Below the pieces are notes generated by a model. It did no database searches. It was not told the DNA's origin and worked only from the letters and a program-made list of their open reading frames with translations. Below, piece by piece: positions 1-64,000 of a stretch of 64,000 nucleotides of DNA. Origin of the DNA: an uncultured Chloroflexia bacterium (GTDB taxonomy: Bacteria; Chloroflexota; Anaerolineae; CG2-30-64-16); assembly GCA_963774265.1 (NCBI GenBank), contig CAVZDU010000008.1, forward strand, positions 64,001-128,000, in the 5' to 3' direction. The translations under genes were made by a program, and so were the position numbers. Numbering within the stretch: the stretch's first letter is position 1; every line of letters begins with the position of its first letter.

Positions 1-1
1 G

Positions 2-655
2 GTGGGCCTCGTCCTGATCGACCTCAACGAGAAGGCCCTCAAGGCCACCGCCGACGCCTGCGAGGCGGCCGGCTCGAAGGTCGTTGCCTTTGCGGGCGAC
101 GTGACCAAGCCGGAGACCTTCGAGCGCGCGCTCAAGGAGACGCTCGACACCTTCGGCAAGGTCGATTTCCTCATCAATTACGCGGGCGGCGCGCTCAAGG
201 TGGCGCCCATCGAGGAGATGGACGATGCCATCAACCGCCGCATCATCGACCTGAACCTCACCAGCACGATCATGAGCTGCCGGACCTTCACGCCGCAGTT
301 CAAGAAGCAGGGCTACGGCAAGATCATCAACGTGTCCAGCGCGTGCGACCGCCGCTCGTGGCCGGGGTGGTCGGTCTACTCCGCCGCCAAGGCCGGCGTC
401 AACGCCTTCACGAAGTGCCTCTACACCGAGCTGCGGCCCCACGGCATCGCCGTCACGCTCCTCGTGCCGGGCGGATCCAACACCGGCTTCCAGGCGGCGG
501 CAGCAGGCGTCAACAAGTTCGAGTGGGACGAGTATCTGGCCGTGCGCCCCGAGCACTTCGCCGACATGGTGTACCAGACCTGCGCGCTCTCGAAGGGCGG
601 ATGCGTCTCCGAGATGCTGGTTTACGGGCTGGCGCAGGACGTCAGCGGTTTCTGA
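2..655 (+). CDS. SDR family oxidoreductase (5'-truncated by window edge)
   Basis: LINYAG (NNAG-like), IINVSS and catalytic YSAAK motifs; the N-terminal TGxxxGxG lies outside the window. Confidence 0.9.
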   Translation: MGLVLIDLNEKALKATADACEAAGSKVVAFAGDVTKPETFERALKETLDTFGKVDFLINYAGGALKVAPIEEMDDAINRRIIDLNLTSTIMSCRTFTPQFKKQGYGKIINVSSACDRRSWPGWSVYSAAKAGVNAFTKCLYTELRPHGIAVTLLVPGGSNTGFQAAAAGVNKFEWDEYLAVRPEHFADMVYQTCALSKGGCVSEMLVYGLAQDVSGF

Positions 656-722
656 TACGCATAGGGAATTGGCAAAGCCTGAACAAGGTCGTTGGTCAGG
701 ACAAAACCCACGTTCCGGATGC

Positions 723-735
723 AGGAGGTGATCCA
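723..735 (+). promoter_or_regulatory. Extended Shine-Dalgarno-like element with no start codon (STAB-SD candidate)
   Basis: AGGAGGTGATCCA is complementary to the 16S rRNA 3' end; no ATG at SD spacing; the downstream gene has its own RBS (AAGGAG) before ATG 803. Confidence 0.45.
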
Positions 736-802
736 TCTGTAGTCAACTGATTCCCGACATTCGCCCAACCAAACCCATAGAGCAAAAAGGAGAAGACTCA
801 AA

Positions 803-2949
803 ATGAAGAAGCTGTTCGCTCTAGTGGCTCTGCTGGTGCTCGCCAGCCTGGTCCTGTCCGCCTGCCGCGACCCCCGCGCCCGCTCCGGCGGCTGCGCCCA
901 CCCAGGTGCCCGCAGCTGCACCGACCGTGGCGCCGGCGGAACCCACCAAGGCCCGCCGAGCCCGCTGCACCGGCGGCGACCGAGTACAAGCCGGCGACCT
1001 ACTACGCCGAAGAAGATTGCGTTCTTCGTATCGGACCTGATCGAACGTGTTCCACCAGGGGCAGGCGACCGAGGCGAAGAAGTACGCCAAGGATAAGTAC
1101 GGCGCCGAGGTGTTCATCTTCGACGGCAAGTCGGACTCGGCGACGATGACGGCGAACGTGGACCAGATCATGGCCCAGGGCATGGACGCCGCGACCCTGC
1201 ACGTCTGGGACGATCCGGCGGCACTGCCGGCGGTGAAGGAAATGCTCGCCAAGGGCATCATCCTGACGTCGTTCTTCAGCCCGATGGGCGATACGGGCAT
1301 TCCGGTCGCGCGCAGCGACGAGAAGGGTGTCTCGTTCGCGATGGGCGCCGAGATGGCGAAGCAGTGGAAGGCAGCGCACCCGGACAAGCCGATCGTGATG
1401 GTGGAGTTGGGCTGGCCGAACCACACCGAGGTGAAGTCGGGCCGGACGGATCCGTTCGTGGCAGGGTGTGCTGTCGGTGGACCCGACGGCGACGGACCTG
1501 GGCTGCCTGGATGCGAGCAAGGGCGCCGATGCGGCGAAGCAGATCATCACGGACCTGGTGACGCAGCATCCGGAAGTGAACCTGATCTACTCGGAAGCGT
1601 CGAACCTGACGGTCGGGACGATGGCCGGCCTGACGCAGGCGGGCCGCGGCAAGATGGACGATGGCAAGCCGCTGACGGAGATCGTGGCCAGCGTCGACTT
1701 CGACCCGGTCGAGTACGAGCAGGTGTACGACCCGAACAGCTCGCTGAAGTTCTCCATGGGTCTGCCGCCGATCGAGACCGGCCACGGCCGCATCGACCTG
1801 ATCATGGACGTGGCGCAGGGCAAGATCCCGATGACCTCGAACCCGGCCAAGGAGCAGTTCTACAAGGCTTACGACGTCAACTTCTACACGATGCCGCAGG
1901 CCGATGCTGCGACCTGGCTGAACACCCAGTTCGGCACCAACATCACTCCGCCCGTAGCTGCGGCTGCGCCCGCGGCGAGCGAGTACAAGCCGGCGACCGA
2001 CACGCCGAAGAAGATTGCGTTCTTCGTATCGGACCTGATCGAACGTGTTCCACCAGGGGCAGGCGACCGAGGCGAAGAAGTACGCCAAGGAGAAGTACGG
2101 CGCCGAGGTGTTCATCTTCGACGGCAAGTCGGACTCGGCGACGATGACGGCGAACGTGGACCAGATCATGGCCCAGGGCATGGACGCCGCGACCCTGCAC
2201 GTCTGGGACGATCCGGCGGCACTGCCGGCGGTGAAGGAAATGCTCGCCAAGGGCATCATCCTGACGTCGTTCTTCAGCCCGATGGGCGATACGGGCATTC
2301 CGGTCGCGCGCAGCGACGAGAAGGGTGTCTCGTTTGCGATGGGCGCCGAGATGGCGAAGAAGTGGAAGGCAGCGCACCCGGACAAGCCGATCGTGATGGT
2401 GGAGCTGGGCTGGCCGAACCACACCGAGGTGAAGTCGGGCCGCACGGATCCGTTCGTGGCAGGGTGTGCTGTCGGTGGACCCGACGGCGACGGACCTGGG
2501 CTGCCTGGATGGGAGCAAGGGCGCAGATGCGGCGAAGCAGATCATCACGGACCTGGTGACGCAGCATCCGGAAGTGAACCTGATCTACTCGGAAGCGTCG
2601 AACCTGACGGTCGGGACGATGGCCGGGTTGACGCAAGCGGGCCGCGGCAAGTATGGACGATGGCAAGCCGCTGACGGAGATCGTGGCCAGCGTCGACTTC
2701 GACCCGGTCGAGTACGAGCAGGTGTACGACCCGAACAGCTCGCTGAAGTTCTCCATGGGTCTGCCGCCGATCGAGACCGGCCACGGCCGCATCGACCTGA
2801 TCATGGACGTCGCGCAGGGCAAGATCCCGATGACCTCGAACCCGGCCAAGGAGCAGTTCTACAAGGCTTACAACGTCAACTTCTATACGATGCCGCAAGC
2901 CGACGCTGCGACCTGGCTCAACACCCAGTTCGGCACCAATATCAAATAG
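803..2949 (+). CDS. Sugar ABC transporter substrate-binding lipoprotein with two tandem periplasmic-binding (RbsB-like) modules; split by indels
   Basis: Signal peptide with lipobox LSAC and Ala/Pro linker; fragments KIAFFVSDL / FHQGQATEAKKYAK..FIFDGKSD / LSVDP..DLVTQHPEVNLIY each occur twice; first gene of an ABC operon. Confidence 0.85.
982..2939 (+). repeat. ~1 kb near-identical tandem direct repeat (copies ~982-1940 and ~1981-2939)
   Basis: Both copies start gagtacaagccggcgacc and end cagttcggcaccaa; offset 998-999 nt; scattered substitutions between copies. Confidence 0.95.
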
Positions 2950-2962
2950 CTCACTTTGGACA

Positions 2963-2995
2963 GGACCTTCGAGGTCAGCGAGGCCTCGAAGGTCC
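2963..2995. repeat. Intergenic hairpin / REP-like palindrome after the binding-protein gene
   Basis: ggaccttcgagg-N9-cctcgaaggtcc, perfect 12-bp arms. Confidence 0.75.
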
Positions 2996-3074
2996 GGGTG
3001 TGATCTCCAGGGAGGGGGGGTGAAAGCCTCCCTCCCATCAGCAGGAGCATGCCTCAGGGGAGGAGGTCGGCTGC

Positions 3075-4625
3075 ATGGAACTGACAGAAAACGTTCTCGA
3101 AATCAGGGATCTGGTTAAAGAGTTCCCGAGCGTGCGGGCAGTCAACAACGTCAGTTTCGACATCAAGCGCAACACCGTCCACTGCCTCGTCGGCGAGAAC
3201 GGCGCCGGGAAGAGCACGCTGATCAAGATCCTCACCGGCGCATACCAACGCACCAGCGGCAAAATCCTGCTGAACGGCCAGGAGTATGCGGCGGCGAGCA
3301 CGAAAGAAGCCAAGGAAAAGGGCATCAGCACGCTTTTCCAGGAGCTGAACGTGGTCGATCAGCTCACGATTGAAGAAAACCTTACGTTGGGCATGGAGGA
3401 TACGCGGTTCGGTTTCCTCCGCAAGACGGACAAGATCAACAAGATCGTGAGCGTGATGAACAGCCTGGAGCCGTCTATCGACCCCAAGCAAATGGTCTCC
3501 GACCTGAGCGTGGCCAGGAAGCAAATCGTGGAGATCGCGAAGGCAGTTGCGACCGAGTCGGACATCATCATCATGGACGAGCCGACTGCGGCCCTGTCCG
3601 AAGCTGAAATCGCCAGGCTTTTCAAGATCATTCGGGGCTTGCGCGAGCGTAACGTCACCGTCATCTACATCTCCCACCGGCTCGACGAAATCTTCGAGCT
3701 TGGCGACTACGTCACCGTGATGCGCGACGGCCGCCACATCGACACCAAGCCCATTTCGCAAGTGAAAGACCGGTCGGAACTAATCAAGATGATGATCGGC
3801 CACACGGTCTTCGAGCAGTACACGCCCCGAGACCGTGACTGCGATGATATCATCCTCGAAGTGCGCAACCTATCCAACCACAAGCTCCAGGACATCTCCT
3901 TCTCCGTCCCCAGGGGCGAAATCGCGGGGTTCTACGGTCTGGTCGGTGCGGGCAAAACAGAGCTGGCGCGGGCCATCTACGGCGCGGACCCGTATACAGG
4001 CGACATCATCTTCAAAGGCAAGAAACTGCGCGGCTCGACCGATCGGGTCATTGAGGCAGGCATCGCGCTGGTCCCCGAAGAACGGCGCTCGCAGGGCCTG
4101 TTCACGTTGCTCACAATCAGGGGCAACGTGCCGGTTATGAATATGAAGAAGGTCTCCCGCGGTGGCTTCGTCAACGGAGCCCAGGAGCGGGCGGTCACGC
4201 TCGAATATATCGACAAGCTACGGATCGCAACCAGCAGCACCGAGAAGGAGGCCGCGCAGCTATCGGGCGGCAACCAACAGAAGGTCGTGCTCTCGAAGTG
4301 CCTGTTTGCCGACGCGGATCTCCTGATGCTTGACGAGCCCACACGCGGCATCGACGTTGGCGCGAAGAGCGAGATCTATACCCTCATCCGCCAGCTTGCC
4401 GCCGAGGGCAAGTCAATCCTGATCTTTTCTTCCGAGCTCCCCGAGGTGATGAACATCTGCGACACGATCTACCTCCTCTACGACGGGAGTGTGAAGGAGA
4501 CGGTTCGCAACGGCTGTGACGTCGATAGCGAACTGATCATGCACGCCGTGAGCGGAGTCGCCTCCGGCGGCGGGATCGACGGCAACGGCACCCAGGGCGC
4601 CAGCAAGGCGACGGAGGCAGAATGA
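3075..4625 (+). CDS. Sugar ABC transporter ATP-binding protein (RbsA/MglA type, two NBDs)
   Basis: Walker A GENGAGKST, MDEPT, second NBD LSGGNQQKV and LDEPTRGIDVGAK. Confidence 0.97.
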   Translation: MELTENVLEIRDLVKEFPSVRAVNNVSFDIKRNTVHCLVGENGAGKSTLIKILTGAYQRTSGKILLNGQEYAAASTKEAKEKGISTLFQELNVVDQLTIEENLTLGMEDTRFGFLRKTDKINKIVSVMNSLEPSIDPKQMVSDLSVARKQIVEIAKAVATESDIIIMDEPTAALSEAEIARLFKIIRGLRERNVTVIYISHRLDEIFELGDYVTVMRDGRHIDTKPISQVKDRSELIKMMIGHTVFEQYTPRDRDCDDIILEVRNLSNHKLQDISFSVPRGEIAGFYGLVGAGKTELARAIYGADPYTGDIIFKGKKLRGSTDRVIEAGIALVPEERRSQGLFTLLTIRGNVPVMNMKKVSRGGFVNGAQERAVTLEYIDKLRIATSSTEKEAAQLSGGNQQKVVLSKCLFADADLLMLDEPTRGIDVGAKSEIYTLIRQLAAEGKSILIFSSELPEVMNICDTIYLLYDGSVKETVRNGCDVDSELIMHAVSGVASGGGIDGNGTQGASKATEAE

Positions 4626-5659
4626 GCGTCCAGACAACCGCGCCGGCACAGAAGAAGCGCGCGACAAGCCGCATGAGCAACGAGACGTATATCACCCTGT
4701 TCATGGTCGGCGTTCTCCTCGTCGTCTTCCTTGTCGCCTGCATCTTCGTGCCGAACTTCTATAAGCCTCAGAATATTATCAATATTCTGACCAACAGCTG
4801 GTACATCGTGATCCTCGGCATCGGCGTGAGCTTCCTGTTGATCACGGGGAACTTCGACATGTCGGTTGGAGGGGTGATTGCGCTCACAGGCGTCCTCTCC
4901 GTGTATTTCTGTCAGGGAGTGAACGTCTCGCGAAATGAGCTGGCCAACGGCCTTGGCTTCCCATACCCCGTCGCAATTGGAGCCGCACTTCTCTGCGCCA
5001 TGGCCGTCGGCGGGGTGAACGCGTTCTTTGTTGCGAAGCTTAAAGTGCCGTCGATCATCGTCACACTGGGGACTATGATGCTGGCGCGCGGCGTTGCCCA
5101 GGTCATCACCCAGGGCGCGCAGCGCAACACCAGCCTGCCGAAGGTCTTCGGTGTCATCGGCAACGCGGCAATCCCCGGCACCTCTCTCAAGGTTTCGGTA
5201 GTGATCATGGTCGTGCTCCTGATCGTTGCCTTTCTCTTTGAGCGCAGGACCGTATTTGGGCGGCGAACATACCAGATTGGCGCCAACCAGGAGGCGGCCC
5301 GACTGTCAGGGATCAAGGTCTCCCGCCACCTCACGATGCTCTTCATTCTCAGCGCACTGCTGGCCGGCATCACCGGGATCCTCCTTGCTTCGGAGTACAA
5401 GGCCGGCCTCTCGAACCGCGCCATGGGATACGAATTCGACGCGTTGGTGGTTGCGCTGCTGGGCGGCGTGAGCATCGCGGGCGGCTTCGGGTCAGTGCTG
5501 GGCATGTTCGTGGGTGCGATCCTTCTCTCCGTGATGACCTCGGCGGCGACTGGCCTGCTGCTCTCACCCGACTTACAGTATACGCTCAAGGCCGTGGTGA
5601 CCTTCATCGCGATTCTTGCGCAACGCTGGGCCGTTGACCGGCGCAGCCGCCAGGGCTAA
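4622..5659 (+). CDS. Sugar ABC transporter permease (RbsC-like)
   Basis: Multi-TM; FDMSVG, GRRTYQIGANQEAARLSGI, LLGGVSIAGGFGS. Confidence 0.95.
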   Translation: MSVQTTAPAQKKRATSRMSNETYITLFMVGVLLVVFLVACIFVPNFYKPQNIINILTNSWYIVILGIGVSFLLITGNFDMSVGGVIALTGVLSVYFCQGVNVSRNELANGLGFPYPVAIGAALLCAMAVGGVNAFFVAKLKVPSIIVTLGTMMLARGVAQVITQGAQRNTSLPKVFGVIGNAAIPGTSLKVSVVIMVVLLIVAFLFERRTVFGRRTYQIGANQEAARLSGIKVSRHLTMLFILSALLAGITGILLASEYKAGLSNRAMGYEFDALVVALLGGVSIAGGFGSVLGMFVGAILLSVMTSAATGLLLSPDLQYTLKAVVTFIAILAQRWAVDRRSRQG

Positions 5660-5670
5660 AGGAGACGATC

Positions 5671-6714
5671 GTGACAACCACTCAAGCATCCATGCGGAAG
5701 ACCACCAGTCAGAGTGACCGCTCTGATGCCTTGCGGGCGGCCGTCAAGAAGTACTACATCTACGTGGTCTTGCTGGTGATCGTGATCGCCTTCAGCCTCG
5801 CCAAGGTTAACGAGGTCGGATTGTTCGGGAGGGGGGCCTTCCTCAGCCCGGACAGTGTGATTAACATGTTTCGCATCTCGGCGCCGATCCTGACGCTGAG
5901 CGGTGCGTTCACGCTGCTGATGATCTCAGGGTACATCGACCTGTCGGTGGGCAGCGCGATGAGTCTCGCCGCGGTTGTGTTCAGCTTTATGATCTTGAAT
6001 GGGTTCGCCTTCCTCCCGGCGTTCCTGATCACGCTGGTCGTGGGGATAGGGATGGGCCTGCTCAACGGCTTTAACGTCATGAAGCTCCGCATCACGCCCG
6101 TGATCGCCACCCTGGTCACACTGAACCTATTCAAGGGTATCGCCCTGCTCATCGTGCCCGACGGCACATCCGCGATCAAGAGCACAGCCACACAGAAAAT
6201 GCCCGCGATGATCAACTACTACGCCCGGCAACCTGTGATTCTCGGCTTGCCTCTGGCCTTCTTCGTTGCGGTCGCTGTCATCATCGGTTTGGTGATCGTG
6301 CAGCGGAAGACGATCCTGGGCAAGTACGCCGCGGCGATCGGTGGCAACCGGATTGCGGCCGAGTTGTCCGGCATCAACCCGGTTAAGTATGTTTGGCTGC
6401 TGTACGTGATCGTCGGGTTCTTCGCAGCCGCGGCCGGAGTCGCGCGGGCGAGCTACATGTCGCTGGGAGATCCACTATCCGGCGATGGCATGGAACTCGA
6501 CTGCATCATCGCCGTACTGCTTGGCGGGACCGCGTTTTCGGGTGGCGAGGGATCGGTTGCCAAGACCATGATCGCGGCCCTGATTCTCATGTGCGTGACA
6601 ACCGGCCTGATGACTGTTATACCAGCCTATTGGCAAGTCTTGGCGAAAGGCAGCGTGCTGCTGTTCGCCGTTGTGTTGAATCACGTGCTAGTGCGGCGTC
6701 GCGCGCTCGCGTAG
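5671..6714 (+). CDS. Sugar ABC transporter permease (RbsC-like)
   Basis: IDLSVGS, AIGGNRIAAELSGI, LLGGTAFSGGEGS. Confidence 0.95.
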   Translation: MTTTQASMRKTTSQSDRSDALRAAVKKYYIYVVLLVIVIAFSLAKVNEVGLFGRGAFLSPDSVINMFRISAPILTLSGAFTLLMISGYIDLSVGSAMSLAAVVFSFMILNGFAFLPAFLITLVVGIGMGLLNGFNVMKLRITPVIATLVTLNLFKGIALLIVPDGTSAIKSTATQKMPAMINYYARQPVILGLPLAFFVAVAVIIGLVIVQRKTILGKYAAAIGGNRIAAELSGINPVKYVWLLYVIVGFFAAAAGVARASYMSLGDPLSGDGMELDCIIAVLLGGTAFSGGEGSVAKTMIAALILMCVTTGLMTVIPAYWQVLAKGSVLLFAVVLNHVLVRRRALA

Positions 6715-6733
6715 CAGTCGAGGGAGGTGGGCC

Positions 6734-8010
6734 GTGGTCGATCCCCGGGAACGGTACGCGCTGCGGTCGTTGGCTGCGCGCTGGATGGCGCACGCGACGA
6801 ACCCGATCATGCCAGAACGGCGGCGGCAGTGGCGGGCCATCAAGGATCTCCGAATGGAGAAGCCTATGATCCTCGTCGAGACGTGCATGCTGCCCGACTA
6901 CATCGGCAAGGACGAGCTCGTCTGCGAGGACCCGTACCTGCGCAACATCGAGAAATCGCTCTACGAGATCGTTCGCCACGCGGACGAGATCGGCGATGAC
7001 ATCGTCGTAGACCCGTACTTCCGCATCCCCTGGGCGGTTGAGGTCGGCGACTTACGGCATCCCCATCGTGGCCTTCCATGCAACGAGCTGCGACGGGAGC
7101 GACCTCGGCTACTCTTTCGAATTTGGCGTGCAATCCGAGGCCGATGCCGCGAAGCTGCACCTGCGAGAGCGTCATCTGGATCGCGCATTGAGCCATCAGC
7201 GGCAAGAGCTGCTTCTCGACATCTTCGGGGACATCCTGCCGGTGCGCCTGGGCGGCTACGATCCCTTCTATGTGGAGCCCGGTTACCGGCCATGGCTCGG
7301 CAACCTGTTCGGCGGGCTGACCATGGACCTCTTCAAGCTCATCGGGAACAACAACCTGCTCTACTGGGTCTACGACAAGCCCGAGCTCATCGACCGGATC
7401 ATGAAGCTGATCCACGACGACCGCGTCGACGCACTTCAAGTTCCTTGAGCACGAGGGCCTGCTTTACCGGAATACGGATACCTGGATGCCCTGCCCCGGC
7501 AGCTACGGGTTCGTCTCCGACCTGCCGGAGCCGACTGAGAACGACCAAGACGTGCAGATGAAGGACTGTTGGGTCTGGGTGGAGTCGCAGGAGAGCGCGC
7601 CCATCTCCCCGAAGATGTTCAACGAGTTCTTCCTGCCCTACATCGCCGACGTCACGCGACCGTTCGGCCTGGCATACTGGGGGTGCTGCGAAGGCCTACA
7701 CGACCGGTTCCCGTACATCGAGAAGGCGATCCCCAACCTGCGCGCGGTCAGCGTCTCGGGCTGGAGCGACCCGTGGCGCATGGCAGAGATGCTGGGCAAG
7801 AAATACGTCTTCTCGCGCAAACCGACCCCGGCCTACATCAGCGGCGCAAATCCCGACTGGGACCTGGTGGAGAAGGATGTCCGTGACACCCTCGCCGCCG
7901 CGAGAGACTGCAACCTGGAGCTGTGTTTCCGGGATATTTACACGATCGCCGGCGACCGGCCGCGCCTCGCGCGGTGGGTTGAGATGACGCGTGCGATGAT
8001 GAACGGCTGA
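6734..8010 (+). CDS. URO-D/methyltransferase-fold-like protein of unknown function (split by indels)
   Basis: Three consecutive frames join into ~425 aa; ISPKMFNEFFLPY, YWGCCEGLH, YVFSRKPTP resemble URO-D superfamily proteins. Confidence 0.65.
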
Positions 8011-8145
8011 GGAAATTCTGATTCAGCCGAGGATCTCGCGAAAGTCAATAGCGTGCTGGCAGCTCGCGCCGAGGCGCTTGCCAGAGACTGGTCGTGGGAC
8101 CCGTGACCGGAGGATGCTGGTGCAGACCCAAACCCCGGAGATGCA

Positions 8146-9033
8146 ATGATACCTGTTGGCCTCTACGAGAAGGCGCTTCCGGCCGAGTGGTCCTGGGAAA
8201 GACGCCTGGCGGCCACGGCCGAAGCCGGCTACGATTTCGCCGAAATTTCGATCGACGAGACCGAAGAACGGCTAACCCGTCTGGATTGGGCGGGTGGCCG
8301 AGCGCGCCGCGCTGCGCTGCGCCATTGCTACTTCCGGCGTGCGCATCCTGACGATGTGCCTCAGCGGGCACTCGCAAGTATCCACTGGGCAGCCACGCGC
8401 CGGAAATACGCCGTCGCGGGCTGGAGATCTTCCGCAAGGCGATTGACTTCGCCGTGGATATCGGGCTGGGGATCGTGCAGGTGCCGGGGTACGATGTCTT
8501 CGACGAGCCGACTGACGCGGATACCGCGGCCTACCTACCTGGATGGGCTGCACCAGGGAACCGAATGGGCCAGCCAGGCCTGCCTGATGCTGGGCCTGGA
8601 GAACGTTGACGTCTCCATTAGCGAGTCCATCACCGCCACGATGCGTTTGGTCACCGCGATCAACTCGCCCTGGTTCCAGTTGTACCCGGACATGGCCAAC
8701 GTGGCCGCCGCCGGCTTCTATCCGCCGGACGAGCTCAGGCTGGCCAAAGATCACATCGTGGCCGTGCACGTCAAAGACGGCGTTCTGAAAACGATTCGCG
8801 GCGTGCCGTTGGCGCGGGCATCGTGCCCTTCGCCGAAACATTCGAGGCGCTCCGGGAGTGCAGGTTTCGCGGCCCGCTGGTGGTGGAAATGTGGAGCCAC
8901 ATGGATCGCACCGGCGACCCGTTCGGCTCAGTCCGCGCCTGCGCGCGAGTTTGTCAGGCCCTATCAAGAGGTGTTGGATGCTTCTCGAAGAACTGCGAGA
9001 GATCGTCTGGAAATGCAACCTGGAGCTGCCTAA
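8146..9033 (+). CDS. ulaE: L-ribulose-5-phosphate 3-epimerase (UlaE/SgbU-like), split by indels; 3' end uncertain
   Basis: GLYEKALP..W..RL..AGYDFAEISIDETEERL, MCLSGHRKYPLG, LQLYPD-like, HVKD. Confidence 0.85.
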   Translation: MIPVGLYEKALPAEWSWERRLAATAEAGYDFAEISIDETEERLTRLDWAGGRARRAALRHCYFRRAHPDDVPQRALASIHWAATRRKYAVAGWRSSARRLTSPWISGWGSCRCRGTMSSTSRLTRIPRPTYLDGLHQGTEWASQACLMLGLENVDVSISESITATMRLVTAINSPWFQLYPDMANVAAAGFYPPDELRLAKDHIVAVHVKDGVLKTIRGVPLARASCPSPKHSRRSGSAGFAARWWWKCGATWIAPATRSAQSAPAREFVRPYQEVLDASRRTARDRLEMQPGAA

Positions 9034-9623
9034 GAACGACCTCGTCAAGATGACGAGCGGCAACATCAGCGGCCGCGATCCGGAGACCGGCCTGGTCGTC
9101 ATCAAGCCGAGCGGCTACAGCTACGAAGAGATGACAGCCCGGCGACATGGTCATCGTCGACATGGACGGCAAGGTCGTCGACGGCCACCTGACGCCCTCG
9201 GTGGACACCGAGACGCATCTTTACGTTTATGCCCACCGGCCAGACGTCTTGGGCATCGGCCACACGCATTCGCCCTACGCGAGCAGCTTCGCAGCGTTGG
9301 GCAGAGCCAATCCCGCCCTGCCTGACGGCTTCGGCGATGTTGGGCGGCGAGATTCCGCTGGGCAAATACGTGCCCATCGGCGGCGCGGCCATCGGCGCGG
9401 AGATCGTCGCCAAGATCGGCAACGCACGGGCGATCATCATGCAGAACCACGGGGTTTTCACCATCGGCAACTCGCCCAAGCAGGCCACCAAGATGGCCGT
9501 CGAGGTCGAGGAGATCGCCAAGATCACCCACCTGGCGCTGCTGATGGGCCAGCCGTCGTCCTGACGCCGGAGCAATTGGGCCAGATGGACGATCTGTACA
9601 CGAATCTCTACGGGCAAAAGTAA
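8978..9623 (+). CDS. araD: Class II aldolase family, L-ribulose-5-phosphate 4-epimerase (AraD/UlaF-like), split by indels
   Basis: TSGNISGRD..VIKPSG, PSVDTETH, HTHSPYA, NHG. Confidence 0.85.
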
Positions 9624-9639
9624 GGGGAGGGCTGATTCT

Positions 9640-10683
9640 TTGGCCGAGCTGACTTCCAAGGAACGCGTTATTTGCGCATTGCGACGGCAGGAACCGGACC
9701 GGGTGCCGCACTTCGAGTGGCTCGTGGACCGGAAAGTGCGGGACGCTTTCCTGCCTGGCTGCCAGGATCACAACGAGTTTGCGGTTCGCATGGGGCATGA
9801 TGCCGTCCTGGTGGACCCCAATTTCGCCAAGGAGCCGCTGAGCGACGGCCGGTATCGCAGCGAGTGGGGCTACATCGGGCAGAAGACCCAGGAGGAGCAC
9901 GGCATCGAGGTCGAGTCGCCCATCGCGAGCCTGGCCGACTTCGAGCGCTATACCCCGCCCGACCCCCTGGCGCCGGGCAGATACGCATCCATCGAAAAAA
10001 CGTTGGCGCAATACGGCGATCGATACGCAGTCATCGTCCACCTCAACGACGTGTTTTCGCTCCCGCGTTACCTCATGGGCATGGAGAACCTGCTCATGGC
10101 CATCGCAGCCGAGCCTGAGCTCGTGCAGGCGCTGGTGGACATGTCGGTCGATATCAACCTGGTGATGGCGAAGGAGCTCGTCGCACGGGGCGTGAAGATC
10201 GTCTACACGGGCGATGATTATGCATCCAGCAAAGGCCCGCTCATGTCGCCGCGGCACTTCCGCAAGCTCTTTTATCCCGGCCTGTGCCGGGTGATCGGCG
10301 GATTCAAGGAGCTGGGCCTGCTGGTCATCAAGCACACCGACGGCAACCTGTGGCCGATCCTGGACATGATTGTGGATTCTGGCATCGACTGCCTCGACCC
10401 CATCGACCCAAAGGGCGGCATGAGCCTCGCCGAGGTCAAAGCGAAGTACGGCCACCGGATCGCGATCAAGGGCAACGTGGATTGCGCGGACCTGCTGACC
10501 TTCGGCTCCGTTGAGGAGACAGTCGCAGCAACCAAACAGGCGCTGCGTGAAGGGATGCCGGGCGGCGGCTTCATCCTGTCGTCCAGCAACAGCATCCATT
10601 CAGGTGTCAAGCCGGAGAATTATGCGGCCATGATGCGAACAGTGCGCGAGTTTGGGAGCTACCCGCCGCTCGGAGATTTGTAG
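9640..10683 (+). CDS. Uroporphyrinogen decarboxylase-fold (URO-D/MtaA-like) protein
   Basis: EPDRVP, LMGMENLL, GDD..GPLMSP, HTDGN, GNVD, GGFILSSSNSI. Confidence 0.85.
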   Translation: MAELTSKERVICALRRQEPDRVPHFEWLVDRKVRDAFLPGCQDHNEFAVRMGHDAVLVDPNFAKEPLSDGRYRSEWGYIGQKTQEEHGIEVESPIASLADFERYTPPDPLAPGRYASIEKTLAQYGDRYAVIVHLNDVFSLPRYLMGMENLLMAIAAEPELVQALVDMSVDINLVMAKELVARGVKIVYTGDDYASSKGPLMSPRHFRKLFYPGLCRVIGGFKELGLLVIKHTDGNLWPILDMIVDSGIDCLDPIDPKGGMSLAEVKAKYGHRIAIKGNVDCADLLTFGSVEETVAATKQALREGMPGGGFILSSSNSIHSGVKPENYAAMMRTVREFGSYPPLGDL

Positions 10684-10815
10684 ATATGTTGCCCGGCACG
10701 AGCATCCTGAGTGGCGTGGCAGAGGCGTTCCCGCTTGTGAGGTCGAAGGAGGCTCGGCTCTGGCCAAATTGTTGCTCCGCAATCGGCCATTAACCATCCA
10801 TGGTAAGGTGCGACG

Positions 10816-12370
10816 ATGGACTATCTCGTTGGGATTGACCTGGGCTCAACCACGCTCAAGGCGGTCATCTACGATACGCGCGGCAATGTCATTGCCAGCG
10901 GTTGCCGCCCGACCGAGCGCTTCCACCCCGATCCGGCGCATCCGGAGTGGACCGTCTGGCAGCCGGAGCAGATCTGGGGCGGCAGCGCTGCTGCGCTGAA
11001 GGAGGCCATCGCCGCAATCGACGATCCGCGCAACATCAAAGCCGTCGCTGTGACCGGCATGGGCATGGACGGCCTGCCGATCGACGAAAAGGGCAACTGG
11101 CTCTACCCGCTGATCAGTTGGCACTGCCCGCGCACCCAGCCGCAGTTCGAGTGGTGGATCCAGCACATCGGCGCCGAGAAGACCTTCGCCATCGGCGGCA
11201 ACACGCTCTGGCGCTTCTCGACCGCGCTGCGGCTGCTGTGGATGGCCGAGCACGAGCCGGAGATCCTGAGGCGCACCCACAAGTGGCTGCTGATCGAGGA
11301 TTTCGTCAACTTCATGCTGTGCGGCGTGGCCGCGACCGACTACACCATGGCCTCGTGCACGCTGCTGTTCGACCAGCGCAAGCTGAGCTGGTCGGACGAG
11401 ATGCTGGCACTGTCGGGCATCGACCGGCGGCTGTTGTGCGACGCGTTCCCCAGCGGCACGGTGCTGGGCGAGGTCACCCCCGCAGCGGCCGCGGCGACCG
11501 GGCTTGGCGGTCGGCACGCCGGTGGTGCTGGGCGGACACGACTACCTGTGCGGCGCGCTGCCGGTCGGCGCCATCAAACCGGGCGTCATCCTGGACGTGA
11601 GCGGCACCTGGGAGATCGTGCTGGCCTCCATCCCAACGCCGGTGCTGACCCCCGAAGCGCAGCGGACCGGCGTGACGGTCGAGGCACACGTGGCGCGCGA
11701 CCTCTACGCCATCTGGGGCGGCGCGGTCTCGTCCGACATGCTGGAGTGGTATCGCAAGGAGTACGGCTTCGAGGCGAAGCATCAAGGCCGAGACAGTGCA
11801 GCGGCGTGGATTGGGACTTTCTGATGGCGGAGGCGGCGCAGGTCGCCGGTCGGCGCGCGCGGCGTCATGTTCCTGCCGCACATGTCGGGCGCCGGATGCC
11901 CGGTGGTCGACAGCCGGTCGCTGGCGGGCTTCGTCGGCCTGAGCAACTTCGCCACCAAAGGCGACATGCTGCGGGCGATCATCGAGGGGCTGGACTACCA
12001 GTTCCTGGACATCGTCAAGACCATGCAGAATGACCTGGGCGTGCCGTTCGACAAGCTGGTGGTCGTCGGCGGGGCCGTGCGCAACAAGTTCTGGATGCAG
12101 AACAAGGCGGACATGGTCGGGCAGACCATCGAGGTGCCCGGCGGTCGAGGACGCAACGCCGTTGGGCGCGGCCATGCTGGGCGGGCATCGGCGTGGGCCT
12201 TTACCGGGACGAGCAAGACGCGTTCGAGCATGTCTGGAAGCCGGGCGCGACCTACGAGCCGGACCCGCAGGTGACCGCCCGGTACGCCGAGTCTGTTCCC
12301 GATCTACAAGCAGCTCTACGCCGCGCTGGCGCCGATCAGCCATCAGCTCTACGACCAATTCCCGGGTTAG
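10816..12370 (+). CDS. FGGY family carbohydrate kinase (split by indels)
   Basis: GIDLGSTTLKA, VTGMG, GGHDY, SGTWE, FLPH, VGGAVRN. Confidence 0.9.
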
Positions 12371-12387
12371 GCACCGGAGGTGTCGCT

Positions 12388-13924
12388 ATGGCCAAGTATC
12401 TCATGGGGATTGACAACGGCCTCACCGTGTCCAAGGCCGCGATCTTCGACCTGGAGGGCCACGAGGTCGCGGTCGCCAGCCGCAAGATCGAGGTGCAATA
12501 TCCCAAGCCCGGCTAGACCGAACGGGATATGGACATCGTCTGGCAGAAGACAGCCGAGGCGATCCGCGAGGTTATGGATGCGTCAGGCATCGATCCCTCG
12601 CGAGATCCTGGCCATCGGCAACTCAGGCCACGGCAATGGTCTGTACGTTGCTGGACCGTGACGGCAAGGCATTTCGCCCCAGCATCGCCTCCATGGATAG
12701 TCGCGCGCGCCGACATCATGGACGAGTGGAACCGACCGGGGGCGTGCACGACCAGGCCTTTCCGTTCGTCCTGCAATCCTGTTGGGCCGGCACAGCCGCG
12801 CGTCCTGCTGGCCTGGCTCAAGCGTCACGAGCCGGAGAGCTATCGCAAGATCGGCAAAGTTATGATGTGCACGGATTACATCAAGTACTGCCTGACCGGC
12901 GTGCACACCACCGACTTCTCGATCATCAGCGGCAGCAGCCTGTTCGACTCGCCCAATCGAGGCTATTCGCCGCGACCTGCTGGAGATCTACGGCATCCCC
13001 GAGATACTGCCTGCGCTGCCGCGGCCGGTCTGGAGCCACGAGATCGCCGGCCGGGTGACGCCGGAAGCCGCGCGGCTCACCGGGCTGGCCGTGGGCACGC
13101 CGGTCGCCGGCGGCCTGTTCGACATCGATGCCGCTGCGCATCGGCTCCGGGGTCATCGACGACGGCGTCCTCTGCATCGTCGCGGGCACCTGGAGCATCA
13201 ACGAGGTCGTCACCGACGATCCCATCATCGACAAACGTCTCTTTCTGATGCTCTCTGTTCGCGGTGCCGGGCATGTGGTTGACCCTGGAGGGCAGCGCGA
13301 CGTCGGCCACCAACCTGGAATGGTTCGTGAACAACTTCTGCTGCGAGGAAAAGCAGGAGGCCCAGGCCCGCGGCATCTCGGTGTACGATGTGTGCAACGA
13401 AAAGGTCGCGTCGCTGGCGCCGGGCAGCACCGACGTCATCTTCCACCCCTTCCTGTTCGGCTCCGATGTGCAAGCAACTGCGCGCGCGGGCTTCTATGGA
13501 CTGGGCGCGTGGCACACCAAGAACGCATGTGTTGCGAGCGTTGTACGAAGGGGTCGTCTACGGCCACATGAACCACATCGAAAAGCTGCGGGCGGCCGGC
13601 GCCCAGATCGAGAAGGCGCGCATGACGGGCGGCGGCTCGCACAGCCACGTGTGGACGCAGATGTTTTCCGACGCACTGCAACTGCCGATCGAGGTGCCCG
13701 AGGGCGCCGAGGTAGCCGCGCGAGGCGTCGCGATGGCGGCCGGCGTCGGGGTCGGGGTCTACAACGACTACACCGATGCCGTAGCCAGGGTCGTGCAGGT
13801 CGAACGCAAGCATCAGCCTGATCCCCAGGCCGCGCCCGCGTACCGAGTTCGCTATGGCGAATACGTGAACATACTGGAAGCCATGAAGGAACCGTGGAAT
13901 CGGCTGGCGAAGTTAAGCGCGTAA
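12388..13924 (+). CDS. FGGY family kinase, L-xylulokinase (LyxK)-like; indels plus an in-frame TAG at 12514
   Basis: GIDNGLTVSKA, SGHGNGLY, GGLFDI, AGTWSINE, SATSATNLEWF, FHPFLFGS. Confidence 0.85.
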
Positions 13925-14070
13925 CAAGTTCAAGAGTCCAGGCGGCTCACTTTGCACGAATTTGCACATAGGAATTGCGCAGGGTCGCTAACGGGGTACA
14001 TATACGGCCCAGGCAAAGTTCGGTGAGTTGACTAACGGGACGGGATAGCCGGTATCCCCAGGGGTGTTGG

Positions 14071-15051
14071 ATGGAAGACGATCGAGTGGATCTCCTGGCA
14101 CAGGTAGCGCTGTGGTACTATGAGGACGGGCTGGATCAGGCCGCGATTGCTGAGCGCATCAACAAATCGCGATCGATGGTTTCGCGCTTGTTGGAGCAGG
14201 CTCGCGAGGCGGGACTCGTTGAGGTGAAGGTGCATTATCCGCTGCGGACCGATACCGAGTTGGAGCGACGGATGTGCATCGAATTTGGCCTGGCAAGCGC
14301 GCATGTGCTGGCCGAGCCTCCGGATGACTACGACGTGCTCCTCAAGCGTCTCGGCGAACTGGGAGCGCGCTGCCTGCAACAGGCATTGCGCCCCGGGGTG
14401 ATCATCGGAGTCAGCTGGGGAACTGCGGTGCACGCCGTGGTGGGCGCAATGCCGAGCACCCCGGTGCCCGATGCAATGGTGGTCCAGCTCATCGGCGCTG
14501 TAGGGCACGGTGATCCGCTCGTGGACGGCGCTGAATTGGGCCGCTGGCTCGCACAAAAACTGCATGCTTCGTTCCGGTTCCTTTCCGCACCGCTGCTGGT
14601 GGAAGATGAAGCGTTGGCTGCGGCGCTGCGCCGGGAACGGACCATTGAAGAGACGCTGGCCATAGCCGCTAGGGCTGATGTAGCGGTCATCGGCATCGGC
14701 ACGCCACAGCCAGAGCTCTCCAGCCTGCTGCGTGCCGGCTACCTTACCCGGGCCGAGCTTAATTCTCTCTTGGAAAACGGAGTGGTGGGTGATGTGGTCG
14801 CCCACCAGTTCGATGAGAACGGCCACTGGCTGGATATTTCGGCTAACCGACGCGCGATTAGCCTGGATGCCGAATCACTACGGCGCATCCCGCGCATCAT
14901 CGCCGTGTCCGGCGGGATAGGCAAGGCCCGCGCCATCCTGGCCGGATTGCGGGGTCGCTACTGCACCTGCCTGGTCACGGACGCCCACGCAGCTCGACAG
15001 GTCCTGGAACTGCACCGGCAAGCAAACGCGGTGCGCTCAATATCGCGCTGA
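14071..15051 (+). CDS. SorC/CggR family sugar-binding transcriptional regulator
   Basis: VALWYYEDGLDQAAIA..SRSMVSRLL HTH, GVSWGTAV, GIG, LVTD. Confidence 0.95.
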   Translation: MEDDRVDLLAQVALWYYEDGLDQAAIAERINKSRSMVSRLLEQAREAGLVEVKVHYPLRTDTELERRMCIEFGLASAHVLAEPPDDYDVLLKRLGELGARCLQQALRPGVIIGVSWGTAVHAVVGAMPSTPVPDAMVVQLIGAVGHGDPLVDGAELGRWLAQKLHASFRFLSAPLLVEDEALAAALRRERTIEETLAIAARADVAVIGIGTPQPELSSLLRAGYLTRAELNSLLENGVVGDVVAHQFDENGHWLDISANRRAISLDAESLRRIPRIIAVSGGIGKARAILAGLRGRYCTCLVTDAHAARQVLELHRQANAVRSISR

Positions 15052-15155
15052 TCGCTGCCGGTTCCAACGATTGAATACATGAGGAATCGGCAGCACGTCT
15101 GGGCAACCGGATTGAAACGGTCGAAGCCCTGCAACCCGAAGAAAGGTGGCCACCC

Positions 15156-16034
15156 ATGTTCGAGGTCGAACACGTCTTGAGTGTGCAAAACGAGATTGGC
15201 GAGAGCCCACGCTGGGATGCCGACGAACAGGCGTTATACTGGCTGGACATCTGGGACAGCCCAGCCGTCTTCCGCCACAATCCGGCGACGAAGGAATTTA
15301 CCCGTTGGACACCGGGATTGCCTGTGACGGGCCAGGCGAGGCGATCACGCGGCGGCTTCGTGTTCGCCACGCGCAAGGGACTGTACTTCTGGGACGAGCG
15401 CACGGGGCAGAGTCAATTCATCCATGACCCGGAAGCGGACAACGGGCCCGTCCGCTTCAACGACGGTTCGGCCGACCGGATGGGCAGGTTTTGGGCGGGC
15501 TCCACCTATGCCGACGACCAATTCCGACCGGAAGGTTCGCTCTATCGCATGGACATCGATAGTGCCGTAAACAAGATGGCAGGGGGACTGGCCTGCTCGA
15601 ACGGATTGGGCTGGAGTCCGGACAACAGGACGATGTATGTCACCGCGCAGTTCGCATATGAGCTGCTGGCATTTGACTTCGACCCGAAGACAGGCGCGAT
15701 CACAAACAGACGATCCTTCGCCAAGGTGCCGGAGACAGATGGCCTACCGGACGGGCTGACTGTCGACGCTGAAGGGTGCGTGTGGAGCGCACAGTGGGGT
15801 GGCTGGCGTATCACCCGGTACGATCCGGACGGCAAGATCGAGCGAGTGGTCAAGCTGCCCGTACCGAACCCCACGAGCTGCGTGTTCGGCGGGCCCAATT
15901 TGCGGGACCTGTACGTGACCACGGCGTGGCTGCTGCTCAGCGACGCTGAGCGCCAAGCGGCGCCGGGGTCGGGCGACTTATTCGTAGTTCACACGGATAT
16001 CCAGGGGCTGACGGAGCCCAAATTCGCGGGTTGA
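15156..16034 (+). CDS. SMP-30/gluconolactonase family protein
   Basis: IGESPRWD, RFNDG, SNGLGWSPD, PDGLTVDAEG, LYVTTA. Confidence 0.95.
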   Translation: MFEVEHVLSVQNEIGESPRWDADEQALYWLDIWDSPAVFRHNPATKEFTRWTPGLPVTGQARRSRGGFVFATRKGLYFWDERTGQSQFIHDPEADNGPVRFNDGSADRMGRFWAGSTYADDQFRPEGSLYRMDIDSAVNKMAGGLACSNGLGWSPDNRTMYVTAQFAYELLAFDFDPKTGAITNRRSFAKVPETDGLPDGLTVDAEGCVWSAQWGGWRITRYDPDGKIERVVKLPVPNPTSCVFGGPNLRDLYVTTAWLLLSDAERQAAPGSGDLFVVHTDIQGLTEPKFAG

Positions 16035-16077
16035 AAACAAGCCAGACGACCCAACAACCAACCCAAATGGAGCAACA

Positions 16078-16833
16078 TTGACAATGGTTGACACCTTCAA
16101 GACTCGTTTGCGCAACGAGACACTGATCGGACCGATCCTCTCGTTACCGTGTTCCGACGTGGCGGATCTGCTCTCACGAGTCGGTTTCGACTACCTCTGG
16201 ATCGATCTGGAACACTCTCCGATGGACGTGACCGATGCGCAGACCCTAATCCAGGCTGCGGGCGGACGCTGTCCTTCCGTGATACGAGTGCCGGAGGTGA
16301 GCGAAGCGTGGATTAAGAAAGCCCTGGACACCGGTTGCGACGGGATCGTCATCCCCCAGATTCGCTCGGCCGCGGAAGCGCGCGCCGCGGTGGCCTGGTG
16401 CCAGTACCCACCGCTGGGCCGGCGCGGAGCGGCCATGACTCGTGCCCATGGATTCGGTCTCAGCTTCACCGAATATGTTGCGACGGCCAACCAGGACCTG
16501 GCGATCATACTCCAGATCGAGCACATCGACGCGGTGAGCCACATCGATGAGATCCTGCAGACCCCCGGTGTCGCGGCGCTCTTCATAGGCCCGTTTGATC
16601 TATCGGGCAGCATGGGGTTACTGGGACAGATAGCTCACACGGAGGTTCAGGCTGCAATCAGCCAGGTGATCGCAGCAGGACAGGCCGCGGACATGCCCCT
16701 TGGGATCTTTGTGGTCGATGGCGCGTCCGCATCGGCCGCCATCGCCCGCGGCTTTCACATGATCGCACTTGGCACTGACTCATCCTTTCTGCTGACCTCG
16801 GCGCGTGCCGCGCTCGCGGCCGCGAAAGGCTGA
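16078..16833 (+). CDS. HpcH/HpaI family 2-keto-3-deoxy sugar-acid aldolase
   Basis: GFDYLWIDLEHSP, YPPLGRRG, QIE, FIGPFDLS. Confidence 0.92.
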   Translation: MTMVDTFKTRLRNETLIGPILSLPCSDVADLLSRVGFDYLWIDLEHSPMDVTDAQTLIQAAGGRCPSVIRVPEVSEAWIKKALDTGCDGIVIPQIRSAAEARAAVAWCQYPPLGRRGAAMTRAHGFGLSFTEYVATANQDLAIILQIEHIDAVSHIDEILQTPGVAALFIGPFDLSGSMGLLGQIAHTEVQAAISQVIAAGQAADMPLGIFVVDGASASAAIARGFHMIALGTDSSFLLTSARAALAAAKG

Positions 16834-16839
16834 GAGATC

Positions 16840-17820
16840 ATGACCGCTCCACGCGTCTTTGTCACCCGCATTATCCCCGACCAAGGGCTCCGGCTCATCC
16901 AGGACTTCTGCAATGTCGATCTGTGGACCGATGAGCTGCCGCCCTCGCGCGATGTGCTCATGAAGCATGTCCAAGGGATGGACGGCCTGCTCAGCCTGCT
17001 CACGGATCGCATCGACGGCGAGGTGATGGACGCAGCCGGGTCGCAGCTCAAGGTGATTTCGAACCACGCAGTTGGGTTTGACAACATCGACTTGCCGGCC
17101 GCGACCCAGCGGGGCATTCCCGTGGGAAACACGCCGGGTATCCTGACCGATGCAACAGCGGATTTTGCTTTTGCGCTGCTCATGGCCGCCGCCCGGCGCG
17201 TGGTGGAGGGCGAGCGCTACGTACGCGAGGGCAGGTGGAAGACCTGGGGACCTTCTCTCCTGCTGGGACCTGATGTCCACGGTGCAACGCTCGGTCTGAT
17301 CGGGTTCGGCCGGATCGGGCAGGCGATGGCCAGGCGTGGCCGCGGCTTTGACATGCGCGTGCTCTACTATGATCCTTCTGCGTCGCCGGTGGAACCCGGG
17401 CTCAACGCAACTGCCGCGGACCTGGAGACGGTTCTGAGCGAAAGCGACTTCGTCTCGCTGCACACACCCCTGACATCGGAAACACGCGGACTGATGAATC
17501 GGGAGCGGCTCGCGCTAATGAAACCGAGTGCCGTCCTCATCAATACCGCGCGAGGCCCGATCGTCGATGCCGCGGCACTTCACGAAGCGTTAACCGAACG
17601 CCGCATTTTTGCTGCCGCGCTGGACGTGACTGATCCCGAGCCCATCCCCGTCGAAAGCCCGCTTCTGGCGCTGGACAATCTGATCGTAGTCCCGCATATC
17701 GCCAGCGCAAGCGTCGCTACGCGGCAAAAGATGTCCCTGATGGCCGCGAAAAACCTGATCGCAGGGCTGGTGGGCGAACCGCTGCCGAACTGCGTGAACC
17801 CCGAAGTGTATAGACGCTGA
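16840..17820 (+). CDS. D-2-hydroxyacid dehydrogenase (glyoxylate/hydroxypyruvate reductase, GyaR-like)
   Basis: AVGFDNID, NTPGILTDATAD, GFGRIG, INTARG, LDVTDPEP, PHIAS. Confidence 0.93.
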   Translation: MTAPRVFVTRIIPDQGLRLIQDFCNVDLWTDELPPSRDVLMKHVQGMDGLLSLLTDRIDGEVMDAAGSQLKVISNHAVGFDNIDLPAATQRGIPVGNTPGILTDATADFAFALLMAAARRVVEGERYVREGRWKTWGPSLLLGPDVHGATLGLIGFGRIGQAMARRGRGFDMRVLYYDPSASPVEPGLNATAADLETVLSESDFVSLHTPLTSETRGLMNRERLALMKPSAVLINTARGPIVDAAALHEALTERRIFAAALDVTDPEPIPVESPLLALDNLIVVPHIASASVATRQKMSLMAAKNLIAGLVGEPLPNCVNPEVYRR

Positions 17821-17845
17821 TTAGGCTTGCGGTGTTTTTGCACAT

Positions 17846-17874
17846 TTGACACGCTTTGTATCGTATGTTAGAGT
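17846..17874 (+). promoter_or_regulatory. Sigma70-type promoter of the ilv-leu operon
   Basis: TTGACA-17 nt-TAGAGT with a TG extended -10. Confidence 0.7.
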
Positions 17875-17900
17875 GTCGCCACTTACGTAAGGAAAAGCGA

Positions 17901-17987
17901 ATGACACCCGTTTCTGACCTGGTCCTGGTTCTTATTGGCAAGCTCCTTGTTATCAAGGAGCTAGACCCGCTTGGGAGGACCCGCTAG
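17901..17987 (+). CDS. ilv-leu leader peptide (28 aa, MTPVSDLVLVLIGKLLVIKELDPLGRTR)
   Basis: RBS AAGGA; 13 of 28 codons are Leu/Val/Ile; lies between the promoter and a terminator upstream of ilvB. Confidence 0.85.
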   Translation: MTPVSDLVLVLIGKLLVIKELDPLGRTR

Positions 17988-18023
17988 GCCGGATCAGGGC
18001 CAAAGTAGAACCTGAAACCCCGC

Positions 18024-18056
18024 AAAGGGCCTCCCAGACTGGGAGGCCCTTTCTTT
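18024..18056 (+). terminator. Attenuator terminator of the ilv-leu leader
   Basis: aaagggcctccca-gac-tgggaggcccttt followed by a T-rich tail. Confidence 0.85.
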
Positions 18057-18172
18057 GTGCGGTTGAGCCGCTGCTGGCAATCACTCTGGCAATGAAGCCC
18101 CTTCCGAGCATCGTCCGCGGACGATGCTCGGAAGGGGTTTCTATTCCGAGCACGTTTCGGTGGAGGTATCAT

Positions 18173-19882
18173 ATGCAACGAACTGGCGCCCAGATCATCT
18201 GGGAAAGTCTCATGCATGAGGGCGTAAGCGTAGTATTCGGCTATCCGGGCGGCTCTATCATGCCCGCCTACGATGCATTGCTCGACTACCCTGTTCACCA
18301 TGTCCTCGTACGCCACGAAGAAAACGCCGCATTTGCGGCGGATGGCTTCGCCCGAGCGTCCGGCAGGGTTGGTGTCTGCATGGCCACTTCTGGCCCAGGC
18401 GCTACCAACCTGGTCACCGGACTGGCCGGCGCAATGATGGACTCTATCCCTTTGGTTGCCATCACGGGCCAGGCCAACTCCCCCTTCGTCGGCACTGACG
18501 CATTCCAGGAAACAGACGTCACCGGCGTCACCCTGCCTATCACCAAACACAACTACTTGATCAAGGACGTCGCGGATCTGCCGCAGGCCATGAAGGAGGC
18601 GTTTCACATCGCCCGATCTGGCCGCCCCGGTCCCGTGCTAATTGACGTCTGCAAGGATGTTCAGTTCAAGTCGACCGAGTTCGACTATGATGCCGTCAAG
18701 CTGAGGCTGCCGGGTTATCATCCCACGAGGCGAGGACAGGCCGAGCAAATCCGAAAAGCCGCAGCCTTAATCAACGCCTCGAGACGCCCTGTCATCCTGG
18801 CGGGCCACGGCATCATCCTCGCAGAAGCCCACCACCAACTCCTCGTCCTCGCTGAAAAAGGCCATATCCCTGTCTCGACCACATTGCTCGGCATCGGCTG
18901 CATGCCTGAATCGCATCCTCTCAACCTGCGGATGATGGGCATGCATGGCGAAGCCTTCGTCAACCAGGCGATCGCAAATGCGGACCTGCTCATCGCGTTA
19001 GGCATGCGCTTCGACGACCGTGTGACCGGCAACCTTGCCACGTACGCACAAGGCGCGAAGATAATTCACGTGGATATCGATCCTGCGGAGATTGGTAAGA
19101 ATGTCACGACCGACGTTGGCATCGTCGGCGATGTGAAACAGGTGCTGCAGCAACTGCTGCCCCTGATCGAACTGCGCGATCGGAGTGCCTGGTTCTCTCA
19201 GATCGACATTTGGCGTCACGACACGGCTGCGCGAGACATTCTGTCGAACGGTCACGACCGCGCGCCGCACGTCCCCTTTGTCATCGATGCCATCTATCGG
19301 GCCACCAAGGACAATCTGACAACCATCGTGTCTGATGTGGGTCAACATCAGATGTGGACGGCGCAGTACTATCGGCATGACCAGCCTAACCGCTTCCTGA
19401 CGTCCGGCGGCCTGGGATCCATGGGCTACGGCCTGCCCGCGGCCATCGGTGCAAAGTTCGCCCGGCCAGATGAGGAAGTGTGGGCGGTGGTCGGCGATGG
19501 CGGCTTTCAGATGAGCATCCCCGAACTGGCAACCCTCACTCAAGAGGGGTTGGGAATCAAGATCGCAGTGATGCGCAACGGCTACCTGGGCATGGTGCGC
19601 CAGTGGCAGGAACTGATTCACGGCAAACGCTACTCCGAGGTCGCGATCACAGCGCCTGACTTCCTCAAGCTCGCCGATGCTTACGGCATCGTCGGGATGC
19701 GCGCGACGAAGCGGTCTGAGGTCGAGGAGGTCATTGCGGAAGCGCGCTCCTATGCGGGGCCCGTGCTGATGGATTTCGTTGTGGATGAAGAAGTAAACGT
19801 CTATCCGATGGTGGCGCCCGGCAAGGCGCTGAATGACATGCTCCGCCGACCCGTCGACGAGCGGATCTCGGCAGGAAGGTAA
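18173..19882 (+). CDS. ilvB: Acetolactate synthase large subunit
   Basis: VFGYPGG, RHEE, TSGPGATN, FQETD, GMHG, RFDDRVTG, GDGGFQM; RBS GGAGG before ATG 18173. Confidence 0.97.
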   Translation: MQRTGAQIIWESLMHEGVSVVFGYPGGSIMPAYDALLDYPVHHVLVRHEENAAFAADGFARASGRVGVCMATSGPGATNLVTGLAGAMMDSIPLVAITGQANSPFVGTDAFQETDVTGVTLPITKHNYLIKDVADLPQAMKEAFHIARSGRPGPVLIDVCKDVQFKSTEFDYDAVKLRLPGYHPTRRGQAEQIRKAAALINASRRPVILAGHGIILAEAHHQLLVLAEKGHIPVSTTLLGIGCMPESHPLNLRMMGMHGEAFVNQAIANADLLIALGMRFDDRVTGNLATYAQGAKIIHVDIDPAEIGKNVTTDVGIVGDVKQVLQQLLPLIELRDRSAWFSQIDIWRHDTAARDILSNGHDRAPHVPFVIDAIYRATKDNLTTIVSDVGQHQMWTAQYYRHDQPNRFLTSGGLGSMGYGLPAAIGAKFARPDEEVWAVVGDGGFQMSIPELATLTQEGLGIKIAVMRNGYLGMVRQWQELIHGKRYSEVAITAPDFLKLADAYGIVGMRATKRSEVEEVIAEARSYAGPVLMDFVVDEEVNVYPMVAPGKALNDMLRRPVDERISAGR

Positions 19883-19887
19883 GTCCC

Positions 19888-20514
19888 ATGCCTTACATCG
19901 ATCGTAGCTCAACCGGTCAGCACGCGCCGCATGTCCTGATGGCGCTTGTCGAAAATAAGCCCGGAGTTCTGACACGGGTGGCCAGTCTTTTCCGCCGGCG
20001 TGGCTTCAACATCGAGAGTCTCACGGTGGGACACACCGATTCCCCCGAAATCTCACGCATGACGATCGTGGTGGATGCCGACAAAACCGACGCGGCGATG
20101 GTCCAGCACAATCTGTTCAAACTGGTTAACGTGATAGATGTGCAGGACGTCACACGGCAGCCCGCCGTCATGCGCGACCTGGCGCTGATCAAAGTGCAGG
20201 TCGGCCAACAGAGCCGTTTCGAGATCGTCCAACTTGCCGACATCTACCGCGCGAAAGTGGTCGATGTCTGCGCCGATTCCATGATTCTCGAAGTCACCGG
20301 CCCGGAATCCAAGATCGACTCCCTCACAGAGATGCTCAAGCCTTATGGTATCCTCGAAATGGTCCGCACCGGCCTGGTCTGCATGGTGCGAGGCTCCGGC
20401 CATTTCTCGGGCATGCCGCCGGAGACAGGTGACGAGGATGAGCTAGATCTGGAGGACCCGGGAAACGGATATCACGAAGAAGAAACCCCAATCTCGCGAA
20501 CGCTAGGAATGTAA
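19888..20514 (+). CDS. ilvN: Acetolactate synthase small (regulatory) subunit
   Basis: [28 protein letters not shown] domain; EMVRTG. Confidence 0.96.
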
Positions 20515-20528
20515 CAGAGGAGATCATT

Positions 20529-21551
20529 GTGGCCAACATCTATTACGACAAAGACGCAGACATGAGCCGGCTGGCGGGCAAGAAAGTCGCCATCATCGGC
20601 TTCGGCAGCCAGGGGCATGCGCACGCGTTGAACCTGCATGACTCAGGGGTGGATGTAGTCGTGGGCCTGTATCCCGGCAGCAAATCCTGGGCCAAGGTGG
20701 AGGCTGCCGGCCTCACCCCGATGACCGTGGCGGAGGCGACCAGGGTGGGAGATGTGGTGATGATTCTGACCCCGGACGTGGGCCAGGGAAAACTCTACCG
20801 CGACGAAATCGCACCCAACCTGTCCACGGGCAAGACACTGATGTTCGCTCACGGCTTCAGCATCCGCTTCGGCCAGGTCGTCCCACCCAAGGATGTGGAC
20901 GTGAGCATGATTGCACCGAAAGGACCGGGGCACCGCGTGCGCGAGACCTACGTCGCAGGGCAAGGCGTACCGGTATTGTTGGCTGTCTACCAGGACGCGA
21001 GCGGCAACGCCAAGGCGAACGCGCTGGCGTATGCGAGCGCGCTGGGCGCGGGCCGTTCTGGCATCCTCGAGACCTCCTTTGCGGAAGAGACAGAGACCGA
21101 TCTGTTCGGCGAGCAGGCGGTGCTGTGTGGCGGCGTCTCCAATCTGATGAAAGCTGGCTTCGAAACCTTGGTCGAGGCCGGTTACCAGCCTGAAATCGCG
21201 TATTTCGAATGCATCCATGAGATGAAACTCATTGTGGACCTGATCTACCAGGGCGGTCTGTCCTACATGCGCTATTCCGTTAGTGACACCGCAGAACACG
21301 GTGACTACCGCTCAGGGCCCCGCATAGTGGACGAAAGAACGCGCGCCGAGATGAAGAAGATCCTTTCGGAGATTCAGAGCGGCGGGTACGCGGAAGAGTG
21401 GATGGATGAAAACGCAGCCGGCCGCCCGGTCTTCAACAAAACCCGCGCCGATGAAATGGACAGCCAGGTCGAACAGGTCGGTCGCGAACTGCGCCGTATG
21501 ATGCCTTGGCTGAACCCGAAGGAAGTGAAGCCCGGAGAGGGCGGAGCATAG
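20529..21551 (+). CDS. ilvC: Ketol-acid reductoisomerase
   Basis: [37 protein letters not shown]. Confidence 0.98.
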
Positions 21552-21656
21552 ATCGAAGTCGCTGCGAATGGCACAAGTGCTACGGACCCAATAAGGTCGC
21601 GTCCTTTCGCTCAATCCGCAGAGTTTGTGCCATTTATCGCCAGGACGGGGGTTCAT

Positions 21657-23249
21657 ATGGATGACATTGTTCGGTTTTTCGACACGACTTTACGCGACGG
21701 GGAGCAATCGCCGGGCGCGACGCTCAATATCGACGAAAAGCTGGAGATCGCGCGGTACCTGTCCCGTATGGGTGTAAACGTCATCGAGGCAGGTTTCCCT
21801 ATTGCGTCACCGGGTGACTTCGAGGCAGTCCGCCGCATCGCGGTCGAGATTGGCAGCGGTGATGACGCACCCATCATTGCTGGACTTGCACGCGCGGCAC
21901 GCGCGGATATCGACCGGGCATGGGAAGCCGTCAAGCCAGCACGCAAGCCGCGCATCCACACTTTCCTCGCAACGTCTGACATCCACCTCCAGCACAAGCT
22001 ACGCATAAACCGCGAAGAATGCATCAGGCGTGTGGGCGAAATGGTGACCTATGCCGCCAGTTTGTGTCCCGATATTGAATTCTCGCCTGAAGACGCCGGC
22101 CGTTCGGACCCGGAGTTCCTTTACCAGGTGCTCGAGGCGGCCATCAAGGCCGGCGCTGGGACGTTAAATATCCCGGATACTGTGGGCTACACGACACCAG
22201 CCGAATTCGGTGCACTTATTGCAGGCATTCGCGAAAACGTGCCGGGCGCCAAGGACGTGATCATTTCCGCCCATTGCCACAACGACCTGGGATTGGCCAC
22301 GGCAAACACGCTGGCTGCGGTACAAAACGGCGCACGCCAGGTCGAGGTGACGGTCAATGGCATCGGCGAGCGAGCCGGCAACACGTCCCTCGAGGAAGTG
22401 GTCATGGCTCTTCACACCCGGCCCACGGTGTACAACCTTCACACCACCATTGATACTACCCAGATCGCACGGATCAGCCGCCTGGTGAGCGCGTACACGG
22501 GCATCCCCGTGCAGCCAAACAAAGCCATCGTCGGCGCGAACGCTTTTGCGCACGAGGCCGGCATCCATCAGGATGGCATGCTTAAGAATCCCCTGACCTA
22601 TGAAATCATGCGGCCGGAGACGATCGGAATCAACGAGAGCCGGCTGGTCCTGGGCAAACACAGCGGGCGGCATGCGTTCCAATCCAAGATCGTGGAACTG
22701 GGCTACGTGCTCACCGCCGAGCAACTCAACCAGGTCTTCGAACGCTTCAAGGATCTGTGCGACAAGAAGAAAATCGTGTCGGATCCCGATATCGAGGCGA
22801 TCGTCAACGACGAGGTGTACCAGCCCCAGGAATTGTGGCGCTTGCAACACGTGCAGATCTCCTGCGGCAGCGGCATGCGCCCGACTGCGACGGTGGGATT
22901 GCGCGGGCCAGATGGCATGACGCGCGAGGATGCGGCGCTAGGCGCTGGGCCGGTGGACGCGGTCTACAAAGCTATCAATCGCATCACTCAGGTCCCCAAC
23001 GTGCTGACTGAGTTCAGCATCAAGGCGGTGACCGAGGGGATTGACGCGGTAGGGGAAGTGACCATCCGCATCGAGCCGACAGCGACCAGGACCGGGAACG
23101 GCAACGGCGACGATACGCCCGGGCCGCGCGGACGCACATACAGCGGCCACGGTGCAGACACCGATATCCTCGTAGCCAGCGCAAAGGCATACGTGAGCGC
23201 GCTAAACAAAATGCTGACCGTGATGAAAGCAGGAGCTCAGCTCTTATGA
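21657..23249 (+). CDS. leuA: 2-isopropylmalate synthase
   Basis: [42 protein letters not shown]-terminal regulatory domain. Confidence 0.97.
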
Positions 23250-24652
23250 TGAGGACGCTACTAGAGAAGATCTGGGATGAGCACGTTGTTGCACAAGAAG
23301 CCGGCAGCCCCGCGGTGTTATACGTGGACCTGCACCTTGTGCATGAGGTGACTTCGCCCCAGGCGTTTCAGACGCTGCGCGAACGAGGCTTAGGCGTGCG
23401 CCGGCCGGATAAGACGATCGGCACGCTCGACCACAGCATCCCCACGCACCACCCCTCAATCCCAATGACCGATGCACAGGCTGCGCGCCAGTTGGCGCAG
23501 ATGGAAGCAAATTGTCGCGAGTTCGGGATCTCCCTTTACACCCCTGCATCGGGTAAGCAGGGTATCGTCCATGTCATTGGCCCCGAACAAGGTCTGACGC
23601 AGCCGGGCATGACCATTGTCTGCGGCGACAGCCATACTGCCACCCATCGGCGCGTTTGGCGCACTGGCCTTTGGCGTCGGCACCAGCGAGGTCGGTCACG
23701 TTCTGGCCACGCAGTGTCTCCTGCAGCATAAGCCCAAAAACTATCAGGTGCGCGTCGACGGCCGGCTGCGCTCCGGCGTTTCATCCAAGGACGTCATCCT
23801 CGCGCTCATCAGCCAAATAGGCGTGGGCGGCGGCACGGGGCATGTCTTCGAATATGGCGGGGAGGGCATCAGAGCGCTGTCGATGGAAGAGCGCATGACC
23901 GTGTGCAATATGAGCATTGAGGGCGGCGCGCGCGGGCCGGGCTAATTGCGCCCGACGACACGACCTTCGAGTACTTGGCAGGGAGGCTCCATGCCCCACA
24001 CGGCCCGGCATGGGATGCAGCAGTGGCAGCGTTGGCGCGCCCTTCCTACCGACCAAGATGCGGCCTACGACAAGAGCATCACGCTGAACGCGTCCGACCT
24101 TGTACCGATGGTCACCTACGGCACAAACCCGGGCATGGGCGCACCCATCACCGGCCGAGTACCCGACCCGGGCGCAGCTGCCGATGGCGCGCAGCGTCGC
24201 GGCCTGGAGAAGGCCCTGGCATATATGGGACTCACACCCGGGCAGCCCTTACTCGGCCAGTCGGTGGAAGTCGTGTTCATCGGGAGCTGCACAAATGGCC
24301 GGCTGACCGACCTACGCCAGGCAGCAAGCATTTTCGCGCGGGCGTAAAGTGGCCGAAGGCGTGCGCGTCCTCGTCGTACCTGGCTCCCAACAAGTGAAGG
24401 CCCAGGCAGAGGCTGAACGGCTGGACGAAGTGTTCCTGGCGGCAGGATGTGAGTGGCGCGAGGCGGGGTGCAGTATGTGCATTGCGATGAATGGTGATCA
24501 GCTCGCCGCCCGGTCAATACGCTGTGAGCACCAGCAATCGTAACTTCGAGGGCCGGCAAGGTCCGGGTGGTCGCACTTTCCTGGCCAGCCCACTGACAGC
24601 AGCTGCGAGCGCAGTGACCGGCGCGCTGACCGATCCCAGGACGATGGTGTAG
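23246..24652 (+). CDS. leuC: 3-isopropylmalate dehydratase large subunit (split by indels)
   Basis: [39 protein letters not shown] across successive frames. Confidence 0.95.
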
Positions 24653-24653
24653 C

Positions 24654-25254
24654 ATGGACCCATTCAAAACCTTCACAACGCAGGTGGTCCCCCTTCCTGC
24701 AGAAAACGTCGACACCGACCAGATCATTCCTGCACGTTTTCTCAAGACCACAGACAAGGCTGGGCTGGGCGACAGCCTGTTTTGTGACTGGCGCTATGAT
24801 GCCGCGGGCCAGCCAAAGCCCGATTTCATACTGAACCGCCCGGAAATGAAGGGCCGGAGGATGCTGCTGGCCGGAGACAACTTCGGCTGCGGTAGTTCAG
24901 CGCGAGCACGCGCCATGGGCACTGCTGGGTTATGGCTTCAAGGCCGTGATCAGCACGTCATTCGCCGATATCTTCCGGAACAATGCACTCAAGAACGGTC
25001 TGCTGCCAATCGTTGTGGACGGCGACACCCATCGCCGGCTATTCGAGATGCTGGGCGCTGATCCTGACGCACAGGTGACCGTGGACCTGGCGACGCAGAC
25101 CGTCGCGCTGCCCAACAAGTTGTCCGTGACATTCCAGATCGACCCCTTCTCGCGCACCTGCCTGCTGCAAGGCGTCGATGAGTTGGGCTATTTGCTGGGC
25201 CACTCGCCCGCCATCGCTGCTTACGAAGCCGCGCAGGCCGCGCTCGGAAACTGA
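24654..25254 (+). CDS. leuD: 3-isopropylmalate dehydratase small subunit (one indel)
   Basis: [20 protein letters not shown](REHA), [14 protein letters not shown]. Confidence 0.95.
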
Positions 25255-25261
25255 GGTTCTT

Positions 25262-26836
25262 ATGTATGCCGCAGTCTTCATCTACGACACCACACTGCGC
25301 GACGGTGCTCAGGCTGAAGGTATTTCCTTTTCGCTAGAAGACAAGATCAAAATCGCCCAGCGATTGGACGCAATCGGTGTGCCATTCATCGAGGGTGGCT
25401 GGCCGGGATCGAACGCCAAGGACATCGAGTTTTTCCGGCGCATTCAGTCAGTTCCGCTCAGACAGGCGCAAGTCGCGGCGTTCGGCGCAACGCGTCGCGC
25501 CGGTATGACCTGCGAAGCCGACCCCCAGGTGGCCCTGCTTCTGGCTGCCGAGACGCCTGTGTTGACGATTGTGGGTAAGAGTTGGGACCTGCATGTGCAT
25601 CATGTGCTGGAGACCACGCTCACCGAAAACCTCGCCATGATCGCTGATACTGTGCACTATCTCAAAACACGTGGTCGCCAGGTCTTCTATGATGCCGAAC
25701 ACTTCTTCGACGGGTACAAGGCCAATCCCGCCTATGCCTTAGAGTGTGTGACCGCCGCCCAAGGCGCCGGGGCAGACGCAGTGGTCTTGTGCGACACCAA
25801 CGGCGGAACGATGTCTTGGGAGATCGAGGAGATTGTGCGCAAGACGCGGTCTCACCTGGCGCATCAACCGGGCGCGGCCGCGCTGGGCATCCACACCCAT
25901 GATGACGCAGGGATGGCGGTAGCCAACACGCTGGCCGCAGTCCGCGCCGGTTGCACGCAAGTGCAAGGTACGCTCAACGGCATCGGCGAGCGCGTGGGCA
26001 ATTGCAACCTGTGCACGGTGATCCCCAATCTCCAGCTGAAAATGGGTGTGCGCTGCCTGGCAGACGACCAGTTGCGCCGCCTGACGGAATTATCGCGCTT
26101 TGCATCAGAAACGGCCAACCTGGCAGCCAACCCCCGGGTGCCCTATGTTGGCGCAAGCGCGTTCGCCCACAAGGGCGGCATCCATGTGGCCGCGGTCATG
26201 AAAATGGAACACAGTTACCAGCATATCGATCCGAACCTGGTGGGCAACGAGCGCAGGGTGCTGGTGAGTGAGCTATCGGGCCGCGGCAATCTGATCTACA
26301 AGGCTCAGGAGTTCGGCGTCGACGCGAGCAAGGAGGAAGTCCAGCAGGTTCTGGCGCAGGTCAAGGAACAAGAAAGCCGTGGGTTCTATTACGAGGGTGC
26401 GGAGGCGTCGGTTGCACTCATGCTCCACCGGCTAAGACCCGGCTATCGCCGCCCATTCGAGCTCATTGACTTCATGGCCGTGGTGGAACACCGCCAAGGT
26501 CGCGGCCTCTTCGCGGAGGCCAGCGTCAAGGTCAAAGTGGGTGACGAAGTGATGCACACCGCAGCCGAAGGAAACGGTCCGGTCAACGCGCTGGATCAGG
26601 CGCTGCGCAAGGCGCTCATCCCCCATTACCCCCGGCTTGCCGAAGTACACCTGGCCGACTTTAAGGTCCGTATCCTCGATGGCGAATCTGCAACCGCAGC
26701 TACGACTCGTGTTATTATTACGACTCAAAATGGCCATCGCGACTGGAGCACGGTGGGCAGTTCCCCGAACATTATCGAGTCCTCCTGGCAGGCCCTGGTC
26801 GATAGCATGGAATACGCACTGCTACCTGAAACATAG
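25262..26836 (+). CDS. cimA: Citramalate synthase
   Basis: [54 protein letters not shown]. Confidence 0.93.
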
Positions 26837-26847
26837 CAAGGAGTTAT

Positions 26848-27942
26848 ATGCAGGCTAATATCACGGTTTTGGGCGGAGACGGTATCGGCCCCGATGTAGC
26901 TGCGGAAGGGGTGAAGGTGTTGCGGACCTCCGCGGCGAAGTATGGCCACGAGTTCCACTTCACCGACTGCCTGATGGGGGGTGTCGCCATCGATCAAACG
27001 GGCGCGGCCTTGCCCGATGAGACGCTGGCCCAGTGCAAGGCAAGTGACGCGGTGCTTCTAGGCGCCGTGGGCGGTCCCAAGTGGAGCGACCCTCGCGCGC
27101 CGGTCCGGCCCGAACAGGGGTTGCTAGCGATACGCGCCGGGCTGGGGCTATTCGCCAATGTGCGTCCGGTTAAGGTCTACCCCGCGCTGGTTGACGCATC
27201 GACACTCAAACGCGAAGTGGTTGAAGACGTGGACCTGGTCATATTGCGCGAGCTGACCGGAGGCCTCTACTTCGGCAAGCCGCAGGGCGTATTCGGTGAG
27301 GCGCCCAATCGCTCGGGCGTGGACACGATGTCCTACACTGAGGGTGAGATCAGCCGGCTGATGCGCGTAGCGTTCGACCTGGCGCGCGGCCGTCGCAAGA
27401 AGGTTTCTTCAGCCGATAAGGCTAACGTGCTCGCATCTTCACGTCTCTGGCGCACGGTAGCCCATGAAGTCCATGCTGAGTACCCCGATGTTGAGTTGGA
27501 GGACGTGCTCGTCGATGCCTGCGCGATGTACCTTGTGCGTAAGCCGCGGCAGTACGACGTCATCGCCACTGAAAACACCTTCGGTGATATCCTGTCGGAC
27601 GAGGCTTCTATGCTGGCAGGCAGCATGGGCATGCTGCCATCCGCTTCCCTTGCTGAGTCTACGGAAAGCACTGGTCGCCGGCTTGGCCTTTACGAACCCA
27701 TCCACGGCAGCGCACCGGACATCGCCGGCAAGGGGATTGCGAACCCCCTGGCGACGATCCTGAGTTGCGCCATGCTCCTCCGTTGGTCGCTGGGACTGCT
27801 CGCCGAAGCTGATTCGGTCGAGCGAGCCGTCGATGCGGTCTTGGCTGATGGCTACCGCTGCCGCGATATCATGACCCCCGATGGCAAGTGCTTATCTACG
27901 ACAGACATGGGCCATGCGGTGGCCGAGCGAATAGGACGTTGA
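26848..27942 (+). CDS. leuB: 3-isopropylmalate dehydrogenase
   Basis: [44 protein letters not shown]. Confidence 0.98.
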
Positions 27943-27963
27943 TTTAACTCTACAGAGGTTACT

Positions 27964-29634
27964 ATGCGTTCAGATATGGTTAAGAAAGGGTTCGAACGGG
28001 CGCCGCATCGTGCTCTGCTTCGCGCCACCGGTGTCATCCGCAGCGAGGCGGACTTCGACAAGCCGTTCATAGCTATCGCCAACTCCTATACCGACATCAT
28101 TCCTGGTCACGTTCATCTCAGAGAATTCGGCGAGGTGGTGCGCCAGGCGGTGTGGGACGCGGGTGGCGTGCCCTTCATGTTTCACACCATTGGCGTTGAT
28201 GATGGCATCGCGATGGGGCATATGGGGATGAAGTATTCGTTGGCCAGCCGGGAACTCATCGCAGACGCGGTAGAGACGGTGGTGGCGGCACACTGGTTTG
28301 ACGGCATGATCTGTATCCCGAACTGCGATAAGATTGTGCCGGGGATGCTGATGGCCGCGATGCGTCTCAACATCCCGACTATCTTCGTCAGTGGCGGTCC
28401 GATGAAGGCCGGTGTAACCCCTTCGGGCAAAGTGGTGGACCTGATCTCGGTCTTCGAGGGGGTGGGCGCTTACAAGACCGGCAAGATCGGCGATCAGGAG
28501 CTCAGCGATCTTGAGCAGTTCGCTTGCCCGACGTGCGGCTCTTGCTCCGGGATGTTCACGGCCAACTCGATGAACTGCCTGTGCGAGGCGCTCGGCATGG
28601 CTCTGCCCGGCAACGGCACAATCCTGGCCGTGGATCCCCGCCGCGAAGCGCTTGCCCGCGCAGCCGGCCGGCAGATGATGAACCTGATCGATATTGACCT
28701 CAAGCCACGCGATATCGTGACGGCGGAGGCCATTGACAACGCGTTTGCACTGGACATGGCCATGGGCGGCTCGACCAACACCGTCCTGCACACCCTGGCG
28801 CTGGCGCACGAGGCCGGCTTGAACTACCCGCTGGCACGATTGAACGAGGTGGCCGAACGGGTGCCGAACATCTGCAAGGTGTCGCCATCCTCGCCCTACC
28901 ATCTGGAGGATGTGGACAAAGCGGGCGGCGTCTCGGCCATCTTGTGGGAGCTATCCAAGCGGCCGGGCGTGCTGCACGCGGATGCAATCACGGTGACGGG
29001 CAAGACCTTGCTCGAGAACGTGCGCGGCGCGGAGAGCCTCGACAAGGCATGCGTCCGCCCACTGGAAAACCCCTACAGCGAACGCGGCGGGCTGGCGATT
29101 CTCTTCGGCAACCTCGCGCCCGACGGCGCGGTGATCAAGTCTGCGGGCGTGCTGCCGGAGATGCTGCGGCATCGCGGCCCGGCGGTGGTCTTCGACTCAC
29201 ATGACGAGGCGAACGCGGGCATCCTGAGCGGCAAAGTGAAATCCGGCGACGTGGTCATCATCCGCTATGAGGGACCGATGGGCGGTCCCGGCATGCAGGA
29301 AATGCTGGCGCCCACGTCGAACATCATGGGAATGGGCCTGGGCACATCGGTCGCGCTAATCACCGACGGCCGATTTAGTGGTGGCACACGCGGCGCGTGC
29401 ATCGGTCACGTCTCCCCGGAAGCGGCGACGGGCGGCCCTATCGCGCTCGTACGAGATGGCGACATCATCGATATCAATATCCCGGACCGCTCGTTGTGCG
29501 TCGAAGTCATGGACGAGGAGCTCTCCCGGCGCAAGGCCGAGTGGCAGGCGCCCCAGCGCGAATTAAGCGGTTGGCTTAAGCGCTATGCCGCCATGGTCAC
29601 GTCCGGGAGCGAGGGGGCCGTCCTCAGAATCTGA
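27964..29634 (+). CDS. ilvD: Dihydroxy-acid dehydratase
   Basis: [40 protein letters not shown]. Confidence 0.98.
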
Positions 29635-29652
29635 CACAGCTTAGCCGCAGAG

Positions 29653-29726
29653 GCCACAGAGAGTCCAGAGGTGACAGGGTTAAGTGCGCATCACCTACTC
29701 CCTGTGTCCTCTGTGCGCTCTGTGGC
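29653..29726. repeat. Imperfect long palindrome (CACAGAG-type REP-like) between convergent ilvD and aspC
   Basis: gccacagagagtccagaggtgacaggg ... ccctgtgtcctctgtgcgctctgtggc; 27-nt arms, 5 mismatches. Confidence 0.65.
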
Positions 29727-29734
29727 AAATGCTG

Positions 29735-30925
29735 TTACAACACGGACGCGATCGCCTGGCACACCACCGGTAGGTTCGAGCGCGTCAGCCCTGCCATATT
29801 GATCCGCCCCGAATCCACAATATAGATCGAGTGCTCGTTGCGCAGGCGGTGCACCTGTTCTTTCGTCAGCCCGGTAAAAGAAAACATGCCGTTTTGGTCC
29901 GCAAGGCACGAAAAATCTCGATCCACACCGCGTGAATGCAATCCAGCGACGAACTGCCGGCGCATCTCCTGGATGCGACTCCGCACCGCGTCAAGCTCCA
30001 TCTCCCACTCCGCGCGCAGTTCCGGAGATTTGAGAATTGTGGAAACGATCCTGGCGCCATGCGCGGGAGGGTTCGAGTAGTTCGTGCGGATGACGATTTT
30101 GATCTGACTCAGCGTGGCTTCGGCGACTGCGGGTGTCTGCGCGATGACTGTCAGCGCACCCACCCGCTCGTTGTATAACCCGAAATTTTTCGAATAAGAA
30201 CTGGCGATCATCATTTCCGGCAGCCGCTCAATAAGGAGGCGTACGCCCGTCGCATCGTCATTCAGTCCGCGGCCAAACCCCTGGTATGCAAAGTCGATCA
30301 GCGGGAGCGCGCCCCGCCTCTCCAGAAGGGCGGCAACCTGGATCCATTGGTCAGGCGTCAGGTCAGCCCCGGTTGGATTATGACAACTGCCATGCAACAG
30401 AACCATGTCACCCGCTTGCACTCGCCGGAGGCCATCGATCATCGCGGTGAAGTCCACACAGTTGTTGGGGACATCGAAATATGGATACGTCTCCACCGAC
30501 AGTCCGGCGGCTTTCATGAGGCCGGGGTGGTTGGGCCAGGTCGGCTGGCTGATCCACACCTTTGCATCCGGCTTTGCCTTCTTGATTAAATCTGCAGCCA
30601 CGCGCAACGCGCCGGTGCCGCCAGGGGCATGGGCAGTGATTGCCCGTCCGTCGGCGATGACTGCTCGATCTGACCCGAAGAGCAGTCCCTGCACCGCGCC
30701 CGTGTACTCCGGTGCGCCCGTGATTCCCAGATAGCTCTTCGAAATCTCCGTCTCGAGAATATCTGCCTCGGCGCGCTTGACAGCGCGAAAAACCGGCGTG
30801 TTGCCCGTTTCATCACGGTACACGCCCGCAGCCAGGTTGATCTTGACGGGGCTAGGGTCACGCTTGAACGCCTCCTCAAGACCGAGGATAGGATCAGGGG
30901 GCGCGATTTCGAGATTGTTAAGCAT
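29735..30925 (-). CDS. aspC: Aspartate/aromatic amino acid aminotransferase (AspC/TyrB type)
   Basis: PPDPILGL, GGTGALR, PTWPNH, HNPTG, DFAYQGF, SYSKNFGLYNERVG, GMFS, SGRIN. Confidence 0.92.
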   Translation of the reverse strand: MLNNLEIAPPDPILGLEEAFKRDPSPVKINLAAGVYRDETGNTPVFRAVKRAEADILETEISKSYLGITGAPEYTGAVQGLLFGSDRAVIADGRAITAHAPGGTGALRVAADLIKKAKPDAKVWISQPTWPNHPGLMKAAGLSVETYPYFDVPNNCVDFTAMIDGLRRVQAGDMVLLHGSCHNPTGADLTPDQWIQVAALLERRGALPLIDFAYQGFGRGLNDDATGVRLLIERLPEMMIASSYSKNFGLYNERVGALTVIAQTPAVAEATLSQIKIVIRTNYSNPPAHGARIVSTILKSPELRAEWEMELDAVRSRIQEMRRQFVAGLHSRGVDRDFSCLADQNGMFSFTGLTKEQVHRLRNEHSIYIVDSGRINMAGLTRSNLPVVCQAIASVL

Positions 30926-31033
30926 CAGGAACTCTCCTCAGAGATTTGGTGTCAGGATAGAGCATGAATTGCTGTATCGTTTATAGGTGGCATCATTGCG
31001 AAGAACAATATTATAGCGCAAGAACCACTAATG

Positions 31034-31068
31034 AAAAAAAGCCCTCGAACTCGTGCGTTCGAGGGCTT
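31034..31068 (-). terminator. Intrinsic terminator of the sulfur operon
   Basis: aagccctcgaac..gttcgagggctt hairpin with A7 on the + strand (U-tract on -), just past the DsrE2 stop. Confidence 0.85.
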
Positions 31069-31090
31069 ACCGGGGGACGGCCGAAATCGA

Positions 31091-31591
31091 TCAGATGAAG
31101 AGGAACTGCGCGCCTTCGGTCATGTCCATGAAGTCGCCCGCGGTCACGATATCGATGACGCCGTCGACAAAGTCTTCCTTCTTCAGGCCCATCATGTCCA
31201 CGCTCATCTTGCACGCATAGAGCTTAGCCCCGCCGTCCACCAGCATCTGGAGGTACTCGTTTACCGGCGGTGCGCCGACGGCGGCCATCTTCTTCTTCAT
31301 GAACCATGTGGTGAACCTGGTCATACCGGGTAGAATGCTCACGATGTTCGGGATGCCCAGGTTGCCGGTCGGCAGCCCCATCATCTTCATCTTCAAGCTG
31401 GTGTTGCCCACTGGCGCCAGCTCAAGCCGCCAGTGCCGCGTCTTGGTGATCATATCCATGCCCCAGAAGGTGAAGAAGATGGTCACGTCGATGCCATTGC
31501 CCAACGCGGCCCACCCCATTATCAGCGCGGGGTATGCCATATCGAGATCGCCCTTAGAACAGATGAAGGCGACCTTTCGCTCGTCAGCCAT
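31091..31591 (-). CDS. DsrE/DsrF-like (DsrE2-type) sulfur-transfer protein
   Basis: SKGDLDMAYPALI, IFFTFWG, conserved Cys in YACKMS. Confidence 0.88.
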   Translation of the reverse strand: MADERKVAFICSKGDLDMAYPALIMGWAALGNGIDVTIFFTFWGMDMITKTRHWRLELAPVGNTSLKMKMMGLPTGNLGIPNIVSILPGMTRFTTWFMKKKMAAVGAPPVNEYLQMLVDGGAKLYACKMSVDMMGLKKEDFVDGVIDIVTAGDFMDMTEGAQFLFI

Positions 31592-31615
31592 GAGAATTCT
31601 CCTTATCATGCGGGA

Positions 31616-31645
31616 AACCTAAAGGTTTTGGAAGCCCTTTAGGTT
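31616..31645. repeat. Intergenic palindrome (REP-like)
   Basis: aacctaaagg-N10-cctttaggtt. Confidence 0.6.
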
Positions 31646-31652
31646 GGGTCCA

Positions 31653-31973
31653 TCAAACGCAGCCTTCGGGTTTGCCGAGGCCAGCGATGCGGGCGACCTT
31701 CTTGGCCGGCCCCTTGGGGAACAGGCCGAACAGTTCCTTAGTCTGGACGCCGGTGCCGGTGGTAATCTGGCGCAGCGTAGGAGACTTGCCACCCAGGCCC
31801 TTCGAGGCCTCACGACAGAAGTCGATGACCTTCCAATGATTAGCGGTCAGTTCCGCCAGGCCCTCGTCCTTGGCGATCTCGGCCGCAATGTCCTTGTTCC
31901 ACTCACTCGGGTCGGTCAGGAAGCCTTCATCGTTGACCTGGACGGTCTTGCCGGCAATAGTGCGGGTAGCCAT
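31653..31973 (-). CDS. TusE/DsrC family sulfur-relay protein with a single C-terminal Cys
   Basis: DEGFL..W, LTANHWKVI, LFPKGPAK..RIAGLGKPEGCV. Confidence 0.92.
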   Translation of the reverse strand: MATRTIAGKTVQVNDEGFLTDPSEWNKDIAAEIAKDEGLAELTANHWKVIDFCREASKGLGGKSPTLRQITTGTGVQTKELFGLFPKGPAKKVARIAGLGKPEGCV

Positions 31974-32027
31974 GTTTTTCTTGCTCCTTTGGTCTAACTT
32001 GCCTGTTTTGTCATGTTGATCGTTGTC

Positions 32028-32711
32028 TTACTTGGTTCCATTGCCGCCCTGTGCGCCGACGACGCTCAGGATGCGCATGGTCAAGGCCAAGCCGCGGCGC
32101 ACGTTCGGATCACGCATCTGGCCGAGAAGAGCTGGCAGTGACGTTTTCACGGGCTTCGCCACCTCGACCTCTGTCTGCGCCATGATGGTGCGCACAAACC
32201 CCATGATTTCAGGCTGGGTCATGTCCTTCACCGTGTTCAGAATCAGGACGACGTTATCTCCCAGCTTCTGCACATCTTCTTCGGTGAACGACGCAACAAC
32301 GTTATCAGCGATCTTCAGCCCGCCCGAGGCAAAGGCGAAGTAGCCCCTGTGTTCGGCAACCTGTAACAGGTCAGTGGCCTTCTCGAATGCCTGGTTGGTC
32401 AGCGGCCCGACGGTTTGCGCCAGATCCATCATGCTCTCGAGTTGATCCAGCATTGTCTCGAAATGGCGTCCATTTCGCAGGAGCCGCTTCACGAGGCGCA
32501 GCAGATCGCCGAGATCGACATATTCCTGCACTTCCTCCAACTGTTCCACGGCCAACCGAAAGCCATCATTGACGATGGGAGTCATGTCGTGCATCAGTTC
32601 AGCGCGTTCCTGGCGCTCGCGCTCCGCACGCCGGGCTTGTTCGGTCAGGTACGCCACTTGCTGAGTCAGGGCGTCAAGCTTATCGTTCAGTGCGACCAGT
32701 GCCTGGTCCAT
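32028..32711 (-). CDS. DUF1641-like helical protein
   Basis: Coiled-coil N-terminus and C-terminal SLPALLGQMRDPNVRRGL; RBS GGAGG before ATG 32711. Confidence 0.8.
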   Translation of the reverse strand: MDQALVALNDKLDALTQQVAYLTEQARRAERERQERAELMHDMTPIVNDGFRLAVEQLEEVQEYVDLGDLLRLVKRLLRNGRHFETMLDQLESMMDLAQTVGPLTNQAFEKATDLLQVAEHRGYFAFASGGLKIADNVVASFTEEDVQKLGDNVVLILNTVKDMTQPEIMGFVRTIMAQTEVEVAKPVKTSLPALLGQMRDPNVRRGLALTMRILSVVGAQGGNGTK

Positions 32712-32722
32712 GACGTCCCTCC

Positions 32723-33955
32723 TTACTGCCGCCACTTGCCGTACATGCTCATGCGCGCGGGCAGCGGCAGCTCCTGGCCCTTCAACAGGATGTTCCAGTA
32801 CATCCAGCGGAACATCATCTTGCCCCAATGGTTCATCTCCGATTCCTGCAGTAGCGTGAAAGGACCCACGCCGGGCAGCGGGTAACGGCCGGGCAGCGGC
32901 TCGACATCGTAGTTGAAGTCGATGAGCAGGCCTTTGCCGAAACCGGATTCGATGAAGCAATTGGCGTGGCCGTCAAACGTAGGCAGCATCTCCAACCCGT
33001 CGATGTGACGCAGGAAATTCTCGGAGAAGATATCGACCGCATAGTGCGCCACCGAGCCGGCCTTGGAAGTCGGCACGGCCGCAGCATCGCCCAAGACGAA
33101 GACATTGCTGTACTTCGGCGAGAGGAATGTGTGCTTGTCAACCGGAATGAAGTTGAGCTCGTCGCCCATGCCCGAACGCGCGATCACATCGTCGCCCATG
33201 TTCAGGGGCACGCTGATCAGCAAATCGTACTCGATCTCTTGTTCGTCGTAGGAGACGAGTTTCTTGGCATCGGGTTGAACTTCCATCGCCATGAAATCAG
33301 GCACCACCTTGACGTTCTTTTGATCCAGGATATTGCCCAGATGTTGGGCGGCGATCGGTTTCGTGAAGGCCCCGGAGAGTGGGGTCGCGTAGATCAGCTC
33401 AACGCGGTCCCGGATACCCTGCTCGTGGAAGAACCAGTCCGCAAGCATAATGAATTCAAGCGGCGCGACTGGACACTTGATCGGGTTCTCAACCACGTTG
33501 ACCACCATACGACCCCCCTGCCATGTGCGCAGGTGCTTGGCCAACGCCATTGCGCCTTCGATCGTATAGAAGTCATAGATGGACTTATACCATTCGTGTT
33601 CCTGCAGACCAGGTGTCTGGTCCGGCCGCGTTATGGCCCCGGTGGCGATCACCAGGAAGTCATAGCTCAAATACCGGCCGTCCTTGACCAGCTTCACCCG
33701 GTTGTGCTCAGGCTCGATGAGCTCGACGGGTGACATGATCAGTTCGACGCCGGTCGGGATGAAGTCGCGCTTCGGCTTAACCACGTCGCTCTTGCTGTAC
33801 ATCCCGAAGGGCAAGAACAAAAAGCCGGGTTGGTAGTAGTGCGTTTCATGTTGATCGACGACGGTGATGTGCCACTCGTCGTCAAGAAGACGGCGCAGCC
33901 GGCTGACGACCATGGTGCCGGCGGTGCCGGCACCAAGTACCAATAGCTTCTTCAT
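32723..33955 (-). CDS. sqr: Sulfide:quinone oxidoreductase-like flavoprotein (type III SQR-like)
   Basis: LGAGTAG FAD motif, HYYQPGFLF, KCPVAPLEF, GDAA..TSKAGS, GHANCF (Cys pair). Confidence 0.88.
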   Translation of the reverse strand: MKKLLVLGAGTAGTMVVSRLRRLLDDEWHITVVDQHETHYYQPGFLFLPFGMYSKSDVVKPKRDFIPTGVELIMSPVELIEPEHNRVKLVKDGRYLSYDFLVIATGAITRPDQTPGLQEHEWYKSIYDFYTIEGAMALAKHLRTWQGGRMVVNVVENPIKCPVAPLEFIMLADWFFHEQGIRDRVELIYATPLSGAFTKPIAAQHLGNILDQKNVKVVPDFMAMEVQPDAKKLVSYDEQEIEYDLLISVPLNMGDDVIARSGMGDELNFIPVDKHTFLSPKYSNVFVLGDAAAVPTSKAGSVAHYAVDIFSENFLRHIDGLEMLPTFDGHANCFIESGFGKGLLIDFNYDVEPLPGRYPLPGVGPFTLLQESEMNHWGKMMFRWMYWNILLKGQELPLPARMSMYGKWRQ

Positions 33956-33990
33956 AAAACACAAGCCTCCACTCGCTGAAAGAGGATAGA

Positions 33991-34779
33991 CTAAACGGAC
34001 GTTGTTCCATGGGCCGGCATCTGCAGCCGCGCCTGGATCATTTGCGAAAAAACATCTGCGATGCGCTGCACGAACCGGAGTGCGCGCTCCTGAGCGACGC
34101 GGTCCATGTGAAACACTGCCACGGAGTGAGCGGTCACCGTCTCCGGCTGCACGTGGAACAAGGCAGCCAGTTCGTCTGCTTGGTCCGCGGTCGGCGGCCA
34201 ATTCTCAGATACAATGCCGCCGATGACCACCATGCCCTTCAGTTCAGCGCCCACACGAATCAACCCGCGCGCGCACATCAACCCCATCTCACTCAGAGAG
34301 AATTTCGGCTCAAGTGCAACATCGCCGGCCATCTGCTGCCACGTGTGGACGCAGTGCTGAAGACCATCGGGATTGCCCGCCATCAACGCATCGAAGAAAC
34401 CGCAGGGGTTGCTGATCTTCGTGATGGGCCTGCCCTGCATATCGGTGATGATCAGGGTGGCGCCCAGCAAGTCCGCAAAAGCATCTTGGGCCGCTTGAGC
34501 GCATGCGACCGGCAGCATATCCATGAGGCTGCCATCGTTAATTGGAGCGGCAAATACAGATTCACGAGAAGGAGACAACTCCTGCAATCCACCGGCCAAC
34601 GGTGCGAATGCTGCGGAGCGTCCCGCATGGAGCCAGCGCTCGACATCGGTGCGCGCAAACCGCCACTGTTTGCCGACACGCATCGCGGGCAGTTGCCCAC
34701 CATCTACCATACGGTAGATGGTCGTGCGGTCCACCCGCAGGAGCGCTTGAACTTGCTTAGTCGTCAGGAGATCCGTCAT
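33991..34779 (-). CDS. Transcriptional regulator: excisionase-like HTH plus PocR sensor domain
   Basis: LLTTKQVQALLRVDRTTIYRM..GQLPAMRVGKQWRF; then QDAFA..IITDMQGRPIT..NPCGF..C..GL..I.VG..G (PocR-like). Confidence 0.82.
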   Translation of the reverse strand: MTDLLTTKQVQALLRVDRTTIYRMVDGGQLPAMRVGKQWRFARTDVERWLHAGRSAAFAPLAGGLQELSPSRESVFAAPINDGSLMDMLPVACAQAAQDAFADLLGATLIITDMQGRPITKISNPCGFFDALMAGNPDGLQHCVHTWQQMAGDVALEPKFSLSEMGLMCARGLIRVGAELKGMVVIGGIVSENWPPTADQADELAALFHVQPETVTAHSVAVFHMDRVAQERALRFVQRIADVFSQMIQARLQMPAHGTTSV

Positions 34780-34868
34780 TGCCACTTCAACATCGTTTTT
34801 GTTCGTGAAATCACTAACAGTATGCTTCGTATACCACTCTTTGTCACTGATCCAGATCATATTCAATG

Positions 34869-34914
34869 CATCAAATACATCATAGATGTCCTGGATTCTC
34901 CATCAAATACATCA
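34869..34914. promoter_or_regulatory. 14-bp perfect direct repeat overlapping a putative minus-strand promoter
   Basis: CATCAAATACATCA at 34869-34882 and 34901-34914; minus strand reads TTGATG-16 nt-TATGAT. Confidence 0.65.
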
Positions 34915-35117
34915 AAAGTTACTCGTCTCGTTGTGTCGCAGACAACCCTGGAACCAGGGTCTGCTTCACCCCGTCACAACAGTCAGAAAGAAGAGAATGT
35001 TTTAATTGCCCGCCTCACGTTGCCTGTGTTATACTGATCAGGCGTGATTTTTGCGCAGGTTGCAGGTTGCCTGGTGTGCGCCTGCAGCCCTGATGCTTCC
35101 GCTGACGCGGAGGAGAT

Positions 35118-36326
35118 TTGAGAGAGTTTCAAGCAATGCACAAGCGCACCCTTGCGGTGCTCTTGGGGGCTATACTGCTGCTGGCCGTGGGCTCGATCGG
35201 GTGTTCTGTAACGCAACTTGTCGCTCGCCAGTCGGCTGTAACTGTCACACCGACGCGCACGCCGCGTCCTACATGGACACGAGCAGGCGATGTGTTCCAG
35301 GTCGCCACCCCGACAATTGATGCAACGCGTTTTCCAGGAGCGGCATTGACTGGTGTCGTCGCGTCCACCGCACAAGTCTTTTCACCGGGTCAATCGGGAC
35401 CGATCTTCGTGCCCGTGCCCCAGGGCAGTGGGCTGAGTGTGCAGACGGTGGTCGTGGTCATCGTGACTGCGACGCCACAGCCGCCGCCTACGCCAACACC
35501 CGGCCCACCGACCATGCCTCCGCCACCCACGTTCACACCCGGCCCCCCCACGGCCACGCCAACGAACACCGGCACTCCGTTGCCGCCGGTCACAATTCGC
35601 GTTAAGGTGGACAAGGCGAACGTGCGCCAGGGGCCGAGCCAGTTTTATCCGATCGTGACCAAACTGGATGTGGGCACCAATGTCACGGTTGTCGGCCGAA
35701 ACCGTGGCGGCGACTGGTGGAAAGTTTGCTGCGTCAACGGCCAAGACGTTTGGATTGCGGACTCGGTGGTCGAGATCACCGGGCCCCTGTGGGCTGTCGC
35801 CGAGGTAGCCAACATCCCTCCACCGCCGCCAACGGCGATTCCACCGCCACCGACAGCGACGCGCGCGCCGACACCCACTTTTGCGTGGCCTTTCCGGGTG
35901 GAAGGCGCAGTTCGAGAATATACGAATCCTGGCAACAACTTTTTCCGCGTTGATGGTGTGATCTATAACGGTGCCACGCCGCTCTACGGCTACAAACTGC
36001 GCATCCGCAAGACGTCTACCGGTCAGGAATGGCTAAGCACCGGTTCGCAAACCTCGTGGATGTGGTATGTACTTCAGTTTCCGGCCGATGGAAAAGATCC
36101 GAGTATCCCAGTGGATTGCCCCAGTGCCAACCCACCTAAGGGGCTAATCTGCTTGAAGAGCAACGTTAAATGGGACAGTAACGGCGTACAGGTGCCTTTG
36201 GGCGATGATGTGTGGGAGGTCACTGCAACCGACGGTGGCGGCAAGCCAGTATCCACGCCTGTCCGTATCACAACCAGCGCAGCCAACCCAAAGTGGTACT
36301 ACATCACTTTCACGAGCAGCCCATGA
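35118..36326 (+). CDS. Pro/Thr-rich SH3b-domain lipoprotein 1
   Basis: Lipobox SIGC; PT-rich linkers; ANVRQGPS..V.VVGRN..WWKVCC. Confidence 0.85.
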   Translation: MREFQAMHKRTLAVLLGAILLLAVGSIGCSVTQLVARQSAVTVTPTRTPRPTWTRAGDVFQVATPTIDATRFPGAALTGVVASTAQVFSPGQSGPIFVPVPQGSGLSVQTVVVVIVTATPQPPPTPTPGPPTMPPPPTFTPGPPTATPTNTGTPLPPVTIRVKVDKANVRQGPSQFYPIVTKLDVGTNVTVVGRNRGGDWWKVCCVNGQDVWIADSVVEITGPLWAVAEVANIPPPPPTAIPPPPTATRAPTPTFAWPFRVEGAVREYTNPGNNFFRVDGVIYNGATPLYGYKLRIRKTSTGQEWLSTGSQTSWMWYVLQFPADGKDPSIPVDCPSANPPKGLICLKSNVKWDSNGVQVPLGDDVWEVTATDGGGKPVSTPVRITTSAANPKWYYITFTSSP

Positions 36327-37483
36327 ACCAGATCGCGCCCTCCCACATCCCAACACGACCGGCCAGGGTGCGCGCCATGGCTGTCGTGATTCTCCTGGCG
36401 CTCGTCAGCCTTGCCTGTTCGGTGGGAAGCGCGCTGCAGGGCGGTTCTGGGAGCGGCGCCACGCCCACGAGAACACCGCGGCCGACGTTCACGCCGCTGC
36501 CCGGCGCGCTCACGCCAGCGGTCACGGGATTGCCGGCTGTACGCGGCACGCTACCGCCGGGCGTGAGTGTGCAAACGCCGGACAGTGCTGGGGTGACCGG
36601 CGCATCGTCTATCGGCGCTAACGGCACGCCCGCATCGGTGGCCGGCGATACGAATCTGATATTGTTCGTCACCAACACGCCGACGGCTTCGCCGAGCCCA
36701 ACCCCACGGCCGGCCACTGTGACGCCGATAGAACGCGTCGGGTCGGACGGCCCCGCCCCGCATGCGACAGCTTACGTGGTCATCAAGCCGGCCACGCTGA
36801 ACGGCCGTCGCGGCCCCGGGCCCAACTACGAACGCATCGGCCAGGCGAGCAAAGGCCAGGAGCTGTTTGTCCTGGGACGCACGGCCGATGGCGCCTGGTT
36901 ACAGGTCTGCTGTATGGCGAACCAACCGGTCTGGGTGGCTGCCGACCAGGTGGATGCCACGGGCGCAGTCGAGGCTGCTCCCGTATTCACGCCGCCTCCC
37001 ACACCCCTGCCGCCCACGCCCACCCGGATCCCGCAGCCTGCAATCCCGCGGGTGGGGCAGAGCCCTCTGGCAACGCCGCGACCGGTGGGCACGCCTCTGC
37101 CGCCGTTCGACGTCGCTCGCGGGCCCGAGTTCCCGATCAAACGCGACAACGGCGTGCTCACGATCTGGGTCAAGGTATATGAAGGGTCGGACGAATTCCA
37201 GCGTCCACTGGGGGGTTACATCCTGAAGGTAACGCGCGACGGCGTTGATATCAGCGATAACATTCAGTCGTTCGACGACCGTCCATTTGACAAGACCCCT
37301 GCCAACCAGGGCGCATATGAATATAATCTGAAATTCGAGAAGTACGAAGCCAGCGAGGCCGATTGGGAGATCTACCTGGCCCGACCCGGTGGATTCCGTG
37401 TGTCGCCGGTCACGAAATACACGACCAAGGGCGACTCATATCGCAACCTGGTGGTCTACATTGCTTATCTCCTGGCGCGGTAA
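36323..37483 (+). CDS. Pro/Thr-rich SH3b-domain lipoprotein 2
   Basis: ATGA overlap with the previous gene; lipobox SLAC; LNGRRGPG..VLGRT..WLQVCC. Confidence 0.85.
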   Translation: MNQIAPSHIPTRPARVRAMAVVILLALVSLACSVGSALQGGSGSGATPTRTPRPTFTPLPGALTPAVTGLPAVRGTLPPGVSVQTPDSAGVTGASSIGANGTPASVAGDTNLILFVTNTPTASPSPTPRPATVTPIERVGSDGPAPHATAYVVIKPATLNGRRGPGPNYERIGQASKGQELFVLGRTADGAWLQVCCMANQPVWVAADQVDATGAVEAAPVFTPPPTPLPPTPTRIPQPAIPRVGQSPLATPRPVGTPLPPFDVARGPEFPIKRDNGVLTIWVKVYEGSDEFQRPLGGYILKVTRDGVDISDNIQSFDDRPFDKTPANQGAYEYNLKFEKYEASEADWEIYLARPGGFRVSPVTKYTTKGDSYRNLVVYIAYLLAR

Positions 37484-37559
37484 CCCGGGCGACTGTGCAG
37501 ACGGTCGTCCCCTGCCCGCCACGAACTCCAGAAAACTTGAACCGAGGAGGAAGTGCAAC

Positions 37560-38513
37560 ATGCGCGTGCGCTTTTGGGTGCTCATTGCTGCGGCTGTACT
37601 GGCTATCGGGCTGGCGGGCTGTAGTACGGCCCGTGTCGCCCGCGGGCCGGCCAACACGCCCGTACCCACGAAAACCCTGCGGCCGACTTTTACCGCAACG
37701 GTCCCGGAACCGACCTTGACGCCAAGCCCTACCACCGCCCAGCCGGTCTCCGCTGATCAGGCTCCGGCGGCCAGCGCCACGCCGGAAGGGCCAACCGCAA
37801 CGGCTGAGCCGCCGACACCCGAGCCAAGTCCCACGGCCGAGCCCGCCGCCTTCACCGTAAACAGCGCTTCGCTCAACGTGCGCAGCGGCCCCGGCACCGC
37901 CTTCGGCGTCATCGGCCGCCTGACAAACGGCCAGAGCTTCCCGATAACGGGAAAGAACCGAGACGGCAGTTGGTGGCAGTTCGACTACAACGGCCGGACA
38001 GGGTGGGTGGCTGGCTCGAATGTCTCCGTCCGCAGCGGCGACACGGTGGAGGTTGCGCAAAACATCCCGGTCGCACCGACCGCGGCCCCGCGACCAACTG
38101 CACGACCAGCAGCCCCGCGACCCGCGCAGCCCCAACCACAACCACAACCGCAAGTCGTTACGAAATATAGCCTGACCAAGTCTGAGCTACGTCCTAACAC
38201 AAATCCCATCGTCAGTGTTTGGTGCTTCGTGATAAACCAGGGCGGCAACGGCGTGGTGGGAGGGACGATTCGAGTCCTTCAGGGCGGAGCCACAGTCAAA
38301 GAACAACCATTCAACGCCGTGATGGCTCGCGGCGATCCAGGTTACTCCTCAGAGTATCTCTATAACGATGGGTGCAAAGTGGAGTTGCCTGGGGCGGACG
38401 GGACCTACAGCGCCTACTTGATTGAGGGTGGCAACCAGGTGTCCGACGCCTTCACCTTCACGGCCTCAGGTAGCACAAACCGAATCGCGATTATTGAATG
38501 GAAGCTACGGTAG
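37560..38513 (+). CDS. Pro/Thr-rich SH3b-domain lipoprotein 3
   Basis: RBS GAGGAGG; lipobox LAGC; LNVRSGPGT..ITGKN..WWQF..GWV. Confidence 0.88.
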   Translation: MRVRFWVLIAAAVLAIGLAGCSTARVARGPANTPVPTKTLRPTFTATVPEPTLTPSPTTAQPVSADQAPAASATPEGPTATAEPPTPEPSPTAEPAAFTVNSASLNVRSGPGTAFGVIGRLTNGQSFPITGKNRDGSWWQFDYNGRTGWVAGSNVSVRSGDTVEVAQNIPVAPTAAPRPTARPAAPRPAQPQPQPQPQVVTKYSLTKSELRPNTNPIVSVWCFVINQGGNGVVGGTIRVLQGGATVKEQPFNAVMARGDPGYSSEYLYNDGCKVELPGADGTYSAYLIEGGNQVSDAFTFTASGSTNRIAIIEWKLR

Positions 38514-38545
38514 ACAAGGCAGCCGTTAGCGGTACTCATGTCTCC

Positions 38546-41349
38546 ATGCAATCAGCAAGAACCCGGTTTTGTGGCAAAACAGGGTTCTTGCTGATTGCCA
38601 TGCTGCTGGGCCTCGCCCTCCGCGCAGCCCGGCTTAACTTCCAACCCTTGTGGTGGGACGAAGGCTATTCCGTCTGGTTTGCCACCCACTCACTCGACCA
38701 GATGGCAGCGCTCACAGCGGAGGATATCCATCCTCCGCTGTACTATGCGCTGCTGCACCTGTGGACGCTTCTGGGCGGGACAGGGCCAGTCAGCCTGCGG
38801 CTTCTCTCAGTTGCTTTCGGGGTCGCCGCGATCCCGATGATGTATGTGGCGGGGCATCGGATTCTCGCCAGTCACCGCGCAGCCTTACTGGCCTCCTTCC
38901 TCGTGGCGATCAGCCCCCTGCACGTTTTCTACAGCCAGGAAATTCGCATGTATGGACTGGTCGCCCTGCTCAGCACGGGGGTGCTGTGGGCGGCGTGGGG
39001 GGTGCTGCACCAGCGTCAAAGTCGTTCGGCGCCGTTCGCGTACGTCATCCTGACCACCCTCGCGCTCTACACGCAGTACTACGCCCTTTTCTTGCCCATC
39101 GCTCTGACTCTGTACGCGCTGTGGTGGTGGCGCAAAGACCTCAGGAGCCTTGGACGTTGGCTCGGATTGCAGGCCATCATTGCGGTCTTGTATCTACCGT
39201 GGACGATCTACGCGGGGTCCAGGCTCGTCCTTTACGTTAGCAACAAGATCGTCGCGGACGCTGACAAACCTCTCGGCTTCCTCATGTATCTCGCCCGACA
39301 TCTCTCTGCCTTCACAGCCGGTCACCTCGAAGGGCCGCTTGCAACGTGGTGGCCGCTCGCCCTGGTGCTCCTCATCCCGACAATTGTCGGTCTCATCCTA
39401 CGAAGTCGAGCGCGGACGCGACCCGCCGGCCCATCTCCTTTTTCGTCACGGTACTCGGCGTTGCGCTGTTCCTCGGCTGGCTGATCGGTCTGCGCTACCC
39501 CTTCTTCCCCGACCGCGGTGAACGGCTGTTGCTGCTCGCTCTGCCGGCGTTCGTGATGCTGACTGGCGCCGGTCTCGATGCCTTGCTGGCCCGCGTTCGG
39601 CCCATCGCTTATGGGGCCCTGGCGCTCGTCGGAGCTGTTTCGGCGGTCAGCCTGGCCGGGTTCTACTTCGTGCCCCGCTATGCGGATGATGACTACCGCC
39701 CGCTCATCGCGCGAACCGTCGAGCAGGGACTGCCAGGCGACACCGTCTACTGTGTATATCCGTGGCAGGTCGGCTACTGGCGCAGCTACGCCCAGGTTAA
39801 CGGCCCCGTCGCGGTGTTAGGACCGGCAGGGGAATGGGGACCGGAGGTCCAGGCTGCCCTCCAAAACGAGCTGACACAGGGACGCGTCTGGTTCCCGGCG
39901 CACCTTTCGCTCGGCGCGATCCTGGAAACGCAGGTCGAGCGATTCCTGGGCGAACGCGCCGTGCCTTTTGCCAACACGTGGTACGGGCCCGGAACCCGGC
40001 TCAGTGCGTGGAGTGCACAGAGCATAGGGAACGATCCGGTCAGCCTCAGCATAGGAGCCGCCCCTCTCGCAACTTACACGATGCCGGGCGGCGGCCAACT
40101 TGCCTTGCTGGGTGTCACCGCCGTCACCTCTCAAGTACCCGCCGCAAATCAAATCGTGCCCCTGTCTGTCACCTGGCAGGCCGATCGCGTGCCACCCGAG
40201 CTTGGCGTAAGCGTACGCCTTTCGGATGACCTGGGGCAGATCTGGGGACAGAACGATTATGAGCCGCCCGGGGCGATGGTGGGATCAGACGCAGGCAAAG
40301 CAGAGGGGTCCGCGTGGCGCGCAACCGACCGTTTTGGGCTGCTCATTCCTGCGGGAACACCGCCTGGCCGCTATCGGGTCGAGCTCCTGGCGATGCCTAA
40401 GGGCAGCACGCGGCCCCTGGATGCGGTCGCCCAAGGGCAGCCGGTCGAGGAAGGTGTTCGCCTGTTCGACCTCGAGGTGACGCCCGCTGACCGGACCCTC
40501 GGTCCCGAGCGTCTCCCCATCGCCAGCCGCCAGACCATCGACCTTGGCGACGACCTGCAGTTCCTGGGCTACGCCGTCGACACCGCACCGTTGGCCCCCG
40601 GCTCCCTGCGCCGTGTGAATCTGTTCTGGCAGGCGATCGGGACGCCTGTCGCCGACTACACCGCATTCGTCCAACTTCTCGACAGTGATGGCTCGCCCGC
40701 AGCAGGATGGGAGGCTCCACCCGGGGCGGCGCATGCTACCTCGAGTTGGGCGTCAGGAACGCTGATCCGCACGCAAGCCTTCTTCCGCGCACCTGCCACC
40801 CTGCCGAATGGCCGCTATCGCCTGATCGCCGGGCTTTACCGGCCGTCTGACGGCGTCCGACTCAAGACCTCATCCGGCGCCGAGCAGCTGTCACTCGGCA
40901 AGATGACCATCCAGGGTCGCGACCACAATATGACTCCACCCAAACCCGCCTGGCCGGCAGATGTCTCATTCGACGGCGCCGCGCACCTGGTCGGCTACGA
41001 CCTACCCACGGGGCAGGTTGCAGGCGGCGGAAAGCTGGTGGTAACCCTCCACTGGCAGGCAGTAGCGGCGTCCGACCGGCCTTATACGGTTTTCGTGCAC
41101 CTGGTGGACGAACAGGGGCAGGTTCGAGGTTATGGGGACGGCGAGCCTGGCAACGGGGCCTATCCCACCACGGGCTGGCTGGCCGGTGAATACCTGGCCG
41201 ACGAGCACACGATAACCGTGGCGGCCGATGCGCTGCCAGGAACGTACCGTATCGCAGTCGGCCTGTATGAGCCGGGCCCCGGGCAGAGGCTGCTGACGGG
41301 ATCGGACGAAGATCACACGGTCCTGGATCAGGTAGTGAGCTTGAAGTAA
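38546..41349 (+). CDS. GT-C fold membrane glycosyltransferase (PMT/GT39-like) with C-terminal Ig-like repeats; one indel near 39430
   Basis: LWWDEGYS, DIHPPLYY, YSQEIRMY, many TM helices; three repeats of L.W...DY.VFVHL.D..G..PG.Y.L..GLY. Confidence 0.85.
38548..38598. repeat. Inverted repeat with 24-bp arms inside the 5' end of the glycosyltransferase gene
   Basis: gcaatcagcaagaacccggttttg-tgg-caaaacagggttcttgctgattgc, one mismatch. Confidence 0.85.
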
Positions 41350-41399
41350 CGCCTCACCTGCTGCGGCGAGTGCAAGGCCGGATGCAGCCGTCGGGAGGG

Positions 41400-42584
41400 T
41401 TATTCATTTTGCACCCGTCGCCGTAACTGCCCGCACCCCGCGTCTATATCGATCCCTCGTCGCAGCCGCACCGTTGCCGGTATACCATTTCGCTCCAGGA
41501 TCCGCTGAAATACAGCCGCATTGGCATCAGACGAAGGCTGATACGGAGACTCGGCCACGGGGTTGAGCGGGATCAGATTAACGTGGCACATCACCCCGCC
41601 GCTCGTGCTGCGCAGTGGCTTGAGCAGGGCGGCTAACTCGAGGGCCAGTTCCGGTGTGTCATTGATGCCGTCCATCATGGCGTACTCAAAAGTCACCCGG
41701 CGGTTGGTGCGCTGGATGTATTCGAGGATCGCGTCCATCACGTCACGGATCGGATAGCGCTGGTTGACCGGCAGGAGCTTGCTCCGGAGCGTCGTCGTTC
41801 GGCGCGTGCAGACTCACCGCCAGATTGATTTGCAGTGGCTCGCCCGCCATTCTGCGGATGCCCTGCGGCAAGCCCACGGTGGACACCGTCATGTGGCGCG
41901 CACCCAGGTTGAACCCGTCCTTATCCGTGATGGCGCCCAACGCTTGCCAAACGCGGTCATAGTTGGCGAAGGGTTCGCCCATGCCCATGACGACGATATT
42001 CGTGAGGCGTAGCCCCTGCCTGCCGGCGGGACGGTCCTCTCCCGGGAACTCCGGCGAGGCGCTTAACAGGGAGCCGACTGAGCCGAAGGCGCTCAGTGGG
42101 ATGAAGGTGGTCTCGCGGGGGATCGGCGCCAGTGGCGTCGCCGCAAGGTCCGCGCGGCCGCCAGCACCTGGGCCACGATTTCGCCAGTGGTCAGGTTGCG
42201 CGCCAGACCGCCCTGCCCCGTCGCGCAGAAGACGCACCCCATCGCACAGCCGGCCTGCGAGCTGATGCACACCGTGCGGCGCTCGTCGTAAAGCATCAGC
42301 ACGGTTTCGACCGTCAGTCCGTCAGCCAACCGGAACAGCCACTTGATCGTGTGCCGGTCTGCCGATCGCTGCTCGTAGATGCGTTCGAGCGGCTCGATGC
42401 GCGTTTCCGCGGCCAGCCGGTTACGCAGCGCGGCAGGCAGGTTGGTCATCTGGCTGGGATGCGTTGCCAGCTTCCTGTACAGCCAGTCCCATACTTGCCT
42501 TGCGCGGTAGGCCGGCTCCTCCCACCTGGCCAGCAACTCAGTGAGTTGGACCTTAGTCAAGTCATATAGCAGCGCGCCGTTCAT
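41400..42584 (-). CDS. rlmN: 23S rRNA m2A2503 / tRNA methyltransferase RlmN (indels)
   Basis: [49 protein letters not shown]. Confidence 0.95.
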
Positions 42585-42712
42585 GGTGCGAGGATAGCAC
42601 AAACGGAGGGGATGGTCAACGAGTTCTAGAGACTCGCAACATCCTGGCTGCATCCTGCCTGAAAAACGATCTCTGCCTCCGTACCGATTTGCACTTTTTC
42701 GCACTCAGCGAG

Positions 42713-42741
42713 TTGACACAGAGAATCACCTGTAATATCCT
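42713..42741 (+). promoter_or_regulatory. Sigma70-type promoter of the CUT1 ABC operon
   Basis: TTGACA-17 nt-TATCCT. Confidence 0.65.
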
Positions 42742-42781
42742 ATGACCAGAGAGCCCATCATATCAAAGGGAGGACAACTCG

Positions 42782-44146
42782 ATGAAGCGTCTGCTCACTC
42801 TCTCGCTCACCCTCTTGGTGCTGGCTGGCGTACTCGTTACCAGCTGCGCCGCGCCAGCTGCTCCCCAGCCGGCCGCGCCGGCCGCTCAGGCGACCACGGC
42901 CCCAGCCGCACCCGCGGCCCCGGCTTTCGACTGGCAGAAGTACAAGGGCACGACCATCCGCGTCATGCTCAACCAGCACCCCTGGACGACTGCCATCCAA
43001 GGCAGCTTTCCTGATTTCGAGAAGCTGACCGGCATCAAGCTGGTTGCCGAAACCTACCCCGAGGATCAGTTCCGGCAAAAATCGCTGGTCGAGCTATCCT
43101 CCGGCGCCGGGTCGCTCGACATCTTCATGTCGCAACCGCCTCAGGAGGGCCTGAAGTACCGGCAGGCCGGCTGGTACGAGGACTTGAAGTCCTATGTCAA
43201 CGACGCCAGCATGACCGGCCCTGATTACAACTTCGCCGACTTCCTGCCCGGCACAATCACCTTTGAGACCATTCAAGACGCACTGATCGGCATCCCCATC
43301 CAGTTGGAAGTGGAGATGCTGTTCTACCGCAAGGACCTGTTTGCCGCCGCGGGCCTGACCGCGCCCAAGACGCTGGTTGAACTGGAAGCTGCGGCAGCGA
43401 AGCTGAACGACCCGGGCGCGGGCGTCTTCGGCATCGCGTCGCGCGGCCGGAAAGCGGCCGCGGTCACCATGTTCAGCAACTACCTGTACAACTACGGCGG
43501 CAACTGGCTGGATGCCAGCCGTAACCCGACCATCAACTCGCCCGAGGCCGTGGAAGCGATGACCTTCTACGGCAATCTGCTCAAGAACTACGGGCCTCCC
43601 GGCTCGGTGGGCAATCACTGGAATGAGGTCGTGGCGCTGTTCCAGCAGGGCAAGGCGGCCATGTTCACTGATGCCTCGGTGTTCTACGCCAACGTGGAGG
43701 ACCCCAAGGCCTCCACCGTGGCAGGCAAGGTGGGCTACGCACCGTTCCCCGCCGGACCTAAGGACAACACTTACTGGCTCTCCGGCTGGGGCCTGAGCAT
43801 GGCATCCTCGTCAAAGAACAAGGGTGCGGCCTGGTACTTCATCCAGTGGGCCACGTCCCCTGAGATGGCCAAGAAGACCCAGATCGACGGCAGGGTCGCC
43901 GGCGCGCGGCAGAGCGTGTGGAATCTGCCCGAGAGCAAGACCACCTTCCCACCAGACTGGACCGATGCATACGTGCTCTCCAGCTCCAAAGCGGCCCATC
44001 CTGACCGGCCGCCGGTCGTCGCAGTGTCCGAGGTCCGCGACGCCATCGGCAACGCCATCGTGGTGGCCATCGAAGGCGGCGACGTCAAGGCCGCCGCCGA
44101 CAAGGCTGCCGCGGACATGAAGGACATCCTGGCCAAGACCGAGTAA
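42782..44146 (+). CDS. Carbohydrate ABC transporter substrate-binding lipoprotein (CUT1)
   Basis: Lipobox VTSC; FEKLTGIK, LFYRKDLF, FQQGKAAM, AWYFIQW. Confidence 0.93.
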   Translation: MKRLLTLSLTLLVLAGVLVTSCAAPAAPQPAAPAAQATTAPAAPAAPAFDWQKYKGTTIRVMLNQHPWTTAIQGSFPDFEKLTGIKLVAETYPEDQFRQKSLVELSSGAGSLDIFMSQPPQEGLKYRQAGWYEDLKSYVNDASMTGPDYNFADFLPGTITFETIQDALIGIPIQLEVEMLFYRKDLFAAAGLTAPKTLVELEAAAAKLNDPGAGVFGIASRGRKAAAVTMFSNYLYNYGGNWLDASRNPTINSPEAVEAMTFYGNLLKNYGPPGSVGNHWNEVVALFQQGKAAMFTDASVFYANVEDPKASTVAGKVGYAPFPAGPKDNTYWLSGWGLSMASSSKNKGAAWYFIQWATSPEMAKKTQIDGRVAGARQSVWNLPESKTTFPPDWTDAYVLSSSKAAHPDRPPVVAVSEVRDAIGNAIVVAIEGGDVKAAADKAAADMKDILAKTE

Positions 44147-44159
44147 CGCAGGACCATCC

Positions 44160-44196
44160 GCCCGTGCCGCTGCAGGTTCCCCGCCGCGGCACGGGC
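44160..44196 (+). repeat. GC-rich hairpin after the binding-protein gene
   Basis: gcccgtgccgc ... gcggcacgggc. Confidence 0.6.
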
Positions 44197-44291
44197 GCTG
44201 TTCCTGACCAGGACCTGGAGCTATGTGATCACCCCTCTCTAAGCGCCCTGCCTGGCCCTTGCGACATAAAGGGCGGAAAGGAGGCTCCGAC

Positions 44292-45173
44292 ATGCGTCAG
44301 CTAACACGCTTCCTGGGGCGGCATCCGGGGTGGCTGTTCCCCTTACCGGCCGTGCTTGCCCTCTTCCTCCTGATGATCTTCCCCGTCGTCTACACCGTCT
44401 GGATGAGCTTGCATGAGTGGTTCGTCTCCAGCATCACGCCCCCGAAGTTCGTCGGGCTGGCGAACTACGTGCAGATCATCGCCAGGGACACGCGCTTCCA
44501 CCAGTCGCTGCTGCGCACGATCTACTTCACCGGCCTGGCCGTCGTGGTGCAGACCGTCCTGGGCGTCGGTGTCGCACTGATCTTCAACCGTGAGTTCCTG
44601 GGCAAGGGACTCGTGCGCACGCTGTTCCTCTTCCCCATGGTCGCCACACCGGTGGCCATTGCCCTGGTCTGGATGATGATGTTCAACCCGACCCTGGGTA
44701 TCCTGAATTACTTCCTGAAGGTCCTGGGCCTTCCGCCTGGGCTGTGGATCGCGAACGCGCGCACGGTCATCCCTGCCCTTGTGCTGGTGGATACCTGGCA
44801 GTGGACTCCCTTCATCACCCTGATTGCTTTGGCAGGACTATCCGCGCTGCCCCAAGAGCCGTTCGAAGCAGCGCTCATCGACGGCGCTTCAGGCTGGCAG
44901 ACCTTCTGGAACGTGACCCTGCCCCTATTACGGCCCACGATCATGGTTGCCGTGTTGTTCCGCACCATCGATGCCCTCAAGACCTTCGACATCATCTATG
45001 TGATGACCCAGGGCGGCCCGGGGAACGCCAGCGAGACCCTGAACATCTACATCTTTCAGATGGGCTTCTCCTACTTCCACATGGGGTCTGCCTCATCGCT
45101 GCTGGTGATCCTGTTCGCCATCGTGATGTTCATCAGCATTCTGTTGACACGCATGAGGAGGGCGCCGCTATGA
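44292..45173 (+). CDS. Carbohydrate ABC transporter permease (MalF-like)
   Basis: FVGLANY, WQWTPF, EAALIDGA. Confidence 0.95.
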   Translation: MRQLTRFLGRHPGWLFPLPAVLALFLLMIFPVVYTVWMSLHEWFVSSITPPKFVGLANYVQIIARDTRFHQSLLRTIYFTGLAVVVQTVLGVGVALIFNREFLGKGLVRTLFLFPMVATPVAIALVWMMMFNPTLGILNYFLKVLGLPPGLWIANARTVIPALVLVDTWQWTPFITLIALAGLSALPQEPFEAALIDGASGWQTFWNVTLPLLRPTIMVAVLFRTIDALKTFDIIYVMTQGGPGNASETLNIYIFQMGFSYFHMGSASSLLVILFAIVMFISILLTRMRRAPL

Positions 45174-45997
45174 ACACTCGTGCCTGGCAAAAGGCGCTCA
45201 AGAAGATCGCCTTCTACCTGGTCCTCTTGATCATCCTGGTGCCGTTCCTGTTCGTGTTCTACTGGATGTTCCTGTCATCGTTCAAGACCCAGGTGCAGAA
45301 TACCGCCATGCCCCCGATTTGGAGCGTGTTGCCTAACCTGAGCAACTACCGCAACGTCTTCGTGACGAATCCCTTCGCACAGTACACGCTGAACAGCCTG
45401 ATCATCGCCACCGGCGCCACGGTGTTGGGCCTGATCCTGGGCCTGCCCGCGGCCTACAGCATCGCGCGCTACAAGCAAGAGGGGCTGGGCCTGGCCATCC
45501 TGACCGCGCGCATCACGCCCGGCATCAGCTTCCTGATCCCCTGGTTCATCCTGTTCACGCGCATGAAGCTGGTGGACACCTATGTGGCCATGATCCTGAC
45601 GCACCTGATCATCACCTTGCCGCTGATTGTGTGGATGCTGGTGGGCTTCTTCGAGGACCTGCCTGAGGAGTTGGGCGACGCGGCCATGGTCGACGGCACG
45701 ACGCAGTTCGGGACATTCTGGCTGATCGCGCTGCCGCTGGTGCGCCCCGGCGTCGCCGCCGCGGCTATCCTGGCATTCATCTTCTCATGGAATAACTTCA
45801 TGTTCAGCCTGGTGATCGCCTCCTACCGCACCAAGCCACTGCCGGTGGCGGTCTTCAACTTCATGAGCTATACGGAGATCAACTGGGGCGGCCTGACAGC
45901 CGCCGCCTCCATCATCACCCTGCCCGTCATGCTGCTGATCCTGCTGGTGCAGCGCAATATCGTGCGCGGGCTGGTTGTCGGCGCGGTTAAGGGTTAG
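45170..45997 (+). CDS. Carbohydrate ABC transporter permease (MalG-like)
   Basis: NSLIIA, DAAMVDG, FSWNNF. Confidence 0.95.
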   Translation: MNTRAWQKALKKIAFYLVLLIILVPFLFVFYWMFLSSFKTQVQNTAMPPIWSVLPNLSNYRNVFVTNPFAQYTLNSLIIATGATVLGLILGLPAAYSIARYKQEGLGLAILTARITPGISFLIPWFILFTRMKLVDTYVAMILTHLIITLPLIVWMLVGFFEDLPEELGDAAMVDGTTQFGTFWLIALPLVRPGVAAAAILAFIFSWNNFMFSLVIASYRTKPLPVAVFNFMSYTEINWGGLTAAASIITLPVMLLILLVQRNIVRGLVVGAVKG

Positions 45998-46019
45998 CTC
46001 CCGCGTTTGTCGTGCAGCA

Positions 46020-46047
46020 GTGCCGGTCACAGCGCTGTGACCGGCAC
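46020..46047. repeat. Perfect 28-bp palindrome between the permease and the dehydrogenase
   Basis: gtgccggtcacagcgctgtgaccggcac followed by attttctt. Confidence 0.8.
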
Positions 46048-46071
46048 ATTTTCTTCCCGGAAGGAATAGCG

Positions 46072-47109
46072 ATGAAAGCCCTGGTCCTGGAAGCGTACAA
46101 CAAGCTGGTGTACAAGGACATGCCCGACCCGGTGATCGGGCCGGACGAGGTCCTGGTCGAGGTTGAGGCGTGTGGCATTTGCGGCAGCGACGTCCACGGC
46201 ATGGACGGCAGCACTGGCCGCCGCATACCGCCGCTGATCATGGGCCACGAAGCCGGCGGCGTCATACGGGACGTGGGCCCCCAGGTGCGGGGGTGGCAAC
46301 CCGGCGATCATGTCACCTTCGACTCGACCATCTACTGCGGCAAATGCTATTACTGCCGGGCAGGGCAAGTGAACCTGTGCAGCGACCGTCGCGTGTTAGG
46401 CGTCTCGCCAGGCGAGTATCGGCAGCACGGCGCATTTGCCGAGTATGTGGCGGTGCCTCAACACATCCTGTACCGCCTGCCAGACGCCGTGTCTTTCATC
46501 CAGGCCGCCATGCTGGAACCCCTTTCGGTGGCGTTCCACGCGGCCAGCTTGCCGCGCATCCGGCTTAGCGACAGTGCGGTGGTGGTCGGCGCGGGAATGA
46601 TCGGGCTGCTGGTCGTGGCGGCCCTGCGGCTCGCCGGCTGCGGGCAGATCATCGCTGTGGATCTTGACGAGGGACGTCTGACCGCGGCCAGGCAGTTCGG
46701 GGCGGACGTTGGCCTGCAGGCGGATGCACCCGATGTGCCACAGCAGGTTCAGGCGTTGACCGAGGGCCGCGGCGCGGACCTGGCCTTCGAGGTGGTGGGC
46801 GTGACGCCCGCGGTCCAGACAGCGCTGGCCAGTGTGCGCAAAGGCGGCTCTCTCACGCTGGTCGGCAACCTGGCGCCCACGGTGGAGCTTCCGCTGCAGT
46901 CCGTGGTCACGCGCCAGATCACCCTCTACGGCTCCTGCGCGTCCAGCGGGGAATACCCGGCTTGTATCGCCATGCTGGCGCGGGGCGCGGTGAACGTGGA
47001 GCCGCTGATCAGCGCAGTGGCGCCGCTGCGTGAAGCCGCAGGGTGGTTCGATAGGCTGTACCGCCGCGAGGCGGGCCTGATGAAGGTCATCGTGACGCCC
47101 AAGGGATAG
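46072..47109 (+). CDS. Zn-dependent polyol/sugar-acid dehydrogenase (GatD/L-iditol dehydrogenase-like)
   Basis: CGICGSD, MGHE, CGKCYYC..NLC, GAGMIG. Confidence 0.92.
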   Translation: MKALVLEAYNKLVYKDMPDPVIGPDEVLVEVEACGICGSDVHGMDGSTGRRIPPLIMGHEAGGVIRDVGPQVRGWQPGDHVTFDSTIYCGKCYYCRAGQVNLCSDRRVLGVSPGEYRQHGAFAEYVAVPQHILYRLPDAVSFIQAAMLEPLSVAFHAASLPRIRLSDSAVVVGAGMIGLLVVAALRLAGCGQIIAVDLDEGRLTAARQFGADVGLQADAPDVPQQVQALTEGRGADLAFEVVGVTPAVQTALASVRKGGSLTLVGNLAPTVELPLQSVVTRQITLYGSCASSGEYPACIAMLARGAVNVEPLISAVAPLREAAGWFDRLYRREAGLMKVIVTPKG

Positions 47110-47125
47110 GAAGGACCTGACACTG

Positions 47126-47926
47126 ATGAGTGAGAACTTGTTCGACCTGACCGGCAAAGTAGCGATGATCACGGGCACGAGCCGGGGCTTGGGCCAATAC
47201 ATGGGCCGCGCACTGGCGCGCGCCGGCGCCGATCTGGTGATCACCAGTCGTCACATCGACGCGCTGCAGCCTTTCAAGGAGGAGATTGGGGCATTGGGCC
47301 GCCGGGCACTGCCCGTTGAATTGGATGTGCGCGATTTCGACAGCATTCAGCGAGCGGTGACCACAGCCCACGCGCACTACGGGAAGATCGATATCCTGGT
47401 AAACAACGCGGGCTGTAACGTTCGCAAACCGGCCCTGGATGTAACCTGGGACGATTGGAACCTGGTGTTGGAGACCAACCTGCGAGGCACGTTCTTTGTT
47501 GCGCAGGCCGTGGCGCGCACCATGATTCCACGCGGCTATGGCCGAATCATCAATATCGGATCGGTGACGAGCGTATTTGGGTATGCAGGGCTGGGGCCGT
47601 ATGGGGCCAGCCGCGGCGGCACCCGGCAGTTGACGATGAGCCTGGCAGACGATTGGGGCAAACACGGAATCACCGTGAACTGCCTCGCACCCGGCTGGTT
47701 CAAGACCGCACAGAACGCGGTCATGTATGAGGATACCGACTGGGTGGCCTACCTGGTTGACCGCATCCCGATGAAACGCCCTGGACAGCCCGACGATCTG
47801 GACGGCGCGGTGGTGTTCCTTGCGTCAGATGCAAGCGCGTACATCACCGGCCAGACCCTGCTCGTCGACGGCGGCATCAGCACCGGTGCGACGCGCGCCA
47901 CGACCAGTAAGGTGAAACCGAGCTGA
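47126..47926 (+). CDS. SDR, gluconate 5-dehydrogenase/KduD-like
   Basis: FDLTGKVAMITGTSRGLG, NNAG, APGWFKT; catalytic motif reads YGASR. Confidence 0.85.
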   Translation: MSENLFDLTGKVAMITGTSRGLGQYMGRALARAGADLVITSRHIDALQPFKEEIGALGRRALPVELDVRDFDSIQRAVTTAHAHYGKIDILVNNAGCNVRKPALDVTWDDWNLVLETNLRGTFFVAQAVARTMIPRGYGRIINIGSVTSVFGYAGLGPYGASRGGTRQLTMSLADDWGKHGITVNCLAPGWFKTAQNAVMYEDTDWVAYLVDRIPMKRPGQPDDLDGAVVFLASDASAYITGQTLLVDGGISTGATRATTSKVKPS

Positions 47927-48077
47927 GACTTCGCACCGCAGCGACAAGGGCGGCCGTGTTCCTTGCGTTGGGAGGGATGGAGCTTTCCTTCCTGTGATAC
48001 AATAGGATCGTCTACTGGCCGCCCTTCAACGCACTGATCACGACAAGCCAGCCGATCAGCACGCGCAAGGAGGCGCC

Positions 48078-49479
48078 ATGCGTACTGTCTACGTCGTCTC
48101 GGGTGGCGTCAGCAAGTTCGCGAAGGCCCGCCCCGACAAGACCTTTCCAGCCAGTCGTTAAGGAAGCCTACGACTACGCCATCGCCGACCTCGGCCTGGA
48201 GCATCGCCAGTTCATGGAGCTGGTCGATGGCTCCGTAGCCTCCTACTTCTCCGACCACTTCGCCCGCCAACTCATGGCCGGCATCATGATCCAGGACTAC
48301 CTGGGATTATGTCCCGAAACCTGGCCATCGCGTCGAGGGCGGCGGCGCCACCGGCGGCATTTGCTTCCAGGAGGCCTGGAAGTCGGTGGCGTCAGGCGAC
48401 ATGGACATCTGCCTGGCCTACGGCTTCGAGACGATGAGCCACGTCAACACCTGGAAGGGCAACGAGTTCATCGCACTGGCCTCCGATGTCAGCTTCGACT
48501 ACCCCGTCGGCGGCTTCTACTCCGGCTACTACGCGATGATGGTCACCCGGCACATGAAGGAGTTCGGCACCACCGTCGAGCAACTGGCCTACGTGTCGGT
48601 GAAGAACCACCGTGAACGCATTCTACAACCCGTACAGCCAGAAACACGAGCGGCTGACCGTGGCCGACGTGCGGAACGCGCCGATGGTCGCCTGGCCTCT
48701 CACGCGGCTGGATATCTGCGTGATGTCGGACGGCGCGGCCGCCGTCGTCCTTGCCAGCGAGGAAGGACTGGCCAAACTGGAGAAAGCCGCGGGCCGGCGA
48801 CTTGATCCGCTCGTGAAAGTCGCCGGGATCGGCCGCGGCACCGACGCTATGCGCATGGCCGACCGGCCGCACCAGTCCTACGAACAATTCCTTCAGCACA
48901 ATCTGCTGCCCAGCGAAGACACCGCCGAGACCCGAGCCTACTACCGCGACCTTTGGGATCACGGCTTTCGCTATCCCGGCGTGCACTCGTTCCGCGCCGG
49001 CCGCATGGCCAGCAAGGCTGCCTACGCCCGCGCCGGCATCGCAGACCCACTGCAAGAGATCGAGCTTCGTCGAGCTACACGACGCCTACACCTCTTCCGA
49101 GATCCAGACCTACGAAGATATGGGCCTTTGCCGCTATGGCGAGGGCGGGCCGTTTGCAGCTTCGGGCAGGCCATTCCTGCCCAACGTCGACTACGGGCTG
49201 GCGTTCAGCGAGCCGGCGCAGGTGGGCGCGTGCCCGGTCAACCCGAGCGGCGGGCTCATCGCTTGTGGCCATCCTGTGGGCGCGACGGGGCTGATGCAGG
49301 GGGTCTTCGCCCTCTGGCAGCTCCAGGGCACGATCGGCAAGCACTTCAGGGACGACACGCTGCAGATCAAAGATGCCCGCCGCGGCGCTATCCACAGCCA
49401 CGCCGGCACCGGGACCTACGTGACCGTCAGCATCCTGGAGCGGGAAAGCGCACCGCATGCAAAGGAGATGGGGTCATGA
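48078..49479 (+). CDS. Thiolase-like protein lacking the nucleophilic Cys (split by indels)
   Basis: VEGGGATGG, GFETMS, SDGAAAVVL, ELHDAY, NPSGGLIACGHPVGATG. Confidence 0.85.
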
Positions 49480-50031
49480 CCGAGCCACGTTTCCCGACCA
49501 AGCTTCCCGAGACCGATGACGGGGCGATCCTGTTCAGCGTGCCATTCCCGACCGATCTCAACGCGGAGACGCTCGCCGGTCTCAAGTCTATGGCGCCGAT
49601 CATCGTCAAGCAGCCCTACGCGATCGACTACATTCACTCCTACGGGCAGGACAGCCCCTTCTTCGCCGGGCTGGCCAACGGCCGGCTGCTCGGGCGCATG
49701 GAGCCCAGCACCGGCTACACCTACGCTACCCCGCGCGGCCACGACATGTACACGGGGGCTGAGACCGACTGGGTGGACCTGACCCGGCGAGCCGGCGCGC
49801 GTCCACGCGTTCACCGTCTGCTACTTCGGCTCCGAGGAGTTCCTGCCGGAGTGCCCGTTCGTCCTGGCGCTGATCGAGTTCGACGGCGCGGACACGCTGT
49901 TCCTGGGCCGGCTGATCGGCGTCGACCCGAACGCGCCCACCCTGGATTGGATCGGCATGCGCGTCGGACTGCGCTTCCGCCGCAACAGCAAGTTCAAGCC
50001 GACCGACGTGTACTTCTACCCGCTGTCATGA
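49476..50031 (+). CDS. DUF35-type OB-fold protein (one indel)
   Basis: PFFAGLANGRLLG, VHAFTV, PFVLALIEF, IGMRV; ATGA overlap with the thiolase. Confidence 0.8.
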
Positions 50032-50114
50032 TCGACTTTACGACTCCGCAAGGAGGGTCGGCCGGATGACATGATGCACTCCGGCCGACGCAAGTCACCC
50101 TGGGGAGGCAAGCC

Positions 50115-51120
50115 ATGCAGATTCTGCAAGAAGGCCAGGGCCAGCTGATCGGCTGGCACGATCCGGACGAGAACCGGCAGTGGGTGCTCGAAAACAAGCC
50201 TCGCGACCTGCACGACAAGCGGACGACCGTCGCCGAGGCGGTGGCGCGCTTCGTCCACGACGGCGACTTCGTCGCTTCCGGCGGCTTCGGCCACGTGCGC
50301 GTCGGCATGGCGGCCATCTACGAGATCATCCGCCAGAGGCGCCGCGCGCCTGGTCCTGGCCGGCAAGACCGCGGTCCACGATGGCGATCTCCTGATCGCC
50401 TCCGGGTGCGTGGATCGCGTCGAGGTGGCCTACTCCTTCGGCCATGAGTTGCGCGGCCTTTCGCCCGCCTCGCGGCGCATGGTCGAGGAGGGCCACTGCC
50501 AGGTGGTCGCCGAGATGAGCAACGCTGGCTACCAGTGGCGCTTCATGGCCGCGGCGATGGGCCTGCCGTTCATCCCCTCGCGCAATCTGCTGGGCACCGA
50601 CACGCTCGAGCACAGCTCGGCGAAGGTCGTGGCCGACCCGTGGAGCGGCAAGCCGATCTGCCTGCTGCCGGCTTGCTACCCCGATGTGGCGATCATCCAC
50701 GTCACCCGTTGCGACATGCTACGGCAACGCACAGATCGACGGCACCCTGGTCGAGGACTTCGAGCTGGCCCGCGCCGCCCGACGGCTGATCCTGACGACC
50801 GAAGAGATCGTGCCGGAGGAGCAGATCCGCGACGAGCCCTGGCGCACGGTCATCCCCTTCTTCCTGGTGGACGCCGTGGTCGAGGCGCCCTACGGCAGCC
50901 ACCCATGCCAGATGCCCCGCCGCTACTACTTCGACGAGGACCACATCCGGAGTGGATGCGCCGCTCGGTGACGGCGGAAGGCGCGGAGGCGTACTTCGAG
51001 GAGTACGTGTTCGGCGTGCCGGACTTCGACGCCTACCTGGAGAAGATCGGCGGGCTGAAGAAGCTGCACCACCTCAAGACAGGTGGAGCAATTGCGCGCG
51101 TGACGGAGAGCATCCCATGA
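50115..51120 (+). CDS. Family I CoA-transferase subunit A (GctA-like), split by indels
   Basis: EAVARFVHDGD, AAAMGLPFIP..LLGTD, PDVAIIH, GNAQI, VDAVVEAPYGSHP. Confidence 0.88.
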
Positions 51121-51885
51121 CAGCCTATTCCCCCACCGAGCTGCTGGCTTGTGTCGCTGCGCGGCCTGCTGGAGGACCGCCGGTCGGTCTTCGTGGGCAC
51201 CGGGCTGCCGATGATCGCCGCGATGCTCGCGCAGCGAACCCACGCCCCTGGCCTGCTGATCATCTTCGAGGCCGGCGGCATCGGGCCGCAGATCCCGGTC
51301 CTGCCGATCTCTGTGGGCGACTCACGCACCTTCCACAAGGCGGTGGCCGCAGTCAGCATGCACGACGTGATGTCGATCTCGCAGGCCGGCTACCTGGATT
51401 ACGGCTTCCTGGGCGCGGCGCAGATCGACCCGTACGGCAACATCAACACCACCGTGATCGGCGACGCACGACCACCCCACAGGCGCGCCTGCCCGGCAGC
51501 GGCGGCGCCAACGACGTCGGCTCCTTCTGCCATCGCACCATCATCATCATGCGACAGGATCGCCGCAAGTTCGTGGAGCGACTCGATTTCCTGACCACGC
51601 CGGGCTACCTCACCGGGCCGGGCGCCAGGGAACGGGCCGGCCTGCCGGCCAACAGCGGGCCGTATCGCGTCATCACGCAGTTCGGCGTCTACGGGTTCGA
51701 ACCCGACACCTGCCGGATGCGGCTGTTGGCCATCCATCCGGAGGTAACACAGGACGAAGTGCAGGCGAATAGCTGCTTCGCCATTCCCATCGCTGAGGAG
51801 TTGGCGGTCAGCCCCGCGCCCACCGAGGCGGAGCGCCGCCTGCTGCGCGAGATCGATCCCCAGGGGATGCTGATCGGGCGTCTGA
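51117..51885 (+). CDS. Family I CoA-transferase subunit B (GctB-like), split by indels; 3' end uncertain
   Basis: FVGTGLP, LIIFEAG, GFLGAAQIDPYGNIN, RLPGSGGAND, LDFLTTPG. Confidence 0.88.
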
Positions 51886-51896
51886 TGGAGGTCAAG

Positions 51897-53019
51897 ATGG
51901 ACTTCGACCTATCAGAAGAACACCGGATGCTGGCCGGCGACTCTGCGAGAGTTCGTGGCGACGGAGGTTGCCCCCCGCGCGCGCCACGTGGACGAGACGG
52001 GCGAGTTCCCGTGGAACACGCTGAACGCGCTGGCGAAGCTGGGCATGCTGGGGCTAAACATCCCGGAGGCATACGGCGGGGGTGGCGCCGATGCCCTGAG
52101 TGCGATGATTCTAATCGAGGAGATCGGCAGGGGCTGCGGTTCCACCGCGCTCATTGTGGCGGCCCATCTTGGGCTGGCCTGCGGACCGCTGGCCGTGTTC
52201 GGCACCGAAGCCCAGAAGAAGCAGTGGCTGATCCCGATGGCGCGCGGCAAGATGCTGGGCTGCCTGGGTCTGACGGAAGCTGGAGCCGGCTCCGACCTGC
52301 GCGGCGTTCGCACTAACGCGGTACGCCAGGGCGAGGAATGGATCATCAACGGCAACAAGATGTGGCTGACCAATGGAGCCGAGGCCGGGGTCGTTCTCCT
52401 GCTGTGTCGAACCGGCGAAAGGTTCAGCCACTTCATTGTACCGACCGACCGCGCCGGGCGTCAGCTTCGGCCCGCCTGAGAAGAAGATGGGGCTGCACGG
52501 CTCGCACACCTATGCCGTAGGATTGGATGGCGTCCACGTACCGGCGGAGAACCTGCTGGGCGCCGAGGGACGCGGGCTCCAGCAGACACTACAGGTGCTC
52601 GATGGCGGCCGGATCGGCATCGCCAGCGCTGAGCCTTGGGTTGGCGGAGGCCGCCTTCGACGCTGCGCGCGCCTATGCCGGCACGCGCAAGACATTCGGC
52701 CAACCGCTCGTCGAGCACCAGGCGATCGCCTTCATGCTGGCCGACATGGCCGTCGAGATCGAAGCCGCCCGCTGGCTCGTCTATCGGGCCGCCTGGTTGC
52801 GCGACTGCGGGCGGCCCTACACCAGGGAAGCCTCGATCGCTAAGCTATTTGCCACCGAAATGGCCGAACGGGTCGCGCGAAATGCGCTGCAGGTGCACGG
52901 CGGCTATGGGTATAGCCAGCGAGTATCCGGTGGAACGCATCTACCGCGATGCCCGCCTGATGACCATCGGCGAGGGCACGAGCGAGATGCAGCGGATGAT
53001 CATCGCCCGGCTGCTGTGA
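51897..53019 (+). CDS. Acyl-CoA dehydrogenase (split by indels)
   Basis: [53 protein letters not shown]. Confidence 0.93.
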
Positions 53020-53213
53020 AGCGAACCGGGCGCTCTGATCTGTGGCAGCAAAAACGCCGGCGGATAATGCTTTCCGGATGAATCGCCTCCCGCGGGCGCG
53101 CAAGGGACCCGCGTCGAGACAGCCTCAACCTGCCCGCGCCTCAAATTCTCCACAGCAGTTCATCATCCTACACAACCGCTTTCCCTGGCTTCTTTCGCCC
53201 TTTGGACCTGCGG

Positions 53214-53222
53214 TGCTATAAT
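53214..53222 (+). promoter_or_regulatory. Extended -10 promoter element
   Basis: TGcTATAAT about 30 nt upstream of the chelatase gene. Confidence 0.55.
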
Positions 53223-53252
53223 TCGGTCGTTAATTCGTGATGGAGCATTCCT

Positions 53253-54368
53253 TTGGCAAATATTCGACCCTATCCGTTCACTGCCATTGTGGGCCAGGAT
53301 AAAATGAAACGGGCCCTCATCTTGAACGCGATCTCCTCTCAGATTGGCGGTGTTCTGATCCGCGGTGAGCGCGGCACGGCCAAGTCGACGGCGGCGCGCG
53401 CCTTGGCTGCGCTCCTACCTGAGATCGAAGTTGTGTCCAACTGCCCATTTGGCTGCGATCCCAGCGGCACCGACAGCCTGTGCGACCTGTGCCGCGACCG
53501 GTTGGCAAACGGCGAAGTCCTGACGACCGTCAAGCGCCGCACGCGTTTTGTCGACCTGCCTGTTAGTGCGACTGAAGACCGCGTCGTCGGCACACTGGAT
53601 ATCGAAAAGGCGATCCAGCAGGGAGAACGGCATTTCGAGCCCGGAGTTCTGGCCGCAGCCAACCGCGGGCTACTTTATGTCGATGAGGTCAATCTGTTGG
53701 ATGATCACGTGGTCGACCTGCTGCTCGACTCGGCGGCAATGGGCGTCAATGTGGTGGAGCGCGAGGGCATCAGCTTCAGCCACCCGGCGCGTTTCATGCT
53801 GGTCGGCACCATGAACCCCGAAGAGGGTGATCTTAGGCCGCAGCTTCTTGACCGCTTTGCCCTCTGCGTGGATATGCACGGCATATCCGATCCCCGCCAA
53901 CGCGTCGCCATCGTTGAGCGGCGTGTTGCATACGAGAGCGACCCCGACGGCTTCTACCAGGAATGGCTGCCCCACGAGGAGCACCTCTCGCAGGAGATTG
54001 CCGAGGCCCGCAGCCGGCTGCCCGGGGTCCATTACACGCAGCGTGACCTTTACACGATCGCCCAATTGACCACTTCATTCCGCGTTGACGGTCACCGCGC
54101 GGACATCGTCATCCTGAAGACAGCCCGTTCGCACGCCGCATGGCAGGGTCATATGGCCGTGGCGGAGCAAGATATCCTCCTGGCCGCGGAGCTGGCATTG
54201 CCGCATCGCCTGAAGCGCCAGCCGTTCGAAGAGGCCTCGATGGACGCAGGCCAACTCGAAGAGAGGCTGAAGAAGGCGCGCGCTGAGGCCCCGCCGGATC
54301 AAAAAACACCCTCCAAGAGCGACTCGGGCGAGACGGCGCCCAGTGTAAAAAAAGCACTGAGCCGCTAA
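53253..54368 (+). CDS. Mg/Co chelatase AAA+ subunit (ChlI/BchI-like; zero-frame product)
   Basis: YPFTAIVGQ, GERGTAKST, ATEDRVVG, LYVDEVNLL, MNPEEGDLRPQLLDRF. Confidence 0.93.
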   Translation: MANIRPYPFTAIVGQDKMKRALILNAISSQIGGVLIRGERGTAKSTAARALAALLPEIEVVSNCPFGCDPSGTDSLCDLCRDRLANGEVLTTVKRRTRFVDLPVSATEDRVVGTLDIEKAIQQGERHFEPGVLAAANRGLLYVDEVNLLDDHVVDLLLDSAAMGVNVVEREGISFSHPARFMLVGTMNPEEGDLRPQLLDRFALCVDMHGISDPRQRVAIVERRVAYESDPDGFYQEWLPHEEHLSQEIAEARSRLPGVHYTQRDLYTIAQLTTSFRVDGHRADIVILKTARSHAAWQGHMAVAEQDILLAAELALPHRLKRQPFEEASMDAGQLEERLKKARAEAPPDQKTPSKSDSGETAPSVKKALSR

Positions 54369-55403
54369 CGGAGCAAGCTACCACTTCCGCTAGCGGCGAA
54401 CCTACGGACGATGGCGCGCAGGCCCAGGCCTCTAGCCAGGGGCCATCGGCTCAGCGCCAGGTTAAAATCGGCGAGAGTTTCCAAACCAAGCGGCTTGACA
54501 CGCCTCTGGATAAGCTCACGCGTTCCTCCGCGGGCAAACGCAGCTCAACTCTGACCGACCGCAAGCGCGGCCGGTATATTCGCGCCCGTCCCATGCACGG
54601 CCGGCCAGACGATCTGGCATTTGACGCCACCATTCGCACCGCCGCGCCATTTCAACGCAGCCGGCTGGAAGAGCGCGCCACGCGCAAGCTCGCCTTTGTC
54701 GTCAAGCGGCAAGATCTGCAGAAGAAGGTGCGCGTCCGTTCGCGCGGCGAATCTTGTTCTATTCGTGGTTGACGCCTCGTGGAGCATGGCTGCAGCGGAA
54801 CGCATCGAGGCCACCAAGGGCGCAGTACTTTCTCTCTTACATGACGCATATCAGCGCCGCGACCAGGTAGGGCTCATCGTCTTCCAACGGGAAGAGGCGC
54901 GTATAGTCCTGCCACCCACGTCGAGTGTTGAGCTGGCGCAGCAGGCGCTCCGCAACATACCTGTGGGCGGGAAGACGCCGCTGTCAGCGGGGCTGCTGGC
55001 CGCCTTTCGTGTCTGCACAGCCGCCACGCGCCGCAACCCGGAGATCAAGCCGCTGATCATCATACTGACCGATGGTGCAGGCAATGTCTCGGTGACCGGG
55101 ATGCCGCCGCAGGAAGAATCCCGACGCATGGCCGAGATGATCCATGATTCGCACTTCCGCACAGTCATCATCAACATGGAGCACCCTGCTTTCGACCGCG
55201 GCCTTGCTCAAGAACTGGCAAACTATGTCGGTGGTCCTTGCTATACGCTTCCCGAGCTCAAGGCTGAGGCGCTGCTGCAGACGGTGCGCCAGGAATTGAG
55301 CGTGAAACCAGGTGAGCGCGACGAAGCCCAGCCCAGACTGGTTGAGCCGGGCAAGGATCTGCCGGATGTCCCCGGCTCAGCTGCGGGTGGCACACGCTTC
55401 TAA
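54347..55403 (+). CDS. ChlD/BchD-like C-terminal extension (linker + vWA) reached by -1 frameshift; extra indel near 54739
   Basis: The -1 frame after A7G reads ..GRYIRARP..DLAFDATIRTAAP.., then LFVVDASWSM (MIDAS), GGKTPL, LTDG. Confidence 0.8.
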
Positions 55404-56522
55404 GTAGGTAACAGAAAATTCGGGGCACTTCTTCGTTGCCTGATATACTGGGGTTACGGAGGGTGCCATGATCTATGTACGAACACCAACGGATGCTGAA
55501 CTGCAAGAGCTCAAGCGAATGACCCGCCATGAGATCGGGCGGGTTAGCCAACGAGCGCAGATGGTTCTGCTCTCAGCGCAGCAGCGCACGGTGCCTGAGA
55601 TCGCCGTCATCTTTGGCGTCAAGTACAAGACCGTGCGCAAATGGCTCCGCCGCTTCAATGCGGCCGGGCCGGCCGGACTGTATGATGAGCCGCGCAGTGG
55701 GCGGCCGCGGACGCTGACCGACCGTGTCCGTGACACTTTGGTCGACATGAGCGAGCAGGATCCCGAGCAGTCGGACTATCCCGCGACCTTGTGGACGGTT
55801 GCGATGCTGGCCTTAGCCTTGGCCGAGAAGATCGGCGTGTATCTGAGCCATAGCACCCTGCGTCAGACGCTGCATGCGGCCGGCCTGGCCTGGAGCCGCC
55901 CACGACTCGCCATGCCCCGCAAGACTGATCCGCAGAAGGCGGCCAAGCAGTGGGCAATAGTGCAGGCCGTGATTGGGGCTGGCCCAGCTGCAGTCGTGCT
56001 GTACGCCGACGAATCGCGCATCCAGATGCTACCGTTGATTCGAGCAATGTGGCATCGGCTGGGCCAGCAGATCCGTGTCCCGACGCCCGGCAGCAATCAG
56101 ACGCGCAGCCTATTTGGAGCGCTCAACATTCGCACGGGCCAGTGGACGTGGTTGATCCGCGAGCATATGCACAAAGAAGACTTCATCACTTTCCTGGAAC
56201 ACCTGTTGACGGTGTATGCCAGCGGTCCGATCATTCTGATCGTCGATAACTACTCCAGCCATACGGCTAAGGCCATCGATGCCTGGCTGACTGAGCACCC
56301 GCGACTCCAGTTGCACTACCTGCCGAAGTACTGCTCGCATCTGAATCCGGTTGAGAACATCTGGCTGCGTCTCAAAGGCCAGACCGCCGCTGACCGCTTG
56401 TACGGTTCGCTGCATGGTCTGCTGGACGCCGTCACACGCTTCTTCGACCATATGACGCCAGCGATGGCGTTGACCTGGGCCAGTCTCGACTGAAAAGTGA
56501 CCCGTACTTTTTGTGACATACT
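55403..56522 (+). mobile_element. IS630-family insertion sequence with imperfect TIRs and TA target duplication
   Basis: Left end agtaggtaacagaaaattcggggcactt versus reverse complement of right end agtatgtcacaaaaagtacgggtcactt; TA at 55401-55402 and 56523-56524. Confidence 0.9.
55468..56493 (+). CDS. IS630 family transposase (intact)
   Basis: HTH, PRSGRP, YADES, IVDNYSSH, LPKYCSHLNPVENIW (DDE). Confidence 0.96.
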   Translation: MIYVRTPTDAELQELKRMTRHEIGRVSQRAQMVLLSAQQRTVPEIAVIFGVKYKTVRKWLRRFNAAGPAGLYDEPRSGRPRTLTDRVRDTLVDMSEQDPEQSDYPATLWTVAMLALALAEKIGVYLSHSTLRQTLHAAGLAWSRPRLAMPRKTDPQKAAKQWAIVQAVIGAGPAAVVLYADESRIQMLPLIRAMWHRLGQQIRVPTPGSNQTRSLFGALNIRTGQWTWLIREHMHKEDFITFLEHLLTVYASGPIILIVDNYSSHTAKAIDAWLTEHPRLQLHYLPKYCSHLNPVENIWLRLKGQTAADRLYGSLHGLLDAVTRFFDHMTPAMALTWASLD

Positions 56523-56525
56523 TAG

Positions 56526-57551
56526 ATGCTCGCTGTGGAACAAGGATCAGACACGCTGCTTGGCAATGATGCTGGGGTTGCGAAAGCGACCCCAGCATCG
56601 CGTTTGGGAGGCGGCCTGCGCGCCCAGCGCCAGCTCGCTGCAGATGCGGCGCTGCTTCTCGTCACACTGATCTGGGGCGCGACCTTCGTCATGGTCAAGG
56701 ACGCGGTCAACGCGTTTCCTGTTTTCAGCTTCCTGGCCGTGCGGTTCACACTGGCTGCAGCAGTGTTGTTCCCTCTGACGGCCTGGCGCCGCCGTCAATT
56801 GGCGGCCGCCAACCCGGCGGGACCCTTTGCCGGCCGCGCCTTAACGTGGCCAAGACTCAAGCGGCTGGCTCTGCCGTCTCTGTTGATCGGTGCCGCATTG
56901 TTCGCCGGTTACGCCTTTCAGACCACGGGTCTTGCGCTGACCACGCCAGCTAAGACGGGGTTCATCACGGGGCTCTCCGTAGTAATCGTGCCGCTGGCCG
57001 CTGCCCTGCTCATGCGCCATTCGCCCGGCCGCAACGCCTGGCGGGGTGTCGCGCTGGCAACGGCCGGCTTGGCCCTGCTTTCGTTGTCGGCCGACCTGCG
57101 CATCGAGCCCGGCGATCTGCTGGTGCTGGGGTGCGCGTTCTCCTTCGCTACGCACATTCTGCTGACCGGCCACTTCGCGCCGCGACACGATCCACTACTG
57201 CTGACCCTGGGCCAGGTGCTGACCGTTGCGCTGCTGAGCGCGGCGGCTGCCTTGCTCTTCGATGTGCCTGCGTCTGATCTGCCCGCGCTGGCAGCCCGGC
57301 TCGATGCCACTGTCCTCAGCGCCGCTGCGTTCACCGGCCTCCTGGCTACTGCCGCCGCGTTCGGCATTCAAACCGTCGCCCAGCGCTTCACGACCCCCAC
57401 GCATACCGCGCTGATCTTCGCGGCCGAGCCGGTTTTTGCCGGGCTCTTCAGCTTCCTGCTGATAGGCGAGCTGCTGGGACCACGGCAGCTGATCGGATGC
57501 GGGCTGATACTGGCGGGGATGGTGGTAGCGGAGACGAGGCGTGAAACGTGA
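56526..57551 (+). CDS. DMT/EamA family transporter
   Basis: LIWGATF, RF, FITGLSVV, EPVFA; about 10 TM helices. Confidence 0.92.
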   Translation: MLAVEQGSDTLLGNDAGVAKATPASRLGGGLRAQRQLAADAALLLVTLIWGATFVMVKDAVNAFPVFSFLAVRFTLAAAVLFPLTAWRRRQLAAANPAGPFAGRALTWPRLKRLALPSLLIGAALFAGYAFQTTGLALTTPAKTGFITGLSVVIVPLAAALLMRHSPGRNAWRGVALATAGLALLSLSADLRIEPGDLLVLGCAFSFATHILLTGHFAPRHDPLLLTLGQVLTVALLSAAAALLFDVPASDLPALAARLDATVLSAAAFTGLLATAAAFGIQTVAQRFTTPTHTALIFAAEPVFAGLFSFLLIGELLGPRQLIGCGLILAGMVVAETRRET

Positions 57552-57577
57552 TGCACTGAACTGAGAGCATTGCCGTC

Positions 57578-58300
57578 TCAATCAAAAACCTTAAGCGCCT
57601 CTTCCCGCACATATCGAATTGCCCGGCCCTGCCTGCCCACCTCTAAAAGCACACCCACGCACCGCAAACAATAGGCCATCTGTTGGGCAAGCCGGCGCGG
57701 CCGGCCGATAGCCTCGGCCAACTCAGCGGTAGTGAAAGGCGCATTCATGCTCTCAGGGATGAGAACAGCCAGGTCCATCGGGGTCGAAAACAGGCGGCTA
57801 TTTACCACCTGCAGCAGACGGCGTTCGGTGGTGCTCCAGCCTCGCCGCCGCCAATTAATGCGGGGATCGTAATGGCGAACCTCTTCCTCCCGGATCAACA
57901 GCACCTCCAGGGAGAAGTTAGGCTGCACGATCAGGTGTGGAATACTGACCAACTCCCGGAACAAATCAAGCTCGGACCCGCGCTTGGGGGATTTTCGGCG
58001 GCCCAAAAGCGTAACACCATCACCGGCGAGCCGGAGAATCCACTTCTCGTACGCGACGGGATAAACCAGGCGCACGGGATGGTCAGGAACCAGTCTTTCG
58101 AGCTTGCGCTTGAGGGCCGAGAAGCTGCGCGTCTGAATCTCGATCAGTAAGTCATCGCGCACGAGGTCGATGAGCGAGCCGTCAACCGGCACCTCGGTGC
58201 GATCGCCCGGCCGCGCATACCATACCTTCAGCGCAGCATGCAGCGGCTTCTCGTTGAGCAGCCCCACGCCGTCCTGCCTAGAAAGCATATTGTCTGCCAT
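57578..58300 (-). CDS. Hypothetical protein with a putative PD-(D/E)xK-like N-terminus and wHTH-like C-terminus
   Basis: EKPLHAALK..EV..IDL..IEIQT; FTTAELA..AQQMAYCL. Confidence 0.55.
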   Translation of the reverse strand: MADNMLSRQDGVGLLNEKPLHAALKVWYARPGDRTEVPVDGSLIDLVRDDLLIEIQTRSFSALKRKLERLVPDHPVRLVYPVAYEKWILRLAGDGVTLLGRRKSPKRGSELDLFRELVSIPHLIVQPNFSLEVLLIREEEVRHYDPRINWRRRGWSTTERRLLQVVNSRLFSTPMDLAVLIPESMNAPFTTAELAEAIGRPRRLAQQMAYCLRCVGVLLEVGRQGRAIRYVREEALKVFD

Positions 58301-58308
58301 GATGGGCC

Positions 58309-58770
58309 TCAGCGTGCCGGCGGAAGCATATCGGCAGTATCAATCCAGAGAGTGACCGGCCCATCGTTGACCAGCGCGACCTGCATCATCGCACGGAACC
58401 GGCCAGTCTGGACAGGCAGCCCTTCCAGCCGCAGCTGCTCTACGAAATAGTCCACCAGCGGCTCGGCTTGCTCGGGCCGTGCTGCCTGCAGGAAGTCGGG
58501 CCGTCGCCCCTTGCGCGCATCGCCGTACAGCGTAAACTGCGACACCACCAGCACCTCGCCCGACACATCCCCCAGCGCCAGGTTCATCTTACCTGTCGCA
58601 TCGTCGAACACGCGCAGGCCGGCGACTTTGTGCGCCAGCCACGCGGCCTCAACACGGTCATCACCATGGGTCACACCCAACAACACAACGAACCCGCGAC
58701 GGATACGGCCGACGACCTCATCGTCAACCGTGACCGCTGCGTGGCTGACCCTTTGTATGAGTGCTCGCAT
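58309..58770 (-). CDS. dtd: D-aminoacyl-tRNA deacylase
   Basis: [25 protein letters not shown]. Confidence 0.97.
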
Positions 58771-58875
58771 AAGAAGACGCTATTGGGTGCCCGGAGGCGC
58801 ATGGGTGTAGAAGAGTCTTCCGTGCTCCACGTCTCCGTGCGCCTCCGAGACCCCGCGGCCCAGACTCACGTGTCT

Positions 58876-59832
58876 CTACAACCCCACCGCCCACGCGGTT
58901 TCACCCAACACCCGCGCCGAGTTTTGGAGTGCAGTTAGCTCGTCCTTGCTCAGCGGCGGCTCCAGCACGATCTCGACACCGTGGTGATCCACGATCGAGG
59001 GCAGGCTCAAGCAGACATCGACGATCCCGTACTGTCCGGTCAACTTTGTAGACACGGTCAGGATCGTGTTCTGATCGCGCAACATCGCCTCTATGATGTG
59101 GCGGATGGCAAGGCCGATGGCATAGTAGGTCGCGCCCTTGCGCTCGATGATCTCATACGCTGCATGACAGACCTCATCCGCGATCCTCTCCTGGATGTAT
59201 GCATCAAAGGGGCGTCCGCGCTGGGCGCAGAAGTCTGCAATGGGCATGCTGCCCACCGTGGCCCGGCTCCAGACCACCAACTCGCTGTCCCCGTGTTCAC
59301 CGATCACGTAGCCATGGACGCTGCGCGGATCGACCTTGAGCTTTTGGCCGATAAGGGAACGCAGCCGGCCTGTGTCGAGCACCGTGCCCGACCCAACGAC
59401 GCGGCCCGTCGGGAACCCTGAGAATTTCAACGCTGCGAGGGTCAGGACATCCACCGGATTCGCCACAACCAGCAGGATGGCGTTGGGTGCGGCCTCGGCA
59501 ATTTGCGGGATCATGCCTCGGAAGATCTCCGTATTTTTCTTGACCAGGTCGAGCCGGGTTTCGCCCGGTTTCTGCGCCGCGCCAGCGGTGATAACAACGA
59601 TATAGCAGCCGGCGCAGTCGGCATAGCTGCCGTGCCGCACGATCACTGGCCGCACAAATGGCGCACCCTGCGCCAGATCCATGGCTTCGCCCTCAGCCCT
59701 CCGCTGGTTTACATCAATCAGAACGATCTCGCTGGCCAGGCCGCTGATCATCAGCGCATAAGCAGCGCTCGCGCCCACCGCCCCTGCGCCACCCACAATG
59801 GCAATCTTCGTCGGGGTTCGTTCGCCTTCCAT
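58876..59832 (-). CDS. ldh: L-lactate dehydrogenase
   Basis: TAGAAQKPGETRL (Gln specificity residue), NPVD, GTVLDTGR, GEHGDSE, KGATYY. Confidence 0.94.
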   Translation of the reverse strand: MEGERTPTKIAIVGGAGAVGASAAYALMISGLASEIVLIDVNQRRAEGEAMDLAQGAPFVRPVIVRHGSYADCAGCYIVVITAGAAQKPGETRLDLVKKNTEIFRGMIPQIAEAAPNAILLVVANPVDVLTLAALKFSGFPTGRVVGSGTVLDTGRLRSLIGQKLKVDPRSVHGYVIGEHGDSELVVWSRATVGSMPIADFCAQRGRPFDAYIQERIADEVCHAAYEIIERKGATYYAIGLAIRHIIEAMLRDQNTILTVSTKLTGQYGIVDVCLSLPSIVDHHGVEIVLEPPLSKDELTALQNSARVLGETAWAVGL

Positions 59833-59868
59833 TAGTTGTCTCCTCTCAGCCTTATGCCTTGGGTGTCA

Positions 59869-60540
59869 TCACGCTGATTCAGGTCCCTCAATCCACATCA
59901 TGCCATCCGGCCCCACTTCTTTTTTCCAGATAGGCGAAATCTGCTTGATCCGGTCGATGATGTAGTGGCAGGCGTCGAAGATGTTCGCACGATGAGCCGC
60001 TGCGACCGCGATGACGATCGACACGTCGCCCACCTCCAAGCGGCCCACCCGATGCACCACCGCAATCGCACTGATATCGGGCCAACGCGCCTGCGCTTCG
60101 CCGGCGATGGCGGTGAATGAAGCTTCGGCCATCTCAGGATAGGCCTCGTACTCCAGGTAGTCGGTCTGCAGTTCTCCTGTAACGCCACGCACCGTGCCCG
60201 CAAAGACGGTCACTCCGCCGCGCTCAGAAGCCAGCACGCGACGCGCCACATCATCCAGGGAGATCGGGCCATCGACGATCTCAAACAGTTTCGCCGCGCC
60301 GCCGCTCACCGGTGGGATTAACGCGACTTCATCCCCGTCGACGAGCACCCGGTCGTGCTTCGCAAAGGAGCGATTGACCGCCACGGTGAAGCGCTGTTGC
60401 ATCAGTGAGACACTGGGATAGTCCGCGGCCAACCGCGCCAGCATCTCCGCGACATTCGTCCCATCAGGCAACTCAAGCGCTATCTCGCTTGCAGCAAATC
60501 GCTCTCGCAGACCCGCAAATAAGCGCACCCGCATCCTCAT
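59869..60540 (-). CDS. MoaD-MoaE fusion (molybdopterin synthase, MoaX-like)
   Basis: VRLFA..AVN..DGDEVALIPPVSGG, then F.GTVR, YEAY, HRVG, PIWKKE. Confidence 0.92.
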   Translation of the reverse strand: MRMRVRLFAGLRERFAASEIALELPDGTNVAEMLARLAADYPSVSLMQQRFTVAVNRSFAKHDRVLVDGDEVALIPPVSGGAAKLFEIVDGPISLDDVARRVLASERGGVTVFAGTVRGVTGELQTDYLEYEAYPEMAEASFTAIAGEAQARWPDISAIAVVHRVGRLEVGDVSIVIAVAAAHRANIFDACHYIIDRIKQISPIWKKEVGPDGMMWIEGPESA

Positions 60541-60603
60541 TACTGCTTACTCCCACGCGCGCTGCGCATTCCCGATCTTCAGCATGGCATCATCTATCTT
60601 CAC

Positions 60604-61077
60604 TCAGCCGTCCAATGGCCGCTCTTGCCCCCGAGCTTTTCCAGCAGACGGGATCTCCTCGATCACCATGCCGCGTTCGACGGCTTTCGCCATGTCATAG
60701 ATGGTCAATGCGGCCACGCTGACAGCGGTCAACGCCTCCATCTCGACACCTGTCTGACCCTTGCACTTGACGGTCGCCACGATCTCCACGGATGAGATCG
60801 CTTCGTCGAAGGTGAAATCTACGGCCACATTCGTGAGAAGCAACGGATGGCACAGGGGGATCAGCTCGCTCGTGCGCTTGGCCGCCATGATCCCCGCCAC
60901 GCGCGCCGTTCCAAGAACATCACCCTTCGGCAGATTGCCCGCACGCAATTGCTGCAGCGTCTCGGGTCGCATGCGCACGCGGCCGGCCGCCACTGCCTCG
61001 CGCGCGGTCTCCGCCTTCGCGCCCACATCCACCATACGCGCCTGGCCGTGCTCATCCAGGTGGGTTAACTTGCTCAT
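60604..61077 (-). CDS. moaC: Cyclic pyranopterin monophosphate synthase (indel near the C-terminus)
   Basis: [36 protein letters not shown]. Confidence 0.96.
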
Positions 61078-61172
61078 AGGTAAGATTGTAACCGAGGAGC
61101 CCTCACCGCGCAACGCACACCGGTTACTCACCTCAGTCAGTCGCGGCTATACTATGAGCAGGGAGGTCAACC

Positions 61173-61982
61173 ATGCCCGAGTATCCAGAAATCGCCGCGC
61201 GGACACGTGAGATGAACGAATTGCTGCGCGGAAAGACGATCGCCGCCGTGGAAGTCTTGCAGCCAAAGTGCCTGAACATTTCCGAGAAGCAATTCAAGGA
61301 ATCCATGACTGGCGCAATGCTGCGTGGCACCACGCAACGCGGCAAATGGCTGGCGACCGATACGTCCCAAGGTTGGTTGTTGCTCAACATGGGCATGGGA
61401 GGCGAGCTGCTTCTGGTCGACCGCATCCACTTGCCCGAAAAACACCGCTTGATCTTCGACTTCACCGACGGAACCTGCCTCACCGTGAATTTCTGGTGGT
61501 TCGGCTATGCCCACTATCTGCCGCCAGGACCGCTAGAGGCGCACGAGCAGCTCGCAAAACTCGGGCCGAATGTGCTCGACGTGGACCTGGTCCAGTTCCG
61601 GAAGCTCGTCGAGGGGCAGAGGGCCGGGGTCAAGGCCTTCCTCCTGGACCAGACGCGGTTGGCCGGCATCGGCAACGCATACATCCACGACATCCTCTGG
61701 TTGGCCCGAATCCACCCGCTCCGCAAGCTCAACACGCTCTCAGACGAGGAAATCGGCAGGTTATGGCAGGGGATCCAGGACGGCCTGCACCCCAGCCTGG
61801 AGAAGGGCGGCGCGTTCTATGAGGTGAGCCTGCGCGGCGAAAAGGGCGGCTTTCTGTTGGATGACATCCTCACCGGCTACCGCGAGGGTGAGCCATGTCG
61901 CCGCTGTGGCGCGGCCATTGTCAAGATAAAAACCGGCGGCACAACCAGCTTCATCTGTCCCGCGTGCCAGCGGGCTGTCTGA
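61173..61982 (+). CDS. Fpg/Nei family DNA glycosylase
   Basis: MPEYPE, RGKW, LGP, LLDQ..AGIGN, C-terminal zinc finger. Confidence 0.93.
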   Translation: MPEYPEIAARTREMNELLRGKTIAAVEVLQPKCLNISEKQFKESMTGAMLRGTTQRGKWLATDTSQGWLLLNMGMGGELLLVDRIHLPEKHRLIFDFTDGTCLTVNFWWFGYAHYLPPGPLEAHEQLAKLGPNVLDVDLVQFRKLVEGQRAGVKAFLLDQTRLAGIGNAYIHDILWLARIHPLRKLNTLSDEEIGRLWQGIQDGLHPSLEKGGAFYEVSLRGEKGGFLLDDILTGYREGEPCRRCGAAIVKIKTGGTTSFICPACQRAV

Positions 61983-62009
61983 TCGGGGTGAGGCGGGATG
62001 TTAAAGTAA

Positions 62010-62043
62010 AGACCAGGTTTCCCCCAAGGGAAAAACCTGGTCT
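62010..62043. terminator. Palindrome / probable terminator between convergent Fpg and clpX
   Basis: agaccaggttt...aaacctggtct. Confidence 0.7.
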
Positions 62044-62064
62044 ATCATCACTACTTCTACGGGC

Positions 62065-63363
<1,299 letters not shown>

Positions 63364-63990
63364 TTACTTTTTGACCCCTTTAAGCTCCTGCGAGTGCAGG
63401 ACTTCATCAATCAGACCATAAGCCTTGGCCTGCTCTGCGGTCATATAACGATCGCGCTCGGTGTCCTCTGAGATCCGTTCGACCGGCTGACCAGTATGTC
63501 GCGCCAGGATACCGTTGAGTTCTTCCTTCAGACGCAGAATTTCGCGCGCCTGGATTTCGATCTCAGTGGCCTGGCCCTGTGCACCTCCCAGTGGTTGGTG
63601 CATGTGGATCGTAGCGTGAGGCAGCGCATAACGCTTGCCTTTGGTTCCCGCTGCCAAGAGCACCGTGCCAAAGCTTGCAGTGACGCCCACTGCAATCGTA
63701 CTGATCGATGCTCGGATCAGCTGCATTGTATCATAGATGGCCATGCCCGAGTAGACCTGGCCGCCAGGGGAATTGATGTAGAGCTGGATATCCTTCTCAG
63801 GGTCTTCCCGGTCGAGGAAGAGCAACTGAGCGACGATCACGTTGGCCACCTGATCGTTAATACCAGTACCCAGGAAGATAATGCGCTCCTTGAGCAGCAA
63901 AGAGTAGATGTCGTACGCGCGCTCACCACGGCCGCTGGTCTCGATGACCATCGGTATCAACGACTGGGGAGATGCCGGGTTGAATGTCAT
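63364..63990 (-). CDS. clpP: ATP-dependent Clp protease proteolytic subunit
   Basis: [18 protein letters not shown], catalytic Ser in TASFG, HQP, ERD. Confidence 0.97.
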
Positions 63991-64000
63991 AAGTCACTCC

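Follow-up and report, generated by a model that had tools for sequence, protein, structure and literature searches.

In the TusBCD-TusE relay, a DsrE-family transferase acts together with a carrier of the DsrC family whose penultimate cysteine is the working residue, and the SQR-PDO-rhodanese and cst sulfide-detoxification operons are controlled by CstR, SqrR/BigR or FisR. The SQR-PDO-rhodanese pathway is summarised in a part of PMC13047784. A DsrE-family transferase is likewise paired with a DsrC-family carrier with a penultimate cysteine in the relay of Allochromatium vinosum, where sulfur was passed in vitro from DsrEFH to DsrC, not in reverse, and where DsrC carries sulfane chains on Cys111 (excerpts of PMC3397948). 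The closest known system is the SQR-III-TusA-DsrE2 operon of Methylacidiphilum fumariolicum SolV (MFUM_v2_0219-21), which, according to excerpts of PMC10205796, combines a type III SQR with a small single-Cys sulfur carrier and DsrE2, contains no dioxygenase, is induced ~1.7-fold by H2S and was proposed to detoxify sulfide to S0. Type III SQRs have been described as sulfide oxidisers (PMC10989961; excerpts of PMC10205796) and as the least understood SQR class (the latter excerpts).

The locus analysed here, located in a 64-kb stretch of DNA (the window), resembles the SolV operon in its type III SQR, single-arm-Cys carrier and DsrE2-like protein. It is set apart, by description, by a carrier of the DsrC family (PF04358, no TusA domain), an inserted gene for a DUF1641 or helical membrane plugin (HMP) protein, and an Xis/BldC-PocR regulator gene in first position. 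As to the original prediction of a new system, the general plan is known from Methylacidiphilum with TusA as carrier (excerpts of PMC10205796). Unlike the Allochromatium relay (excerpts of PMC3397948), the locus encodes a single DsrE2-type subunit rather than a heterohexamer, a carrier with one arm Cys and an SQR as redox partner; in contrast to both this and the TusBCD-TusE relay, no DsrAB, DsrMK or MnmA is present at the locus. With the SQR-PDO-rhodanese and cst operons it shares an SQR and sulfur carriers under their own regulator, and ArsR, sigma54 and CsoR-fold proteins occupy the same slot in related loci. It differs from them in the type III SQR, the DsrC-family carrier and the lack of a conserved persulfide dioxygenase, rhodanese or TauE; membership in this group was rejected because no persulfide dioxygenase is linked in the window and none recurs in 80 loci.

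Gene content of the locus

Five intact ORFs with the same direction were found on the minus strand (Table 1), separated, from the regulator to the DsrE2-like gene, by 35, 11, 54 and 61 nt. Shine-Dalgarno-like motifs precede the SQR, DUF1641, DsrC-like and DsrE2-like genes; none was seen before the regulator gene. The terminator has a perfect 12-bp stem (31039-31068) with a U tract and a fold z of -2.8, with equally good folding in 2 of 200 shuffles. The ORFs, this stem and the upstream repeat bear out the predicted arrangement of five same-strand genes between a candidate promoter/operator and a terminator. Likewise, no dsrAB, tusBCD, persulfide dioxygenase or rhodanese was found in a Pfam scan of the 70 other window ORFs and 2 flanking ORFs, as had been claimed. 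Three further large ORFs (25178-29634), outside that scan and judged from their translation only, were read as branched-chain amino acid genes. No final sulfur sink is encoded near the operon.

Table 1. Positions of genes and regulatory elements in the window.
Feature	Position	Strand	Length	Basis
Regulator, HTH_17 + PocR	33991-34779	-	262 aa	Pfam
Type III SQR, Cys-containing NF049943 member	32723-33955	-	410 aa	Profile score and both Cys
DUF1641/HMP protein	32028-32711	-	227 aa	Pfam
DsrC-like carrier	31653-31973	-	106 aa	Pfam DsrC
DsrE2-like (DrsE_2) sulfurtransferase	31091-31591	-	166 aa	Pfam
Candidate operator + promoter	34867-34914	-		14-nt repeat x2 overlapping candidate -35/-10
Intrinsic terminator closing the operon	31031-31068	-		Hairpin + U tract

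The SQR reached 632.4 bits against NF049943 (type III SQR, NCBIfam; cutoff 525), and among solved structures it is closest to human SQOR (E 2e-42), with Aquifex SQR 3HYV at 1e-16. It contains exactly two cysteines, C161 (KCPVAP) and C333 (ANCF), which are the active-site residues named beforehand and match the catalytic positions ~159-161 and 331-339 quoted in parts of PMC10989961 and PMC13047784. The selenoprotein form of the family (Sec/UGA in HxxU) was ruled out by the Cys at position 333. Both catalytic cysteines are kept in 80/80 loci, the second having been demanded by the locus search patterns, so that Sec forms were not retrievable.

The C-terminal DUF1641 motif was detected in the HMP protein with 23 bits (Pfam cutoff 21), and the family profile matched ForE1 (E 1.4e-8) and YjlC/Ncp (4e-5). 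The monomer model is all-helical (pTM 0.33) and gave no match with Foldseek. The protein is predicted to be a tubular scaffold for quinone access and is likely the membrane and quinone partner of the SQR. This supports the partnership that had been put forward as possible; the link itself is not new, having been published as a genomic inference (excerpts of PMC13433803), and most HMP genes are reported to adjoin SQR genes (excerpts of PMC13433803 and PMC13524794). According to the same excerpts, an oxidoreductase gene is followed by a DUF1641 gene in ForCE, Huc, Ndh-Ncp (YjlC) and predicted SQR-HMP pairs. In the text searched of these two sources, no solved or assayed SQR-HMP complex was found and DsrC/TusE or DsrE neighbours are not mentioned. 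The window protein differs from the HMPs of ForCE, Huc and Ndh-Ncp in its greater length, with an N-terminal coiled coil, in being optional (35 of 63 core loci) and in its occasional fusion, in relatives, to the DsrC-like carrier.

The only arm Cys of the carrier is the penultimate C105, equivalent to Cys111 of DsrC (excerpts of PMC3397948). Ala94 replaces the second DsrC Cys, and the canonical two-Cys arm (CX10C) is thus absent (Ala94/Cys105). The terminal Cys is kept in 69/69 related proteins, and a second arm Cys occurs in one of them (L057). A further residue, C53, lies outside the C-terminal arm and is kept in only 9/69 relatives; the statement that the protein keeps only its terminal Cys accordingly holds for the arm, not for the whole protein. 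The carrier matches TIGR03342 (TusE/DsrC/DsvC family) and shares 35% identity with E. coli TusE. Its TusE label was not upheld, with 61.8 bits against NF008562 (cutoff 191), no tusBCD in the window and a profile closer to DsrC structures. The DiSCo C-terminal DsrC motif, as read here and with at most one difference allowed, differs at two positions in the window protein, whereas 32/69 relatives have 0-1 differences. The further assertion that DsrC homologues with a single Cys do not work with DsrAB was too strong, given that the DsrC of Desulfurella amilsii is stated to function with one Cys (PMC8477390).

The DsrE2-like protein contains DrsE_2 (PF13686; 122 bits, cutoff 25). Its active-site C127 lies in the expected ACKMS motif and is kept in 65/68 relatives, the remaining 3 being gaps; an additional C11 is kept in 30/68. 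Assignment to the DsrE2A sulfur carrier equivalog NF047629 was rejected (111.8 bits, cutoff 210), and one relative (L008) scored 110.9 bits. The nearest solved relative is 2QS7, a DsrE2B that forms a trimer (PMC11094781).

Conservation of the gene set and a possible SQR-DsrC link

At least 594 candidate loci were found among GTDB species genomes, and the closest 80 were examined; the counts thus lean towards near relatives, and the loci do not represent independent cases. Of the 65 related loci with sufficient flank, 63, from ~15 phyla, contain the SQR, single-Cys DsrC-like and DsrE2-like genes side by side, always in the order SQR-(HMP)-DsrC-DsrE2. All five genes are present in 10 of the 55 loci with both flanks. 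The conserved core thus comprises three genes, those for the type III SQR, the single-Cys DsrC-family protein and the DsrE2-like protein. The co-occurrence in other genomes that had been proposed as a check was found for this core, and the module stands as a conserved sulfur-handling unit but not as a fixed set of five. No recurring tusBCD, mnmA or cysteine desulfurase family was detected among clustered neighbours or scanned adjacent genes, and only 3 ORFs with a metallo-beta-lactamase motif, none recurring, were found as possible persulfide dioxygenases in the 80 loci. In haloarchaea, more distantly related SQR-HMP loci are flanked by TusA or rhodanese genes in place of these. A PhsA-like molybdoenzyme cluster (564 bits, under the cutoff of 694) lies near L004, and L006 has a homologue.

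A direct link between SQR and DsrC is suggested by fusions, the dsr-side exceptions and complex prediction. HMP-DsrC fusions were found in 5/80 genome loci (L047, L051, L054, L069, L071) and in 3 database proteins (P0393-P0395), and suggest, from their sequences, that the carrier is tied to the SQR scaffold. Two candidate SQR-DsrC fusion proteins, P0245 and P0278, both single database entries, keep the terminal Cys, with P0245 lacking the first 18 DsrC profile positions; three other apparent fusions (P0391, P0399, P0400) looked like frameshift chimeras. For SQR, DsrC-like protein and FAD, complex prediction gave weak support, at 0.50 (best control 0.00), with runs agreeing in at least 81% of contacts and a partner pLDDT of at least 83; the mark applied was reached by 116/157 solved complexes and 2/215 mismatches and, at values of 0.60 or below, by only 18 solved complexes plus both mismatches. 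The relay order SQR to DsrE to TusE of the original prediction is doubtful, because by this evidence the neighbour of the SQR is the DsrC-like protein and not DsrE2.

Both loci without the full core, L057 and L079, lie in or beside dsr clusters, with the orders dsrMKOP-dsrA-dsrB-dsrC (two Cys)-small ferredoxin-like ORF-sqr in L057 and sqr-hmp-dsrA in L079 (Desulforhopalus). L078 (Desulfopila), left out of the count for its short flank, also lacks carrier genes directly downstream. The SQRs of L078 and L079 nest inside the family tree of the window SQR, and both loci keep the HMP gene. Their shared Cys set (11, 103, 159, 226, 332) matches, at the level of the published pattern, that of the cable-bacteria type III SQR (11, 103, 159, 226, 339; excerpts of PMC13047784). 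The window differs from this cable-bacteria/Desulfopila subclade in that its SQR is devoid of the three extra cysteines, whereas L078 and L079 have neither a dedicated single-Cys carrier nor DsrE2 at their loci.

Regulator and upstream repeat

The regulator consists of an N-terminal Xis/BldC-type HTH (HTH_17) and a C-terminal, GAF-like PocR sensor (PF10114; 64.8 bits, Pfam cutoff 23.9), and its Atlas neighbours are PocR clusters, one being HTH_17 + PocR. Its profile matched BldC 6AMA (E 1.7e-4). In the model (pLDDT 88.8), the HTH aligned with 6AMK over 51 residues at Z 8.0 and rmsd 1.2, and the sensor with IclR/GAF domains at Z up to 10.5. Membership in the BldC family (NF033787) was rejected at 36.9 bits (cutoff 77), the regulator being a two-domain protein and not a stand-alone HTH. 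Cys93, 126, 143 and 169 of the sensor are each conserved in 115-120 of 120 close homologues; such conservation is a general trait of PocR domains and thus no evidence of sulfur sensing.

A perfect 14-nt direct repeat (34869-34882 and 34901-34914) overlaps a weak (9/12) sigma-70-like promoter with a candidate -35 element at 34906-34901 and a candidate -10 element at 34884-34879, each copy consisting of two units with a 9-bp period of the TGYA-N5-TGYA type. Using a consensus picked after the sequences had been seen, a 9-bp-period motif was detected upstream of 10/14 regulator genes, with 4/14 loci lacking it, versus 1/64 control regions; with 12 occurrences in the window, it is not rare by itself. 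In a motif-free test upstream of the regulator, only period 9 was strongly enriched (p 1e-4; period 6, p 0.03), and the window's own promoter region scored only 11/15 on a three-unit repeat test, with 38/200 shuffles equally high. BldC of Streptomyces, on which the HTH_17 domain superimposes, binds 9-bp direct repeats and is a stand-alone protein of 68 residues (excerpts of PMC5859096), whereas the window regulator has a PocR sensor and lies downstream of 9-bp direct repeats of another sequence.

A regulator gene lies directly upstream in 37/80 loci (13 HTH17-PocR, 11 ArsR, 7 Cys-rich MerR, 4 PAS-Fis/sigma54, 1 CsoR/CstR-fold, 1 MarR-like). The Xis/BldC-PocR type, present in 13/69 loci, is one among several interchangeable regulators and is tied to sulfur by gene position only.

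Proposed function and its meaning

With a probability of about 0.5, the operon specifies an inducible cytoplasmic module for sulfide oxidation and detoxification whose product sulfur is kept protein-bound; the gene set, protein families, conserved cysteines, co-occurrence, HMP-DsrC fusions and repeat enrichment were observed, and from them we infer the activity and its direction, the SQR-DsrC transfer, the HMP complex, the role of DsrE2, operator binding and the inducer. The type III SQR would oxidise H2S at C161/C333, with electrons passing via FAD to menaquinone, reached through the HMP tube in loci that encode one and by direct contact with the membrane in the others. The DsrC-like protein would take up the sulfane sulfur at C105 of its flexible C-terminal arm and so act as the SQR's dedicated thiol acceptor, a role otherwise filled by glutathione or TusA, and the DsrE2 trimer may swap sulfane sulfur with this arm, either collecting, priming or discharging. 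Given that no dioxygenase is linked, sulfur would finally leave as polysulfide or S0. The HTH_17-PocR protein would bind head to tail, in a BldC-like manner, to the 9-bp repeats that overlie the promoter, most likely as a repressor that is relieved once a sulfur or redox signal is sensed by its Cys-rich domain.

The one-way transfer from DsrEFH to DsrC fits a flow towards the SQR as well as away from it. It would suit a looser clean-up, closest to the order first predicted, in which the SQR frees polysulfide like type I/V enzymes and sulfane sulfur is buffered in the cytoplasm by transfer from DsrE2 to the DsrC-like protein, with no direct SQR-DsrC transfer. Methylacidiphilum indeed turns H2S into elemental sulfur with its SQR-III operon (excerpts of PMC10205796), and the haloarchaeal loci suggest that the carrier is replaceable; HMP-DsrC and candidate SQR-DsrC fusions, a gene order constant in 63/63 loci, the position of both exceptions with dsr genes and the weakly supportive complex prediction nevertheless make this arrangement rather unlikely. 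If DsrC is the direct partner of the SQR, the same one-way transfer could also point to a reductive direction, in which polysulfide or small persulfides supply the sulfane sulfur that DsrE2 places on the DsrC-like arm, and this persulfide is then reduced to H2S by the flavoprotein with HMP-delivered menaquinol, as persulfide detoxification or an anoxic electron sink. The PhsA-like genes of L004 and L006, the dsrAB genes of L057 and L079 and the many hosts in lineages that we take to be anaerobic or facultative heterotrophs would agree with it. The reaction would be uphill, with potentials of about -74 mV for menaquinone and -260 mV for S0/HS-. It also runs counter to the description of type III SQRs as sulfide oxidisers (PMC10989961; excerpts of PMC10205796) and is judged unlikely. 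A biosynthetic supply of protein persulfide from sulfide, for tRNA thiolation or cofactor synthesis, is highly improbable: the single arm Cys, as in TusE, and the TIGR03342 match would suit a TusE-like carrier, but the NF008562 score, the 35% identity to E. coli TusE, the closer DsrC structures and the lack of recurring tusBCD, mnmA or cysteine desulfurase among the neighbours surveyed argue against it, and such a supply needs neither a dedicated regulator nor a quinone link.

The protein-bound oxidation module probably serves to remove toxic hydrogen sulfide by loading sulfur onto a DsrC-type carrier, which would be a new way of handling sulfur. The operon is widespread in bacteria and little studied, and many of its hosts are heterotrophs not regarded as sulfur organisms. 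For a large type III SQR branch that spans phyla (at least 594 candidate loci), it points to a probable dedicated sulfur acceptor, and it suggests a likely function for DsrC-like proteins in genomes without linked dsrAB; the single-Cys carriers one position off the DiSCo motif (31/68) could pass for Dsr markers. It is also a tractable target for an SQR-HMP structure and provides a predicted operator along with a BldC-type regulator that carries a sensor domain.

A doubtful but far-reaching extension is that the physiological acceptor of this SQR family may be a DsrC-family protein throughout: its own single-Cys DsrC outside the Dsr world and, in Dsr-bearing bacteria (L057, L079 and, by Cys pattern, cable bacteria), the true DsrC, loaded directly after the dedicated gene was dropped. 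If true, sulfide would enter the Dsr pathway in a single step, with no need of rhodanese, TusA or DsrEFH; this route would be a candidate for how sulfide oxidation and disproportionation begin in Desulfobulbales, with a concrete hypothesis of how the cable-bacteria-type SQR could connect to DsrC.

The operon and its surroundings

The window carries five intact minus-strand genes with intergenic gaps of 35, 11, 54 and 61 nt, which Pfam and NCBIfam models assigned to HTH_17 + PocR, type III SQR, DUF1641 (helical membrane plugin, HMP), the DsrC family and DrsE_2. The SQR scored 632 against NF049943 (type III SQR; cutoff 525), and a selenoprotein form was ruled out because a Cys codon is present. 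All Cys residues named in the original prediction were recovered in the window proteins. The DsrC-family carrier has a second Cys, C53, kept in only 9/69 relatives, and the DsrE2-like protein has C11, kept in 30/68. A DsrE2A identity of the latter was rejected (score below cutoff). The carrier profile matched DsrC structures (1e-25 to 1e-30) as well as the separate 'sulfurtransferase' entry 7SYB (1e-15); since a TusE identity was excluded by failure at the TusE equivalog cutoff, 'single-Cys DsrC-like' is the better name, and a functional single-Cys DsrC has been described (PMC8477390). The predicted absence of dsrAB, tusBCD, dioxygenase and rhodanese genes from the window was borne out by a domain scan of 70 of its other ORFs. 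An Rfam search of 29600-35400 returned zero matches.

The aminotransferase gene next to the operon was rejected as a module member, as it lies beyond the terminator and has its own promoter-like site. Among the best 80 of at least 594 related SQR loci, only L001 and L002, the two closest, have such a gene after the operon. Several housekeeping genes of the window are fragmented, which points to indel errors in the assembly; all five operon genes are intact.

Features of the window and of related loci (L numbers)
Feature	Position	Remark
Terminator, strong	31039-31068	closes operon; fold z -2.8
Perfect 14-nt direct repeat		5' of operon; overlaps weak promoter match
Aminotransferase gene	29735-30925	aspartate/aromatic type
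Promoter match, 10 of 12	31037-31010	for aminotransferase gene; overlaps terminator tail
leuC/leuD, FGGY kinase, CoA transferase, acyl-CoA dehydrogenase	23246-25251, 10816-13921, 50410-53078	in pieces across frames
Three tandem Pro/Thr-rich proteins	35118-38513	plus strand; bacterial SH3 domains
PMT-family glycosyltransferase gene	38498-41349	seemingly split; 3' of SH3-domain trio
IS630-type (DDE_3) transposase	55468-56490	
YeeE-rhodanese fusion	L024:12816-14081	operon neighbour
DUF302 plus rhodanese	L035:9696-10513	operon neighbour
Rhodanese-containing protein	L056:12298-13875	operon neighbour
PhsA/PsrA-like molybdoenzyme cluster	L004:34-8724	with cytochrome genes and second ArsR; adjoins operon, also in L006
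dsr-sqr run	L057:1374-11230	Verrucomicrobiota; one run

Conservation of the core and the probable partner of SQR

GTDB species genomes were scanned with an alignment of 11 SQR sequences. This gave at least 599 candidate stretches; 594 passed confirmation, the best 80 were analysed, and locus counts thus refer to the best 80 of at least 594 and are skewed to close relatives. The closest relatives of the window SQR among the matches listed were from Anaerolineae (83-84% identity), which makes Chloroflexota the probable phylum of the host. Downstream genes were counted in the 65 of the best 80 loci whose 3' flank is 1,700 nt or longer. In 63 of these, DsrC-like and DsrE2 genes lie directly 3' of the SQR gene, so this part of the proposed five-gene module stood; a fixed set of five was ruled out, with all five genes in only 10/55 loci. 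HMP is encoded between SQR and carrier in 35 of the 63 core loci and absent from 28. The 15 loci with short flanks contain whichever partners fit before the contig end, except L078, where the gene after HMP is unrelated and on the opposite strand. Among the best 80 loci the core spans about 15 phylum labels (quick tree, SH-aLRT support only), including Chloroflexota, Actinomycetota, Bacteroidota, Ignavibacteriota, Acidobacteriota, Verrucomicrobiota, Myxococcota and Bacillota.

No further neighbour recurs widely in the best 80 loci; minor ones are FadL-type porins (6 loci), rhodaneses (5) and DUF302 (5), and metallo-beta-lactamase-motif ORFs number only 3 in all 80. The FadL/OmpP1-type outer-membrane porin genes adjoin the operon in six diderm genomes (L018, L019, L031, L036, L048, L065) and may serve the uptake of hydrophobic sulfur. 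Plasmid searches matched only distant haloarchaeal SQR-HMP loci and enterobacterial TusE, and the regulator was not found in them.

Four kinds of evidence suggest that SQR has the DsrC-like protein as its partner: gene order together with Cys conservation, fusions, the dsr-linked exceptions and complex prediction. The order SQR-(HMP)-DsrC-DsrE2 is constant in the 63 core loci of the best 80. The catalytic residues C161/C333 of SQR are kept in all 80 of the best loci, the second being demanded by the search pattern, and C105 of the carrier in 69/69 related proteins. HMP-carrier fusions were found in five genome loci of the best 80 and in three database proteins, and two SQR representatives, putative fusions known from single database entries, have a C-terminal DsrC domain including the terminal Cys. 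Database proteins P0391, P0399 and P0400 (DsrC-DsrE2, DsrC-DsrE2-aminotransferase and regulator-DsrC) were discarded as probable frameshift chimeras, and a long ORF in L042 because it uses a different frame. P0252, an SQR of the same family, has a C-terminal extension of ~150 residues that by eye resembles a CBS pair.

Both full-length exceptions to the core among the 65 loci, L057 and L079, sit with dsr genes. The order is dsrM-K-O-P, dsrA, dsrB, two-Cys dsrC, a small 4Fe-4S ferredoxin-like ORF and sqr in L057, whose DsrA scores 338, below the cutoff of 393, and sqr, hmp, dsrA in L079. Direct loading of DsrC by SQR in Dsr organisms appears rather unlikely to us. Complex prediction for SQR and the DsrC-like protein gave 0.50 vs 0.00 for the best control (contacts agree to 81% or more; partner pLDDT 83 or higher); as the mark was passed by 116/157 solved complexes and 2/215 mismatches, with 18 solved complexes and both passing mismatches at scores up to 0.60, the model weakly backs an SQR-DsrC contact.

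The HMP family profile matched ForE1 (1.4e-8) and YjlC/Ncp (4e-5). Most HMP genes are reported to adjoin SQR genes, SQR has been proposed as the ancestral HMP partner (PMC13433803), and the HMP tube and its quinone transport are described in PMC13524794, so the SQR-HMP pairing is already known as a genomic inference; the accessible part of the supplement of PMC13433803 gave no matches when searched. The positions with the clearest difference between 43 HMP-bearing and 31 HMP-less SQRs are for the most part among the last 70 residues, and the tail is more basic without HMP (net +2.5 vs +1.0); as related rows were compared with kinship ignored, a tie to HMP presence is a lead only. Foldseek with the HMP monomer model gave no matches, and single-sequence PDB searches with HMP and with the regulator yielded nothing informative.

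The regulator and its candidate operator

The regulator model combines a BldC-like HTH (Z 8.0, rmsd 1.2, 51 residues) with a GAF-like sensor; Foldseek returned generic IclR/GAF matches only. Its Cys93/126/143/169 are kept in 115/120/120/119 of 120 close homologues and in 7/10/11/11 of 13 more distant locus copies, and conserved Cys are, to our knowledge, a general feature of PocR domains. An HTH17-PocR gene lies upstream in 13 of the 69 loci with enough flank (best 80 of at least 594), 12 of them in one Chloroflexota-Actinomycetota clade. Elsewhere in the best 80 the slot is taken by ArsR (11), Cys-rich MerR (7), PAS-Fis/sigma54 (4), CsoR/CstR-fold (1) and MarR-like (1) genes, most ArsR and MerR assignments resting on clustering to Pfam-scanned members. 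The MerR-type leaders directly upstream of SQR (L013, L016, L018, L021, L023, L026, L039; Ignavibacteriota, KSB1, Calditrichota) have a C-terminal domain with about seven conserved Cys that is covered by no family model. The ArsR proteins encoded directly upstream of SQR in L003, L004, L006, L014, L015, L020, L022, L025 and L040 have one conserved Cys in the first helix; that of L004 lies far under the BigR cutoff (44.5 vs 155). In a rough reverse check, 10/61 regulator matches on contigs 3.2 kb or longer shared the exact contig size with a carrier match, as against 0-1 in seven offset controls.

Motif-free autocorrelation was run on the 200 nt preceding each of 14 regulator genes and on 64 control regions. 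Period 9 stood out (p 1e-4), and it has a prior because BldC binds head-to-tail to 9-bp direct repeats (PMC5859096). TGYA-N5-TGYA, a consensus picked after inspection, occurs in 10/14 regulator upstream regions, several of them from close relatives, vs 1/64 controls (other spacers 1/14), and is absent from the other four. In a three-unit RTGCA test neither the window nor L001, L002, L031, L035 or L077 reached significance, and L059 was borderline. The 9-bp repeats are the predicted operator of the regulator.

Proposed sulfur route and related systems

The closest solved relative of the window SQR is human SQOR, which needs a thiol or sulfite acceptor; by analogy, a dedicated protein acceptor would fit this kinship. 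With a probability of about 0.52, we favour a reading in which SQR would oxidise sulfide and pass electrons through the HMP tube to menaquinone, sulfane sulfur would be placed on C105 and exchanged between carrier and DsrE2, and sulfur would leave as polysulfide or S0. A simple forward relay to DsrE2 is disfavoured, because no sulfur transfer from Allochromatium DsrC to DsrEFH was seen (PMC3397948). Loose buffering of free polysulfide appears unlikely next to such exchange. Persulfide reduction by quinol, uphill on potentials, is slightly less probable again, and we give little credence to biosynthetic supply.

The closest system in the literature is the Methylacidiphilum operon of type III SQR, TusA and DsrE2, which H2S induces about 1.7-fold (PMC10205796) and in which the carrier is TusA rather than a DsrC-family protein; a haloarchaeal plasmid carries tusA-sqr-hmp, and the window operon would work alike but with a DsrC-family carrier. 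NF049943 originated as a predicted selenoprotein family (PMC13188914, PMC12013277), and the accessible part of PMC12013277 gives no gene neighbourhood for it. A type III SQR with Cys159/Cys331, expressed in E. coli, is reported to remove sulfide (PMC10989961). The structure 2QS7 has been assigned to DsrE2B and the function of Allochromatium DsrE2A called unclear (PMC11094781), and the role of Sqr in disproportionation is listed as open (PMC10504309). A cable-bacteria/Desulfopila SQR subclade is defined by Cys11, 103 and 226, with the fate of the product left unresolved in that paper (PMC13047784). The SQRs of L078 and L079, which nest inside the window SQR family (tree with SH-aLRT support only), share these residues (both Cys11, 103, 159, 226, 332), from which we infer that cable-bacteria SQRs belong to the same family. 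Neither an SQR-III + single-Cys DsrC + DsrE2 operon nor an HTH_17-PocR sulfur regulator was described in the literature searched, which spans few subscription journals, and there is no mention of dsrC or dsrE in the accessible part of a paper on the Ignavibacterium genome (PMC3362086).

The operon is a real, conserved variant of SQR-plus-sulfur-carrier operons, whose parts belong to known families. Its new elements are a near-obligate DsrC-family partner of SQR with its fusions, a BldC-type regulator that bears a sensor and has a predicted operator, and a testable link of the SQR operon to the Dsr pathway.
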